Positions 1 to 64,000 of a stretch of 64,000 nucleotides of DNA are shown here, one piece after another. Below the pieces are notes generated by a model. It made no database searches and was not told where the DNA came from. It was given only the letters and a program-made list of their open reading frames with translations. Where the stretch lies: the NCBI GenBank assembly GCA_010093705.1, contig MU006092.1:130623-194622 (forward strand). Direction: 5' to 3'. Position 1 is the stretch's first letter, and the number at the start of each line of letters is the position of its first letter. This stretch comes from Patellaria atrata CBS 101060. Taxonomy: Eukaryota. The position numbers and the translations under genes are program-made.

Positions 1-1353
1 CTTGATATTGCCAAAGAGCGCCTCCAACATTTCTTCAACAAATATGGCAACGATTTTGCGACCCCATACTTTCTAAGATACCTCGAAACAAAACAACCGG
101 CTTTGATTTTCAACCCTAGTATGTCTAATTCGCAATATCGCAAAGAATTCTTACAAGCGGACCCCAGCCGCGCCAAATTGAGATGGATCAATGAGGTGAT
201 AGTCGAAAAGAACCCTCACGAAGCTGCGAATGCTCTTCTGACCGTAGCCGAGACACAAGAGACAAACATTTGGTGTAAGAAGGTTGAGTTGTCGATTGCG
301 AAGCTTTCCCTGCTTGCAGCCGACAAAATCGCCGCTCTCCAGAGAAACTCCACCGAACTCAAGCTCACTACACTTCAAAACAAGCTATACAATCATATTA
401 GCCTTACTGTACTAGAATCCCTAGATCAAGACTCGGCCCTAGATCTTGTTATGGGTACGTACGCAGCTAAGCGTGTACATCGACGTCCCGGTGTTAGGCA
501 AGTCATCCGCCTCGGCTTCGAGCTTCTGATCAATCAACGTGTGCTCGACGCGGACATGCTTATTGATATCTTGACTCTAATGGACCACGAAAAGAGTCAG
601 TCGAGCGCAGACGATATCAGTGGACAGCAATTTTATCTCGCTCTGGATGTGCTTGCAACATCTAAGTCTAGCAAGAGTCCGTTCATATACGAGTCCCTTC
701 AGAAACTCATTTGGAAGAGATGTTACTTTATGGATGACTGGAACACGATCAATAAGACAGAAGGAAAGTCGGATGAGCATGTTGGCCGGGTGTTGCAGAA
801 AACAGTACTCTTCAGGACACTGAAAGCATGCGCAAAGGCCAGTAAGTTGCGTCCTCTCACTTTCGCTTCACGCCGTAATAGCTCGTTGTAATACGGTCTG
901 CTAACTGCAATACTAGCTCTACTAAAGGGCGCACCTCATGTGATCCCGATTCCTCCATCGGAATGTGTATCTGCGGGGTGTTCTCCTCAAGAGCTCATCC
1001 ATCGTTTCCCTTCGGAGGATATGCATCATCACGTCATGTCGGATAATGCCAAAGATGGCGAACAACTAACTAAGTACATAGAGCATGCCCGTTTAGATGA
1101 GTGGGTTAAAGCGTGTGATGACTTGGCTATTCAAATAGTGAATAAGGAAGGGGATGATGAGGCAGAAGAGAAGAGACTAGAGCAGGAGGGTGTGCTGGGA
1201 TGGAAAGAAAAGCCTTCGACTGACTGGGTGTTGGAAGAAGAAGACGACGAGAGAGTGACAGGGGCTCGAAGTGCTGCCACAAGCACATTTAATGGAGATG
1301 ATGAGGCTGAAGGAAGCGGGGAGCAGAGCGATACTGAGATGGGAGGTATGTAG
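1..1353 (+). CDS. NUP133: Nucleoporin Nup133, 3' part (gene starts before the window)
   Basis: Helical C-terminal motifs LRWINEV, KKVELSIAKL and LIWKRCYFMDDW resemble the fungal Nup133 C-terminus. An intron at 842-916 (GTAAGT..CTAAC..TAG) joins ORFs 103-891 and 940-1353. Confidence 0.8.
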
Positions 1354-2860
1354 GACGTGCGTGATATAGGCTCGCGCCTAATCGCGGTCTTTTACTTAAG
1401 CTTTGGTGAAGCCACTCTTAGGCGCGGTTTCTTGTACATATCATATTCCGCAGCGGGATTGCATACGGTTGGCGTTGAGCGTGCATGCTCCATTTGGGGA
1501 ATATCGTGATGCTGGATGCATCACCGCTGACAACTAGTCTGGATGGGTTGGGCGTTTTTATAGTTTAAAAGTTCAAAGACGTTAGAGTGATATATGTACA
1601 CTCAGGCTTTGGAAGACGTCTCATGTTGAGTGTTGTACTGTACCCATATACCGATACAACCATAGCATCGAAACCAAAGGCGACGTGCAGACTTTAAGGG
1701 TAAGTATCTGTAGAAGGTGGGTTTAGATTTCTTGTCAGATACAGTCGTGCTCTTGATTGCAGTAAGTTCGGGGTCGTCTAGAAGATACAGTGTGGGCCTG
1801 CGTGGATGCCGCACTCCGGAGAAGGCTCCTACATGATACCTTATTGTACCTGCATAAGGGTAACTTACAGGACCGGTTACATTACCTGACAGTTGTTAAT
1901 CCTGCGACTTAAATATCGTACTGTACTGTACGATATTATATAGATGAAAGAAGAGAGTCTACCTTAAGTACTCTCACCCCAGTATAGTGGAGGGATGCAA
2001 CTGTTAGCTAATGGCAGCTGAGAGAGAACCATACATACTTTACAGTAACTGTACGATACAGGCCACTGGAGTAAAGGTAGATGATATACCTTATCACCCC
2101 ATATGCAATTTGTTTATATGAATGAATCTGGGAACTTGGGTGTTGCTGGTCATGGTACTGGTTGGACGAATTTGCGATATCGCCGGGCGCCTTATTGATG
2201 AGTTAGAAAGGCGAAAGCGGAAGGTGAAACAGGTTACTCCATAGATACGTGGTTCTACCTTACGGCACTGCAAATTAGCCGCTCTCGACGAAGAGATTTT
2301 TCTATATCTACCTTAAAAATGAGAATTTTACCACCTCAAGCCTTTGATGGTTCTCACTGTACTATAATAAGTACGCTTTAACAGAGTGACAGCTTCGAAA
2401 CATTACCCTTCCGGTACCTTACCGTACCTTACTCGGTTGAGTTCGTCTAGGCTATTGTTAGCGGCTGGCTAGGATTTTCGGGACCGCTCGGCATAGTGTC
2501 GGAAGCACGCTCTGAGTGACAAGCTATACCAAAACAAGTATCGACTCTCTTGGCTGAACTGGACCTTGGACCCCCGGCTTTAACCTTACCTTACCTTAGC
2601 CTTTCCACCAGCACCTTCCTCTGCCTCGCTGAGACTTTCTGTCCCAAGTCCCATCTCTTCTCCAACCTCAACCCCCATCCTAAACCCCCCCCCTCTCACG
2701 ACAGGGAACCCGATACCATTTACTCTTCCTGGGAGTTCTCATGTGGTGTGCTTGAAAGGGCGCATACGACACCGATAACCTTCACTTCCACCTCGTTGTT
2801 CCCTCACCGCTGTCGTGAGTCCTTGGGTAGACGCTACACGCAGCACCTTCATCCGCACCC

Positions 2861-4628
2861 ATGGCCTCCGCCTCGTCTAACGTTGTGGGTGTCCATTATC
2901 GCGTCGGCAAGAAGATTGGGGAGGGTTCTTTTGGTGTTATCTTCGAGGGCACCAATCTGCTCAACAACCAGCAAGTCGCCATCAAGTTTGTACGTCTGGC
3001 TGATAGGGGCCTTGCTTGTTGGTACTCAGGAATTCGACTTCTAACTTCTGACTTACAGGAACCCAGGAAAAGCGATGCACCCCAACTGCGAGATGAGTAT
3101 AGGACCTATAAGATTCTCGTCGGATGTCGTAAGTTCCTCTTTCCCAAAACGATCCAAAACCATGAGTTATGTTGTTGGTCTTCCCACAACGGTTGGACAC
3201 CATGATGGAGGATCAACGCTTCACCTATCTGATTGCCTGGGATGATAAAGATTCATGTCCAACATTAACATGTGCCATATTGGATAATCTTTACATCGGC
3301 GTTTCAAGGCTAACGTGCTGTAGCCGGCATCCCCAATGTCTATTATTTCGGTCAAGAGGGCCTCCACAATATTCTGGTTATCGACCTCCTTGGGCCTAGT
3401 TTAGAGGATCTATTTGATCACTGCAATAGGCGGTTCTCAATCAAGACTGTTGTTATGGTCGCAAAGCAGATGGTATTGATTAAGCCCTATTTCTTCCACT
3501 GGTCGTTACTGACTCGCATGATCAAATAGCTATCGAGGGTCCAGACAATTCACGAGAAGAACCTCATTTACCGAGATATCAAGCCCGACAACTTTCTCAT
3601 CGGTCGCCCTGGGACCAAATCTGCAAATGTAATCCATGTGGTCGATTTTGGAATGGCCAAGCAATATAGAGACCCAAAGACTAAACAGCATATTCCCTAT
3701 CGAGAACGGAAGTCCTTATCAGGTACCGCTCGTTACATGAGTATTAATACGCATCTGGGGAGGGAACAGTCACGTCGAGACGATCTTGAAGCTCTTGGAC
3801 ATGTGTTCATGTATTTCTTAAGAGGTGGACTACCCTGGCAAGGCTTGAAGGCTGCTACCAATAAACAGAAGTATGAAAAGATCGGGGAGAAGAAGCAGAC
3901 AACAGCCATCAAAGATCTATGTGATGGATTTCCTGGTAAGTCTTGTAACTCCACCTCCGTTACCGTTGTCTAACTTTATACAGAGCAGTTTAATCAGTAT
4001 CTTTCGTACGTACGAAATCTTGGTTTCGAGGATACTCCTGACTATGATTACCTTCGTGAACTCTTTACTCAGGCACTCAAGGCCACAGGCGAGGTTGAAG
4101 ACGGCGAGTATGACTGGATGAAACTTAACAACGGTAAAGGTTGGGAAGCAATGAAGGCGCATCCCTCTGCTGCTCACCTACACCACAATCAAGTTCCAAA
4201 CTCATCTGCACGTGAACTCCATGGAGCACGCGGTGTAAACAAGCAAGTTCCCCCAGGTCGCCTTGACGCCGAGTTACCGAAGCCAGGAGCCTCACGTCAA
4301 ATTCCCGGCCAGACAGGCCAACAGAGACACAGTCAGAGGAACAACAACTATCCGGAAAACCTAGCGAAACGAAAGAGTGGTGCAGATCTAGGACCGCCAG
4401 AGGGATCAACTCAGGCACAGTTTCAGAACAGTGTCCAGAATCTACCACAAAGGATGAGTGCGACACCAGGCCAGATACAAACACAACCGCCGCAAAGTAC
4501 ACCTCGGGGACCCCAGCAGGCCGAACAGAAGGAAAGTGTGTTCAAGAGGATCATGAAGATTATCTGTTGCGGTAGGTGACATATGCTATTCTCTATCAAA
4601 GAGAACATTCTAATCATTACTAGCATAG
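2861..4628 (+). CDS. cki1: Casein kinase I, membrane-anchored Yck1/2-Cki1 type
   Basis: Motifs [23 protein letters not shown] and [24 protein letters not shown] are present across several short introns. There is a Gln-rich tail and a terminal Cys-Cys. The stop is at 4579 if unspliced or 4628 if the last intron is spliced. Confidence 0.95.
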
Positions 4629-5728
4629 CATAAGCTTCAAATGCCTATCGTCTACGACCCTTAATTTGTCGCTCTGGGTATCCATACCCTGATTTTTGCA
4701 CCTGCTTGGGTATTCCCATTTACTACTTCCGAACACATCTGCAACCTTCATGTCATCTACCCATCTTAGCGTCCCGACCCGCCTTCAACTGTATTCCATC
4801 AAATGTGCCTCTTTAAATCGGGCCACACGTCCGAGACCCTCCAAAAAATTCTCTTCCACCGTTGTGACGAATCACGACTTTTCTTTCTCGTTTCTATGCA
4901 ATTCTTGTCAAGTCTAGTCCTTCTCTCATCATTGGGGTTAAGAGGGTAGCGTGGTGTGTCGCGATTTTGTCTCTTGATTTTCTGCCTCATTATCCTCAGC
5001 TCCAAACCTACTTCCCACTTGGGCTTGAGCTGAAGCTGCACTAAGGAGCGTGGCAAGACATTGGGTTGGTAGGAATCAAAACCGATTTGCGTTGTATTGT
5101 TAGACTACTTTCGACGGCGGCATTTGCGTTTGGCAGTTATCCATTCCAAGTTTGCTATTCATCTTCTTTTTGAACACTGATATATCCCTGTTTCTCATCC
5201 AGCCCTTGTTGATCTGGGATGCAGGCGTATGGGAAGGGGGGATCTTGTATGGCTTTTCCTTTATCCTCCAACTCTCCTTTATCTTTGGTGCTCTGCTTTG
5301 TAAAAGGAGATGAAACCTGGGGTCGAAAATAAGCAAAGAGAGATGGATGGGAAGGGGAAAGGGAATGGTTGGACTAGAGAATCATGGGTGTTAATACTAG
5401 TAGTTAGCAATAGTAATGAATAGAGAGTTGTCAAATTTATATCAATTCAGTCATAGTAGGTGTACAATATCCGTGTTATACTGTAGGAAGCAATAGATAA
5501 GCCCATGCGTTTTCCAGTTCCTTTCATACAATCCCATGCTAACAACTCCAAATGCTGATATCTTGATAGCAAGGGGGCCACACCAACACTACCAAGGACT
5601 AACTCAACCCTTTCTTCATCCTAATTATCGGGTTTTTTCCTCTCCTGTGAGACTCTATGTTTTCAGCACCCCTTCAGTGGCGCAATCCTACGACACGAAA
5701 ATCAAATACCATGGACATCTCTCACATT

Positions 5729-6571
5729 TTACGTCAATTTTTGCTTGATGAAAAAGGCACGTAGATGGGATAGTTGCCAGGCGCAAGTGACACCAAGGAC
5801 GGCGAGCTGCATCAGGGTCCAGCGGACTACGCGTGCATTTGTGCTCTCAGATTGATCGCGGAACTCGGCTTCACGCTCCTGAACATTAAATTCATCAGTA
5901 TGCCTTCATTCTCGACAGTATATCATCTTCTCTTGAAAACGAAGAGAAAGGGGATCTCTTACCCTCTGATACGCTTGCTCCCGTTTGATATCATGCACCC
6001 TTCCTACAAGATCCTTGACCTTTGTCGCCAAATCCGCCATTTTTCCCTTATCCGCGCTCTCGATAGCACTCGTCTCCCCAATCGCGATATCCAAGCTCAG
6101 CTTTACACCCCCCGTTGCCGCGCCGCTGGTGAGCCAGCCTGTGTGTACGTGCGTCCCGGTTGGCAGGAAGCACATGCGGTGCTCGCCGCTGTCAGCGGCG
6201 CTGAAGGTGAATTTGCCGGAGGATGAGCCTCGTTGGGATATGATGCGGTGGTTGTTGTCGAAGACTTCTTCAACAGTTATGAAAAGCCCGAGATCGGGGG
6301 CTGGAAGGTACGCTTGGGCTTGTTGATCCCATTGGGTTGCGGTGTAGTGACCTGTTGATGGATGTTAGAGTATGTGTACTCCGCGGGACTCGTGCAATCA
6401 AAGGGGAATCTAGGGGTGCATTGAAAGAATTGGGTCCGCACCGACGACTAGAGTATCTTTTGGTAGTTCCTCAAAGAAGCATTTTGGTGAGGTCGCGTCC
6501 ATGTAGAAGTATAGGGCTTGCGCAGGGAGCAATAAGGATGCCACCGCTGCGGCGAAGAGAGCGGATCGCAT
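5729..6571 (-). CDS. p24/emp24/gp25L (GOLD domain) cargo receptor, Erp1-like
   Basis: Manual splice gives signal peptide [19 protein letters not shown], then [55 protein letters not shown], a TM helix and the tail FFIKQKLT. Two introns. Confidence 0.92.
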
Positions 6572-6587
6572 TCTAGAGAATCAGCAG

Positions 6588-6620
6588 AGAAGAAGAAGAA
6601 GAGGAAGAAGAAGAAGAAGA
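6588..6620. repeat. Imperfect (GAA)n microsatellite just upstream of the p24 start codon
   Basis: Sequence reads gaagaagaagaagaggaagaagaagaagaaga. Confidence 0.85.
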
Positions 6621-7335
6621 GAAAACCCAGAAGGGATCCAAGCGAAATAGGGTGAAATCACAGAGTGTTCGGCTGTTGATGTCGTTATTGTTGCTACCAG
6701 CTCTTGTCCCTTATCCCAACGTGTCGCCAAATTATTCAGATGTCAAAGGGGTTTGAAAATCCCGACTGAGTTATTCCGTTCCGACTCCTTTCGAACTCTT
6801 GGCTGCAGCACATTTTCTGACAAGGTTTCTAGTTCCTTTGGAAATGTACAAACTACATCACACCCGACACCTCACTTTACACAAAGGAATAATCCGTCGT
6901 CGGCTCCAACATAAAGCGGAGTAGCATTCCGATAAGACAGCGTTTGATACGAACCAGTCGGTGTAAGCGGAGGTGGTATGGCGCTGCAAAAATGGACAAA
7001 TGGCTCACTTTTGCCCCTCCACACAGCCACAAAACTGGACCTCAACATATGCATGGGCAGATGGTATTGTTTATCGTGTCTCCGTAAGGTAAGGCCTTGT
7101 GGGATAAAGAATAAGAATGCAACTTATTTTATGCCACTTAACTCTCCTATATTTCTACTTGATCTGAATCTCTTTTCAACTTTCAAGTTTTGATATCAGA
7201 TCCGTCAAAACTTGTCCCTTGATTTACGTCACAAGTCCCTGATCTACAAAAGTCAGGTACAAGTACGTTCCTTCGCTCAATCGCCTAGAAAAATACCCTC
7301 TCTTAACCCTGCCTTACAAGAACAACCAGAACTGC

Positions 7336-8157
7336 ATGGCTACGAAAACACCCGCAAGAGAAGAAGTAGTCCGCTTCGCATCCAAAGAATATCAAGGGCA
7401 ACAATGTCCCGTATGTCTCAACCCTATGGACGTTGCAGCTTCCAGTAGCTATATCGGTACCGACCACCGTGCCGTTCAACTCGAATGCAAGCATGTCCTA
7501 GGTGTTAAATGCCTTACAACCTGGTTACAGAAGAACACCAACTGCCCAGTATGCAAAGAGTCTCTGTTTGCTTCAAAACACCCCGAGGTCCCTAGACATC
7601 ACCAAGACCCCGTAAACGGGCCATGTCCTATCACGCACATGCCACCTCTCCTCCCTAAACATCGAAGAGCTTCGGGTATTCATATCAGACATCTCCGGGG
7701 CACTGTACCCGAATACAGGACTCTGAACCGCGAGATTATGACCCTAAACGAAGGGCGTCGAGACCTCAAACTCGAAACCAGCGCTCTCGAAGAGCCACTA
7801 CGCGAAGTCTTCGAAGAAACCTGGGGGGAACTCGGTCTCCACGACCACACCACATGGCAAGACTGGACACGGCTACGGGAGCGCTGGCGTCGCGAAATCA
7901 GCTCCTCCTTGTACGGGAAATGGGAAATCCCCGACATCTGCCGGCCGAGGGAATTGGCAGGAAGAGACTGGACACCGGAGATGGTGTGCAGTATACGATA
8001 TCATCCACGTTCCCTCCCGCAGTTACTGCTGAATCTGAGCAATGTGGAGAACCAGCCACCGTTGTCGAAGGGGCAGTGGAAGTTTGTTGTGAGATTTTTG
8101 TTGGTGAGGCTGTGTGAGAAGTTGTATCCGCTGGGGGAGCCTGTCAGGGGTATGTGA
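7336..8157 (+). CDS. RING-finger protein (RING-G variant), putative E3 ligase
   Basis: Motif CPVC..LECKHVLGVKCLTTWL..CPVC in an intronless 273-aa ORF. Confidence 0.75.
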   Translation: MATKTPAREEVVRFASKEYQGQQCPVCLNPMDVAASSSYIGTDHRAVQLECKHVLGVKCLTTWLQKNTNCPVCKESLFASKHPEVPRHHQDPVNGPCPITHMPPLLPKHRRASGIHIRHLRGTVPEYRTLNREIMTLNEGRRDLKLETSALEEPLREVFEETWGELGLHDHTTWQDWTRLRERWRREISSSLYGKWEIPDICRPRELAGRDWTPEMVCSIRYHPRSLPQLLLNLSNVENQPPLSKGQWKFVVRFLLVRLCEKLYPLGEPVRGM

Positions 8158-9783
8158 TTCAAAAGCATGATGGTTGAGATAAGCGATTCGACTGATAGAG
8201 AGCTTTGATTTTTGGGCGTTGATTTTAAGCACCCTTTGGGTTATGCGGGTGTGAGAGCGGCAGTTGTTAGTACCTATTCTGCAGGTAAACTTTATGAATA
8301 ACGAGTCCGATTGAAGTGCCATGGTTCGCTATTTACCGGCAGAAATTTCTTTCCGCTTTTGTACTGTGGGCATCCATTGTTTGTCTTGCGCTTGCTCTAC
8401 TCGATTCGGCAATACGGCCGGATATCACTCCGGAACATTTCGCGTGGCTGTACAGTATAATTCAGAAGCGTTTGCGCGGTGAGCGTACCGTTGGCCAAGG
8501 ATGGCGGTGAGGAGGGGAATATATGGTAGGCTTATGTATAAGTTTCTCTAACAAATTGACTGGGACTGAATATGCTGCAATACACAGTGACATGAGTATT
8601 TCATATCTTTATTCCCGGCGAGCATCCATGGATTGCATACTCCAGTCCCTGTATGTCCTTACTGCAGGTTATATCGTCGGGCTGTCTCAGACCTCAACGT
8701 ACAGCCAATAACAGAGTGTATGAGGATTCTCAACTGTACCAATAAACTGGATCATGAAAGCTCCGCCTATTGTACTCTCGGTTTGGAAGGGATTTCCAGC
8801 TTTATGATATAATTACCTTACGAGAAGGTACGGAGAACTGGTAGTCGACCCAATCATAAAGAGCAAAGGCGTTTTCTAGATAGTGCGAAATAGGGACTGA
8901 GCAGCTGTTGTGAAGGTACATCCTTCACGCTTAGGACAAGATGAGGAAACAAGATTTTTCAATGTTTTGAACGGTCGATTCTGGAGTGGGGAAAGAACCT
9001 GGAGGTTTGTCGATTAGAAAGAGCAATTGCATGGTACCTGAGTCCAGACGTGGATATTTTTCCCTATTCCTTATTCGTGACCTTGATGGAGACTATCACG
9101 GGATGGGATAGTTAGTACCTCCTAAATATCTACTTATGGTGGGTGTTTCTTCAACTAACACCACCTTATGTTCCGAGACAAGCGTGATGGACTATGCAGT
9201 TCCAACTTTCCCTCTTTGCGCGGTTCTACCTTCCCCATACCTTACAGACCGCATATTTCAGGCAAGAATACTTGCCTTGCATGATCTCAGGAGGGGCGGT
9301 GCAAACCGTAGTCGATGCCTTCCGAAGATGAGAGCCTGATGTACTCAGGAAATTGATCGATGGAGCAGCTGTACGACGAAAATCACGATTTCAGGTAGCT
9401 TCTTCCTTCAAGCAATAGAAAACGAACATTGAAAGCTTCTAGATACCAGAAAATAAGGACACTGGCGATACAGTATGTGAAGTTCCAGTAAGGTGTTGCG
9501 AAGGAGGGACGTTGTGCCATGATAGGAAAGCTGGGCTTGTGAATGGGGACATTGCTTGCAGTGGAACGCTCTGGCTCTCCTTTTAACATGGTGACAGACG
9601 TTGTAGCGAAGAGAAAGCGCGATGCGCGTAAGGTAGGTTGGTGTTGTTTTCCTTTTCCCAAGATATCGTACGCTCCCGTTCTCTGTCACCCGGTTTCTTT
9701 GGCGTAAGGTTCAGAACTGTTCAACATTGTACTTTGCTATTAGAGTTTCTCTACATAAATTGGAATTATTAATTCTCGCAAAG

Positions 9784-10420
9784 ATGTTAACTCACATCCT
9801 CATCCCTATCCTCACATTCCCAGCGCTTCCTATGCTGAGCAAGCCTCTTTCTCCGTCGGGATACTACATACAGACTATCTCGTAAGTGTTCTCTTCAAGC
9901 CGCAAGGAATACCACCACTTAGACTTTCTGTAGACCACGTCAGGCAAGTATCGCACCAATGTACTCCTTCGGCGGCTACCTCCGTCGTAACGGCACCTCC
10001 CGTGACATCGAAATGTGGGAGTTGCGCGCGAAAGTTGACTCTAATCCATGCGTACTTGTTTATCCTTCTTTGAACCCTGACAGAGAAACCTACACCATCG
10101 CAACCGGTGACGACGGCAGTCAGATGCTCGCCTATATTCACCCTGGACCGCGAGAGACGGTACCATACGATATGCATGGTGACCTGCTTGGCGGAGCCAT
10201 TTTCATCGCAGACCCAGAGGATGTGCAAAGAACTGAAACGTAGACCGCTGGATGGTGCGGGATGATTACTACGGACGGTTGACTCTTGGGGTCAAGGACA
10301 GCGTGGCTGGAAGTCACCCTTGGACGGTGAATGGTAATAAGTGGCTTACGGTGGGGCGGAAGTGGTTGAATTGGACGTGGCTCGAGGGGCATGGAAGCAT
10401 CCAGCGTTCTGGAGGCGTAT
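9784..10420 (+). pseudogene. Possible small secreted protein gene, apparently frameshifted
   Basis: Hydrophobic N-terminus MLTHILIPILTFPALP. A putative intron at 9882-9933 splices in frame to ORF 9959-10243, and protein-like sequence continues in another frame after about 10235. Confidence 0.35.
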
Positions 10421-12370
10421 GCTCAGCAGGCTTGTCAGATGGGTTCAGCTATTCGGTTTGCGGGAAGTGTTATTCTGAAAGGAGTTGTTTGCGTGTGAGT
10501 CGTTTCCTCTATTACCTGTTGCATCCCCTTTTCTGTCTCCTTTCTGGCTCTTTTACTTGCGTTTGGATGTAACTTTGCTAACGAGTTCCAAAATCTACTA
10601 CAGATGAGTGTTCCGGAGTGCACACTATCCTGGAATTGATCGAGGCAGGGCGGTATGGACAAAACTAGTGTGGATCCTATTGATGAGCTGTAAACAACCT
10701 CTTTGATGTTGTGAATTAGAGGTCTAACGTAATGGTGATAAAAAATCCTCATGTTCCAGAATAGAGCAACTATGATTTGACCAACACACCATATATGCTT
10801 CGAATCCCACACACGCCATATGAGTATATGTGATATTACTTTAGTGGATGACGTATTTCAGGGGTGGAAGTCCCAAAGAATACCTTACTTCTTGCACATG
10901 TCCATAGTGGTATTAATCCGTGATCGATCCTCAACGCAACAATCTGGCATGGCAACGTCAAAGAGGTCTTGTAACCGTCAGTTTCAGAGGAGTGTGTATA
11001 ATACCATACTTTAGGTTTGCTGCTCAATTCCGAACATAATAGCGTGTTTGGCCTCTAACAAGTGGCATTCGGCTAGCGTGAGGGTGTCATTAGACATATA
11101 TCCCCGCTCTTTTCGTGATGTTCCTAACTGGGCGTAATGTGCACTTGAGTAGAATTCTGACCTACCTGTATTGTACAAGCTATGGAGACTCGAGAAGAGT
11201 AAAATCGTGAAAAGCCCCACTATATGTATAGTACGCGAATAGTGACCGAGGACTACCCGCTGTACATGCAAAGGGACTGTAGCAAAAGAGAAAACGCACC
11301 GAAAAGAAGGACTATATCGTTCCTTCAACCCTCTGTTCGGTTGTTTTGCATGAAATACATGGATTTGATGGTTAAGAGAGTTGAGAGGTAAAGATATAAT
11401 TTGGTTTAGATAGGGAGGTCGGGACTGTAGCTCATGATGCTACATATGACGCTCTTCCTCGTCTCAACCGGATGCTCGAGAGGGTAGGTCTCTATGCGTG
11501 AGTAATATCGAAGAGGAAAGACTAAATAACTATAGAGTCCGGAATCCGAATTCATCGTTTCGATCGCATCTACGACCTCGTGATGTTTCGTCTTGATAAC
11601 TTCTTGGTTGTCAAAGAAAGACGAAGGTACCTTATATCTACGATCGTGCATACAAATTCGGTAATCACATAATTTTGGAGACGAAGATTTGAAAATATGA
11701 GTTCGCGATGGTGGTTGAGAGAGCTGAATCATGAACCCACCGTCATAAGAGGCGTTCGATGCCAAGTAACCCCAGACGAATATGATGTGCACGGCTACGG
11801 CTGATGTTGCGTTTCGAAGGTCAAATTCAAATTCCATCCCGAACACTGCGCGCTTTTTGACGGACTGTATCGTGCCAATCAGACCAACCCCGTGCAACAA
11901 GGCCCAAGGCCGATAGTGGTATCCCAGCCCTTCCATGTTAAGATGTGATAACATGACTTCTAGCGAGCAAAATTGATCCTGAAGCAAAACCGGCCTGGCA
12001 AAAGGAAGAGCTCCGTCGTGGCTGGAGGTATGATCCTGTCAGCTTCAACCTCACCGCGACTCCAGTCTTTTGTCGTAACTCCAGTTCTTTCATCCATCTT
12101 AACTGACTGCAATTGTTATCACGTAAAACACCCATAACACCTTTGCTATAAAGCTTCATTACAATTATATTGTTGCACAGACCTAGGTAAGCAAGCGCCG
12201 ACCGCATCTCTATCACATCGAATCCAATTCTCCACGGCGCAACTGCAAATTCAACAGCCATATAAGCTCTGTTCGAGCTCTCAATTAGTCTCAATCATCT
12301 CGAGAACACTCTTTATCCCATGCCATAGAATTTGCTGACCTGACTGAAGCCGAAAGGGTTCCTGTCTATC

Positions 12371-13324
12371 ATGGTTGAGCTAAGGAAGCGGAAGACTCCT
12401 CCCCCCGCTCCAGTCAAGCCCGCAAAGAAAAAAGCACCTCCCAAAGCAACTGGCGCAACATCCAAAGTTGCAAAGGCGAAAGCTGTAATCGCTAAAGCAG
12501 TAACTGGGAAGGAACCCGCGGAGTCATCAATGGCAGCAGAGCCTACTGTTGAAGCAACCAATGGAGCTGCTACTACCAGCGGACCTCCAACTGTTGGTCA
12601 AACCATCACTCTTGAAGGCTTTGGGGGCGAAATAGAAACCAATGACGGTGTAAAGACTACTCTGGCCAAGCTTGTAGAAGAGAGCGCTGGCGGCGTGGTG
12701 CTCTTTACATACCCAAAGGCCTCAACACCTGGATGTGAGTGAAATCTTTCCCGTATCTTTTAGATTCCACGTCGAGAGCTTCTCCGTATCATCGCGCTCA
12801 ATGTCTCCTGGTTGCCCTAAATCATATCGTGTGATGACTATGTTTCTCGTTCGACCTATAGATATGGTGAATGGGTTGGTGGGACAGCTTGCTAAATGTT
12901 CTTCCAACTAGGCACGAACCAAGCATGCCTCTTCCGCGACTCTTATACTCCCCTCACAGCTACCGGATACAGTATCTATGGTCTCAGTACCGATTCTCCC
13001 AAGGCAAACACAACTTTTAAGAACAAGCAGAACCTGCCATATGCGCTCCTTTGCGACCCATCTGCGACCCTGATCTCCGCCATTGGCCTGGCGAAGAAGA
13101 CCAAGGGTACCACGCGCGGAGTTTTCGTGGTCGATAAGTCAGGGGAAGTGCTCGCCGTCGAGGCCGGTGGCCCACAGGCTACTGTTGATGTCGTCAAGAA
13201 GCTTGTGGGGGAGGGAAACGCACCCGCGTCCTTGAACAGGGTAGCTACGGAAGAAGACAAGAAAGTAGCAGCTGTGGCGGGTGAAGTTGCTGATACGGCG
13301 GAGAAGCTGGATAGTAATGAATAA
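12371..13324 (+). CDS. DOT5: Nuclear thiol peroxidase, BCP/PrxQ family
   Basis: Lys-rich N-terminus. The motif [23 protein letters not shown] (CxxxxC) is restored by an intron at 12735-12911. GLSTDSP is also present. Confidence 0.92.
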
Positions 13325-15855
13325 TGATGAGATGGAAAAGCGTTGCTCTGAATTATTGACCTGGTATTTGTTCAATGTCATTAGTGGGAAGGACTATCGT
13401 TACCGATGACTCGAACTCATATAGTACATTGAATGTTTTCTTCCATGATTCTTCAAGGTATCTTGGCATAGTCTACACTTCTGTACTTAAGAGTGAGATC
13501 CAATCGATCGTTGGCTTCATATGCAAAATGTCATCTAAAGCATTCCAGGCTCTGAGAGGATGTCACTTCATTGCCGCTGTGAAGCCAAAAAGCTGAGCTG
13601 GGACCTTCGCTACCACCATTTTGAACGGCGACCTCCACAAAAGCACCTTTCAACGGTTATCGTGTAAACGGCTAAGCACTATTTAAATTGGGATAGAGCA
13701 TGGGCTACTTCAGTAAGTTCAGTAAAACCAGCGCCTCTAGTCAGTCAGATCCAATATTGTACCAATAACATCAATCAACCCCTTTACATAACCCAGAAGA
13801 TGCTGAAAAAAGGTAGAATAACTGAGTCTTTTGGGGTTATAGGCAGCTCCTGAGAGATGTTGGCAGCGGTTTTGGTACCGTATTCGTTGGGGGCTAGACA
13901 ATCTAGATCTGGTTACGCAACTTACCTTACTGTACAGTACGGTACGTGCTTCAGACGGATCTGTGCAAGCGTTAGCTGATTAGGTTACTCGTAAGCTTAG
14001 ACCTTCAATGAAGATCCTTCTTTTAGCCGCAGAGGGAAAGTTTTTGTAGATGTACCTTGCTGGTCAGTGGTGATTGGTTACGGGAAATGGTGTTCAGTAC
14101 TGAATTTGATGTATGAAGAGATCAAAAGAAAGGAAAGGCAAGACTATTGAAACACTACAAGACCATGAACGTTTATCGCATAATTGGGACTTCTACAGGA
14201 ATAAGAGGATATCCACTTGTGTACTACGGTGGTACGGGAAGAGCTGACATTATTAGACACGCCTAAATGTTTGCTCACGGTTTATACGATAGACAATTTC
14301 AATGGGCATCCTTCTGCTATTTTGTTCCCTGGGGAGGCCTAGATCTGTTGATTCTAGGGAACACGGCTTGTATAGAGAATCCAGTAATGAACGTGCGGTA
14401 CTGTAGAAAAAAAAAGTCTATACTTTGTACTTGCTTTCAATTGGAGAAAAGGTTTTCGTAACCGTGATGAGGAGTAATATAAAGAAGGGAGCTGATGGCG
14501 TTGAGGCGTGTTCTGAGTTAATAGCGGAGATTTATACGTCAAGGAGGTCATGATGACGCTACACTTAATCCAGCTGTGCTATTTGCCGACTCTTCACACC
14601 AGTGACACCACCCCCGCTGGCGCCCCTGATAGCCCGCCGTGCCCGCAAACCGGCTCCTCATCCTTTCTTTTGATACCTTGATCCCTTATCAAAACCCACG
14701 AGAGCAGACGGCGTGGTAAATTGTCGTTTCCCACGATCCAGGTCGCACGGAAAGGGCCCTTTCTGCTACACATGAAGGGTGTCTTTGATCACCATGTCCC
14801 CCCAGAAAAGCATGCTCTTTGAATTTCGGCTCTGTTCCCCCCGATCGGACAGGGCTAGAAATACAAGCTGAAAGAATCAAAGATGCCTGATAGAAACGAC
14901 GGCTCGGTGTCTTTTGCCGCATAAACAGGAGGATCGACGCCGGGGCTCCCATTTCCAGCTGTCAACAAAATATCGTAAACAATCTTAAGCCAACGGTCCG
15001 ACCCAAGCACGCAACTTTAGCTGGGCAACAGTCTGCAAAGAGATGGGCATGCGAAGATGACGGCAAAAGGGTCTCAACGGGCCTCTTTGCAAATCTTAAA
15101 AAAGACCATAAGAAATGAGGGCAAAGAGACACTAGAGCAAAGATGCTCATGTCCCCCTTTTTCTGGCTGTTGGCACCGGAAGTTCATAGGGCTACACAAC
15201 GATAATCGGCGCTTCGACCTGAAGAAAGGCAAAAAGTGAAGTCACACATGTAGGTCACCAGGACGATAATGAGGCCGAAGAGTATCTCCTTTCTCATCGT
15301 CAGCGTGCTTAGTCTGTTGTTCTGGTAGGCTTTCTTCACTTTTCTTCTCATCTGCAGGCGCTTCGGCCGTTTAGGGCCATGACTCTGGCCGCCAATGACC
15401 GACAGATGCTGGCAAACCTCAAACCGCCACCATCCGAGACAGCCAGGTTGGGTGCAGGTACAAGGTAACTGTGGGCCATGCCGTTGGCTGCTTGCAAAAC
15501 AATCTAACCTGTTCCTGAAAAACAAATTGATTACATGGTTGGCGTAGGGGCTCAGCGTCCCCTTGGCAATTGGCTCGCCCAGAATCCATCCTTACACCTG
15601 CAATCTATCTCTGCTCTTTTCTTCCACCATCTCCCCAGCTCTTCTGCTTGTCTTTTTTTTCTTTCTCTCCACCAAGACTGCTGTTCTTGACATTCGTTTC
15701 GTCTCTCGTGGACACTCACGCTCATTATCCAACCTCTTGTCGTTCTTTCTTCGAACAGTAAAGTTATTTGCAGAATTGAATTCTGCTTCTTGAATATCCT
15801 ACCAGACATCCTTATTTCATATTCAAGTTATCCAGAACTTCAATCAATAAGCAAA

Positions 15856-17499
15856 ATGCAACTCGTCACTTCTCTGTCCGTTGCCTTGTTCGCGGCTTCG
15901 GCCACCGCAGCCGGCATCAAGCGCGGCGAATACTACGACAGCTATAACAGCACGACCTCCGCTTTACCAGAATACCCAAGCACCACCTCCGGTCTACCAG
16001 AGTACCCGAGCACGAGCACATCGTGTGACAGCGAGACAACGCCAGCACCGACAACTCCATATGGCACCGCTCCCTATCCATCTTACTATGCCTCTGAGAG
16101 CACCCCTATGTACCCAGGTGACTACACCACTGTGTACACCTCTGTTCTCACTTATACGGTTGGGTACGGTGAATCTACCTCGGTTTACACCACCACCGTT
16201 GAGCACACCTCAACCATTCACCTGACGGAGGTAAGATTCCATGTTAAAACCAAGCAAAGAAGTTGTACTGATTTTTGAACCAGACCGTCTACGCTACTGC
16301 TCCTTATGAGACTGCGAGCGTTGTTGACTATGAGGGCGAGACCACGACAATTCACAAGACAAAGACGAGCACCAAGACTGTAACCGTCTATGACTCTGCT
16401 TCCCCAGCTCCCGAAATCCCAGTAGTCACCGCTGCTCATGTTGGTGGTGAAGAGGTGTGCGTTGCTCCGGTTACCGTTACCGTAACTGAATCTGAGTACG
16501 TCACAGTGGTAAGTTGCATTATTTTGGAATCATCATAATGGAAACCTAAGAATTTCACAGACTGTCGATTATGAAGTCACTCCTGTTGCTTATCCCCCAA
16601 CACATGAGTACCCGGAGACCACTCCGTCTATGGAATACCCAGATACCACCCCATCTATGGAATATCCAGAGACTACCCCTATGGAATACCCAGAGACAAC
16701 GCCTTCCGTAGAGTACCCAGAGACTACACCCTCTGTTGAGTACCCGGAAACTACTCCGTATGTTGAGTACCCGGAGACAACTCCTTCCGTCGAGTACCCA
16801 GAAACTACTCCCTCGGTTGAGTACCCGGTTGAAAGCTCCAGCTCCGTGGTCATCATCTACAGCTCATACGTTGTGACACCGATTCCCGCCTCAAGCACAA
16901 CCCCTGAGGCTGAGTACCCCACCACTGAGGTTCCATCTTACACCACCGTACCCAGCTACGGCGAGAGCTCAACCACCCCATGCCCGACTACCTTGATCAC
17001 TCTTACCAAGTCTGAGTCGTACCCAAGCTACCCATCAAGCACTGAGCCAACTCCTGAAGAGCCATCTGAGACTCCTTATGAGCCATACCCATCCAGCACC
17101 TCCGGTACTCCCGAGGAGCCCACCCCTTACCCAACAACCTCTGAGACTCCTTATGAGCCAACTCCCTACCCCTCCAGCACTACACCCGTTGATGAGGAGC
17201 CCACCCCTTATCCGACAACCTCGGAGACTCCTTATGAGCCAACTCCATACCCCTCCAGCACTACACCCGTTGATGAGGAGCCTACTCCTTATCCCTCCAG
17301 CACCACACCTGCTCCCGAGGAGCCTACTGGTTATGAGTCATTTACATATGCTCCAGAAACAACCCCTGAGCCAACCCCATCCACTTCAACGAGTTTGACA
17401 TATATCTACTTCTCCTCGCCATCTGTTTCTACCCCTGCCCCAGAGCAGCCAAGCACAACCGAGGCCCCTTATACTCCCCCTGCCTATACTCCGTACTAA
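15856..17499 (+). CDS. Secreted Pro/Thr/Tyr/Glu-rich repetitive cell-surface (mucin/extensin-like) protein
   Basis: Signal peptide MQLVTSLSVALFAASATA followed by KR. Introns at about 16230-16283 and 16509-16560. Contains tandem peptide repeats. Confidence 0.85.
16605..16830 (+). repeat. Coding tandem repeat with a 27-nt unit (EYPETTPS[M/V]), about 8-9 copies
   Basis: Direct reading of the sequence and its translation. Confidence 0.9.
17050..17330 (+). repeat. Coding tandem repeat with an approximately 81-nt unit (EEPTPYPTTSETPYEPTPYPSSTTPVD)
   Basis: Near-identical nucleotide blocks at about 17113-17193 and 17194-17274, plus partial copies. Confidence 0.85.
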
Positions 17500-18582
17500 A
17501 GGAGAGGCGGGAGATGAGGTGGGAGAGTTAGCGTGGTGATGTGGGTCTGTATCTAGACATCCTTAACTGTTCCTTTGTTAAAGTTCTATGTATACCTGGA
17601 TTCTTGCCCGAGTCGGCACGCCTTGCTCTTCGACAGAGAGGGCGCAATATGGTTATTGTCTGCATACTTTCTTATGTACACACTTGTGTATAGCCTTTTA
17701 CGAAGCGTTGGTTTAGCAGGATGGATGTACAGGTGTGTGTAGGAGGAATGGGAGAGGGAGGTGTAGGTAGATGTAGTGTACGGGTTACATGAAGCATGGC
17801 AATTCTCTGCAAACTTTTTCTTCCATTTTGTCTTACCATGTGTGCGATGCATTTTCTTTCGCTCACTTCCATAGCATCGGTGTGGAGCGCTTTATTCTGT
17901 GTCATTTCAACATCTCACTCTGGTGTTTACGACCTCAAAACATCACGTAATATCCAAATGTATAATTGTAGTAAAGCCCTTAGCTTTCCTCTGCGATGCG
18001 AGATGGTTGTCTTTCAGATTGACATTGATGAGTGCTACGCTCTCCCTTGCCTGCTACCGCAGAGGTGGATGATTTGCTCACGTGTTTTACCAATCCGTTT
18101 GAATATAATTGAACTTCGATTTTTGAGAGTAACCCTTTGATAGGATGAGTTTTATATCTAAAACTACTTGTTCTCTAATTGACCTTGAACCCGGTGATGT
18201 GACATCGTGACTGAAGCTGAGACATCTTACATTCGGAAACGGGAAGCACCTATATATCAACGCGGTAGTTAAATGGTAGTTGCTATAGTTTGCTATCCGT
18301 TCTCTATTGCCTCTCTATTTTCCCTCTATTGTTCAAGGCGACAATAGAAGTATCTTGGCATGTTTGCTGCTTGAATCCTACAAACCGGACAGGCCAATCG
18401 CCATCTTAACGCGAAAGCATCCAGCAAGGTTTCTCAAAGAATCACCACCCCGCCTTAACACATAACCTCTGCTCAGTTTCTTTGTAACTCTTTTACTTGA
18501 TATAAATACTTCTATGTGCCCTCACTTGTCGAATTATATCCGAAAAACTTCACTTCTTTAACTACATTGACATACATTCTCC

Positions 18583-20270
18583 ATGGCCACAGACATGGAT
18601 ATGGACATTGACATGGACATTGACCTTGGAGATGATGGCGATATCGCAGCAATGGAAGCTGAAGCGATGAAAATTGTAAGATCTTGACCTTCGAGAGAAA
18701 AGATTATCGTATCCCTCAGGAACTTAGGACTTATTATATTCTCAGGAAACCCAGCCGGACCAACCAGACTACGACGTCCAACATGATGTAGACATCACGG
18801 AAGTCACCTCGAGCGATGTAGTTCCGACAAAGGTCCACATTCGAGGCCTTGATAACTTTACTAGCGCGGACGTCAAAGGTTTTGCGGGAGAACATTACCC
18901 TCTTGACCATTACCAGCGAGTGGAATGGATTGATGACACATCTGCCAACATTCTATACGAGACGGCCGAAGCTGCTACCGAGGCTCTAAACGCTTTTTCG
19001 AACTTCACGAATATAGATCCGAACGCGATTCTTCTACAACAGCTCAGACCTGCTAAACACCTCTCATCACACCCCGAGACCCCGCTACAGGTGAGGCAGG
19101 CATTGGTAACAGATGTGAAGAAACCGCGCGCACACGAAGCAAGCCGATTCTATCTACTTCATCCGGACAAAGACCCACGCGAGAGGAGAAAACAGGGCGG
19201 CCGTGGTCGTGGCCGCAGGGGTTCTCAGGAGGGTGGAGAGTATCGCCGCAACAGGTTTGATGATCGGGAACATAGGCGCAGAAGAGATGGGGACAAATTC
19301 GATGTCAGTATGTATGACGATGATGGAGGTGAGGGTGCAAGTAGCCGGGCGAACGGATCTAGGCGCGACTCAGTGTCAGGTTACTCCTCGTCTGACAATG
19401 ATAGAAGGCGAAGGAGGGTTCGCTTTGGGGATAAAAGCGGCGGTGATCTATTTTCGGACAGGAATTCACAACGCTCTAACGGTCGTCTCCGAGACCGAAG
19501 CGCGTCACCCACTCTTGACGGTGATGGTCGGCTAGGCTTCGAAGAAGATGAGAGCTCTGTCCGCAGGAAGATAAGGCAGCGAAGTCTAACACCTCCTTGC
19601 GCCGCGCTGCGCAACGGTAATGCGGTCAAAGAGCTTTTCCCCAGCTCATCGAACTCCAGAAAGGAACTCTTCCCTGGTCAGACGTCGCCGAATAAGACTA
19701 AAGAACTATTCCCACACAAGACTGCTATTAGCAACCATCGTCGCACCGGCGCTATGGATACCCATGCCCCAGAAAAGACTGATCTCTTTGCTAATGGTGA
19801 GTTTCTCTTGCACTCTGAGTGTCTCAAATAATCCGACTAACACTCATCCTTCAGGCTCCTCTACATCCAAATACGGTCGTCTCGGTAGTCGGCCTTCAAC
19901 CGCAGATACCACTCATAGCGAAGGTTTTACTATCCGTGGAACTGCTACACAGCAACCAGTCGGACAACCCGAACTCTCCATCAAAGGCGCGTCTCAGGTT
20001 GATAGTCCCGTTAAGGAGTTGTTCCCATCAAGGAATGGCCATGAGGGTAAGGAGCTGTTCATAAAGGGAATTAGCAATGCTGGCAAAGAATTATTTGGAC
20101 GTAATTCTGGGAAAGAGCTATTCAGTAATAATTCGGGGAAGGAGCTCTTCGGCTCAGCCAATTCCGGGAAAGAACTGTTTGGTCCTGCCAACTCTGGGAA
20201 GGAACTGTTCGCGGACAAGTTGAGTGGCAGAGGCGCACCGAGGAGAAAGGCGCAAGATTTGTTCCCTTAA
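18583..20270 (+). CDS. NCBP3: Nuclear cap-binding protein subunit 3-like (DUF2414 RRM) protein
   Basis: KVHIRGLDNFTS..RVEWIDDTSANILY and ASRFYL motifs, plus an Arg/Asp-rich region. Introns at 18676-18745 and 19797-19854. Confidence 0.85.
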
Positions 20271-20670
20271 ATTGAGAGAAGAACAAACGGTTTTCTGCAA
20301 TCTGGTATGCAAGGTTTGATGGGATCTTTTTGTGGGTTGCATTGCAAGGCGCTTTTGGTGGAACGGGTAGTACTCTCAACTTCTTAATCCTTAGACATAA
20401 TCCTCTAGGACGTCTATGAGGACTTTATCATTGACTTTTCTTCTTTCCGTCGTATATTGTAATGGGAATATCATCCTCTCGTCGGGCGTAGGGGAGGAGA
20501 TGCTCATACTGCTCAGCATTTGTCTTTAGCATTAGGCTCAAGAGGTTTTCAAGATATACAAAAGGGACGAAAACGCCTCTGTTTCACACTCTATCAACCA
20601 CATTGCATCACATCATGATTCAGAACTAACAATGCTGTCCTCGTCCCTTTTGAATCCACAATTCCCCCTG

Positions 20671-23600
20671 CTATCCAACTAACGACAATCTCGCAAACTG
20701 CTTTACAACAGGCGCAGCCTTCACCTTCTTCGCCTGCTCCAACGCGTCAAACAAAACACCATCCGCGCCCAACGGCGTCTCGTCTTCATCCTGTCCCTCC
20801 TTCCCCTCCAACTTCCCAGTCCGTTCCACCTCAAATACCTCCCCCACACACCCTTTACAAGCGTCCACAACTTCCACCATACTCCTCTCTACCTTCTCCG
20901 CTCTTTCCCTCATCCCCCTCCTCAACAGGCCCTCTACCAGCCTCTGCACCTCCTCACTCACCTCATTGACCCTCTCTATGAGCCGTCCCACGCTATTCAC
21001 CAGATACTCTTCCTCGTACACACTCCCCTTCTTTCCCCTCGCACGCTTCCTCTCCTCCCTGCGCCTATTCTTCGACGTCTTACGAGAGACATTCGTCCCC
21101 AGCGTCCCCGTCGTCTTACCCGTATACCTCGTCAAAAACGTGCCTCCCGAGGTAGACAACGCACTCGGCGCGATGGATACATTATCCGGGATATCCCCCA
21201 TGACGCCCTCCTCGCCGCCAAAAAACGCCAGCGGATCCGTCTCTTTTTTTAGGCGTAGTTCGCGGAGCCTTGGGACCTGCGCCGCGAGCTGGGATTTGCA
21301 ATCGGCGAGCAGCTCGGACATGGTGGCGCTTCCTTCAACGAGTCCGGTGTCGATGGCGGAGAGGAGGTCGGGACGACGGTGAAGGCCGCAGATGCGCATG
21401 GCTTCGGCGTAGTGGAAGCATTTGCAGAAGAGGTGGATGGCGGTGGAGACGTTGTGGAGGTAGTCGAGGTGGATCGTTGCGGCGTCGAAGTAGTTCTTTG
21501 ACTCTGCGGCATCGTCCGCCAGAGAGAGGGCGAGAGAAGAGAGTTCTGCCTCGGGGAGCGGGATCAGCGTGGCGGAGGAAAGGGACTCGCGCCACATGTT
21601 GGCGGAGAAGTATGCGGCGGAGGCGGAAGTGTGGTCGGAAAGATATTCGTAGGCTATTCCAGCTTCTTTGAATCTATTACGAGGGTTTAGGAAGTCCGCG
21701 TAGAGTTTCATTATGGCGTTGAAGCGGTCTTGTTCGTATTTGTAGAGGTCGAGGGCCGTGCTATGGAGTTCGTGCTTTTCGGTATATGCTTTTAGCTCCT
21801 CGAAGTCGTCCGCCTCCTTGAGGTGAGTTAAGGCTTTTGAATGGCGGCCTAGATGGTCATCGATTGTGAAACGTCTGCGAAGTGGTGTCATTTCCTGAAG
21901 ACTTTGGAGGTAGGGTAAGTATTCTCTGGGGTCCTTTTGGGATTGCTGTGCAATAAGTAAGGCGAGGTCTAGATCGTAGAGACCAAGAGCATGATCATAG
22001 AGTTGGTTTACGTCAGCGAGGAAACAGATATGCTCTGCTGCCCTCTCGACAGACTCATCGCCAGCTTCTCTTAACTTCGCAACGACTGTCAAGCCTGCTT
22101 CAAGCGCTGGCGGTGATTTACAGACGTTTGCAGTGATGATATTTTGCGGATTCCTAGCTTTCTTACTTTGCAAAGCGTTCAGGAAGCCGTCGCATATTCT
22201 GTTAACCTTCGAGTTGTTTTGAGTCGTGGATATATTATTGTTTCCGTTGATAGCTCGCTTCAGCTCGTTGGTTTTAATGGTCTCTTTATACATGGATTGT
22301 GAAACATCCTCTTCCCTCAGCTGTGATAAGAAAAGATCAACATGTTCTACTTTCTTGATTTGATCCAGAAACAACGGTATGTTATTCATGAACTGCTCAG
22401 GAGCATGATCATGGAGGATATTCATGTCGACCCTCTGATTTCGACATGCGAAGAATGCTGTCTTATATTCCTTTGCGTTTATGCTCTTGCGGATCCCTGT
22501 TAGTACGAGTGCTCGAGGATATATTGTTTCCAAGTTACCTCTAGGCATCTGCAGTACAACAGAATAGGACGTAGGTGTGGCAGTGATGAGCCGTGCTCCG
22601 CGTTCAATACTCCTACACCTCTCGTCTGTCTCGGGCTCATCTGGCGGTATTTCTAGGTCTGTATTCCACGTTAGAGATTACCAACCCAGAAACTAAGGAG
22701 ATCTCACTATGTTCAGTGTCTAAATGAACGAACTTAAGGAGATGTTGAGTTGTTGTGAAGATTAAGTGAGCAGAAGTCACTAAGAATGATGTGCAGTTTC
22801 TAACAAGCAGACGATCGTTTGCGCACAGCTGCCCATTCGAAGACAGGTTGAAGATAATACTCTTTCGAATATGTCAGTTATAGGAACTCTACATCGCGCT
22901 TGGAGCTCTTACCTCCTTTCCAATGTGCGCCAATTCTACCCAAGGCCCAGTGGGATTGACTGTTACATTCAGACCCGATAGGTGTTCCTGGGTATCGGAT
23001 ATGGTTTGAGTATTTCTAAGTTCCAGACAAGTTCCATTCCCTCCCTGGAGACAGAGAGATTGATAGTCGACAGAGGGATGGATGTTGATGATCTCTTCCA
23101 AATCATGACGTAGGTCGCCGAATGTCAGAGGTTCCATGTTAAATTGATGGATTACATCTAATCCCGATGCTTTTTTAGCTGACAGAATGAATATTTCATT
23201 TTCACTCCTGAAACATATCTGCCGCGAAATACACTCGGAACAGAGTGGTAACGGATATATTCCCTGGATGGTAGGATCTTCGAGCGGTTTCAGAGAAGGG
23301 TCGTATCTGAGAACACTTAAAGCTGTATCATGTAATACGGCTATTAATGTTCCTGATGCATTAATCGAGACGTCTACTGCGCTCTCTTCTAGTCGTACCT
23401 CATGGCGGGCCATTGGCGGCGGCACATTGGCCAACCGTAAAGGAGTTAATTTTAGAGAAGCTAACAGAAATGAGAACAATATACCGAAAAGTAGATATAA
23501 TTGATACTCACTACCGTCAATAACGGCAACTGATCCGAAATCATAGGGAGGTAAAAGTGGACCTCGTGCGACAGTGAAAGCGTATTGAAGAACTTGAACA

Positions 23601-24785
23601 CTTTCTTCCATAAATGTCAGTTAAGACTGTTTACCGTTATGATTTATTCAATCACCTACCAGAAGCTTGGACGGCTAAGTGTAAGGGCTTCTCCGAGTGC
23701 CATAGTGCTCTGGCAGGTGTAGCCGTGGAAGATTTGGTCAAGGTCCTAATTTCCTGCTTCAGATAGTAGTGATAGTTTCCCATGGTCCATAACTGAACTT
23801 TATCTTCGAAGGATACTGCAATAACTGAGGAGTCACTATTCCATTCGAGGTCAATTGGCCCCTTAAGCTTTTGAACTTCCTCAGCCGACATTCGGAGAGT
23901 AAATTGGCCGTGTCGAAGACCATTTCGCTCAAAGAATACAACATCAATACGGTTATTAAGTCTTTGAATACCAGCAATGATATTGCCAGCAGGTCTCCAA
24001 CTTAAAGGTCCTTCGAGGTAATCGACTGGTTCACTAACACTGTCGAGTACGCCCTCTCTTGAATAGACCCTGATCATACGACGTGTTTTTTGTTCTATAG
24101 TATTGACAGCAACATAAGCTCCATCTCCTCTCCATTTGATAGTCACATTTCCCTGATCTTGATGACTGAGAACGCCTTCATCTACTCTTTCTGGCATAGT
24201 AGGATCTTTAAGAGCCTTTGCTCTCTTTCCTTTGAACTGGGTTTCTGACTTGCCCCAGCCAACCGAAACATGATTAGACGCTTTGACATCTTCCGCGGTG
24301 AATGTAACATTCGTTACATTATCAAAGTCTCTAGTCATATACAAGAGGGTGTCCACCCGAGTGGTAATAGCGAGTAGTTCCTCATCGGGAGACCAAGCTG
24401 CCGCACTTATACCTGCATCTACTGAGCCCACGATCTCGATCAAGTCTTCGCCTGGTAATGGGGACTCTCGAACTACAACAATATCACCACCTGCTAGAAC
24501 AAGGCAGCAGCTTGATGTATCGGGGAAATAGTGCAGCGATACTATCTTGTCCACAGCCAAATCCGGGTGGGGGGATGGCGCATCCCAGGAAGACAACAGA
24601 GACAAATCGTCTGCATTCTTGGATTCACCATCAAGGCGTCGAAGTTCTATCACGGCCTCGGTCTCAGAAGGACCAAATGCACATATTAGCGAGTCCGAAG
24701 ATGTGTTCCATGTTGTTGCGGTTAGTGGTAGGTCAAATTTTGCTAAATTGATCACTCTCCGACGGATATTCTTAAGATTCCGCAT
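20671..24785 (-). CDS. ELP1: Elongator complex subunit 1 (Iki3)
   Basis: Motifs MRNLKNI, VSVGWGKSETQFKGK, FFERNGLRHGQF, WTMGNYHYYLKQ, QMPRGNLETIYPR, SQKDPREYLPYL and RARGKKGSVYEEEYL. Several introns lie at 22.6-23.7 kb. Confidence 0.97.
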
Positions 24786-24947
24786 TTTGGAGAAATTTTA
24801 GGAGAGAAATATTGTAGAAAGTTATTCATAGTTGATGTTGATGGACCAATAAATCGTCTTCAGTTAGAAATTTTATGTGTTGGGCACCGCGGAAAGTTTT
24901 ACCGAAGCGACGACCCTTACTCCAACCTCATCCGATAGACTTCATCG

Positions 24948-25806
24948 ATGGACGACGACCCGGAAACTGAGAATGCTTTCAATATCGGTGAGGAGTTGGT
25001 TCAATCACCAGATCATAAGAGGGCAGGGATATCTGTTGTAGATTTTGATGGCTTGTTGCCCTTCTCTTTGAGACTAGAGGAGGATCTGAAGGAGGGATGT
25101 GGCGGACAGCTGTGGCCTGCGGGCATGGTACTTTCGAAATACCTACTACGCCAATCTAACGAAACTTTTAAGAATCGTTCAATGTAGGTAGATGTGTGGA
25201 TCTGAATTGGGGATGAGTTTGACCGAAATCTAGAGTCGAGCTTGGCGCTGGAGGAGGGCTAGTTGGGTAGGTTTATCACCTCCTAATGTACATATCTATT
25301 AGTACATGATTCGTAACGCTGAATGTTAATTTTCAACAGTTTATCTCTAGCTCTAAAGATAAAAGCAGATGGAAGCATTTTCATCACCGACCAGAAACCC
25401 ATGTATGAGCTTATGGAGAAGAATATCAGTCTTAACAGTCTGGACGACAATGTCAAAGCAGCCATCTACGACTGGGGTAGTCCTGTTCCGCCTAGTATTC
25501 CACAGCATCCAGACATCGTCCTGGCGGCTGATTGTGTATATTTTGAGCCAGCATTTCCACTTCTCCAGCAGACCTTAAACGATTTGATTGGTTCCAACAC
25601 CGTGTGTTATTTCTGCTTCAAGAAGCGAAGACGAGCAGACTTACACTTTATAAAAGTAGCGAGAAAGATGTTCAAGGTGAAAGAGATCGCCAATGACCCA
25701 GATAAACCGGTCTATTCACGGGAGAATATCTATCTGTGAGTGTTCTCTTCTAAACCAGTAATTGAACCTACTTACATGATCTAGTTACGAATTGAGGAAG
25801 AAGTAG
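24948..25806 (+). CDS. EFM6: Protein-lysine N-methyltransferase, METTL21/Methyltransf_16 family (Efm6-like)
   Basis: GCGGQLWPAG, VELGAGGGLVG (on micro-exon 25234-25266), LAADCVYFEPAF and KKRRRAD motifs. Three introns. Confidence 0.88.
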
Positions 25807-27369
25807 AACCATAAGGTTGTAATGATAATGAATGAAGATCTGATAGATTGGTATGAATTCTTAGTTATACTACGTCCTCTAGACTAACGCTCCTCTAGTG
25901 ATTTGAGCGTGTAAAATATCAGTTACCTATAGGTGTGTCAAAATTTTAGGGGAGCGAATTAGATCGGACTCGAAAGCTTGCCATTTGTCCGGAAACGCCC
26001 ATTGCAATTAGAGCTCTATAGAGAAGACCAGAAAAGCTAAAAGCGAACAGAAGAAATCCCAACGGGAATGGGACTGGAACACGATTCATCCCGAAAATTC
26101 TTATCCACAAAGCGAAGCCCCCTTTTCCCTATATAGGGGGGTATACGGGGACATGAAGACAGAAATCCGTTTTTAGTGTTCGTCTCGGGGTCTAAAATCA
26201 ACCATACCACCTAAACCTCCATTCTGTGACAGCTTCTGCATTTCTCCTTAGCATGTTTTCGTTTTGTGCGTTTCTTAAGTCTTGCTACCTCCTTAGGCTC
26301 TTTCTTGACATGGTGGCCAGAACCAAACTTATTCTGTCGTATCTACATACACCCTAGTAAGTTTCTGACATGAGTTTCTATGCAGCTGTATCTGTGACGG
26401 CAAAGTCGGTTTACTCTGCTCCAGCTCAAACGATACCTAACTCGTAGAGTCGATGGTGCTTTTGGAGACCTACTGTTTCAATGTTAGCCTAGCCATTGTA
26501 AAACTAGGATTGGCGTCTCTCTTATTTAGGTGCTCAGTAGATGGAGAACCTCGCTATCTCGCACACTCGTGAGACTTAGAGATTCAGAAATGATTATCAT
26601 ATAGAAGTGACGTTTGAGATTCTCAATATCATAACAGAAGACATAAAATCTAGATACTTGAATAAGGTATTGGACTCATTCGATATCACAACTTCAGTTT
26701 TCCCGAATCTCATGCGGAATTTCTCGGGTATAGTATTAAAGTTATATTTCCACTTCAACATAGTGCTCCGTAGCCACAGCCGAGTCGAAGTGGCGTTAGG
26801 GGAAAAAGCAAAATAAGACATACAGTATCTCTAATTCTCACCATCGAATAACGAATTATCGGCAAGAACATCGAGTAGTTCCCCGGTCGTCAAGCCTAGC
26901 TATTCTGCAAAGCGGACTTAATGCAAGACGCTCGAACAATGACTCGCGCCAAAACTATACACCACACCCCACCACTACAGTATGTACTAATTCTATAACC
27001 TGTACACAAGTACTACCGAGCAATCAGCTGGGACTTAGGCGGCCCCACCAGAATGGTACCAACTGTGTCTATCGCGGCTATCACAGTCTTTGTGGGACCT
27101 AGTCGAGAACCGAAGTCGTACGTACATGCTTGACATGCTGTATTAGCAATTATACGAGTGGAGACTGTGCCGCTTGTAAAAATGACTAGAGCATCCTTCC
27201 CACTACGAAAGTATGTGCGAAGATATTTGATAATCCGCGAGAAATCGGAAAGTATATTGTTATAGCTACTTCTATAGCAATGAACTTTGCTGTGCAGACT
27301 CAAACTGGGAGCTAACTCGACTACATTGTTCAATAACTGATATTTTTCGCAAGAAGAGGTGAGGTCAAG

Positions 27370-29042
27370 ATGGGAATTATCAACTTGTCTGGTAATCCCA
27401 GTGTACCATCAGTCACCTCTCTGCAGGTTGTGGGTTATGGAGTGCTCATACTTGTTCTTTACGTGAGATTCGACTGTTTCGCGATCGATATCAGTATTCT
27501 AATCGCTCACAGTTCATTTGCAACGCCATATACCGTCTCACCGTCCATCCCTTAGCCAAATACCCAGGTCCATTCTGGCAGAAACTCTCAGACTGGCCGC
27601 TCATCTTTCAATGTTCCGCCGGGGACCGCCATCTGAATCTCCTCCAGGCGCACGAAAAGTATGGCTCCGTCGTACGTACCGGGCCGAACACATTATCATT
27701 CAACACAGCAACCGCGCTCTACGCCATTCATACGGATCGTAACGCCAATGTGAAACGTGCGGAGTGGTACAAAACCCTCGATGCTTCTACAGGCGGCTTC
27801 AGCACTCAGTCCGTCATCGATAAGCATGAACATGCCTTCCGCAGACGCATCATGTCCCAAGCGTTCTCCGAAAAAGCATTACGAGACGCAGAGAAGTTCA
27901 TCGCCAATAACGTCCGTACACTCATCCACGGCATCGGCGAAGGCGCGGGTGTTGGGGAATGGACGACCGCGCGCAACTTCAGTGACTGGGCGACCTGGTA
28001 CGGTTTCGACTTCATCGGGGACTTGAGCTTCGGGTCCAGTTTTGACCTCCTCACGAGCGACGAGCACCGCTATGTCCCTGGTGTCTTGATGGGAACGAGT
28101 AAGTTCCTGTACTACGCCGGATACCTCCCCTTCGCCTTCCTCCTACGTCCCATCCTCGGGACCCCGATCCTCTCCATGTTGGGAAGCCAAGCCGCAAAGG
28201 ACTCGGTCAAGTTCACCAACCTCGCGAACTCCCGTCTCGAAGCACGGATTGCGCTCTCCGACGCGGCGGAGAAGTCAGGCCAGGAGACGCGCAAAGACAT
28301 CTTCCACCACCTACTCTCAGCGCGAGACCCAGAAACCGGGCGTAGCTTCACCATGACACAGCTCCAAGCCGACAGCGGTCTCCTGATCGCGGCCGGGAGC
28401 GACGGCGTCGCACTCACCCTCTCCGGATGCCTATTCTACCTCCTGCGCAACCCGCACACTTACGAGAAACTCGTCGCCGAGATACGTTCCGCCTTTGATG
28501 ACGCAGAGGACATCGGGATGCCCAAGTTGGCGTCACTGACCTACCTGACCGCGTGCATCGACGAAACCCTCCGCATCTCCCCCGCCCTGCCCAGCGCAAT
28601 GCCGCGCGAGGTCCTCCCTGGCGGCCTCAGCGTCGACGGGTTGCACATCCCCAGCGGCATCGACGTCGGGGTCGCCGCGTACTGCATCCAGCACAACTCC
28701 ACCTACTACCCGTCCCCTTGGGCCTTTAGACCCGAACGTTGGATCGTCGACGAGTTCACGGGCGTGACGGCTGAGAGCGTGAAGACGGCGAGGAAGGCGT
28801 TTTGCCCGTTCAGTGCCGGCCCAATGAACTGTGCGGGGAAGAACATGGCGTATCTGGCGCTGAGGATGGCGTTGGCGAGGTTGTTGTGGGTTTACGATGT
28901 TAGGGCGAGAGGGGGGGTTGCGACTGGAGGTGGGAGGAGAGGGGATATGGGGGGTAGAGAGAGGGAGGAGGAGTATCAGATTGTCGATTTCATTGCGGGG
29001 TATAGGGATGGGCCGGTTGTAGAGCTGAGGAGACGGATTTAG
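27370..29042 (+). CDS. Cytochrome P450 monooxygenase
   Basis: N-terminal TM, HPLAKYPGP, an ExxR motif (ETLR), PERW and heme motif FSAGPMNCAG. One intron at about 27462-27512. Confidence 0.95.
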
Positions 29043-29812
29043 GGGGGAAGTTCGAGATAGGCCAATGGGAACAGCGAAGGCGCTTGGGGAACGGTGAGCC
29101 ATGAGGTGGTGAGTTACGTTTACGATGGTCATTTTGTTTTGGATTGGTTCATGAGGTTCACGACTTATGACAGAAGATTTTAGTGAAAGGGGGTGATTTG
29201 AAACAACCACTGTGAAGATCGATGATACTCCGACCCGCCGCGTGGCATTTCTTTTGAGGTAGGTAGTATTTTAGCACGGTGATTCTAGACTCAAATTCCC
29301 CGTATCATTCCCAGCATGTCATTTTCTGTGCCGTAAGCCACTACACGCCTCCTAGTTGCCCAGGCTCCTGGTACTTGGGTGCGTTCGAGGCTACGACGCC
29401 TATGCAAGCCAACTGACCTGACAGGTGGTGAGTAGCAAAAATCGTGAGTCGGCGAGGTCGAATGGTGATTTGTTTTGCACACGAGGTGCATGAACTTGAG
29501 TATGTTTTAAGGTTTGTGGCGGTGTGATGGTCTCGCACGGTATGCTTGCTTTTGAGTGGAATAGGACTGTCCAATCGGGAGCGGTATCAATAGACAGAAG
29601 CTTAAGCAGCCAAACGAAAGGGGGAGTAACACACCCATCATCATTTCTATATATTCATAAATCGAGTGTATATAACTATATTCGGCTTCCTCTTTGCCAC
29701 AAATAGTAACGAAAATGCGTAAAATCGCGTCGTAAAGTAAGCCGCCCTGGTCGTGATGAACAATAACCAGAAACTCCGCCGTATGCTTTTGTTTATACCC
29801 TGTTATGGAGCC

Positions 29813-31616
29813 CTATTGCTCATGACGTAGAATATCCTCCATAGTATTCGGCACCCTGAACCTCTTCTGCCCTGACGTGAACCAATCTCCCAGACCCACT
29901 AAGACAGCCGCACCCATGATAGGACCAGCATAGTTCATGGTCTCTGCTGTTACGGGCCTGAATATAGGGAAGGGGAGGAAAGTAATGATGAACAGCCCGT
30001 AAATGAGGGCGAAGATGTTGACGAAGATGCCTAACTTGCCCATATGGAACGGACCCGGGGACGGGGCGCGGCCTTCCAACTTGCGGATGGTAAGGAGCAG
30101 GATGGGGAGCCAGTAGGACATGTATAGACCAAGGGTGCTGAGGGATAAGATTGCATAGAAAGCGACCGTGGAGCCGATGTTTATGAGAGCTAAAAGGCAG
30201 CACATGGCACTGAGGAAGCCTAGTGCGTTGACGGGAATCTTCAGTGTCGGGTGGACCTGAGAGAAGAAGTCCGAGAAAGGCATTCCACGATCACGAGCAA
30301 ATGCCCAAATGAGACGAGAGACCGAGGCAAAGATACTGAAGCAGGAGACGAAGACAACAATCATGATCATAACCATCATGACGTTGGTACCGGCCTTGGA
30401 CTTTGTCGCTTGGTAGTAGACCTCGATGATGGGATAGCCGGTAGGGGAGGCGAGGACCCTGTCGAGATCCCCAACAGTGAACAGAAGACAGATGACGAAG
30501 GCAAAAGCAAAGGTGCCGTTGAGGATGACAGTCCAAACCATGCTCCACGGGACCCGACGAGGAGCATCCTTGACTTCGTCACTCATGTGGAGGACACCAT
30601 CAAAACCTGGAAGGGGATATGTTAGTAGATGTAACTGGAAGGTGAGGAATGATAGACTTACCAACAAGAGGGAAAGTGGTGGAGAGCAAACCAATGCACC
30701 ATGATACACCATGACTTTCCCATCCGCTTTGATCCCAAACACCCGTCTTGAAGACGAATTCCGGTGTGCTCCGCGGCGCCATGACGCAAAGAATTACGAC
30801 GGTGCAGATGAAGAATATGAAATGACAGACGCCACCAACAATCTCTACAACGGGGAGAATCTTGCGTGCGTAGATGTTCCAAATGACTGGGATGGCAACG
30901 AAGGCCCAAGCTAATAAGGTGGCATGCCATCTTTCCGGGACATAAGTCTCATAATTGAAGATGATGAGGCCTTGTGTGATGGTTCCGAGAAGGAAAGGGG
31001 TAAGAGCGCAACCAGATATCCAGGCGAAGACCTATACATCTGTATTAGAGACGAAGGTTCAATGTCGTACAAAGATGATGGTCTCACCGTGACCCATCCC
31101 TGAAGCAAACCCCAGAAATTCGGTTCCATAGCCCTGGGTGCGTACAAAGCTGACCACCGGTATTGTGCTCCAACAGTTGGGTTACTCAAAAACGGTCAGT
31201 AGATTCGTACACCCATCTGTGGTATAGAACTTACATGGAAGCCATTTCACCTAGCGATGCGGCAATCGAAAGGGAACCGATAATAGTGAGGATCATCCCG
31301 TAGAACAATGAAACCGGACCGCCATTGAACATGGCCGCTTGAAAAGTTAAACCGATTGCCTCCCATGATGCCTGAAGTGTCAATCCAAAAGCCACCATAG
31401 GCTTCAGGTTGAGGTATCGCTGTTCATGTATTATTAGCCGTCTGAGCTTCGCAAGATTCGGATCGGCAGAGAGCTCACATCAAGGGCCGTTTGAGTTCGG
31501 ACCGTGCCTGTATAAGGATCAACCTTAACCTCCTCTGAATCTCCATTGGCGCTGTGGACAGAAACCTGCGACCTGTCGGCCAATTCGACGGCTTTTCCTG
31601 CTTCTATCTGGCTCAT
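29813..31616 (-). CDS. APC-superfamily amino acid/choline/GABA permease (Hnm1/Uga4-like)
   Basis: Motifs NGGPVSLFYG, EMASINPTVGAQYRW, GFDGVLHMSDEV, SRLIWAFARDRGMPFS and MNYA. About four introns. Confidence 0.92.
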
Positions 31617-34502
31617 GGTTGCGCGAGGCGCAACTATAGAAGTTGCGGAACGATGAGGGAAGAGAAAGCAATCAAACACAACGAAGCTCGATCACCCCTG
31701 AGCGCAGAACTCACAGCACTCGAAGTATGATCAGCGAGCGACTGCGTAAAGAAAGTCCGAGCAAAAGAAGGATACCATGGACCCTTCAGATGAATATATA
31801 AGAGGTGATTTTACCTGCTACAAGCTTATTTTTTAGTAGAACGATGGCGCGAAAAAACCACAAGTATGGGTTCCCGCCGTAAGTTACGAACTTGGGGGCT
31901 TGGGTAAAGTTCCAAGGGCGCCTCGACAACTTCGCCTATGAGCTGTCTAGTCAGCGTCCGGCAGTAGTATAACGCCACTTCATGGCCCTCAAACCTTCCA
32001 TTCATCGACGAGTCATGGAGGTGTGGGTGTTAATCAATTTGTTCGCCGCTCTTCCTATCAAATCCGATTCACCACCACCTCAAACTCACATAGAACCATA
32101 CCGTGTTCTCGGGGCAAGAAATCCCAACGCTGAGAACCACAGTTATTGTAAGATTGTATAAGAAAACACCGCAGGAATCTCTGTTTTGATAGCCGTGTTC
32201 TCGATCATGGTGGACGTGAGGATTCCGCAGAAAGAGATGCTGCATCCCACACATGTTGAAAAGCAAACATATTGGCACAGTCCACTGTCTTACAAATAAT
32301 GTTCGCAATCGGCGGGGCAACTCGCCAATCCGATATACGTTCTGGAAACCGCTGATCCATTCTTTGAGATTTGAGCATTTCGCAAGTCTTATCCGCTGAT
32401 TAGTCGCATTTGCCGCGTTACCGTCCGCTAAGATTAGGGAATGATATCTCTACCTTCGATTCTGCGCTCAGGTAACCGAATTCTTCAGGAACATGCGGAT
32501 AAGACATGAGCACAGAGCTTACTTGTTCGATTGATATCGCACTGACAGCATCACACCACGTGGTGGTCGTAAATAGACAGATGGTGGATATCTGGTCTGG
32601 AGGAGGATTATACTCCACCTCAATGCTGGTTACGTTTGTCTGAGTAGTGGATCAATTCCGAGTTAGCAATAGAAACGCTGTTGGACTTATCATTTCCTTC
32701 AAAGTACAAACTCAATGAAAGCACTGCAGTGATGTACTTTTTGAGAGACTCCCAGGGGCGATTAGCGTAGAGGAGAAACTTTGTCGAATTTCCCCTCACC
32801 ATGTGTCTTTTAACTTCTTTGAAGCCGAATATCGATACGGGAGGACCATAGCAACCACGATGATTACCTTATGATCAATGATTCGCGCGCACGCATGTTC
32901 TGTCGACGAAACGGGACGGATACGGCATGGGCGGGTCGTGCCTTTAGGCGTCCCCACAGAGTTCGTCTTAGAAATGGTGCTAAATCTTCTCCAGACTTCA
33001 GTATGGTAGTCAGTACCTTAACTAAGAAGGGCGGGCAGCTAACAGCTTTAGCACCATCCGTAGCTATCTCAGCTTCCGTTGACTTCCGGCGATTTTATTG
33101 ACTTGGGACTCTTGATTTGTGGCGAAGGATTTCTTTTTAAACGATTGGTATCGTCCTTGTTATCTTTCACCATGCCTCAATTTCCCCAAGACATATCGGC
33201 TCATCGGCTTCTCGCATTTGGTATTATCATGGCGCACCAACTAGAGCGAATGATAAGCACGAATACCGGTAAGGCCTTTCGGTTAGGTGGCGACGGATGT
33301 CATGAATGATTCGGAATTCCTTGTAATCGGCTTCCCGTCATCGTCACCGGCGTGGGACTGTGGCTCTCTATCGTCCCGCCTCTTTTATCCATTCGAACCT
33401 GTACCTGTCAAAAAGCAAATATTACTACTGTTTCGGAAAGCAAGGCTTGCTGCCTCAGAGTTTATTGACTCTTGTCCACACCAACAATGCCCAAGTCTAC
33501 AAAAGTACATTGTCTTCGAGGCTTAACATCCAGACGCAGGCACGAGAAAAAAGAATCCTGTGGAGAGTCCGAGTCGTTGCGTCTCAGCCGCATAATCTTG
33601 ATCCTCGAGATGGTTCCGGTATCATTGGCGAAGCATTCGAGAACTTCCTTGTCACGGGATGTTCCACTACAGAGTGGTCCTTGGTGTCTATCCTTTGTTC
33701 AGATCATCCAGTAGAAATGCGTGCGAAGTATAGATCACATGCCTTGACCTCTTATCGTCTCGAGCTATAACGGACTCTACTATAAGCTTTAACAAAGAAA
33801 AGAACGGTTCAAAATACGGGCACCCAAGGTAAACTAACCGTAACGATCACCATCCCTTAACTTTTCATAGTTTAGAGTTTTCTGTAAAGCGAAAGGTCAG
33901 TGCTGTACTTCCGTACCTTAGTCCTAGGGGGTTGAATGGTTAGAGTTCCGGCAGAGTTCCCCGTCCTATCAGTCTGAGGCAAGCTAAAGCCATGGTCTGC
34001 TCCTTGTACCCAACAGTCCCCATAAGGGCAAAGACGGGCTTCAAACAGGACCTGAGCTGCCCCTGACATCGTCTCAAGAGCGAATCTTCCCTTTGATATC
34101 GACTCTCCCTCCCCATCCTCGCCATCCTACCCGCGATGACGGGTCAGCTGGCGCACACTTCTGCATCTTCTTCCTCGATTTTCTTGCTTTATACCGGGCT
34201 CTCCCTTGTCCCCTCCCGAGGACGGGGCTGTTGAAAGTCACGATCATCGTCCTGGTGCCTGCGCTGCACACTCACGCCCCAATTTTTGAAACTTCCTTTT
34301 TGCATTGCATCTTTTCTTGTGCATCTCTCAGCTCAACGCTCTTTGGCTTGTTTAACATGCCATGCGTGCTCTTTTCACCGTCACCATCTGCTCTTCATCT
34401 TCTTACATATTCTCTCCTCCCTCCCTCGCTTGTATCACCAACGTCAGCTTCCCCACAGGCTCCTGATCCGAGGTCAAGCGAAAACTCGTGACCCACAACG
34501 AC

Positions 34503-35921
34503 ATGTCAGGTACAATCGCTCCAATCCAGGAACTGACGCCGGATAATCATGGACCCATCGTGAGCGTTGTAGCCTACATATTAGTCTTCACCTCTATCGT
34601 AGTCGCCATAACAAGGTTGTACATTACTGTCCGGCATAGACTAGACTTCGCATGGGACGATGCCGCCTATGTTACCGCATCTGTATGTTGTACTTGTACC
34701 TATACCTGTCCTATACATATCAGTACCCCCCCCCGGAAATATGATCTAACTTACATGCTTTAGGGCTTTGCGATCGCACAGAGTGTGGTATCAGAAAGAG
34801 CGGTCCATAATGGCCTGGGACGGCATATGGATACGCTCACGAGCGGCAAAATCAACACCTATTATAAACTCCTTTATACCGCCGGGCTCCTTGCCATCAT
34901 CGCGATGATATTCGCTAAATTATCCGTCATACTCCTCTTTCGAAGACTAGCACCCCAAGAAAGAACATGGCATTGCATCATCCTCTGCAGTTCCGTCGCT
35001 GTCTGGGGTATATTCTCGATCTTCGCCGTAGCATTCCAATGCAAAACCCCTCAACCTTGGGTTTTTACCAAGTCTAACTGCCCTACGTGGGGCAACCTTT
35101 ATTATCCTGTCATCGCCCTCAACATCGTCACCGACGCTATCCTCTCCATATTCATCCTACCCACCGTCTGGAAACTCAACATGGCCAAGAGCACCCGTCT
35201 CACCGTCATGGCTCTCTTCGGCGCCCGTGTCTCAGTCTGCGGTGTCGCTATCGGCCAACTCATCGTAACCGCCCAAACAATGCACCATCCCGATCAGACC
35301 CGGTACGCCGTCAAGCGTATCGCCCTCGACCTTATCGTAACCCACCTCTCCTCAATCACGTCTGCCATTCCCCGCATCCACGGCTTCCTCTCCGACCTCC
35401 AAACCGGCCGCATAGGTACCATGATCACCGAGCACGAATTCGAACTCACCCGCGGCCAAAAAGGATCCAAAAACTCTTCGAATCCTTCCCACAACAACTC
35501 CGGTCGTCGCCAGAGTTTTTCCCACCAGAACAGTGTCCGCCCCACCGCCACCCGCACAACCACGAACCTCACTTCTTCCGACAGCATGTCCCACTTACGG
35601 AGCGGGACCCGCTTCACCTCTCCCGCCGAACCCGCGCTGAAGTTGACGCCGGACACACAATCCGGGATAAGTAGCCGCATATACAGCGCTTCTGGCAAAC
35701 CCCGAGACGAATCGTTTAATTCCAACCCCCGCACTCCCAACGGTGCAGTAACCACACACTCGACGGACGAGATCGAAGACGACAGTAGCACCAGCAGCCT
35801 CAAGAAACACGGCGGCGTGGTGCAAAAGCGCGAATTCAGGATCGACGTCGAGTATCGTGATACCTGCTACGGGGACGAGAAGAGAAGCGACTGGGAGAGC
35901 AGTATGAGCGGTATCTCATAG
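34503..35921 (+). CDS. Pth11-like integral membrane protein (fungal rhodopsin-like domain, no CFEM)
   Basis: WDD, GLGRH, AKLSVILLF, FQC, NIVTD and LPTVWKLNM motifs, about seven hydrophobic segments and a Ser-rich tail. Intron at about 34683-34763. Confidence 0.85.
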
Positions 35922-36716
35922 GAACTCGGCTCCCGGGGGCGGGTCGATTTAGTTGTTTCCATCTGTTAACTTAGCGAGCGTGCGAGTGACTGTTACCTTA
36001 CCTAGCAAATGTGAAATGTTTATAAAGTAGGAAAGGGCGTTTTTGTGAGCGTGCCTGCTGATTTGGTTTGAGCGCGCTTGGCGCAAGAATAGGTCTGATG
36101 CGCGGAGCATCGTGGACAAGGCGTTTACAGTATCTAGCTGAGGTTCTTGTGTATATTGTATCGTACGGTGATGATGAGTGGGGGATTGTAGATGTGAGAA
36201 TATATGAGGGTCGTGTACATAGGGAACACGCGGGTGTGGTATGTATACGTTGGGAGATATTGCGTTGCAAAGCAACGATCCTAGGGAGGGGTATCAAAAG
36301 CCATAAGGCATTTACAGTAGAAAATTAGAAACTCAACTATGAAGAAAGACGGGAATAACTGCTGAGAGAAGCTCTTTCTTGATGAAAGTGTTATTTTGTG
36401 ACATGATTGAATCAGATAACCTTTCGCCGCGAGGCAGGACCCTTAGTATGGCTCGGCCGATCCCCGTAAGACCTATTTCGCCCCATAGATGAACCCCATA
36501 TGGTGTTGACAATCCATATGCTTATGGAAGAAATCATAACGCCGGTTAAACACTTGCTGTGATGTAACAGCGAAAATTATGAACCGCTGTCCGAAATGAA
36601 ACACGGCTCGTCCGATCACATACCACCTGTAATTGTGTACTCTTATGATTGAGTTTTGATCGGACGCCCCATAATAGAACCGCTGAAGAAGTCGTGCATA
36701 GAGCTGACCCGGAGGT

Positions 36717-37894
36717 CTATTCGTCGTCGCTGCAGAGATCAATGATTTCAGTATTGCTTGCGCTCGTGCGAGGAGCCTTTCTGGGACGCTCTTCGAGCAC
36801 GGTGATCTCATCCTCCTCACCGTTTTGCTCTTGAGTCTCTTCTCGTTCACGTTTGATTCCTTCCATCTTCACTCGTCCAGCAACGGCATTAAGTTCCTAA
36901 AGTTATCATTAGTATGACATTTGCGACAGGTTTGCTGTTAAAACTCACCCTCTCACGGCGTAAGAGCTCTCTCAATTCCTCAGGATTTAGCTCTTCAATA
37001 GGTCGATCTTCTAGGGCAACAGGGGTGGGACTTCGAGGTACAATACACAGGGATCTCAGAGCCTCTTTTACATGAGTTAGCACCGAACTCTGCCATCAGG
37101 ATATACACTTACGTAGTGACCGGTATTTGAAGTTGAACGCAGCAAAAGGTGAGTCCTTATCTATGTAATCCATGTTGAATGAAGTTCCAGGTTCGGCAGG
37201 TACTCCAGGCCCGAGTCTGTCAAATAAATTAAGATAAGGGAGCTGTGATATGATGGGACGAATTCGATTACCCAGCTTTGTGCGAAAGAGCTCGGCCTTT
37301 CAGCGCTTTTTCTGGGATGGTTCCAACATCCTTCAAAGAGAACTGTCTAGCGCTTGAACCCTTGGGCTCTCCCAGACGACCGCGCCAAACCTCTACGCTT
37401 ATTTGTCCTAGATTGTCAATCGTTTTCTTCTTCTCTCCAGACAAATGGCGAACATCACCGTCTCCTTTTTTTTTTTTTTGGCAGTCAGTCTAGTAACTTT
37501 TCAAAGTTAACGGGGAACTCTAACAATCCGTACCTATAGCAACATCCGAGAAACAAAACTTCTTAAAGACACATTGAGATCCCTCATGAACCGTGACACC
37601 GTTGAGCAAGGTAGAATTACCGTTCGCATTCTTGTATTCCGCCGCTTTAAAGAATGTCGATTTGACGGACTGACCGTCCATCCGTATATTGACTATGACA
37701 GCATACTTTTTGCTGATTTGAAGTTTGTTGGTCATGTTAACTTTCACAGCGAAATATGCGCCGGATTTCGCTTCGATGTATTTTGTGACGGACTTTCGTG
37801 CCCGCACAGCTTCCTCATCATCATATTCCTCGACGACATCATTGTCGACAACGACACTGATCTCGAGGCCAGGTATTCCCTTGATTACTGCCAT
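36717..37894 (-). CDS. Conserved fungal hypothetical protein (resembles the DUF7918 family as recalled)
   Basis: GLEISVVVD..EEYDD, TKYIEAKSG, IPEKALKGRALSH, PFAAFNFKYRS and ALRSLCIVPRSP motifs. Four introns by manual splice. Ends IIDLCSDDE. Confidence 0.75.
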
Positions 37895-38719
37895 GTTATT
37901 GTCCTGATTTTAATAGTCGTAACTGTGAAGGGCAAAATTTTGCAAGGAATAGGAAGGAAATTCAAATATCACTCAATGACTGGTGCAGACATTAAGTCTT
38001 AATCAAAAAGCGAAAGGGTTTGAAGGAACACTGACTGAAGTCCTGCGATGAGGAATTGACCGAACAAAGTGAACAAACGAACTAAGGGAACTGTTTAGAG
38101 TAAGCTACCTTGCACTGCCACTATGTTTGAAAGAGAGAAGTTGAAGAACGTGAAGCAAGGCTGCCTTAGAAGCTTTAGAGATTAAGGCTGCGTTTGAGGT
38201 CGAGAATAAACCGTGACGTTAGCGCATCTCACCCGTCGCGCTAGCCGCGCAATCACGTGTAAACGACAACGACGTCTTCGAAATGCAGATATCATTTTAT
38301 CACTAACATCTAGCATAATACGATAATTGAGCCAGATGGAAATTTATTTCATTCACGTACATAGACTACTGAAAACTGAATTCACAACCAGCAACCAGAT
38401 TCACCATTACAAAAAGTCACTCCAAAGCTCCTTCAAAGGGTTCTTCATCGGAATAAGACTGGAAGTAGTCAGATATGCAGAGAGTATTGGATTATGGTCA
38501 GAATCGAAACAACTATAGGGGTAGTCCTCCCAACGATACGCCAGAAGATGCAGCTCTCTATCGAGAAAAGCCGGAAGCTACCAGAGTCGTTACGCTTGAG
38601 ATACAGAAAACAAAGAGGGAATATAATGAAATTCGTGAAGGGGTATGTTTATCTGCGCCACACATAAAATCAACAGCCTATTGACCGGCACACGAATCGT
38701 ATCTTAGCCATCTTAGTAT

Positions 38720-39739
38720 TTACCACGGGCCAACACGCACGCCTTGACCGTAAGTCCCATTGAGGAGCTGTTGTCGGACAGTTGCTATGTCGGCGGGGAC
38801 ATTTGAACCTCCTTGTGGATGTTGAGAACCTGACCCTGTACCCATAAAACCTATAGTGGTTCTTAATGCATCCACTGCTACTTGCATCTTCCCACCAGAT
38901 AACTCGTTGTGTTTCGCTAGTTTCTGATCCCATCCTCCATATTGCAATTGAATACCCCCACCACGCTTTGTTGCTTCCTGAATTACCAAAGCCCATGCTT
39001 TAGCCATCTCCTCATACGCATCTTGTTTATGGCGGTTGTTTTGATAGGAGTCCCAGTCTTGTAGCCGGTGGATAACGTCTGTGGCTCCATCAAGATAATT
39101 AAGGGATGTAGCTGGTTGTGCTTCGTGAGGCGGGAGGAAATGAGGTGTATAGTCTTTGAGAGCATCCAAGAGATTCATCAAAGACTGTCGGACTCGATTG
39201 TAAGAGTAGTCTGAAGAAGGACGACCGCCGAACGGAAAGGATGATCGGACCGTAGATTCATAGTTATTGAGAACGCTTAAAGCCGACGCAACACTAGGTC
39301 TCGGTGCTGTTGTAACAACTTCTTGGCCGATCTGAGGATGCCTGTCGCAGATAGACTGGAGAAGGGACCGCATGTCATCCGCTCCTAATGTCTCCAAAAG
39401 CCGAGCTAACGGCAGCGGTCGTCCTGTGAGGTTTGTTCGCGGTCGTTTGGTGATACGATGTGATCCAGACTGTGGTAGTATCCTCGACGCTAAAGAGGGA
39501 GAGCTTGAAGGAGATGCGGAGGTCATCCTCTCGTCTCGATCTGCGGTGTCGTCGTCTGCTTTTCGTTTCCGCCCTGCCATATTGTTACTGTTGGAAGAAT
39601 CTGCTCGAGAGTCATTGTTAGCCAAATTTCGTCGTTGAAATGCCGATGCGAAGTGCTCACTCAGGCGGGGAGGCGAGAGGCGGTTATTTGGGAGAAGATG
39701 CGGCGCTAGGAACGGTTGACTGGCAAGAATACTATTCAT
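38720..39739 (-). CDS. STS1: Tethering factor for nuclear proteasome Sts1/Cut8
   Basis: [31 protein letters not shown] and YTPHFLPP motifs. Confidence 0.92.
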
Positions 39740-40283
39740 GATCGTGCTTTGGTTGAGTAGTTAGAAGTTTGCGAGTTTACTTTGAAAAAGATCAAAGAAA
39801 AGACCTTGAGAATGATGGAGTGGAGGGATGTGTTGGTGATGAAAGAGGAGATTGTTCGGAGTTGGGGTCTCTTCTCTCTGTCTGTTTGGTGCCCTTCTAA
39901 GTCAATTCTGGCGGTGTTACGTGCACCAATCAACTGCACGCTTCACCCAGTTGATTAACCTCACAGTCACAGACCTCGACCACCAAGAGTCTAAGTACTC
40001 ATCTACACATAATAGGGAAATAATAGGTACAATTTTATACATTAAATCTGTTTGGTGAAGATCTAGTATCCTACAAGTACGACTAGGTGGTTGTAACGCC
40101 TTTTCAGTAGGTAAAAGCAGTAACTTGAAAGAAAGACGCCGCATGCATTCTCATTTGAGAGCTCCTGTTGACGGGACCCAGCGCATGTCTCTGGATACTA
40201 TACCCTGTTGATCCGATACTCTGCATGAATGTAGATGGACAATCCGATTATACCATCAACAACGCTGTCCGTTAACCCGTGAC

Positions 40284-43200
40284 TTACAGGTACAAGGACT
40301 GCGCAGCAACCAAATCCCTCCTTACCTTGTTCAAGGTCTCTTCAAACTTCTGGACCAAGATCTCGTTACCCATGGCTTTAGCTCCTTGGGCCATCTGTCT
40401 GATCAACTCTTCCAGTCGTCTGAATATCCGAATCAAGTTACCTTCGTAAACATCTGTCATTTTACTGTGCGAGATGTCAATGTTAGGCTGCAAGATTTAC
40501 TCAAAGTAAACTTACCATATTTCGGCAAACGACGCCCCCTTGGTCCAAGCATAAACAACTTCCATCAGTTCAAACTTGAAACTTGCAAGGTAATCGTCTT
40601 CATTCAAGGCGAGTTTACATTCTCGGGAGATTTTCGCTACTACGCGGACCTGAGCCTGGATCTCTCTGTATGCTTTGGAAAGCTCCTCTTTCAGCAATGG
40701 ATAGTCGTGACTCTTTTCCTCGAATACGAAGACGCTTAAGCAGGCAGCACATTGCTCAGGTGATAGTTCGTTGAAGAAACCGTTGAACAAAAGTTCGCTT
40801 AGAACGAGCTCATCGCCGGAGCTAATCTCGCACGCAACACGAGCTTTAATTTTGACAACTTCTGCCTCGTCAATGAAGTCTAGCCGCCGTAGTACGCGTT
40901 TACGACACTTCAGCTCATCCAGTTGCATGACCGACAGCGCTTGGTTAATCTCCTTCTTTACCTCTTTAATCTTATTACTCAAATCAACCTTTCTAGCATA
41001 CTGGTCGTAGAGCGCCGGCAACCTGGGTGAGTTGTGGAGAGGGTTTGAAAGAAGTTTTGATTCCAGGACTTCAATCTTCCGCAGCAATTTTTTGAAAGAA
41101 TCATCAGTGATGTGCATGTTCTCGATCGGATCAAGCACAGCAATGCCATCAGGAAATCGTTTCTTAACTTCCTCAAGGTTTTTGCGGACCTTGTTCCGCT
41201 CATCTGCTGACTTGAGGTCCGCAGGTAGGAAAAGTCTCAGATGGCCGATTGAGTCAATACATGAGAGGAACACTGGTACAACCTCCATTTTGCCCTTCTC
41301 CCCATTTTCGCAGGGTCGAACTCCTTCAGGAAGGCCTTCAAAAGACTTCGGAGAAAAGGTAGTATCGCTCGCAACTTGCAACAGCACATCGATGACATAT
41401 GATTCTTGTGGTTTCATTTCTGATGCGGTTTGTCCCTTAGCCGGTTTACGAAGCGTGAAGGTCACCACCGCACCCCACCCAAAGTCGTGCTCTTTAAACT
41501 TGACTTTAACTAAACGCCCAGATTGCATAAATTGTATGCAATAGTTAGGGTGGGTAATGACGTCTTTCATGTCTTTCGTGTAAGTGTCCAGCTGGTGACG
41601 GAGGTCGTAATATTCCTTAACAGTAGCCTCATCGGGAATCTCAATATCGGCTCTCTCATCTTCCAGTTCTCTTTGGCGTTTCTCGAGGCCAGATACGCTT
41701 GCTGTATTTTGGAACTGGTAGAAGCACCGCTCCAGCATGAACTCGGGCGATATTCCCTCTACGCGTATAAGGTTCAGAACCATATTGTAGCCAAGATGGA
41801 AGGCCGAGTTGAGGTTGTCCTGCTGCCCACGGACTATGTCCTTCGCAACAGTAGGGTCCATCTGTTCGTCGACCATCATGATCACAATACCGCGGTCATC
41901 GAGGCCTCTTCGTCCTGCACGACCAGACATCTGGATGAACTCTGACGCTGAGAGCCACCGTTGAGATATACCATCGAATTTCCTCACACTTGTAAATACT
42001 ACCGTCTTTGCAGGCATATTGAGACCTATTGAAAAGGTTTCTGTAGCAAAAAGAACCTTGATCAAACCTTCTTGGAACAGAATTTCTATAGTCTCTTTCA
42101 GAATTGGTAGAAGGCCGGAGTGATGGACACCAATACCCCTCCTTAAAAGCGGTAGGATATGCTGGATTTGTGGTAGAGACCGATCTTCCTCGGAAAGAGA
42201 TTCCACCGCGCTCTCGAAAACTTTTCCCACCATAGCCTTTTCTGACTCGTCGTTGAAAGCCATCTGGCTCATCTTTAGGGCATAATCCTCACACTCCCGC
42301 TTACTGAAGCTGAAAACGATAACGGGGTTATAGTGCTTAATCATAATCATTTTGATGATTTTGTAGATATCGCTTGGAGGATCTCTATTACCCCCCCTGT
42401 TCGGCTTCTTGTCTTTTCCTTTCCCCTTCCTCTTAGCCATGGCATCTGCTGGGTCATCACCTTGTTTCTCTTTTATAACTGCCATAGATTTTTGGAAGTT
42501 CTCTTCCCGAAAATTGCCCTTCTCGTCTACTATGAGATGAATGCCATCCGCCCCTGCTGGGAAGAAATAGTGCTGCAGAGGAGTGGGCCTGAAATCTGTG
42601 TAAACTACATGGCATGGCTGATTGTGAGTCTTCGTAATCCACTCCGCAAATTGCATAGCGTTTGGTATCGTTGCGGAGAGGAAGACATAGCGCACTTTAT
42701 CGGGAAGTAATATGATAGTCTCTTCCCAAACGACACCACGAACTATTCGCGTGAGCAAAAGTTTGGGAAGTACGAGGGGTTTAACTTACTCTTGTCTCGC
42801 AAATAGTGTACTTCATCAAAGACCACCCATGCCACTTCGCGCATTATCTCAGAGCCTCTGTATAACATAGACCGTAAGATCTCTGTTGTCATTACCAAGC
42901 AGGTCGCGGTGGGGTTGATGGTTACATCTCCAGTCATCAAGCCTACATCGCCAAACTCTGCAGTGAACTCTCTATATTTCTGGTTACTCAAGGCCTTGAT
43001 CGGACTTGTGTATATGACTCTCTGGTTGTTCTTCAAACATTGTGCGATAGCATACTCGGCAACGACGGTCTTGCCTGCACTAGTATGTGCGGATACTAGT
43101 ACGCTCTCATTTCGCTCGATCGATGCAACTGAGACTTCCTGGAAGGGATCTAACTTGAACGGCCATGTTCGGGCTGGGTGTTCTGGCGGCTTGTGCGCCG

Positions 43201-43606
43201 AAATTGGCACGTATTCGTAGTCTGGAGGTAACGCGACCTGATGGCGAACTTGATGGGAGAGTATCATCGTGGAGCCATCTTTCTGTGGCTGCAAACCTGC
43301 GGATTGCGCAACTTCACGCGATTGTTCGGTCTCGAAGGTGTCTGTGACCACAGGGTCTGCTTCAACATCTCGTCGTTGTCTCTTTGAACCATGTCCTTCT
43401 GCACCATTGTGTTGCACCGAGATATCATCGCCCGCCATGAGCACATCACTCTGGGATTTATCTCCAACCTCAACGTCATCCCCAGATTTCACATCACCAT
43501 TTGCCTGTCTCTTCTTGCTCTTTTTGGGAGGTTTTGAGGCTTTTGACGATCCTTGCTCATTAGGAGCCTTAGAGTTATCTTCAAAAACGTCGAATAGCTC
43601 GTCCAT
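40284..43606 (-). CDS. MTR4: ATP-dependent RNA helicase Mtr4/Dob1
   Basis: [29 protein letters not shown] and [10 protein letters not shown] motifs, an arch/KOW insert and terminal AAQSLYL. Two introns. Confidence 0.97.
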
Positions 43607-43885
43607 GGTGGAAATAATTGCTGCCAGGCGTGGAGTAGAATTGTTGGCTCAAGTTTGTATCGATGATTCGATCGACTCTTAGGAAAAATGTTCCAACGAT
43701 CGAAAAGGTGATGCCAAGAACGGAAACCTCCGCGGCTCTGAGCTCGTCCGCAATGCTTCCTTTCACATCACCTCATCCCAATTGAACACCCAACTGATCT
43801 TCTCTCCGACAAAAATTGAGTAAACAAAGTCATTCAATGTAATATTCTTAACCATAACGCATGATTTCATTGCTAACAGCTATAG

Positions 43886-44232
43886 ATGCTTTCCCGCCCC
43901 GTGCTTAAGGTTTCGGCCAACACTACCCTAATCGCCCGTCGCGGATTCCAAACCTCCCGCGTTCAGATGTCAAGTCCATATCATTATCCTGAAGGGCCAT
44001 ACAGCAACATTCCCTTCAATCCGAAGACTAGGTTCTTTGCTCTGCGATACTGGGGATTTATGGGTGTGTATAGTATCCAATCTTGGTGTGATGGAAAGCT
44101 GACCACTTTTATAGCTACCGGATTCCTAGCACCATTCGGGATCGCGGGTATGTACTCAATTCTGCCAAACAGACGTATTCGCCTTTTAATTAATCTTCAC
44201 TAGTCTGGCAAACCAAGAAGAACGCGCCCTAA
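43886..44232 (+). CDS. COX8: Cytochrome c oxidase subunit VIIc (yeast Cox8)
   Basis: Mitochondrial presequence followed by HYPEGPYSNIPF and, after splicing two short introns, ATGFLAPFGIAVWQTKK. Confidence 0.9.
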
Positions 44233-44692
44233 ATGTTACGGCTCTTCAGGAGAATCTCAATTATGCGTCGAATTTGAGAATATGCAAACGAACAAAGGGC
44301 GCACTGTATATAGAGCTAGCCTTGTACAATTCATCTGAAAACTTGAAAACATGCGACCAACGTTCTATTACCGTTTCAATCGCAACAAGCGATGAGGAAA
44401 AGTTGCATTGATATCGGTCTCTACGTGGCCGAATCAGATCTAATTCACTTCGAATGATCTCACCATTCAACGTGACTTTACCCTACCCGACAGAGTAGCT
44501 AAACATTCAAACAGCTATTCTAGTAACTCAATACAGATATCAATCATAGAGGTCCTTGGTAATATCGGCGTTGGTCAATATTTACTCGTATATATTCCAA
44601 CCCGATCATTACATTGAACATACATAAATTTTCTTATAGATGTAAGTTTGGGCCGAACTCTTCCCAATGGCCATTTTACTAGTGGTAGCAAC

Positions 44693-46069
44693 TCAGGTAA
44701 TACGCCACCTCCGGGAATGGCCTAGATGATCCCTTAGTGTAACCTTTAGCTGAATCCCATAATGTCGTAAAGTCCTCGATACTACCTCAGGTGGTTCCAA
44801 TTCAACTAACGGAAGTTTAAATGCTCGCCCAATGCTTTGGCATCGTTCTCTAACGTTAACACTACTGAGTACCGGTATATTCTCAGTCTTAAAGATAGCT
44901 AGTTCGACGATCCACGACCATTTATATGCAATATCATGGTATTTTGAATTCAGCACAGCGGTTTGAGTTGGTGCGTCATGGAACAAGAAACTAGTATACC
45001 AGTCGAAGACCACCTAAATGCAATTAACAGGTGAGATCTTCCGACAAAGATACGCTCTTACTGTAAACGATTTAATCGTTGGTGGCAAAAGTCTGCATAC
45101 ACCCTCCCTATGATCCGAGGGAATTGATGGATCGAACATCAAACTGGACGCTACCTCGACTTTCTGCAATGACAGAAAGTCTCTGAGATCCAGTCTGGAT
45201 CCATCGTGATTAACCCATCTGTAGTTATCCCCCAACAGGCACAAATGTCTCAGGCTATGTCGGATCGGTGTCAACGTTGCTGTAACACCTGCGGGCGATA
45301 ATGAGTTCATAAGGCCCGATATTGAGGAATACGGATTTGACCCCATACGACCCGGCACCCTGCAGAACAGTTCCTGCAATTTTCCCGTGTGAGCAAGGAT
45401 CTCGCCTAATATTGGTTCCGGGATGATCGAGTTGGTGAGATCTAAGCTTCTAATGGGAGATGTCTTAATGGGATCAATTGCGATGTTTGAAGATACCAGA
45501 CTACGGAACTGGCCCACAGTGATATGGTTCAGTTCAGGAAGTATCATGAATTGGTACAAGTCTTCCGGGGAGAATATTTCAGTCAGTAAATGGACTGCTT
45601 TTAACCGCATCGTGGGACATGATTTCAGAAACGTGGATCGAATGCACGCAGGTCCAAATTGGGAGAATCGCAGTTCTCGAATGTTATATGCTCTTGAGAG
45701 AAAGGTGTCTATCAATTTCAGGATTGTGGTAGTATCATACGATCCCCATTGGAGATGTACTTCACGTACGTGCCGACGAAGCTCTGGGCTTTCATCGAGA
45801 GTGCGTACGAATTGATGGAAAGAACTTGAATGAGGCGCATCGAGACAGAAATCAACAGTGCGAACAATGAGTTCTCGACTTAGTTGATAATGATGGTGTG
45901 ATACAAGTGCCAGCTGATACAGCTGCTTTCGGTCCCCTATGAAGTAAGACAGAGTTTCATAAAGGACATCATCATTTAAGTAAACTTGTCTCCCCATATT
46001 GCCTTTTGAATGGTTTAGAATCCTCCAGATCTCTTCGAGAATCATGATATCTATATGCTGCACCATCAT
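44693..46069 (-). CDS. F-box-like / LRR-like hypothetical protein
   Basis: N-terminal LNDDVLYETLSYF..LYQLALVS is F-box-like, followed by repeated LxxLxL segments. An intron at 45014-45061 joins ORF 44693-45013. The start codon is uncertain. Confidence 0.65.
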
Positions 46070-47028
46070 GGTATTAAGTGTTTAGATGTGATGTATACTG
46101 TACATGTCGGTAATTAGGAAAAACTATAACTGCCGAACACCATATTAGCTCCTCCTGCAGACATTATACAGAAATACTTGAAAACCGAGGTACGCTTTCA
46201 AGGCTTTTAGATATTCAGGATCATTGTGTTATGCGGTCTGCACCTTGGCTGGTAGAGTACGATAGATTGAAAGGAATCTGATGAACTACTTTGCCTTCGC
46301 GTTCTGATAATTTCAGTCCTACTCCGTACACGCAGCACGACCCCTTGAAATAGAGGTATTTTCTTCCAAAGTTATCATGAAATGTACTGTACGTCTACTT
46401 TGAACTACAACTGGGTGGAATCACAAGATTATAAGTTTTATAAGGAACTCCAAAGCCATCCACATTACCTGGGATGGAGAGAGATGTCCCACTTTCTATG
46501 ATGAACCTAATCAATTTTCTAGGAGGTTTTGAAAGAAACATCAAGTACGCTGGCATAACTGGTGGAAGAGAGGAGGAGGAAGCGTTGGTTACGGAGTCCA
46601 TGTCGGGTGCCCATTATTGAAGATGGAAGAGCAATACTCCGTACCACCTCAGAACATGATTTCGAAAGCCCCCTTAACCAGCAGAAGTCATAAATTCGAA
46701 TAGATGCAAGACGGCATGAAACACAAAGTTCTGATTCCTAATAAATACTTGACCTCAATTGCAAGTAGCCATCAAGAAATCATGTTTATATATGCAATGA
46801 GATGATTAAACGACAAAACGGTTGGGTACTGGTATCATCTGCCCTAAGGTATGGATGAGGTGGAGCTATGACTGGGAGCTTGGGCCATCGATACCACCAG
46901 TACCATCTTCCCACCTCGCTCACTACTTTGAGGCAGTGGAGTACTTAAATCCATCCTCTCCCGCGAACTTTCCTCGGCCTCATTTTCTTGCTTTCTATTC
47001 TTAGTCTGTTTATCTAGAGATATTCAGC

Positions 47029-49167
47029 ATGAAGAATAGACCCCAGGAACCGAAGAACGATAACCCTCCCACTTCAACTGAGAAGCCAACTTCCCCGCCC
47101 TCCGTGAATACTTCGAGCCAGGATACCACTGCAAACCCTCCTGTGAAAAAGCTGGAATATCCAGACGATGGAGAGATGAGCAAATCATGTGTCACTGCAG
47201 AGGCCTATGACTACTTGTTACGCCTTAGGAAGCTTGAAACTGCAGTCTCAGAGCTAAAAATCGTAAAAGGAGCACAATATAGTGAGCTTAGGAAGGTCGA
47301 GTCTCAAGTAGAACCAATGAGGAAGAATATCGAGAAATCCGAACTGCGAACAAGGCTAGTCTATCAAAGAATGCTTATTCTCACGAACAAACTCAACGAG
47401 AGGGTGGATAGGATGGGACAGGATTTCAAAGCCCTTGAGAGAATCAGACGGGATAATGAAGACCACAAATCAAAGATGAGAGACATGACGGAGCTAATCT
47501 CAAAGTGGATTGAGATTGTTGAAGTAGTTGAACAGAAAAATCGGGAATCAGCACTCACTGCGGTGCAACCCCACGAGATCGGTTTCTACAACCCAAGGAA
47601 AGTAGAAGATGATCCTTCCGGAATAACCCAGATCTCCTGTGGCACTAACATAGAAACTGAGTACCATGATGTGAATCTATTCATTGCTCGACTGGAAGAT
47701 TTAGCTACAGCAAAACGGCCGATTCGCTGCATCCAAGACTGTCTACGAGGTCAAGCCCTTATGTGGTATATGAGCGAACTTGACTCTCTGGGAAGAGGGG
47801 ACCTTCGCAACTCATCTCTTGCTCATTGGTGTGAAGTACTCCGTAAAAGATTTGAAATGAAACCCCATGAAGCTCAACGTCTTTTCGAGGAATGCAAATA
47901 TACCATCCAGGATGGGGCTGAGAAGAAGGATATCATGGTACATGTCAACAGAGCATTGCGGTTCATAAGGGTGTTCGAACTGGAGCAAAAGAAGTGGGTC
48001 TCTTGGGTCTCTAAGAGCTTGAACGACATACCGAATTGGTTTGCTAAGGGCCCGTCCATATTCGAGTCCCTATCAAGTCTACTAATATACCTTCGTGAAA
48101 ACGAGGCATGGCTCCACGACCATTGCGATTATCTGCACAATGCGATGAAACTCTCGGCAAATATGAAGGAGATCAGACCATCATCCAGCGATTCTCCCTC
48201 CCTGCCGTTCTGGGAGTATCCAGATCCCCTCTCGCCACGCTCACGCAAGTCCACAGAGGGGGAAACCAAACCTATTATAGGGTATCTGAAGTCCTCCGCG
48301 TCCCGAGATATGAGTGCACCCGTCTATCCCACGTTTGCGCCAGCTCTGAATCGACGAAGCAGAGAATTTGGGAAGCCGTCGCCCCTCGGAATCCGTAGTG
48401 TTTATAACAATGCTCCCACCGTCCCAGGAGCGTGCTGGGCACAAACCTGGTCGCAGCTGCCGACGTACTCCTCGCCTTTCGCCGCTTCGAAGCCTACGAG
48501 CTCTTCATTACCATATACTCCAATGAATTATACCTTACCCTCCCCAACAACTCTTCAATCAGCTCAGACTCCATGCATTGATCCATTGAAATACGCACCA
48601 ATTCCAGCCGCCACCAGCACACAATCTATTAATTCACAGGGATGTACTGGGAATTCTTGGATGGAGCTTCCTAAGACATCAACGGCTAATACAGCAGCTG
48701 CCAATCTAACAGATCCTATTACCACTGGCCCAGCGTCAACACTGCTGGGACGGACTTCCATGCACCGATTCATAGATCAAGCCGTCATTAACACGCAGTT
48801 TGAAGCTGAACTCGCCCAAATCGACTTAAGAAGGAGGAAGCGCGAGCAAGAGGACGCGGAGAGGGAGGTGCTGACCAGACAGACTGAGAACGCGAAGGTG
48901 TATAAGATCGTGAAGAGGAAGTCCAAGGGTATGGGTAAGACGGAGGGGTTAGAGGCGGTAAACTTTTCGGGGATATCCTTGAAAGATGGGGAGCAGAAAA
49001 TGCCAAGGCAGCCGGAAAGGCATCAAGAGGAGCAAGAGACGACATGCTCCATGACATTCTCTAGGAAGGAGAATGAGAAAGTAAATGAGGAGAAGCAGAG
49101 GTCTGTGGATGAAAATACGAAGAAGGCTCAGAATGTGGTGGCGAAAGTGAACGGGAATAAGAATTGA
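47029..49167 (+). CDS. Intronless protein with an N-terminal coiled coil and a Ty3/gypsy Gag capsid-like domain (candidate domesticated gag)
   Basis: Central EIGFYNP..YHDVNLFIARLEDLA..CLRGQALMWYMSEL..WCEVLRKRF..KYTIQD resembles fungal retrotransposon Gag as recalled. No pol or LTR is visible. Confidence 0.7.
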   Translation: MKNRPQEPKNDNPPTSTEKPTSPPSVNTSSQDTTANPPVKKLEYPDDGEMSKSCVTAEAYDYLLRLRKLETAVSELKIVKGAQYSELRKVESQVEPMRKNIEKSELRTRLVYQRMLILTNKLNERVDRMGQDFKALERIRRDNEDHKSKMRDMTELISKWIEIVEVVEQKNRESALTAVQPHEIGFYNPRKVEDDPSGITQISCGTNIETEYHDVNLFIARLEDLATAKRPIRCIQDCLRGQALMWYMSELDSLGRGDLRNSSLAHWCEVLRKRFEMKPHEAQRLFEECKYTIQDGAEKKDIMVHVNRALRFIRVFELEQKKWVSWVSKSLNDIPNWFAKGPSIFESLSSLLIYLRENEAWLHDHCDYLHNAMKLSANMKEIRPSSSDSPSLPFWEYPDPLSPRSRKSTEGETKPIIGYLKSSASRDMSAPVYPTFAPALNRRSREFGKPSPLGIRSVYNNAPTVPGACWAQTWSQLPTYSSPFAASKPTSSSLPYTPMNYTLPSPTTLQSAQTPCIDPLKYAPIPAATSTQSINSQGCTGNSWMELPKTSTANTAAANLTDPITTGPASTLLGRTSMHRFIDQAVINTQFEAELAQIDLRRRKREQEDAEREVLTRQTENAKVYKIVKRKSKGMGKTEGLEAVNFSGISLKDGEQKMPRQPERHQEEQETTCSMTFSRKENEKVNEEKQRSVDENTKKAQNVVAKVNGNKN

Positions 49168-49410
49168 GGATAAGAGGAAGGGTATGCTTGAATCCTGTGA
49201 GCATGTTATGTAATACTCAATGTCGATTTGTCTTTATTGATATTGGTAATGTCTAGTTTACATATTTACTATGAAGGTTCTCAATTGGAGGGGAAGGCAA
49301 AGGTAAAGAAAAAGGGGTATCATAATTGTAATGAAAGTAATGCTACATCACCTTCAACCTTTCTCCATTCTCAGGCGTCTTAATTTAGCTTTTTTTGCTC
49401 TAACTTTAGT

Positions 49411-50649
49411 TTATCCTTCCTTTCTCTTCCCTTCCACGTCCCTCATTACCCTCAACACATCCCCCACCAAATACAAACTGCCCGCAGTAACCAACGGCCC
49501 TTCCCTACCTACGGCACATGCAACCTCCAGCGCGGCCCTCATTTCATCCATGGCCCTAACCTCCGCCAACCCCCTCACCGTTTCCTCAGCAATCTGCGCC
49601 AGCTCCTCTGCCTTCGTCGCCTGTACCCACGGCATCCCATCTACGGGTCCAAAGGCCGTTGCCACTAACCTATCACCAGGCTGCAAAAGTACAGATAGTA
49701 GACCGGGAAGGTCTTTCCCCTGAGTTACGGCTAGGAGCCATGTTACGCTCCCGTCTGGGGAAAGGGGACGGAGATGAGTGGAGACGTGAGATGAGAGGGC
49801 GGCGGCGGATTGAGGGTTATGTGCTCCATCGAGGAGAACTGAAGCCTTACGGCCCGTCAAAGTCGTGAGAGATTGAGAGGAGAGGCGGCCCGGAAATGTG
49901 GGGAGCTGCGCTGGGATAGCGGGCAGAGAAATGGGTTCCGGGCTGTCAAGGCGAGGGAGCGCAAGAGAAAGCGCGATATACGCCGTCGCGAGATTAGTAA
50001 CCTGATGCTCCGGCATTCCACTCGGAATCGTAAACTTCGGCGGGAGCGTCGGATAATGTAACGTCACTCCCTCGACCTTAGCCGCAGCTTCCTTAATCGC
50101 GGAAAGAGCGTCGGGATCATTAGTCGGATCTACCACACACGGCACCCCAGGCTTCATGATTCCCGCTTTCTCGATTGCGATGGCGTTAAGTGTATCCCCG
50201 AGAAAAGCTTGATGATCCAACCCAATCTTCGCAATCACAGTGACAAGCGGGTTGGTGAGGATATTCGTCGCATCCAACCTCCCCCCCATGCCCACCTCCA
50301 CAACACCCACTTCGATTCCTTCCCCTGAAAAAAACTCAAAGGCTGTCGCTGTCAACACTTCAAACTCGGATGCTCCTATCCTCTCAACCTCATTACGGTG
50401 GAGTACGCGAGACTCGGCTTCGCGAAAGGCAGTGTAGGGGATGGGAGTGTTGTTGATAGATATGCAGTCCCAGCGGTCGATCAGATGCGGAGAGGTGAAA
50501 CGGCCGTGGCGTATAGGGGTGTTGGAGAGGAGGGAGGAGATATAACTGCAGATGCTGCCTTTACCATTGGTGCCGGCAATGTGGATGGCGCGCCAGGGGA
50601 GGGGACGTGGGAGGAGGAGTGAGATGCGGTTGAGGCCGAGTTCGATCAT
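49411..50649 (-). CDS. FOL3: Dihydrofolate synthetase / folylpolyglutamate synthase family
   Basis: MIELGLNRI, HIAGTNGKGS, FTSPHLIDRWDCI, EVGMGGRLDATN, LDGAHN and GSLYLVG motifs. Confidence 0.93.
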   Translation of the reverse strand: MIELGLNRISLLLPRPLPWRAIHIAGTNGKGSICSYISSLLSNTPIRHGRFTSPHLIDRWDCISINNTPIPYTAFREAESRVLHRNEVERIGASEFEVLTATAFEFFSGEGIEVGVVEVGMGGRLDATNILTNPLVTVIAKIGLDHQAFLGDTLNAIAIEKAGIMKPGVPCVVDPTNDPDALSAIKEAAAKVEGVTLHYPTLPPKFTIPSGMPEHQVTNLATAYIALSLALPRLDSPEPISLPAIPAQLPTFPGRLSSQSLTTLTGRKASVLLDGAHNPQSAAALSSHVSTHLRPLSPDGSVTWLLAVTQGKDLPGLLSVLLQPGDRLVATAFGPVDGMPWVQATKAEELAQIAEETVRGLAEVRAMDEMRAALEVACAVGREGPLVTAGSLYLVGDVLRVMRDVEGKRKEG

Positions 50650-51383
50650 TTCAAGGGGTTCATTTCTCAGAGAGATGATACAATACTACTAATATCTTTA
50701 CGAAGGTTAGGTTTTGACGTAGTACTTCCTGTAGAACGAAGGTAGGACCGCAGTATGATCGCACCTCAGTACATAGAAGCCGGGGCCAAATCCGCGTTCG
50801 GAGGTTTTACTAGAACTGGAGTGACATCATCGTCAGCTTAACAGTCATATAGTGATGATAATAGCTAAGGTATGTAAGCAGAGTTTTCTGCTGTTGCTAT
50901 GCAGACTTGTTACTGTATACAAATAAGGTAGTGTGTTGTCGTTTTGTCCTTGATTGAGTCATCGGTTCCATTTGCTGTCGGTCCATTTAATAAGAATTAT
51001 TTTAACCTTTGGCGTTATCGGGAGTGGAGACATGATTTGCATATCCCGTCGCCTTCTTAGACTATTACTCCCGGCCAGAATTCTGATTGGGCAGGAACAA
51101 CAAACACGAACCCCTTGGACGTCGCTTCTCGAATTAGACTGGTAGGCACCACTGGGGCAGGCACTAACGGTAACCAGATCTCGCCTCACCCTCAACCTCG
51201 TCGTTCCTGTCCAGAGGCCAGCCTCTCCCCTCAAAATCTCAAATCGCGACAACACTCGTCCGAATATTGCAAATATTCAACATCTCCCCTCATCAACCCC
51301 ATCTCCATAAAATCTCCCCTCACTTCGCTCTTTTCTTTTTCTTTTCATTGTTTACTCTTTTAACTTCTTGCGACTCCTTGAAA

Positions 51384-53328
51384 ATGGGTCTTCCGTAAGT
51401 CCAAATTCCTCTCTCGCGCTTTCCCACGGACCTCTCTCAGCCGCTATGTTTGCCTGGCGCGTGCGGTCTGCGACAACGTCAAAGTCGACTACTATACTAA
51501 CAGAAGTCTTAATATAGAGTATGGCGCGCTCCTTCTCCAGTTGAAACGAAAACTGCGGCAAAAAACGATGCAACTGCTGGCTCACGCTCACCTATTCGGC
51601 GCCGCCGATCACCGAACGAGCCTCTTCCGCGACGTAGTAATGCCGCTCGCTACGTCTTTCCCGTTGATACAAACAGCAACGGCCATGATATAGAGACATC
51701 TCGCGAGGGACGCAGTTCACGCCGCGAACGCGTGGATCATGCACGACGTATGATCAGCGTCCGCGAGCGGATACTGAACGATGCGGCTGCCCGCGGAAAT
51801 AGCGTACCTGAGCGCCAACCTAGCATGCACGAAGACAACATGAGGCCCGGGTTGTATCGAAATATACGACTTCATTCGCAGTCGCGTGATCGCGAAGGTG
51901 AGTTCTTCCTACCGGCACCCTTTTCCTCAATAACGGGGCATCATGGCACTCTGGGCCATATCCGTAAATTTCCCCCTGACACTAACTTTATCAGGGAGCT
52001 CTCCACGTCGCAATGATCAACTACCACCGTATACTACAAATTTTGCTCCCGCACGGTACGCACCACCTCGCCCTCTCGAACCACTCGTCGAATGGACCCC
52101 TCGTCCTATCTTATCCAACCAACAGACTTCTGCGTCCCCACGATCTTTCTTGACTGAAGGTGACAACGCAGCTAGTCAACTCGAGATCGACGAGACCTAT
52201 GCAGATAGCGAGACAGCAGCAGTAGCAGAATTCCCTCCCCTACGCCGTATGGGCCACCGTACTATCGTTGATGGGCCCCTCCCTTCGAGTTCTTTAAGGG
52301 AGACCTGGAATGCCAATGTTGACGGTCTTGGAGATCGTGACAGAAGTTTTAGCCCCGATGCAGAGTACAATACCTGGGAGACGATGCTCACTACTATCGC
52401 ACCGGACACTCATTTGCCTAGCGCAGATTCTTCATTTACCTCCGCAGCGGCCAGCGCGAGTTTCTCAAGGTCCAATTCCGCGAACTCGAATAGGGGAAGC
52501 AATCAATCACGGGCTAGCATTACTTCCAATTCAGCTGGTAGTTCAAGGACACATATCACCGTGCCTTCCGAAAATGCTGGCGACCCAGCTTGCCCTTGGA
52601 GCCCATCATCTGAAGGGACCTCCGACACAGAGGCCGAGGACGACACCACCCCACGAATCGGGTTTCCCGCATCTCGCCATGGCACCGGTTCTCAGCGCGA
52701 CCGCGCTCGTGATCGCGCCAGGTTTGCCGAGCGCCTTCGCCTGAATAGGCCAGAGTCCACCCCGTATCAACCGCGTTCGAATTCAGAAATTGCAGAACAA
52801 CGGAGGAGGATAGATGCCAGAATGCAACAGACCAGACAAGGTCAGAGCGACCTAACTGATGACCGCTCGGTACAACCTACTCCAAGAGATACTCTTAGTA
52901 GCGGTGGTTTTACCTACACCGATGTTGCTCGTCCCCGACGCGCCAGCAGGGAACTCATCTGGCGCGGTAATGATCTCACGGAGCTACCTAGCCCAACGAC
53001 TGTCAATAACAATGGCGATGATGACCGCAATCATGTGCAACCAACCCGACCGGCCGCGCGCGCTAATTTGCCCTGGATGCAGAATGATACTGTGGCCGTA
53101 CCGCATCCGAACCATCTCCATAGGAGCAGCAATACAGAATCTCTCCACCGCGGGGTTCCTGCCACTAGCGACGCCGCTCTCGGTACTGATGTACGCGCCT
53201 TCGAGTCCGGGACGACTGGTGAAGTGGATTACGAACGCGTGGGACGGCTTCTTCGGGAGTTGAGCAGCAGGGCTGATATTCCAGCAGACTTTTGGAGAAC
53301 AGCTGGACTAACAAGAATGGGTGGATAG
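51384..53328 (+). CDS. Low-complexity Arg/Ser-rich hypothetical protein
   Basis: Manual splice: MGLP, then an intron, then VWRAPSP..RSPIRRR, with a second intron at about 51898-51994. Short ordered motifs include DGLGDRDRSFSP, WETMLTTIAPD and DIPADFWRTAGL. Confidence 0.7.
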
Positions 53329-55568
53329 ACATCTACTTTTTAGATGTTACCAGGAATGGACTGGAGCGACACGGTGTTAGACGATCCAAAGGCTTTACAA
53401 TGATAGTCAGAGGCGCGATAAAAGGTTTTACGGGCTTGGAGGTTCCTGTTTTTGGTTTCTTATATCGGTGCGCCATCGATACGTTTGCTCAGTATTCTTT
53501 TCTATATATCTCTATATATCTCTGTTCGGACTTGAAGAGTCAGTTGCAGAGGTTTTGTCTCCCTAAACTGGGAGTCTGGTTTCTCAAGATGAGAAAAACG
53601 GGGGTATTTTGGTGAAAAGACCTAAACTTATTCCCTTAGGGTAGGAGGCTTTACGATTGATATCAAGCTCTGGTTATTTACAAGTATCTGTACATTTAGC
53701 TATTTTCTTTCAGATTTAGGTTAGGGCAAAAGTTAGCCTAGGAGTTTATGATCTTGCGAACCAGATCCTGGAAACCGTTTTGCTTCTTGTGATAATGCAT
53801 CTTTGTCATTTATAAGGTAGGTGTTCATTTGAAATATCGATGGTTTTGTGTCGGGGTGAGGTTATATCTAAGGTATATCCCGGTAGGTAGAGGGTTCTTC
53901 TCGTTTTCTCTACAGTAAGCTATCATTCCCATGTCGTTCTCTCTATTCAATATGCAGTATTGCTGGAAGAGCAAATATGTGGCATTCCACATAGGCATGC
54001 ACGTCCCTGCTGAGGTCTTCGTTGGTATGAATTCCATTGTAATCTTGCATATGTCGTGTTTAAGAATACTTTGCTTTGGTGGAGTGAACTACATGTCTGA
54101 AGAAGTAGGCATAGCTCTAAAAGCTAGGTTGTTCCTCGCGCCATGATCCTCATGATTGTCTTGTAATGGGCCCTCGTCATTCTCTATTATATGGACGATT
54201 TGACTACATCCTCGACTCGGGATATTCCATCATTCTATCCTCGTAAAGCTCGTTGGTGCCAAAGCGGCTAACGCCAGGGTTCCCGGGCAAAGCATAATCG
54301 CCTACTACAAGTACTGACCTCCTTTTTTTAGGGTTGAACCTGAACACAAAGTCCTAAGTCCTGCCCTCTGATTCCCCATACCGTAGTTATCATGACATGC
54401 TGTCTCTTCCCGTCTCAACATCGGTTTCCCTTCGGCAACAGCATTTACCACCTTGGTCGCACTCTCCTCACCCCACGGGCACCCGCTAAGGTGTTTGGTG
54501 GATGTAAAAGAAGCTGCGGTTCCGATGCGAACGGAGTTTATTATGGCCTTGCTGCCGTTCCTGACAATGAACTTGGCGATGGGAAGACTACGAATTATGG
54601 GGGTCCGATTTGGGCGTGGGCTATGGGGCTACGATTGCTTTTATGATGGCGAGTTAAGGAAGCTTTGAGGGACGTTGGTTGCCTGAAAGGCTGGATATCG
54701 TTTTATAACAATCCTTGTTGATACTGTATCCCATTGTCAATTGCTCTGTTGTTTTACCTAATGTTGACTCCGTCCCAGTTGAGACTGCAAGGTATTGAGC
54801 TCCGTCTTTGCTCCTTCTAAAAGAAGATTGAAGTTTGGGGGATAGGGAAACTGTACAATCACTCTTTTTCAAACTTGATCTTCGTAGAGATGTCGATACA
54901 TGAAAGTATCTCAATGATAAATCTTCAGTGGTCTCTTGAATATAATCCGAGCTGGACCTCATACTGGAGCAAGTTTTCCAGTAATTGTGAATTTGTGATG
55001 TTGGCTTCGGTGGCTGAAGCCAAGCTATCAGAGCTCAAGATTGTGGGGAAAACTGACAGCCTGTGACGTAATGGATCGTGAAACAGTTGCTCAACACTCC
55101 AGAACACTTTGAACGGACGGAAATCAGATGGCAAAATAGAAAAAACGGAGGTCCCAAAATATCAGTTAGAAAGTTATTTGAGATCTGCGCTTATCCTTAA
55201 GAGGTAAGGTTACGTCGAGGAAAGAACGATGACGATGGTTTAGGAAGCTATGGCTTTGTTCAAAGTTGTTGTGGCTTCAGTAATTTTGATTGGTTGAATT
55301 CCAAGATTGTGTGAGGAATCTCCTAGAAGAAGGAAGGCGCGGTCAAGACACGACAAGGTGCAGGTCATGTTACCGGTCATGGGACAAACGTCATACTTTG
55401 CTACAGCCGAAACGCAGCTTCTTCAAAAGGGACAAGGTACGCTTCCCATACTTTCTCCTCCCTCTTCCTTTCAACCATCAATCAACAATAAACAACCCCA
55501 AATCCATTGCCATTGCACCTCACATCCATCCAAACTCATCAAAAAAAGTCTCCAATCACATCAACAAA

Positions 55569-56364
55569 ATGGCCACTCTTCACTGTACGTATATTTTGAT
55601 GCTTTTCATTCGACGAGCTGGCCAATCCAAACACTACCTTGTGGCATTCAAAAACAACATCGACCCCTCAACTTCATCTTCATCGAAACCATCAATTCGA
55701 TTTTCCTACGTGGATGCAATCATCTCTACCATCGCCTTCCATCAATTCTTATCTTTTCGCAAAAATTTCCCATCCCACTTATGAATACCGCCAAACCAGC
55801 TCCCAAACAACACTCAAGTCAGTTCGAACTAACTTTCTACTTTAGACCTTCCCCCAGTTAAACCATCCGCCATTGCCCTTGGCACAGTCTTCAACCACGT
55901 CGCCTCTCTAGCCGTCCTATCACCAGTCTTCGGTGAGACTTACCGCAAGGCCCAAGCTGCGAACAGCAACGAGGAGTTCTTCAAGTCAAAAGAGGCCGCA
56001 TCCGCCGCATCTGCTTGGGGATCGTCGCTTTTCGGTTCCGCTATCCAGGCTTACGGTGTCGGTGCTCTCATCAACGCTACTGGAACTCTCTCCTACAAGG
56101 GCGCTGCTTACCTCGGATCTCTCATCTTCTTCGCTAGCTCCGCACCATCTGTAAGTACCATCAAATTTCGAATATGAGACTCAAACGTGCCTTGTTCTAT
56201 CAATAGAATACTAATCTGCTGTTCGATAGATCGTCTCCCAAGTCGTCACCGAGAAGCGCCCACTCGACACCATTGCCGTCGGAGCCCTCGCTCGTGTCTT
56301 CGAGACCGTTGGCTTGAGCTTATTCCTCACATACTGGGGAACCCGCACCAACCCATTCGACTAA
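55569..56364 (+). CDS. Small multi-pass membrane protein (DUF1761-like), missed by the ORF track
   Basis: Introns at 55585-55845 and about 56151-56230 give MATLHYLPPVKPSAIALGTVFNH..GALINATGTLSYKGAAYLG..LTYWGTRTNPFD with strongly C-ending codons. Confidence 0.8.
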
Positions 56365-57410
56365 GTTAGCAGTCTAGCTGTGATTGCGGGCGAGTCGTGG
56401 TAATTCGTTGGCATAAGAATGATGAGAATTTCTCTTTGACAGACCTCTCTTCTTATTACTTGAAAGGCACTGGAGTGGAGGATGTGCATCGGGAGGGCTT
56501 ATGTGTATAGTAGGCGAATCGAATAAGCATCTGTCCCAAATGTTCACCAATTATTGATGATATGCGTCAAGTGAAATGAAACCGAAGTCGTTACACGTTA
56601 TCTCCATGTGTGATCCCATATCTACACTCGCCTTGTGGTGGCATTCCCAGCTTACTGTATGCTCACTTCAGAAAGGAGATCTCTAGCCTAGCTGTATAAG
56701 GAGGTCGGAGGGGACAAAACAGCTCCAGTTGTCTGTACACCTTGTCGTGGTATTTCTCCCCTCCCGTACACTCACTTTTGAAAAACATGCGACTTAACAC
56801 AGCCCTGTACGATCAGTCTCAAAGAGCCTTCGACACTGTGTGAGAAAGTTTGGAAATGTATGAGAGGTACTAATTGTGTATAAATTACTACTTCACTTCA
56901 CTGTATGGTACAGTACAGTACAGTACAAGGATGTCCGAATCGTTCAAGGGTGGTACGCACGAGGTGTACGCACGATGTACTGTACTGTACTACACCGCTG
57001 GAGATAACGAAGATCCAGGATACTTAGGTTGGGACATTTGTGACATACAAGCCGCTGATTACTACACTGTCAACGCATCCCAGTTTGTCTAAGATTCAAT
57101 GGTAATGAAAAAAGGTCGGTGAACACGATTAGACTGCACCGTCTCGTTCTGTACATATATACAGAATATTGAAAAAGATTGTGGAAGGTAAGTAGAACAT
57201 GGGTACGAAGTAAAAATGTTCAGACCGTACGGATTGCTTGGACTGGAAATGCCCACACGACCGGGACCTGTAGAACACTTTAGCTCCTCTTTCATGGATG
57301 AGAGATGTTGTAGACTCGGGAGTCGGGGTCGTCGTTGGATACGCTACGGTGGGTGGCTACGGCAAGTCGATATTTTTACGGTTGATGGATTGCGTATGCT
57401 CGGGGTGGTT

Positions 57411-57560
57411 TTGTACGGTTGGGTGATTTTGTGTACAGTTGGATGGTTGTGTACATTTGGTTCGTTGCGTACAGTTGGTTGGTTTTTTACAGTTGGATGG
57501 TTATTTACAGTTGGATCATCGCGTACAATTCTAATGGTCGGGTACAGGTACAGCTGAATG
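57411..57560. repeat. Degenerate 18-bp minisatellite (consensus approximately gtgtacagttggatggtt)
   Basis: TAC cores at 57414, 57434, 57452, 57470, 57488, 57506, 57524 and 57543. Confidence 0.8.
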
Positions 57561-57678
57561 GCTTCCGAGGGTTGAAAAGTCTCGGGCAGTTGAACGATCT
57601 TGTACAGTTGAGTCTCTCTGTATAAGTGGACTGGTACAGGTACAGTTATATCTACATATCCTACATTTCACCTCTCCT

Positions 57679-58843
57679 CTACGGCCGCGCTTCCGGCGCC
57701 TGCGATGTTGATGGCGGTGGTGGTACTACTGACTCCTTATTCTGCTCCCCTATACTTTGCACAACACCCTGCTTCTTCGCCATATGTGCTCCCACAGCCG
57801 CTAAAATCTCCTCAAACGGTACGTATCTCTTCATCCTCGCCTCTTTCTTCAGCTGTTTGTCTCTCTTGCTCAAATCCTGTGCTGGAGTTCTCATGGTCAC
57901 CTTGAGATTCTTTGGGCTCTTCGCCTCATCCTCTGCCTTCTTCTTCGCAATAAAGTCCTCGTCATGCCTGTCTCTGAATTTACTATACTTGCCTCTCAGC
58001 TCGTCGATGACTTGTTCGGGCATCGGTGGGCGTAGTAGTGTTGGCACGAAGGTCTTTTCTTCGGCGAGGATGCGGAGCGTGTCAGAGGGTGTGTCTTGTT
58101 CTTCAGGTGTAGATTCGGCGGGCTTGGGAATGATGTGGTTGATGTACGGGATTATGCGGTGTTTTTCACGTTTGCCGGTCTTGACGTTGAGTTCGCTTTG
58201 CCACCTTACGCGCTCTACGATTACGTCGCGAGGCTGGTTTGTTGCTGGATCATTGATCTTGCACACAAGACGGACGCCTGTTAAGGGGATGGCGAGAGGA
58301 CGTGGGACGGTGTGTTCGGGGTGGCCCTCGGTGTCTTTTATCCATTTGGGGATGGGGATGTCGGCCTGGTAAATGTCAGAGGAATGGTAGATAGGGAGAA
58401 GATGAAGGAGTGAATACCATATTCAGTCCATTCACAGTAAGCCATTGCTCCTCAAAATTGATCTCGTCGATCGTTCCAATCTTGCCTTTATCTCTCCCTT
58501 CCAACAGCACAACTCTATCACCCACATATAACCACGAGTCCGACTCCTTGATCGGCTTCTTAGTTAAGTGCGCGAATGAGTCCTGTAGTCGTAATTGAGA
58601 TACAGTACCATACGTATGTTTGAAATCGCCAACATCTCTCTTCGGCGCCAAAGGTCCTAGTTCCCAGTCCTCCCGTCTCGTCTTTCGTGCTTTGCGGATG
58701 TCTTCATATCTCAATTTCTCGTTGTTCCGGTGTTGATTACGCTGGATTACCCGCGTCTCGCGAGCTTCCTTGGCGGCCAGCTTCGCTGCACGTCGGGCGG
58801 CTTGTCGTTTCGCAGCTGCTGTTCGTCCTAGGACATTTTGCAT
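57679..58843 (-). CDS. MRPL40: Mitochondrial ribosomal protein uL24m (KOW domain)
   Basis: RREDWELGPLAPKRDVG, KOW motif GDRVVLLEGRDKGKIG, and TFVPTLLRPPMP..VIDELRGKYSKFR. One intron at about 58369-58418. Confidence 0.9.
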
Positions 58844-59264
58844 TTTGTAGGTGCGTCCAATGGAATTGATTGAGCAATGTGACCAGGAGTAATCGGTGAT
58901 TTTATAGGAGGTTTAAGACCGGCTGATTTTGAAATGTCGTTAGAGCTTCAGCAGGTCTGTGCTCAATTGGTGAATTTTCGAGATGTCAGAATGAAGAGAC
59001 AAAGTCAACTGGAAATTAGGTTATACTGTATTGTTAAATGCCAATAAATAAACTAGTTAGTATCCGTAAAGATTAGGCCTAATATAATCCCCCTCCATCC
59101 GCGTCTCTTCGATCTTCTTCAAATATCTCGTCGGTTGAGCCTCAATTTCTCCTTAACCTCCATCCAACGATCCTTGTCGTCCAACTTTCTGCCACCGCTA
59201 CCCAAACACCATTAACTCCGAACAAGGTAAACAACATTTCCAACACCAGACATCACCAGCCGAC

Positions 59265-61053
59265 ATGCCGCTTTTACGGCGATATTTAACATGTCATTAC
59301 TGCGGTGCGAAGTCAGGTCAGAAATACTCAAGCGGACTGCGAAACTGGCAATGTAGTTCATGCGACGCGGCCAACTATCTAGATGAGGTGCGTATACAAT
59401 CCCCATATCCAACCATAGTCTTATAGACTCGACTTCTTCAAAACTCAAGCTAATGTCGAATTACAGCAAGGGCAAATTACCGATCCTCCAACTGCCCCAG
59501 AAGGACCAAATCAACCTGTGCGGTACGCATCGTTCACCTCGCGCCCCACCGCTCCCAACTCCATCGTCTTCTGCGACGCCTGTGTCAGCAACCAGCACTT
59601 CTACGCGCAGACCCTAGCAAACTATCTCCCTGATACCGACCATCCCCAATATCATGAGTACGTTAAAAAGCTCCCTGAGTTCAAGCAAAACCTCGAAAAG
59701 CGCTATCCGCAATACTGTCGCGAATGTGCAGAGAAGGCCGACAAGGTTATCAAGAACGCGAACTACTTGGCGAAGACTGATAACCTGAGGCTGAATATTG
59801 AAAGGACGAGGCAAAATGGACCTGTAACAGCTCCGTATGATCCTGGTTTTCGTGAATTCATGGTCAGACTTGCGGGATTGCTGTGGTGGATCAGCGTCCT
59901 CGGAGAATTCGTGTGGCATGCGTTCGCCTTCGCACTCGTAGATGAGGTGCAGGAGGAAGCGTCTAATATCACCATATATCTATCCCAGTGCGCAATTCGT
60001 GGCCTTAAGACAGGTGGCGCAAATCCTGCCTGCTTCAGGTACTGGACTGAACTGATGCCTACCCTCCTCTATATCAGTGCCCTAACCTTCTGGTGGAATA
60101 ACAAACTGCGCGGAAAGTTGCAACGTCCAAATGCCCGTCTCTCAGGGATGCGTGAAAACATTTTATTACAGCTCATCGTCCTCGGTATTCGAGTGTTCAT
60201 CTTCCTCGGGTTCTGGGACACAGACAGCCTATCTTCACCCTCGATGAGAGCCCAGTTTAAGGGCGCACATGCAGCAACAGCTTTGATCTTAACCATGTTC
60301 CTGCTGTCTGCCCATCGCGTGGTCAAGCTCTCATATCGCCAGGTCAATTTCAAGGAGCCCACCACCACCCTACTCTCCTCATTTCCCGCGTCCCAGACCA
60401 ATGTGTCTACACCTGTGCGCCGTACGCCCCATCTCCCGAGCAACAGTACACCATTCCCTATACACAAACTCTCATCCCCGTCTACGGACGGGTTTCTCGA
60501 TCCGCCGTCGCCCGCCGAATCTACAGCGTCGACTGTGATTGAAGACTGGAGTTTCGCAGGCACGTCTACACAAGAGGAGCAAGACTCGATGGACTGGACT
60601 CCTACCCGTCCCCAGTACGACTTCAATCCTTCTGTTCCAGCATCAGCATCACCTGTACAGCATACAAATACCGTAGGTCTGAATGGTGGTACGGACAGAA
60701 TCAACAACGCTCCCTTCCCCTCACCATTCACGGGTAGCCTCCCCCGAGCTCCCATACCGCCAGCGCACAAGCTGCGGAACCCCCTTCTGAACCCGGCCCC
60801 TCCAAAGCCCACCCAGCCGCATACTGTACAGTTTGTCAAGCCCGTAATCGTACAGAACCCGTTCAGTACGGTGAAGGAGGCCCTCCGTACAGATTTTCCC
60901 CTCGCTCAAGGGGGGTTGAAAATGCGGGAGTCTGCACCAGAAACTGGGCTTGAGGAGCAGTTTGGCAGTTTTTTCAGTCTTGCGGAGGGTAGTGATGCTG
61001 TACCGCAAGATGAAGAGACGAAAGGGGGGTGGTTGAGCCGGTTATTTGGTTAA
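59265..61053 (+). CDS. IMA1: Integral inner nuclear membrane protein Ima1
   Basis: Exon 1 encodes LTCHYCG..WQCSSCDAANYLDE. After an intron at about 59388-59467 come FCDACVSNQ, LANYLPD and LEKRYPQYCREC, then TM segments and MDWTPT. Confidence 0.9.
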
Positions 61054-61283
61054 ATGTACAGTTGCATGGCTGGACTGGCTTTTGGCGTATTATACTAGAA
61101 TGGACAGCATATGCACCGGATGGATGGGTGGTTTTGGGTGTCTTTATAGTCCTTTGTACATTATGATACCTCTTTGCATGGCGTGGTGTTTTAGGCCTTA
61201 ATCCTCTAGAATAGGAAGAATGACTAATGGCCCCCAGCCAGCAAATGCCCAATTATTTGAACTCAACATCCCCCCTTCCCTAT

Positions 61284-62228
61284 CTAGATCAACCACCCAT
61301 GATACTCCCCTATTCCCCCCGTCGCAGGTAGTAGCTGCTCCCACTGCACGAGAAACCGATCCACAAACCGCAGCAGTAACCGCCCGCTCAGACTCAGCTG
61401 CTTCACTCGCGCCCAGCTCTCGACGTATATCGTCCGCATGCTACCAACGCTATTGCAGGATCCGATGTTGAAGAACCGCAGGATGTAGGATGCCAGGATG
61501 ACTATGACGGCTGTCGCGGGACCATTCGTGAGGATGACATTAGGGAACCGTGGGTGGCCTTGGGTATTTTTAGAGGGAGGCGGACCAGTAGAGAGGATAC
61601 GCAACGCGGAGTTCAGACACCACAAACAGGAAAAGGGTGTGGTAAGGAGAGATTGGTGGATCCTGCGCGCCCGGGGGATGGTGTGGATAACGTAACTTCC
61701 TTCGCCGGTACCAGATCCAGTTCCAGTTCCCTCCTTCGTTTCTGATTTTTTTTGGCCTAGGGGCGCCGTTATTGTCAAGAGCTTCTCCTTCACTTTTCCC
61801 TCCGACAATCCCTCCTCCGAGTTCTGAGCCGCGCGCAAAGCTAGCCCTTCCTCGAACTCCCGTGCCTTTCGCGCCGAAAACGCGTCCCCCGAGCTCACTA
61901 TGTAGGTCCTAAAGTTGAGGCCTTTGCAGTCCAACTCATTCAGCATAGCTAGCATTTCCGCGGTGTGGCCCCCACTGCCCAGGACAATTAGGAGGTGGGT
62001 CGGGGAGCCGCGGCGGCGGGGACGGATTTGGTCGCGGCGAGCTGATGGGAGGAGGTAGCAGAGGCGTAGGTCGATGAGGTTGACGAGAAAGAGTGCGAGG
62101 AGGAAAAGGAAGACAAAGACCTTATAGCGATCAGGCGCGGATATTAGGCCATTTTGGTTTGTGAGAAGAACAGTTAGGCCGCAGAAGTAAATGGGGAGGG
62201 AAAGGATGATGAACCTGCGGGATTGCAT
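61284..62228 (-). CDS. ALG14: UDP-N-acetylglucosamine transferase subunit Alg14
   Basis: IVLGSGGHTAEM, IPRARRIHQS, TNGPATAV, YVESWARV..LSLSG and FLVQW motifs. Confidence 0.95.
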   Translation of the reverse strand: MQSRRFIILSLPIYFCGLTVLLTNQNGLISAPDRYKVFVFLFLLALFLVNLIDLRLCYLLPSARRDQIRPRRRGSPTHLLIVLGSGGHTAEMLAMLNELDCKGLNFRTYIVSSGDAFSARKAREFEEGLALRAAQNSEEGLSEGKVKEKLLTITAPLGQKKSETKEGTGTGSGTGEGSYVIHTIPRARRIHQSLLTTPFSCLWCLNSALRILSTGPPPSKNTQGHPRFPNVILTNGPATAVIVILASYILRFFNIGSCNSVGSMRTIYVESWARVKQLSLSGRLLLRFVDRFLVQWEQLLPATGGIGEYHGWLI

Positions 62229-62602
62229 TTTGAGGTGGGGTTGAGGTGAGGTAGAGAGTTAGAGAGTCAAGGCATGATGGAAACCTTATAGATTTTTAGG
62301 CGGACCTTAATTGGCGTGAGGTGCGTTTGTCGTTCCATCTATTACGCGATCCATGCTTGTATTGAGATGGAAATTTGTGGACAGGTAGAAAGTTGTTCAG
62401 GGTGAGCAAGCCTACAACCGCACACGTGGGGCAACAAGCACAAGTTACTGTAAGATAGCACATCAAGCAGAAATGGATCGCTCCATTCTTGCTTTCCAAT
62501 TATTTGATCTGTGGTACAGTACAACAAAACTAGAATCGTTTTACACGAAGACGCTGAAACTTCAAAAAGGCGTTCCTCGTTCTTCGTACTATTCTCCACA
62601 GT

Positions 62603-64000
62603 CTATACAGCCTGAGGTTGTCCAAGCCGTAATGCTAACAGAGCACGCACATCCGTCAGATACTGTAGGCCTTCAAACAGCGGTATAAGGTTCAATAGAT
62701 CATTATCCGTGGGATCACTTATCCAACCTTCAATGGGTATTGCATTGTCTGAGCAATGTTAGACGTCACTCAGAAGAAAAATACGCCACAATGCTCACCT
62801 TCATGAAAAATATAGCTCATCGGACTGTTATCAAGAATCATAACCTTACTAAGGTCTGGTTCAACTTGACTCAAGTCCTTAATGTACGCGCCGTTCCGAA
62901 ACGTACAGTGCTGCCTATAGTACCGCCCTGCAAAATACTTCCTCTCAAGCTCCAGCCAGTCAATGACTGGATCTGCGTACTCTTGTACAGATGCTGTGAA
63001 GATAATTAGGTTGTACCATCGGGACACTTTCCGTAGAAATTCATCACAATGCGGCCGTTTGTGGACATAGTACAGAATTGGAACCTGAGGTCCAATCACC
63101 TGCCCACCTGCACCCACAGCTTGGTTAAGCTTGACTTCCACCATATGCCCGGTGGTATAACGGCCACCCTTTGCCATACTATGTATCAGAGTCTCATCAA
63201 GGTCAATGATTAGGGTCTTCTGATGAGGTAGTCCCGCCCCTTGGGGGTTGGTAGGGTTGCTATATGAAGGCTGCCGTCTTGGTATCAAAGGTCTTGGTGG
63301 AGCAGGCGCACGGGGATACTTCGTCGCTTTCGCAGCAACGGGATTTATTGGCGATTTGAGAGCAGCTGCTGCCTCTTCGGATACTTGCTCAGACGAAGTC
63401 GGGTTAGACGTCTTCCCCGAGGCCGACTTCCTTTGCTTCCGTTTCAATACCTCGTCATTATGTAACTTGATACGTATGGATCGCTTAGCAGGGGTAATCT
63501 CGTCAGAAGTGGAGGAGGCTCCAGTTTTCGACCTTGTGTTTCGCGAGGGGGTATCTTGTTCCTTGCTATCACCAGTGGATGGACGTTCGCTGTCGTGCTC
63601 GGAATCAGACGTCACAGCTGTGGATGTGGATGCTACAGATGGAGATCTTCTCGACTGTCTTTTCATCCGACTTTTGCTCTCGTGAGACTTCTGCGATCGC
63701 TGGCGTCCCATAGCCTTTCCGTCTTCAATCACATTTTTCGTCTTCCGCCTCTTCTTGAAAAGCTTCTTATTTAGATTATAGATTGGCATTAAAGTAGAGA
63801 AATGTCCTTCTTCGTCGTAGAAGCATGCTATGACATATCTGCCTGGTGTAACAACCATGGATAACACCATCCGTACAACACCAATGAAGCTACTTGCGAT
63901 TCGTTTTGGTATAAGCCATCGACTGGACTGCTGAGGGGCATTGAACGGCTCTGGCTCACGTTGATCTAGGAGCGGTATCTTCTCATCGTTGTATTGCGCC
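62603..64000 (-). CDS. NEM1: Nem1/Dullard (CTDNEP1) HAD phosphatase, 5' end outside the window
   Basis: DLDETLIHS, VHKRPHCDEFL, FTASVQEYADPVIDWL and ILDNSP motifs. The last exon reads DNAIPIEGWISDPTD..DVRALLALR. Confidence 0.93.

Follow-up and report, generated by a model that had tools for sequence, protein, structure and literature searches.

The locus and its predicted product

The window, by which we mean the whole 64-kb stretch of DNA analysed here, contains at 47029..49167 (+ strand) a stand-alone gene of 712 codons plus stop (P0001) that is very probably derived from a retrotransposon gag. The gene starts with ATG, is read in the standard code and, as the initial annotation had described, is intronless with an intact frame. 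In the protein collection, the record identical to P0001 is a 90% cluster of one member on one contig. The neighbours are ELP1, MTR4, Cut8, COX7C and an FPGS-like gene, COX7C being recognized in ORF 43886-44203 by its Pfam family (E 3.9e-21). The upstream intergenic region (46070..47028; 959 bp, GC 0.42) is common to gag and a divergent ORF (45014-46069, - strand) and is without an LTR-like repeat. The F-box label previously attached to this divergent ORF was not confirmed, no F-box family matching at E ≤ 1.

On the 3' side, 243 bp (49168..49410) separate the gag stop from the stop of a convergent ORF (49411-50649, - strand), so that there is no space for pol or an LTR, in agreement with the spacing of about 240 bp and the lack of room for pol noted before. 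Two Pfam families match the convergent ORF: Mur_ligase_M at E 6.2e-6, which passes the cut-off, and Mur_ligase_C at E 2.7e-5, which narrowly misses it. These matches are consistent with a gene of FPGS/FOL3 type and with the FOL3 label that this neighbour had been given.

The layout of the 712-aa protein was read from a full-length AlphaFold model (mean pLDDT 65.9); all segments that follow lie on the + strand. The N-terminus (residues 1-55; 47029..47193) is predicted to be disordered, with pLDDT below 50 and 42% Pro/Ser/Thr. Three long helices come next (residues 57-76, 84-140 and 144-176; 47197..47556; pLDDT 65-83), and a crude heptad scan detected a heptad-like pattern at residues 63-162. 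We regard residues 57-176 as a putative coiled-coil oligomerisation region. Searching PDB sequences with the whole protein returned weak matches only, to the Mdv1 coiled coil and M protein (E 0.31-0.62).

The central part of the protein is a compact domain (residues 181-380; pLDDT mostly above 90 in the full-length model) that we assign to capsid (CA). Its N-lobe (residues 181-276; 47569..47856) is delimited by the model of the isolated domain, a match to the Arc N-lobe and conserved columns, and presents in order a conserved IGFYNP, a beta-hairpin (199-212) and helices bearing CLRGQALMWYMSEL and WCEVLRKRF. The C-lobe (residues 277-380, including KYTIQD; 47857..48168) is delimited by structural matches to dArc2, PEG10, Arc and Drt2 and comprises helices at 279-288, 293-297, 302-314, 320-330, 348-357 and 359-380. 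A prediction of a two-copy complex of the CA domain, run without use of an alignment, gave no verdict (score 0.00).

Beyond CA lies a Pro/Ser/Thr-rich linker (residues 389-578; 48193..48762) that is predicted to be disordered on the basis of its composition and pLDDT below 50; over residues 401-585 the composition is 39% Pro/Ser/Thr with a net charge of +8. No homologue of the linker was found, phmmer matches being absent outside the CA region. A long charged helix (residues 579-633; 48763..48927; pLDDT ~90) follows, with basic clusters RRRKR (601) and KRK (629), and the last charged helix spans residues 679-707 (49063..49149; pLDDT 73-80). The helix at 579-633 is a candidate nucleic-acid-binding or NLS segment that may substitute for a zinc-knuckle NC. 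The four-part layout described in the initial annotation is thus recovered, with its DNA ranges for the helix (47200-47550) and the domain (47575-48120) correct to within ~50 bp.

Homology to chromovirus Gag proteins

A phmmer search of 1.84 billion representatives gave 281 proteins at E ≤ 1e-3, query included, and all matches fell within ORF residues ~175-320 or reached to ~420. Among the 149 matches listed are five Ty3/gypsy polyproteins. Three of them (P0076, P0101, P0105) contain RVT_1, RT_RNaseH, Integrase_H2C2 and SH3_Tf2-1 domains, two of these, P0076 and P0101, bear a chromodomain as well, and P0033 and P0062 have RVT_1 and RNase H only. The common domain is N-terminal in 5/5 polyproteins, inside residues 49-360, and alignments of the Gag-Pol protein P0033 with the 712-aa ORF begin at ORF residue 137. 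When the five polyproteins were compared by tblastn with the 64-kb window, only 47437-47985 was matched, at E 1e-12 to 1e-14. A family profile made without the ORF scores it at 135 bits (E 3e-41), and the Gag-Pol protein P0033 scores 133. Together with the two-lobed fold described below, this homology to the N-terminal part of polyproteins from chromoviruses supports the earlier reading of the domain as a Ty3/gypsy-type Gag capsid.

The gene sits far from its relatives. In the family alignment, identity to its closest relative is 32%, the third lowest such value among 145 (median 58%). A profile search with the family alignment returned 25 family members, in clusters of 1-5 member sequences each. 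The ORF residue equals the consensus at 27/32 columns with at least 70% agreement among 57 aligned sequences. This count carries some bias, as similarity to this ORF was the basis on which the family was gathered. The domain motifs singled out in the initial annotation sit on conserved columns of the family. The Ty3/gypsy Gag pattern named there was a good lead but does not amount to a formal family match, Pfam Retrotrans_gag being blind to the domain: the 712-aa ORF matched no Pfam family at E ≤ 1, Retrotrans_gag (PF03732) and Ty3_capsid (PF19259) included, and only 1/51 family members touched PF03732 (E 0.021). The Pfam miss is a matter of the Pfam models and not of superfamily membership; that profiles are known to overlook gag in fungi is stated in the available part of PMC3248453.

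The family also accounts for two features that had drawn attention to the gene. A regular expression for CCHC-like knuckles (C..C.{3,5}H.{3,5}C) found none in the ORF, as had been noted, but it matched 0/150 proteins overall, the five Gag-Pol members included, and basic or RG-rich tails occupy the knuckle's place. The lack of a knuckle therefore characterizes the family in its entirety and is not a loss in the 712-aa gene. Likewise, the Arc-like architecture is present, but as the native layout of a Gag family: coiled coil, CA and a basic or Pro-rich tail recur in the relatives P0128, P0112 and P0083. Convergence on Arc was rejected as an explanation of this layout, which is common to element-derived relatives. 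P0083, a clade-mate, continues into a GDTGSS protease-like motif and has the appearance of a fragment of a genuine element, and the clade is thus not purely 'domesticated'. Literature searches turned up nothing specific on this Gag family or on a Penicillium waksmanii metavirus.

Predicted fold of the capsid domain

The AlphaFold model of the CA domain has pLDDT 88.7 and pTM 0.78. When it was compared by VIA-align with 48,161 chains, ranks 1-22 were all retroelement Gag or CA structures (Arc, dArc1/2, PEG10, PNMA2, MOAP1, Copia, Drt2 and retroviral CA), with both lobes covered. Two-lobe alignments span 143-153 residues, as for the Copia capsid (Z 8.0, 147 residues aligned), and each lobe was also matched separately. 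The Arc N-lobe (4x3h) aligned at Z 5.5 over 70 residues on model positions 37-113 (residues 201-277). Matches to the C-lobes of dArc2 (Z 8.0, rmsd 2.5, 81/84 residues), PEG10 (CA-CTD; Z 8.0, 84/85 residues), Arc (Z 7.4) and Drt2 fell on model positions ~111-203 (residues 275-367). These results support, at the level of a predicted model, a two-lobed all-helical CA fold (NTD + CTD) for residues 181-380.

With AlphaFold followed by Foldseek, the check proposed at the outset, the best two matches in PDB were the PNMA2 capsid and dArc1, which are consistent leads only, and neither PDB nor BFVD gave a match at E ≤ 1e-3. In BFVD the top-ranked match (E 0.045, probability 0.97) was to a Penicillium metavirus, in its ORF1. 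Feature neighbours in the ESM Atlas were Retrotrans_gag/Ty3_capsid clusters (score 0.92), a set common to 18/30; this is a lead only.

Could the protein instead be helical but unrelated to Gag, and resemble CA only through a common helical arrangement? Several blanks would fit this explanation. Besides the silence of Pfam and of Foldseek at the thresholds above, the family profile found no Gag or Arc among PDB sequences (the sole match was a chitinase, E 0.87), and VIA-align Z values of at most 8.0 lie, taken singly, in a range common for helical proteins, where a match 'may be a common arrangement'. Against it stand the E values of 1e-12 to 1e-14 to the N-terminal part of the five polyproteins, all of which have RT and RNase H (integrase in three, a chromodomain in two), the uniform identity of the top 22 of 48,161 chains as retroelement capsids with each lobe matched separately, and the independent leads from the ESM Atlas to Retrotrans_gag and from BFVD to metavirus ORF1. 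We consider this explanation close to refuted and exceedingly improbable.

Absence of other retroelement parts

The initial annotation had remarked on the absence of a CCHC knuckle, protease, RT, integrase and LTR, and each of our searches agrees with it. In addition to the knuckle scan, no D[ST]G protease motif occurs in the 712-aa ORF. In the 64-kb window, tblastn with the five Gag-Pol relatives revealed no pol remnant, all non-CA matches having E > 1, and Pfam found no retroelement domain in the window's 22 other long ORFs. There are no repeats, direct ones included, of at least 25 bp in 40000-56000, and the ORF flanks show no LTR-like likeness to each other, sharing only 11-17-bp matches (E ≥ 0.97). 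The flanking LTRs, protease, RT, RNase H and integrase of a complete LTR retrotransposon are therefore not found at 47029..49167. The window also contains 0 tRNA genes, the targets of Ty3-type elements.

These observations bear directly on whether the gene could be a non-autonomous, mobile gag-only LTR element that is moved in trans by pol encoded elsewhere. Its Gag is complete, with N-terminal region, CA and basic tail, and Gag-Pol relatives exist that could supply the enzymes. Such an element is nonetheless very unlikely given the lack of direct repeats and the dissimilar flanks, the mere 243 bp between the gag stop and the neighbour's stop, the lack of tRNA genes and the lack of a second copy at 80% likeness or more in the contigs of run X1, to which we now turn.

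Integrity, copy number and relatives in other genomes

In run X1, from the source organism, six contigs lie on 43000-52000 at a likeness of at least 80%. Only one covers the ORF; it spans 43000 to 49435 with 0 differences. On this count no second copy of the ORF at 80% or more is seen in X1, with the reservation that contigs show presence and not absence. Repeat-masked annotation would conceal transposon copies from protein databases. The locus is thus gag-only and of low or single copy in the sense of Wang and Han (2021), copy number being judged from the X1 contigs. The ORF is without a RIP signature and has a base composition like that of host genes. Codon-usage fit to the neighbouring genes was uninformative because bias is too weak in the source genome; wrong frames score about the same.

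An open frame of 712 codons is inexplicable through chance. In simulations of drift by substitution only, the frame was closed in 16,901/20,000 trials at 2% divergence and remained open in 3,099, falling to 219/20,000 at 5% and 2/20,000 at 10%.

Conservation across species, the usual criterion for co-option, is without support because no orthologue emerged from the protein collections or metagenome contigs searched. Word-indexed searches of 5.8 billion clusters, made once for the entire protein and once for residues 160-400 only, gave back the query alone, and a single-domain search of metagenome contigs gave 0 relatives. Among the sequencing runs listed as containing the gene, none is of RNA. 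Runs X3 and X4, from other organisms, contain scraps with 100% identity to the window at 2-3x depth, their own genomes standing at ~470-495x. These scraps were rejected as orthologues and are read, from their depth and identity, as cross-sample carry-over. The only X3 and X4 contigs of their own at a likeness of at least 80% are on the MTR4-like gene (43002-43606).

The lack of any orthologue or close relative in those collections, and of any listed RNA run with the gene, also favours a neutral relic, that is, a single chromovirus insertion from which LTRs and pol have been deleted, whose gag frame has not yet been struck and which has no host function. The family does include active-looking Gag-Pol elements, as well as the clade-mate with the protease-like motif, and a young relic could be intact, as the 3,099 open frames at 2% divergence show. 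Fungal LTR elements, moreover, decay and turn over fast, gag being their least conserved part, according to the available part of PMC3248453. For a young relic, however, one would expect closely related copies elsewhere in its genome, and none lies on the ORF at 80% or above in the X1 contigs. The absence of LTR and pol traces beside a perfect gag would imply selective erosion of all but gag, the low-complexity tail of 312 codons is likewise still open, and the host-gene-like base composition and the lack of RIP also count against this explanation. We judge a neutral relic unlikely, while taking it seriously.

A Gag-derived gene that the host may have retained

We favour, by a modest degree of confidence, the statement as a whole that a Gag-derived ORF has been kept by the host as a working gene. 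The intact frame, the agreement at 27/32 conserved columns, the lack of RIP, the host-like composition, the lack of a copy at 80% or more in X1 and the distance to a nearest relative at 32% would all fit retention. Domestication by the host is plausible, if unproven.

The derivation of the gene from gag is shown with high confidence: 47029..49167 is the complete gag, and nothing more, of a knuckle-less family of chromovirus-type Ty3/gypsy LTR retrotransposons. The protease, RT, RNase H and integrase are lost, as are the two LTRs, with gag left as an apparent single copy among fungal housekeeping genes. Its predicted product keeps the family layout of disordered N-terminus, coiled-coil stalk, two-lobed CA, disordered linker and basic C-terminal helix. 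According to the retention proposal, this Gag would self-associate by means of its coiled coil and both lobes of CA, and its basic helix would bind nucleic acid. It would then form capsid-like assemblies, or else enter those of related Gag and poison the lattice, like Drt2, p22 and Fv1. A more specific version, which we put forward only tentatively, is that this would be the first described co-option of a fungal Ty3/gypsy (chromovirus) gag: a full-length knuckle-less Gag with coiled coil, two-lobed CA and basic helix, from a Pfam-invisible family, which would make Arc-like RNA capsids or poison the lattice of resident chromoviruses in the manner of Drt2 and Fv1.

Gag-only genes are a repeated source of new cell biology, as animals illustrate with Arc, PEG10 and PNMA, and yeast with Drt2, and the 712-aa gene is a further member of this known type. 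If it is used, it would allow the exaptation of capsids, or the restriction of transposons by Gag, to be studied in a tractable fungal system beyond yeast. Even if it is unused, a large knuckle-less chromovirus Gag family has been defined (the 281 proteins above), and a profile of this family would better the annotation of transposons in fungi. A systematic deep screen of fungi reported three co-options, none of them from Ty3/gypsy in the available part of the report (PMC8321522). A kingdom-wide fungal screen for transposon co-option is based on Pfam domains, as described in the accessible text of PMC10799480, and would pass over the present family, which goes undetected by Pfam.

Comparison with known systems

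The closest comparison is with the Gag of fungal-type chromoviruses (Ty3/gypsy, Metaviridae), exemplified by the five polyproteins P0076, P0101, P0105, P0062 and P0033. Their CA is homologous to that of the 712-aa protein (tblastn E 1e-12 to 1e-14), CA envelopes start at ~137-177 in 4/5, which implies an N-terminal extension of similar length, and both lack a CCHC knuckle and have a long post-CA tail that is disordered or basic. In contrast to these elements, the 712-aa gene lacks protease, RT, RNase H, integrase, a chromodomain and LTRs, is an apparent single copy amid housekeeping genes and is only 22-27% identical to the five over the trimmed CA alignment.

Arc, dArc1 and dArc2 are animal Gag-derived genes of Ty3/gypsy origin, and mammalian Arc has a coiled-coil region N-terminal to CA. 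The fungal gene resembles them in standing alone and in encoding a CA of two lobes (Z 7.0 with 152 residues aligned for the dArc1 capsid). It differs in that it would be an independent capture in a fungus, with 9-16% identity in structural alignments. Arc is conserved across tetrapods and forms RNA-carrying capsids, whereas the fungal gene is known here from sequence and a model. PEG10, PNMA2 and MOAP1 are mammalian RTL/PNMA Gag-derived genes with documented orthologues and functions. They share the CA fold (PEG10 CA-CTD, Z 8.0; MOAP1 CTD, Z 5.9; PNMA2 capsid, Z 6.5 over 153 residues and top Foldseek match), but they belong to another host kingdom, and no relationship to the fungal gene was detected at the sequence level.

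Within fungi, Drt2 and p22/p18 of Saccharomyces cerevisiae, which derive from Gag and restrict Ty1, offer a parallel in that a fungal host has an ORF for gag alone at a set position in its chromosomes, and the fold of the Drt2 CA-CTD (9rxy) matches at Z 6.4 over 82 residues. Drt2 is described in the available part of PMC13709905 as a Ty1/Copia-derived, 169-aa CA-CTD-only fragment that is 91.5% identical to its target Gag, with lattice poisoning operating at ~91% identity to the target. The fungal gene studied here, in contrast, is Ty3/gypsy-derived, encodes a full-length Gag of 712 aa and is without a known close target. By analogy with Drt2 (PMC13709905, available part), lattice poisoning through co-assembly is the leading candidate mechanism for this Gag. 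Finally, Crtg12-Crtg14 (Wang & Han, 2021) are single-copy gag-only genes in fungal genomes, Crtg12 and Crtg13 stemming from Ty1/Copia and Crtg14 from Bel-Pao, and were defined through synteny above the family level, selection and expression (PMC8321522, available part). The 712-aa gene is like them in being gag-only and apparently single-copy, and unlike them in its descent from Ty3/gypsy.

A Ty3/gypsy Gag domain in the 712-residue protein

The 712-codon frame at 47029-49167 (+) is intact, begins with ATG, and agrees exactly with its description in the initial annotation. No Pfam family matched its protein at E ≤ 1e-3 or even at E ≤ 1, and word-indexed searches of 5.8 billion protein clusters retrieved only the protein itself. 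Using phmmer on 1.84 billion representatives, we obtained 281 proteins at E ≤ 1e-3, of which 7 passed E ≤ 1e-10 (query included in both), all matching ORF residues ~175-320 and some extending to ~370-420. A Pfam scan covered the 149 matches listed; 137 of these had no family at E ≤ 1e-3, and five were long polyproteins with pol domains. RVT_1, RT_RNaseH, Integrase_H2C2, and SH3_Tf2-1 were found in P0076, P0101, and P0105, with an additional chromodomain in P0076 and P0101, while P0033 and P0062 carried RVT_1 and RNase H only. This domain set is that of chromovirus-type Ty3/gypsy elements. The domain common to the ORF and the five polyproteins lies within their residues 49-360, far upstream of RT, which is the Gag position.

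Scored against a family profile built without it, the ORF reached 135 bits (E 3e-41), ranking 114th of the 121 proteins left out of the profile, on a par with the Gag-Pol protein P0033 (133 bits). The domain motifs singled out in the initial annotation fall on conserved columns of the family alignment. The consensus residue is kept at 27 of the 32 columns with at least 70% agreement among 57 sequences (with conservative changes at four of the other five), a count somewhat biased in that the family was gathered by similarity to the ORF. Overall, the identification of the ORF as Gag-derived is solid.

The family profile found no Gag among PDB sequences and Pfam Retrotrans_gag grazed only 1 of 51 family members (E 0.021), so the family is a Gag lineage missed by current profiles. 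This agrees with the remark in PMC3248453 that Pfam profiles fail to pick up gag genes of fungi. No published description of the family was found in the literature searched, and a dedicated profile for this large, Pfam-invisible, knuckle-less Gag family would improve the annotation of fungal LTR elements. Some relatives combine the capsid domain (CA) with unusual partners: two CA domains and a chromodomain in P0005, BIR in P0114, a fungal transcription-factor domain in P0069, and C2H2 fingers in P0064 and P0089. Such combinations could be genuine fusions of host and transposon sequence or chimeric gene models.

Predicted structure

The four-part layout proposed in the initial annotation was reproduced in a full-length AlphaFold2 model (57-row alignment, mean pLDDT 65.9). 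After a disordered N-terminus (residues 1-55), three long helices occupy residues 57-176, and a crude heptad scan detected a heptad pattern at 63-162. A compact, confidently modelled domain (181-380) is followed by a disordered linker (389-578; 39% Pro/Ser/Thr over 401-585), a long charged helix (579-633) with RRRKR and KRK clusters, and a last helix (679-707). In sequencing run X2, the contig graph fragments into 31-60-bp pieces at window 48839-48929, where minor variants with one difference have a depth of 16-24 vs ~400 for the main form. Located in the region encoding the C-terminal helix, they reflect either a low-frequency variant or recurrent read error.

A model of residues 165-400, built from an alignment of 50 relatives (mean pLDDT 88.7, pTM 0.78), comprises a beta-hairpin followed by two helical lobes. 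The likeness to retroelement CA anticipated for residues ~180-365 emerged when this model was compared with 48,161 chains by VIA-align, a method independent of Foldseek: ranks 1-22 were retroelement capsid proteins without exception, and the first unrelated protein stood at rank 23. RSV, HERV-K, EIAV, FIV, and foamy-virus CA and MOAP1 were in ranks 1-22. Scores were recorded for the dArc2 C-lobe (Z 8.0, rmsd 2.5, 81 of 84 residues), PEG10 CA-CTD (Z 8.0), Copia capsid (Z 8.0, 147 residues aligned), dArc1 (Z 7.8; also Z 7.0 with 152 residues aligned), Arc C-lobe (Z 7.4), MLV CA (Z 6.8), PNMA2 capsid (Z 6.5, 153 residues aligned), the Ty1-derived restriction factor Drt2 (Z 6.4), and, on the first lobe of the model, the Arc N-lobe (Z 5.5); since Z below ~8 (below ~13 for helical bundles) can mean a common helical arrangement, the weight of the fold evidence lies in the uniform top ranks, the separate lobe matches, and above all the sequence link to Gag-Pol proteins. 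Foldseek searches of PDB and viral structures gave nothing at E ≤ 1e-3. The best two PDB rows were PNMA2 capsid (E 0.67) and dArc1 (E 1.1), and the best viral row was 'ORF1 [Penicillium waksmanii metavirus 1]' (E 0.045, probability 0.97); caulimovirid coat proteins ranked next. Feature neighbours in the ESM Atlas were Retrotrans_gag/Ty3_capsid clusters (score 0.92; set common to 18/30), which we treat as leads only.

A G-F-[FY]-[DN]-P motif (IGFYNP in the ORF; 47581-47595, residues 185-189) is near-invariant among 57 sequences (G185 98%, P189 98%) and lies just N-terminal of the CA beta-hairpin (199-212) in the full-length model. In retroviral CA, this hairpin forms once cleavage exposes an N-terminal proline. 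By analogy, the motif could be a putative maturation site of the family, one that a pol-less Gag could not cut by itself.

Relatives and the origin of the layout

The tree contained 145 of the 171 collected proteins; the 26 left out covered fewer than 150 profile positions. P0002 is the sister of the ORF (support 0.91), in a clade of seven that also holds P0128, P0064, P0083, P0112, and P0131; none of the six clade-mates has a Pfam pol domain. P0128 and P0112 share the ORF's order of N-terminal heptad-rich helix, CA, and Pro-rich or RG-rich basic tail. In P0083, an RG-rich tail is followed by 'GDTGSS', which we take to be a retropepsin-type active-site motif, suggesting a truncated Gag-protease. 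As in the ORF, the CA envelope starts at ~137-177 in all but one of the five Gag-Pol proteins. The reported lack of a CCHC knuckle in the ORF was borne out, but a CCHC-like knuckle occurs in none of 150 family proteins, Gag-Pol members included. The combination of coiled coil, CA, and basic tail and the missing knuckle are therefore ancestral to the Gag family, not gene-specific. The 'Arc-like architecture' of the initial annotation is not a convergence on Arc, since relatives have the same layout, which is native to the family.

Genomic setting and fate of the gene

In agreement with the initial annotation, no protease, RT, integrase, or LTR accompanies the ORF. When the five Gag-Pol proteins were searched against the whole 64-kb window with tblastn, no pol fragment was found and the sole matching region was 47437-47985 (E 1e-12 to 1e-14). 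Direct or inverted repeats of at least 25 bp are absent from 40000-56000, and flank-to-flank comparison gave only 11-17-bp chance matches (E ≥ 0.97). The window contains no tRNA gene and no second copy of the ORF DNA, and a Pfam scan found retroelement domains in 0 of its 22 other long ORFs.

The short gap to the convergent gene measures 243 bp, from the ORF stop to the stop of ORF 49411-50649 (-), which matched the Mur-ligase middle and C-terminal domains in Pfam, as expected of an FPGS/FOL3-type gene. A divergent intergenic region of 959 bp is common to the gag gene and ORF 45014-46069 (-) (351 aa). The earlier 'F-box' label for this neighbour found no support in Pfam: no F-box family matched at E ≤ 1, and the sole match was a sub-threshold insect-allergen repeat (E 0.022). 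ORF 43886-44203 matched COX7C (Pfam). The wider window is an ordinary housekeeping region of a filamentous fungus, with genes for a nucleoporin, ELP1, a P450, an amino-acid permease, a fungal rhodopsin-domain protein, Cut8, an MTR4-type helicase, Alg14, and a NIF phosphatase. Three long ORFs had no Pfam family at E ≤ 1e-3: 51943-53328 (+), 59860-61053 (+), and 16630-17499 (+), of 461, 397, and 289 aa; the first is Ser/Pro/Arg-rich and looks largely disordered.

The GC content of the ORF is like that of neighbouring genes, and there is no RIP signature in it (TpA/ApT 0.64, (CpA+TpG)/(ApC+GpT) 1.32; inside or beyond the host-gene range). Read contigs of run X1, from the source organism, were read whole (265,941 records). 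Six records fell on 43000-52000 at ≥80% likeness; the only one spanning the ORF covers 43000-49435 without a single difference and connects it with upstream host genes. A second copy at ≥80% identity was not seen in these contigs, which show presence, not absence. That the ORF is a gag-only element still mobile appears very improbable.

Runs X3 and X4, labelled as other organisms, yielded contigs of 174-247 bp (2-3x depth) matching the ORF with 100% identity at 47175-47585 and 48967-49213, beside their own genomes at ~470-495x. These scraps look like cross-sample carry-over between libraries and not like shared genes.

We lean, by a little, towards retention of the ORF as a gene. By sequence it is one of the family's most isolated proteins: identity to its nearest neighbour is 32%, the third lowest of 145 (family median 58%). 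No close copy was seen in the X1 contigs, and the non-gag parts of the element have vanished without trace while 712 codons stayed open, 312 of them in a low-complexity tail. When drift was simulated with substitutions only, 20,000 times per level, the frame survived 3,099 times at 2% divergence, 219 times at 5%, twice at 10%, and never at 20%, and indels, outside the simulation, would lower survival further. We consider a young neutral relic less likely than retention. Retention as a gene has points against it, however. No orthologue was found in protein collections (word-indexed, phmmer), where transposon copies, often masked from annotations, are under-sampled, or in metagenome contigs; no RNA run was among the sequencing runs found to contain the ORF; and X3 and X4 contributed carry-over only. 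As a host-used gene, the ORF is a candidate.

Possible function and comparison with known systems

With a predicted oligomerising stalk, the two lobes of CA, and a basic helix, the protein would be equipped for Gag assembly; the helix may bind nucleic acids, standing in for the zinc knuckle. Given the absence of a protease in cis, this Gag would stay uncleaved and 'immature' unless a resident element cleaves it. By analogy with Arc, PEG10, and PNMA2, it might self-assemble into capsid-like particles. It might also co-assemble with the Gag of related elements and block particle formation, as the available text of PMC13709905 describes for Drt2 and p22/p18 in yeast and Fv1 in mice. That text puts the identity between Drt2 and the Gag of its target at 91.5%, so for restriction to work here, a resident chromovirus would have to carry a CA much closer than any relative found.

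Gag-only host genes are an already known kind. According to an excerpt of PMC8321522, a systematic deep screen in fungi recovered three, two from Ty1/Copia and one from Bel-Pao, with none from Ty3/gypsy. The kingdom-wide screen for transposon co-option excerpted in PMC10799480 is Pfam-based and would overlook the ORF family, because Pfam fails to detect it. Whereas Drt2 is Ty1-derived (PMC13709905, same text), the ORF derives from Ty3/gypsy, and it is best filed as a gag-only gene of putative host use that is Ty3/gypsy-derived, full-length, and knuckle-less, in a filamentous fungus.
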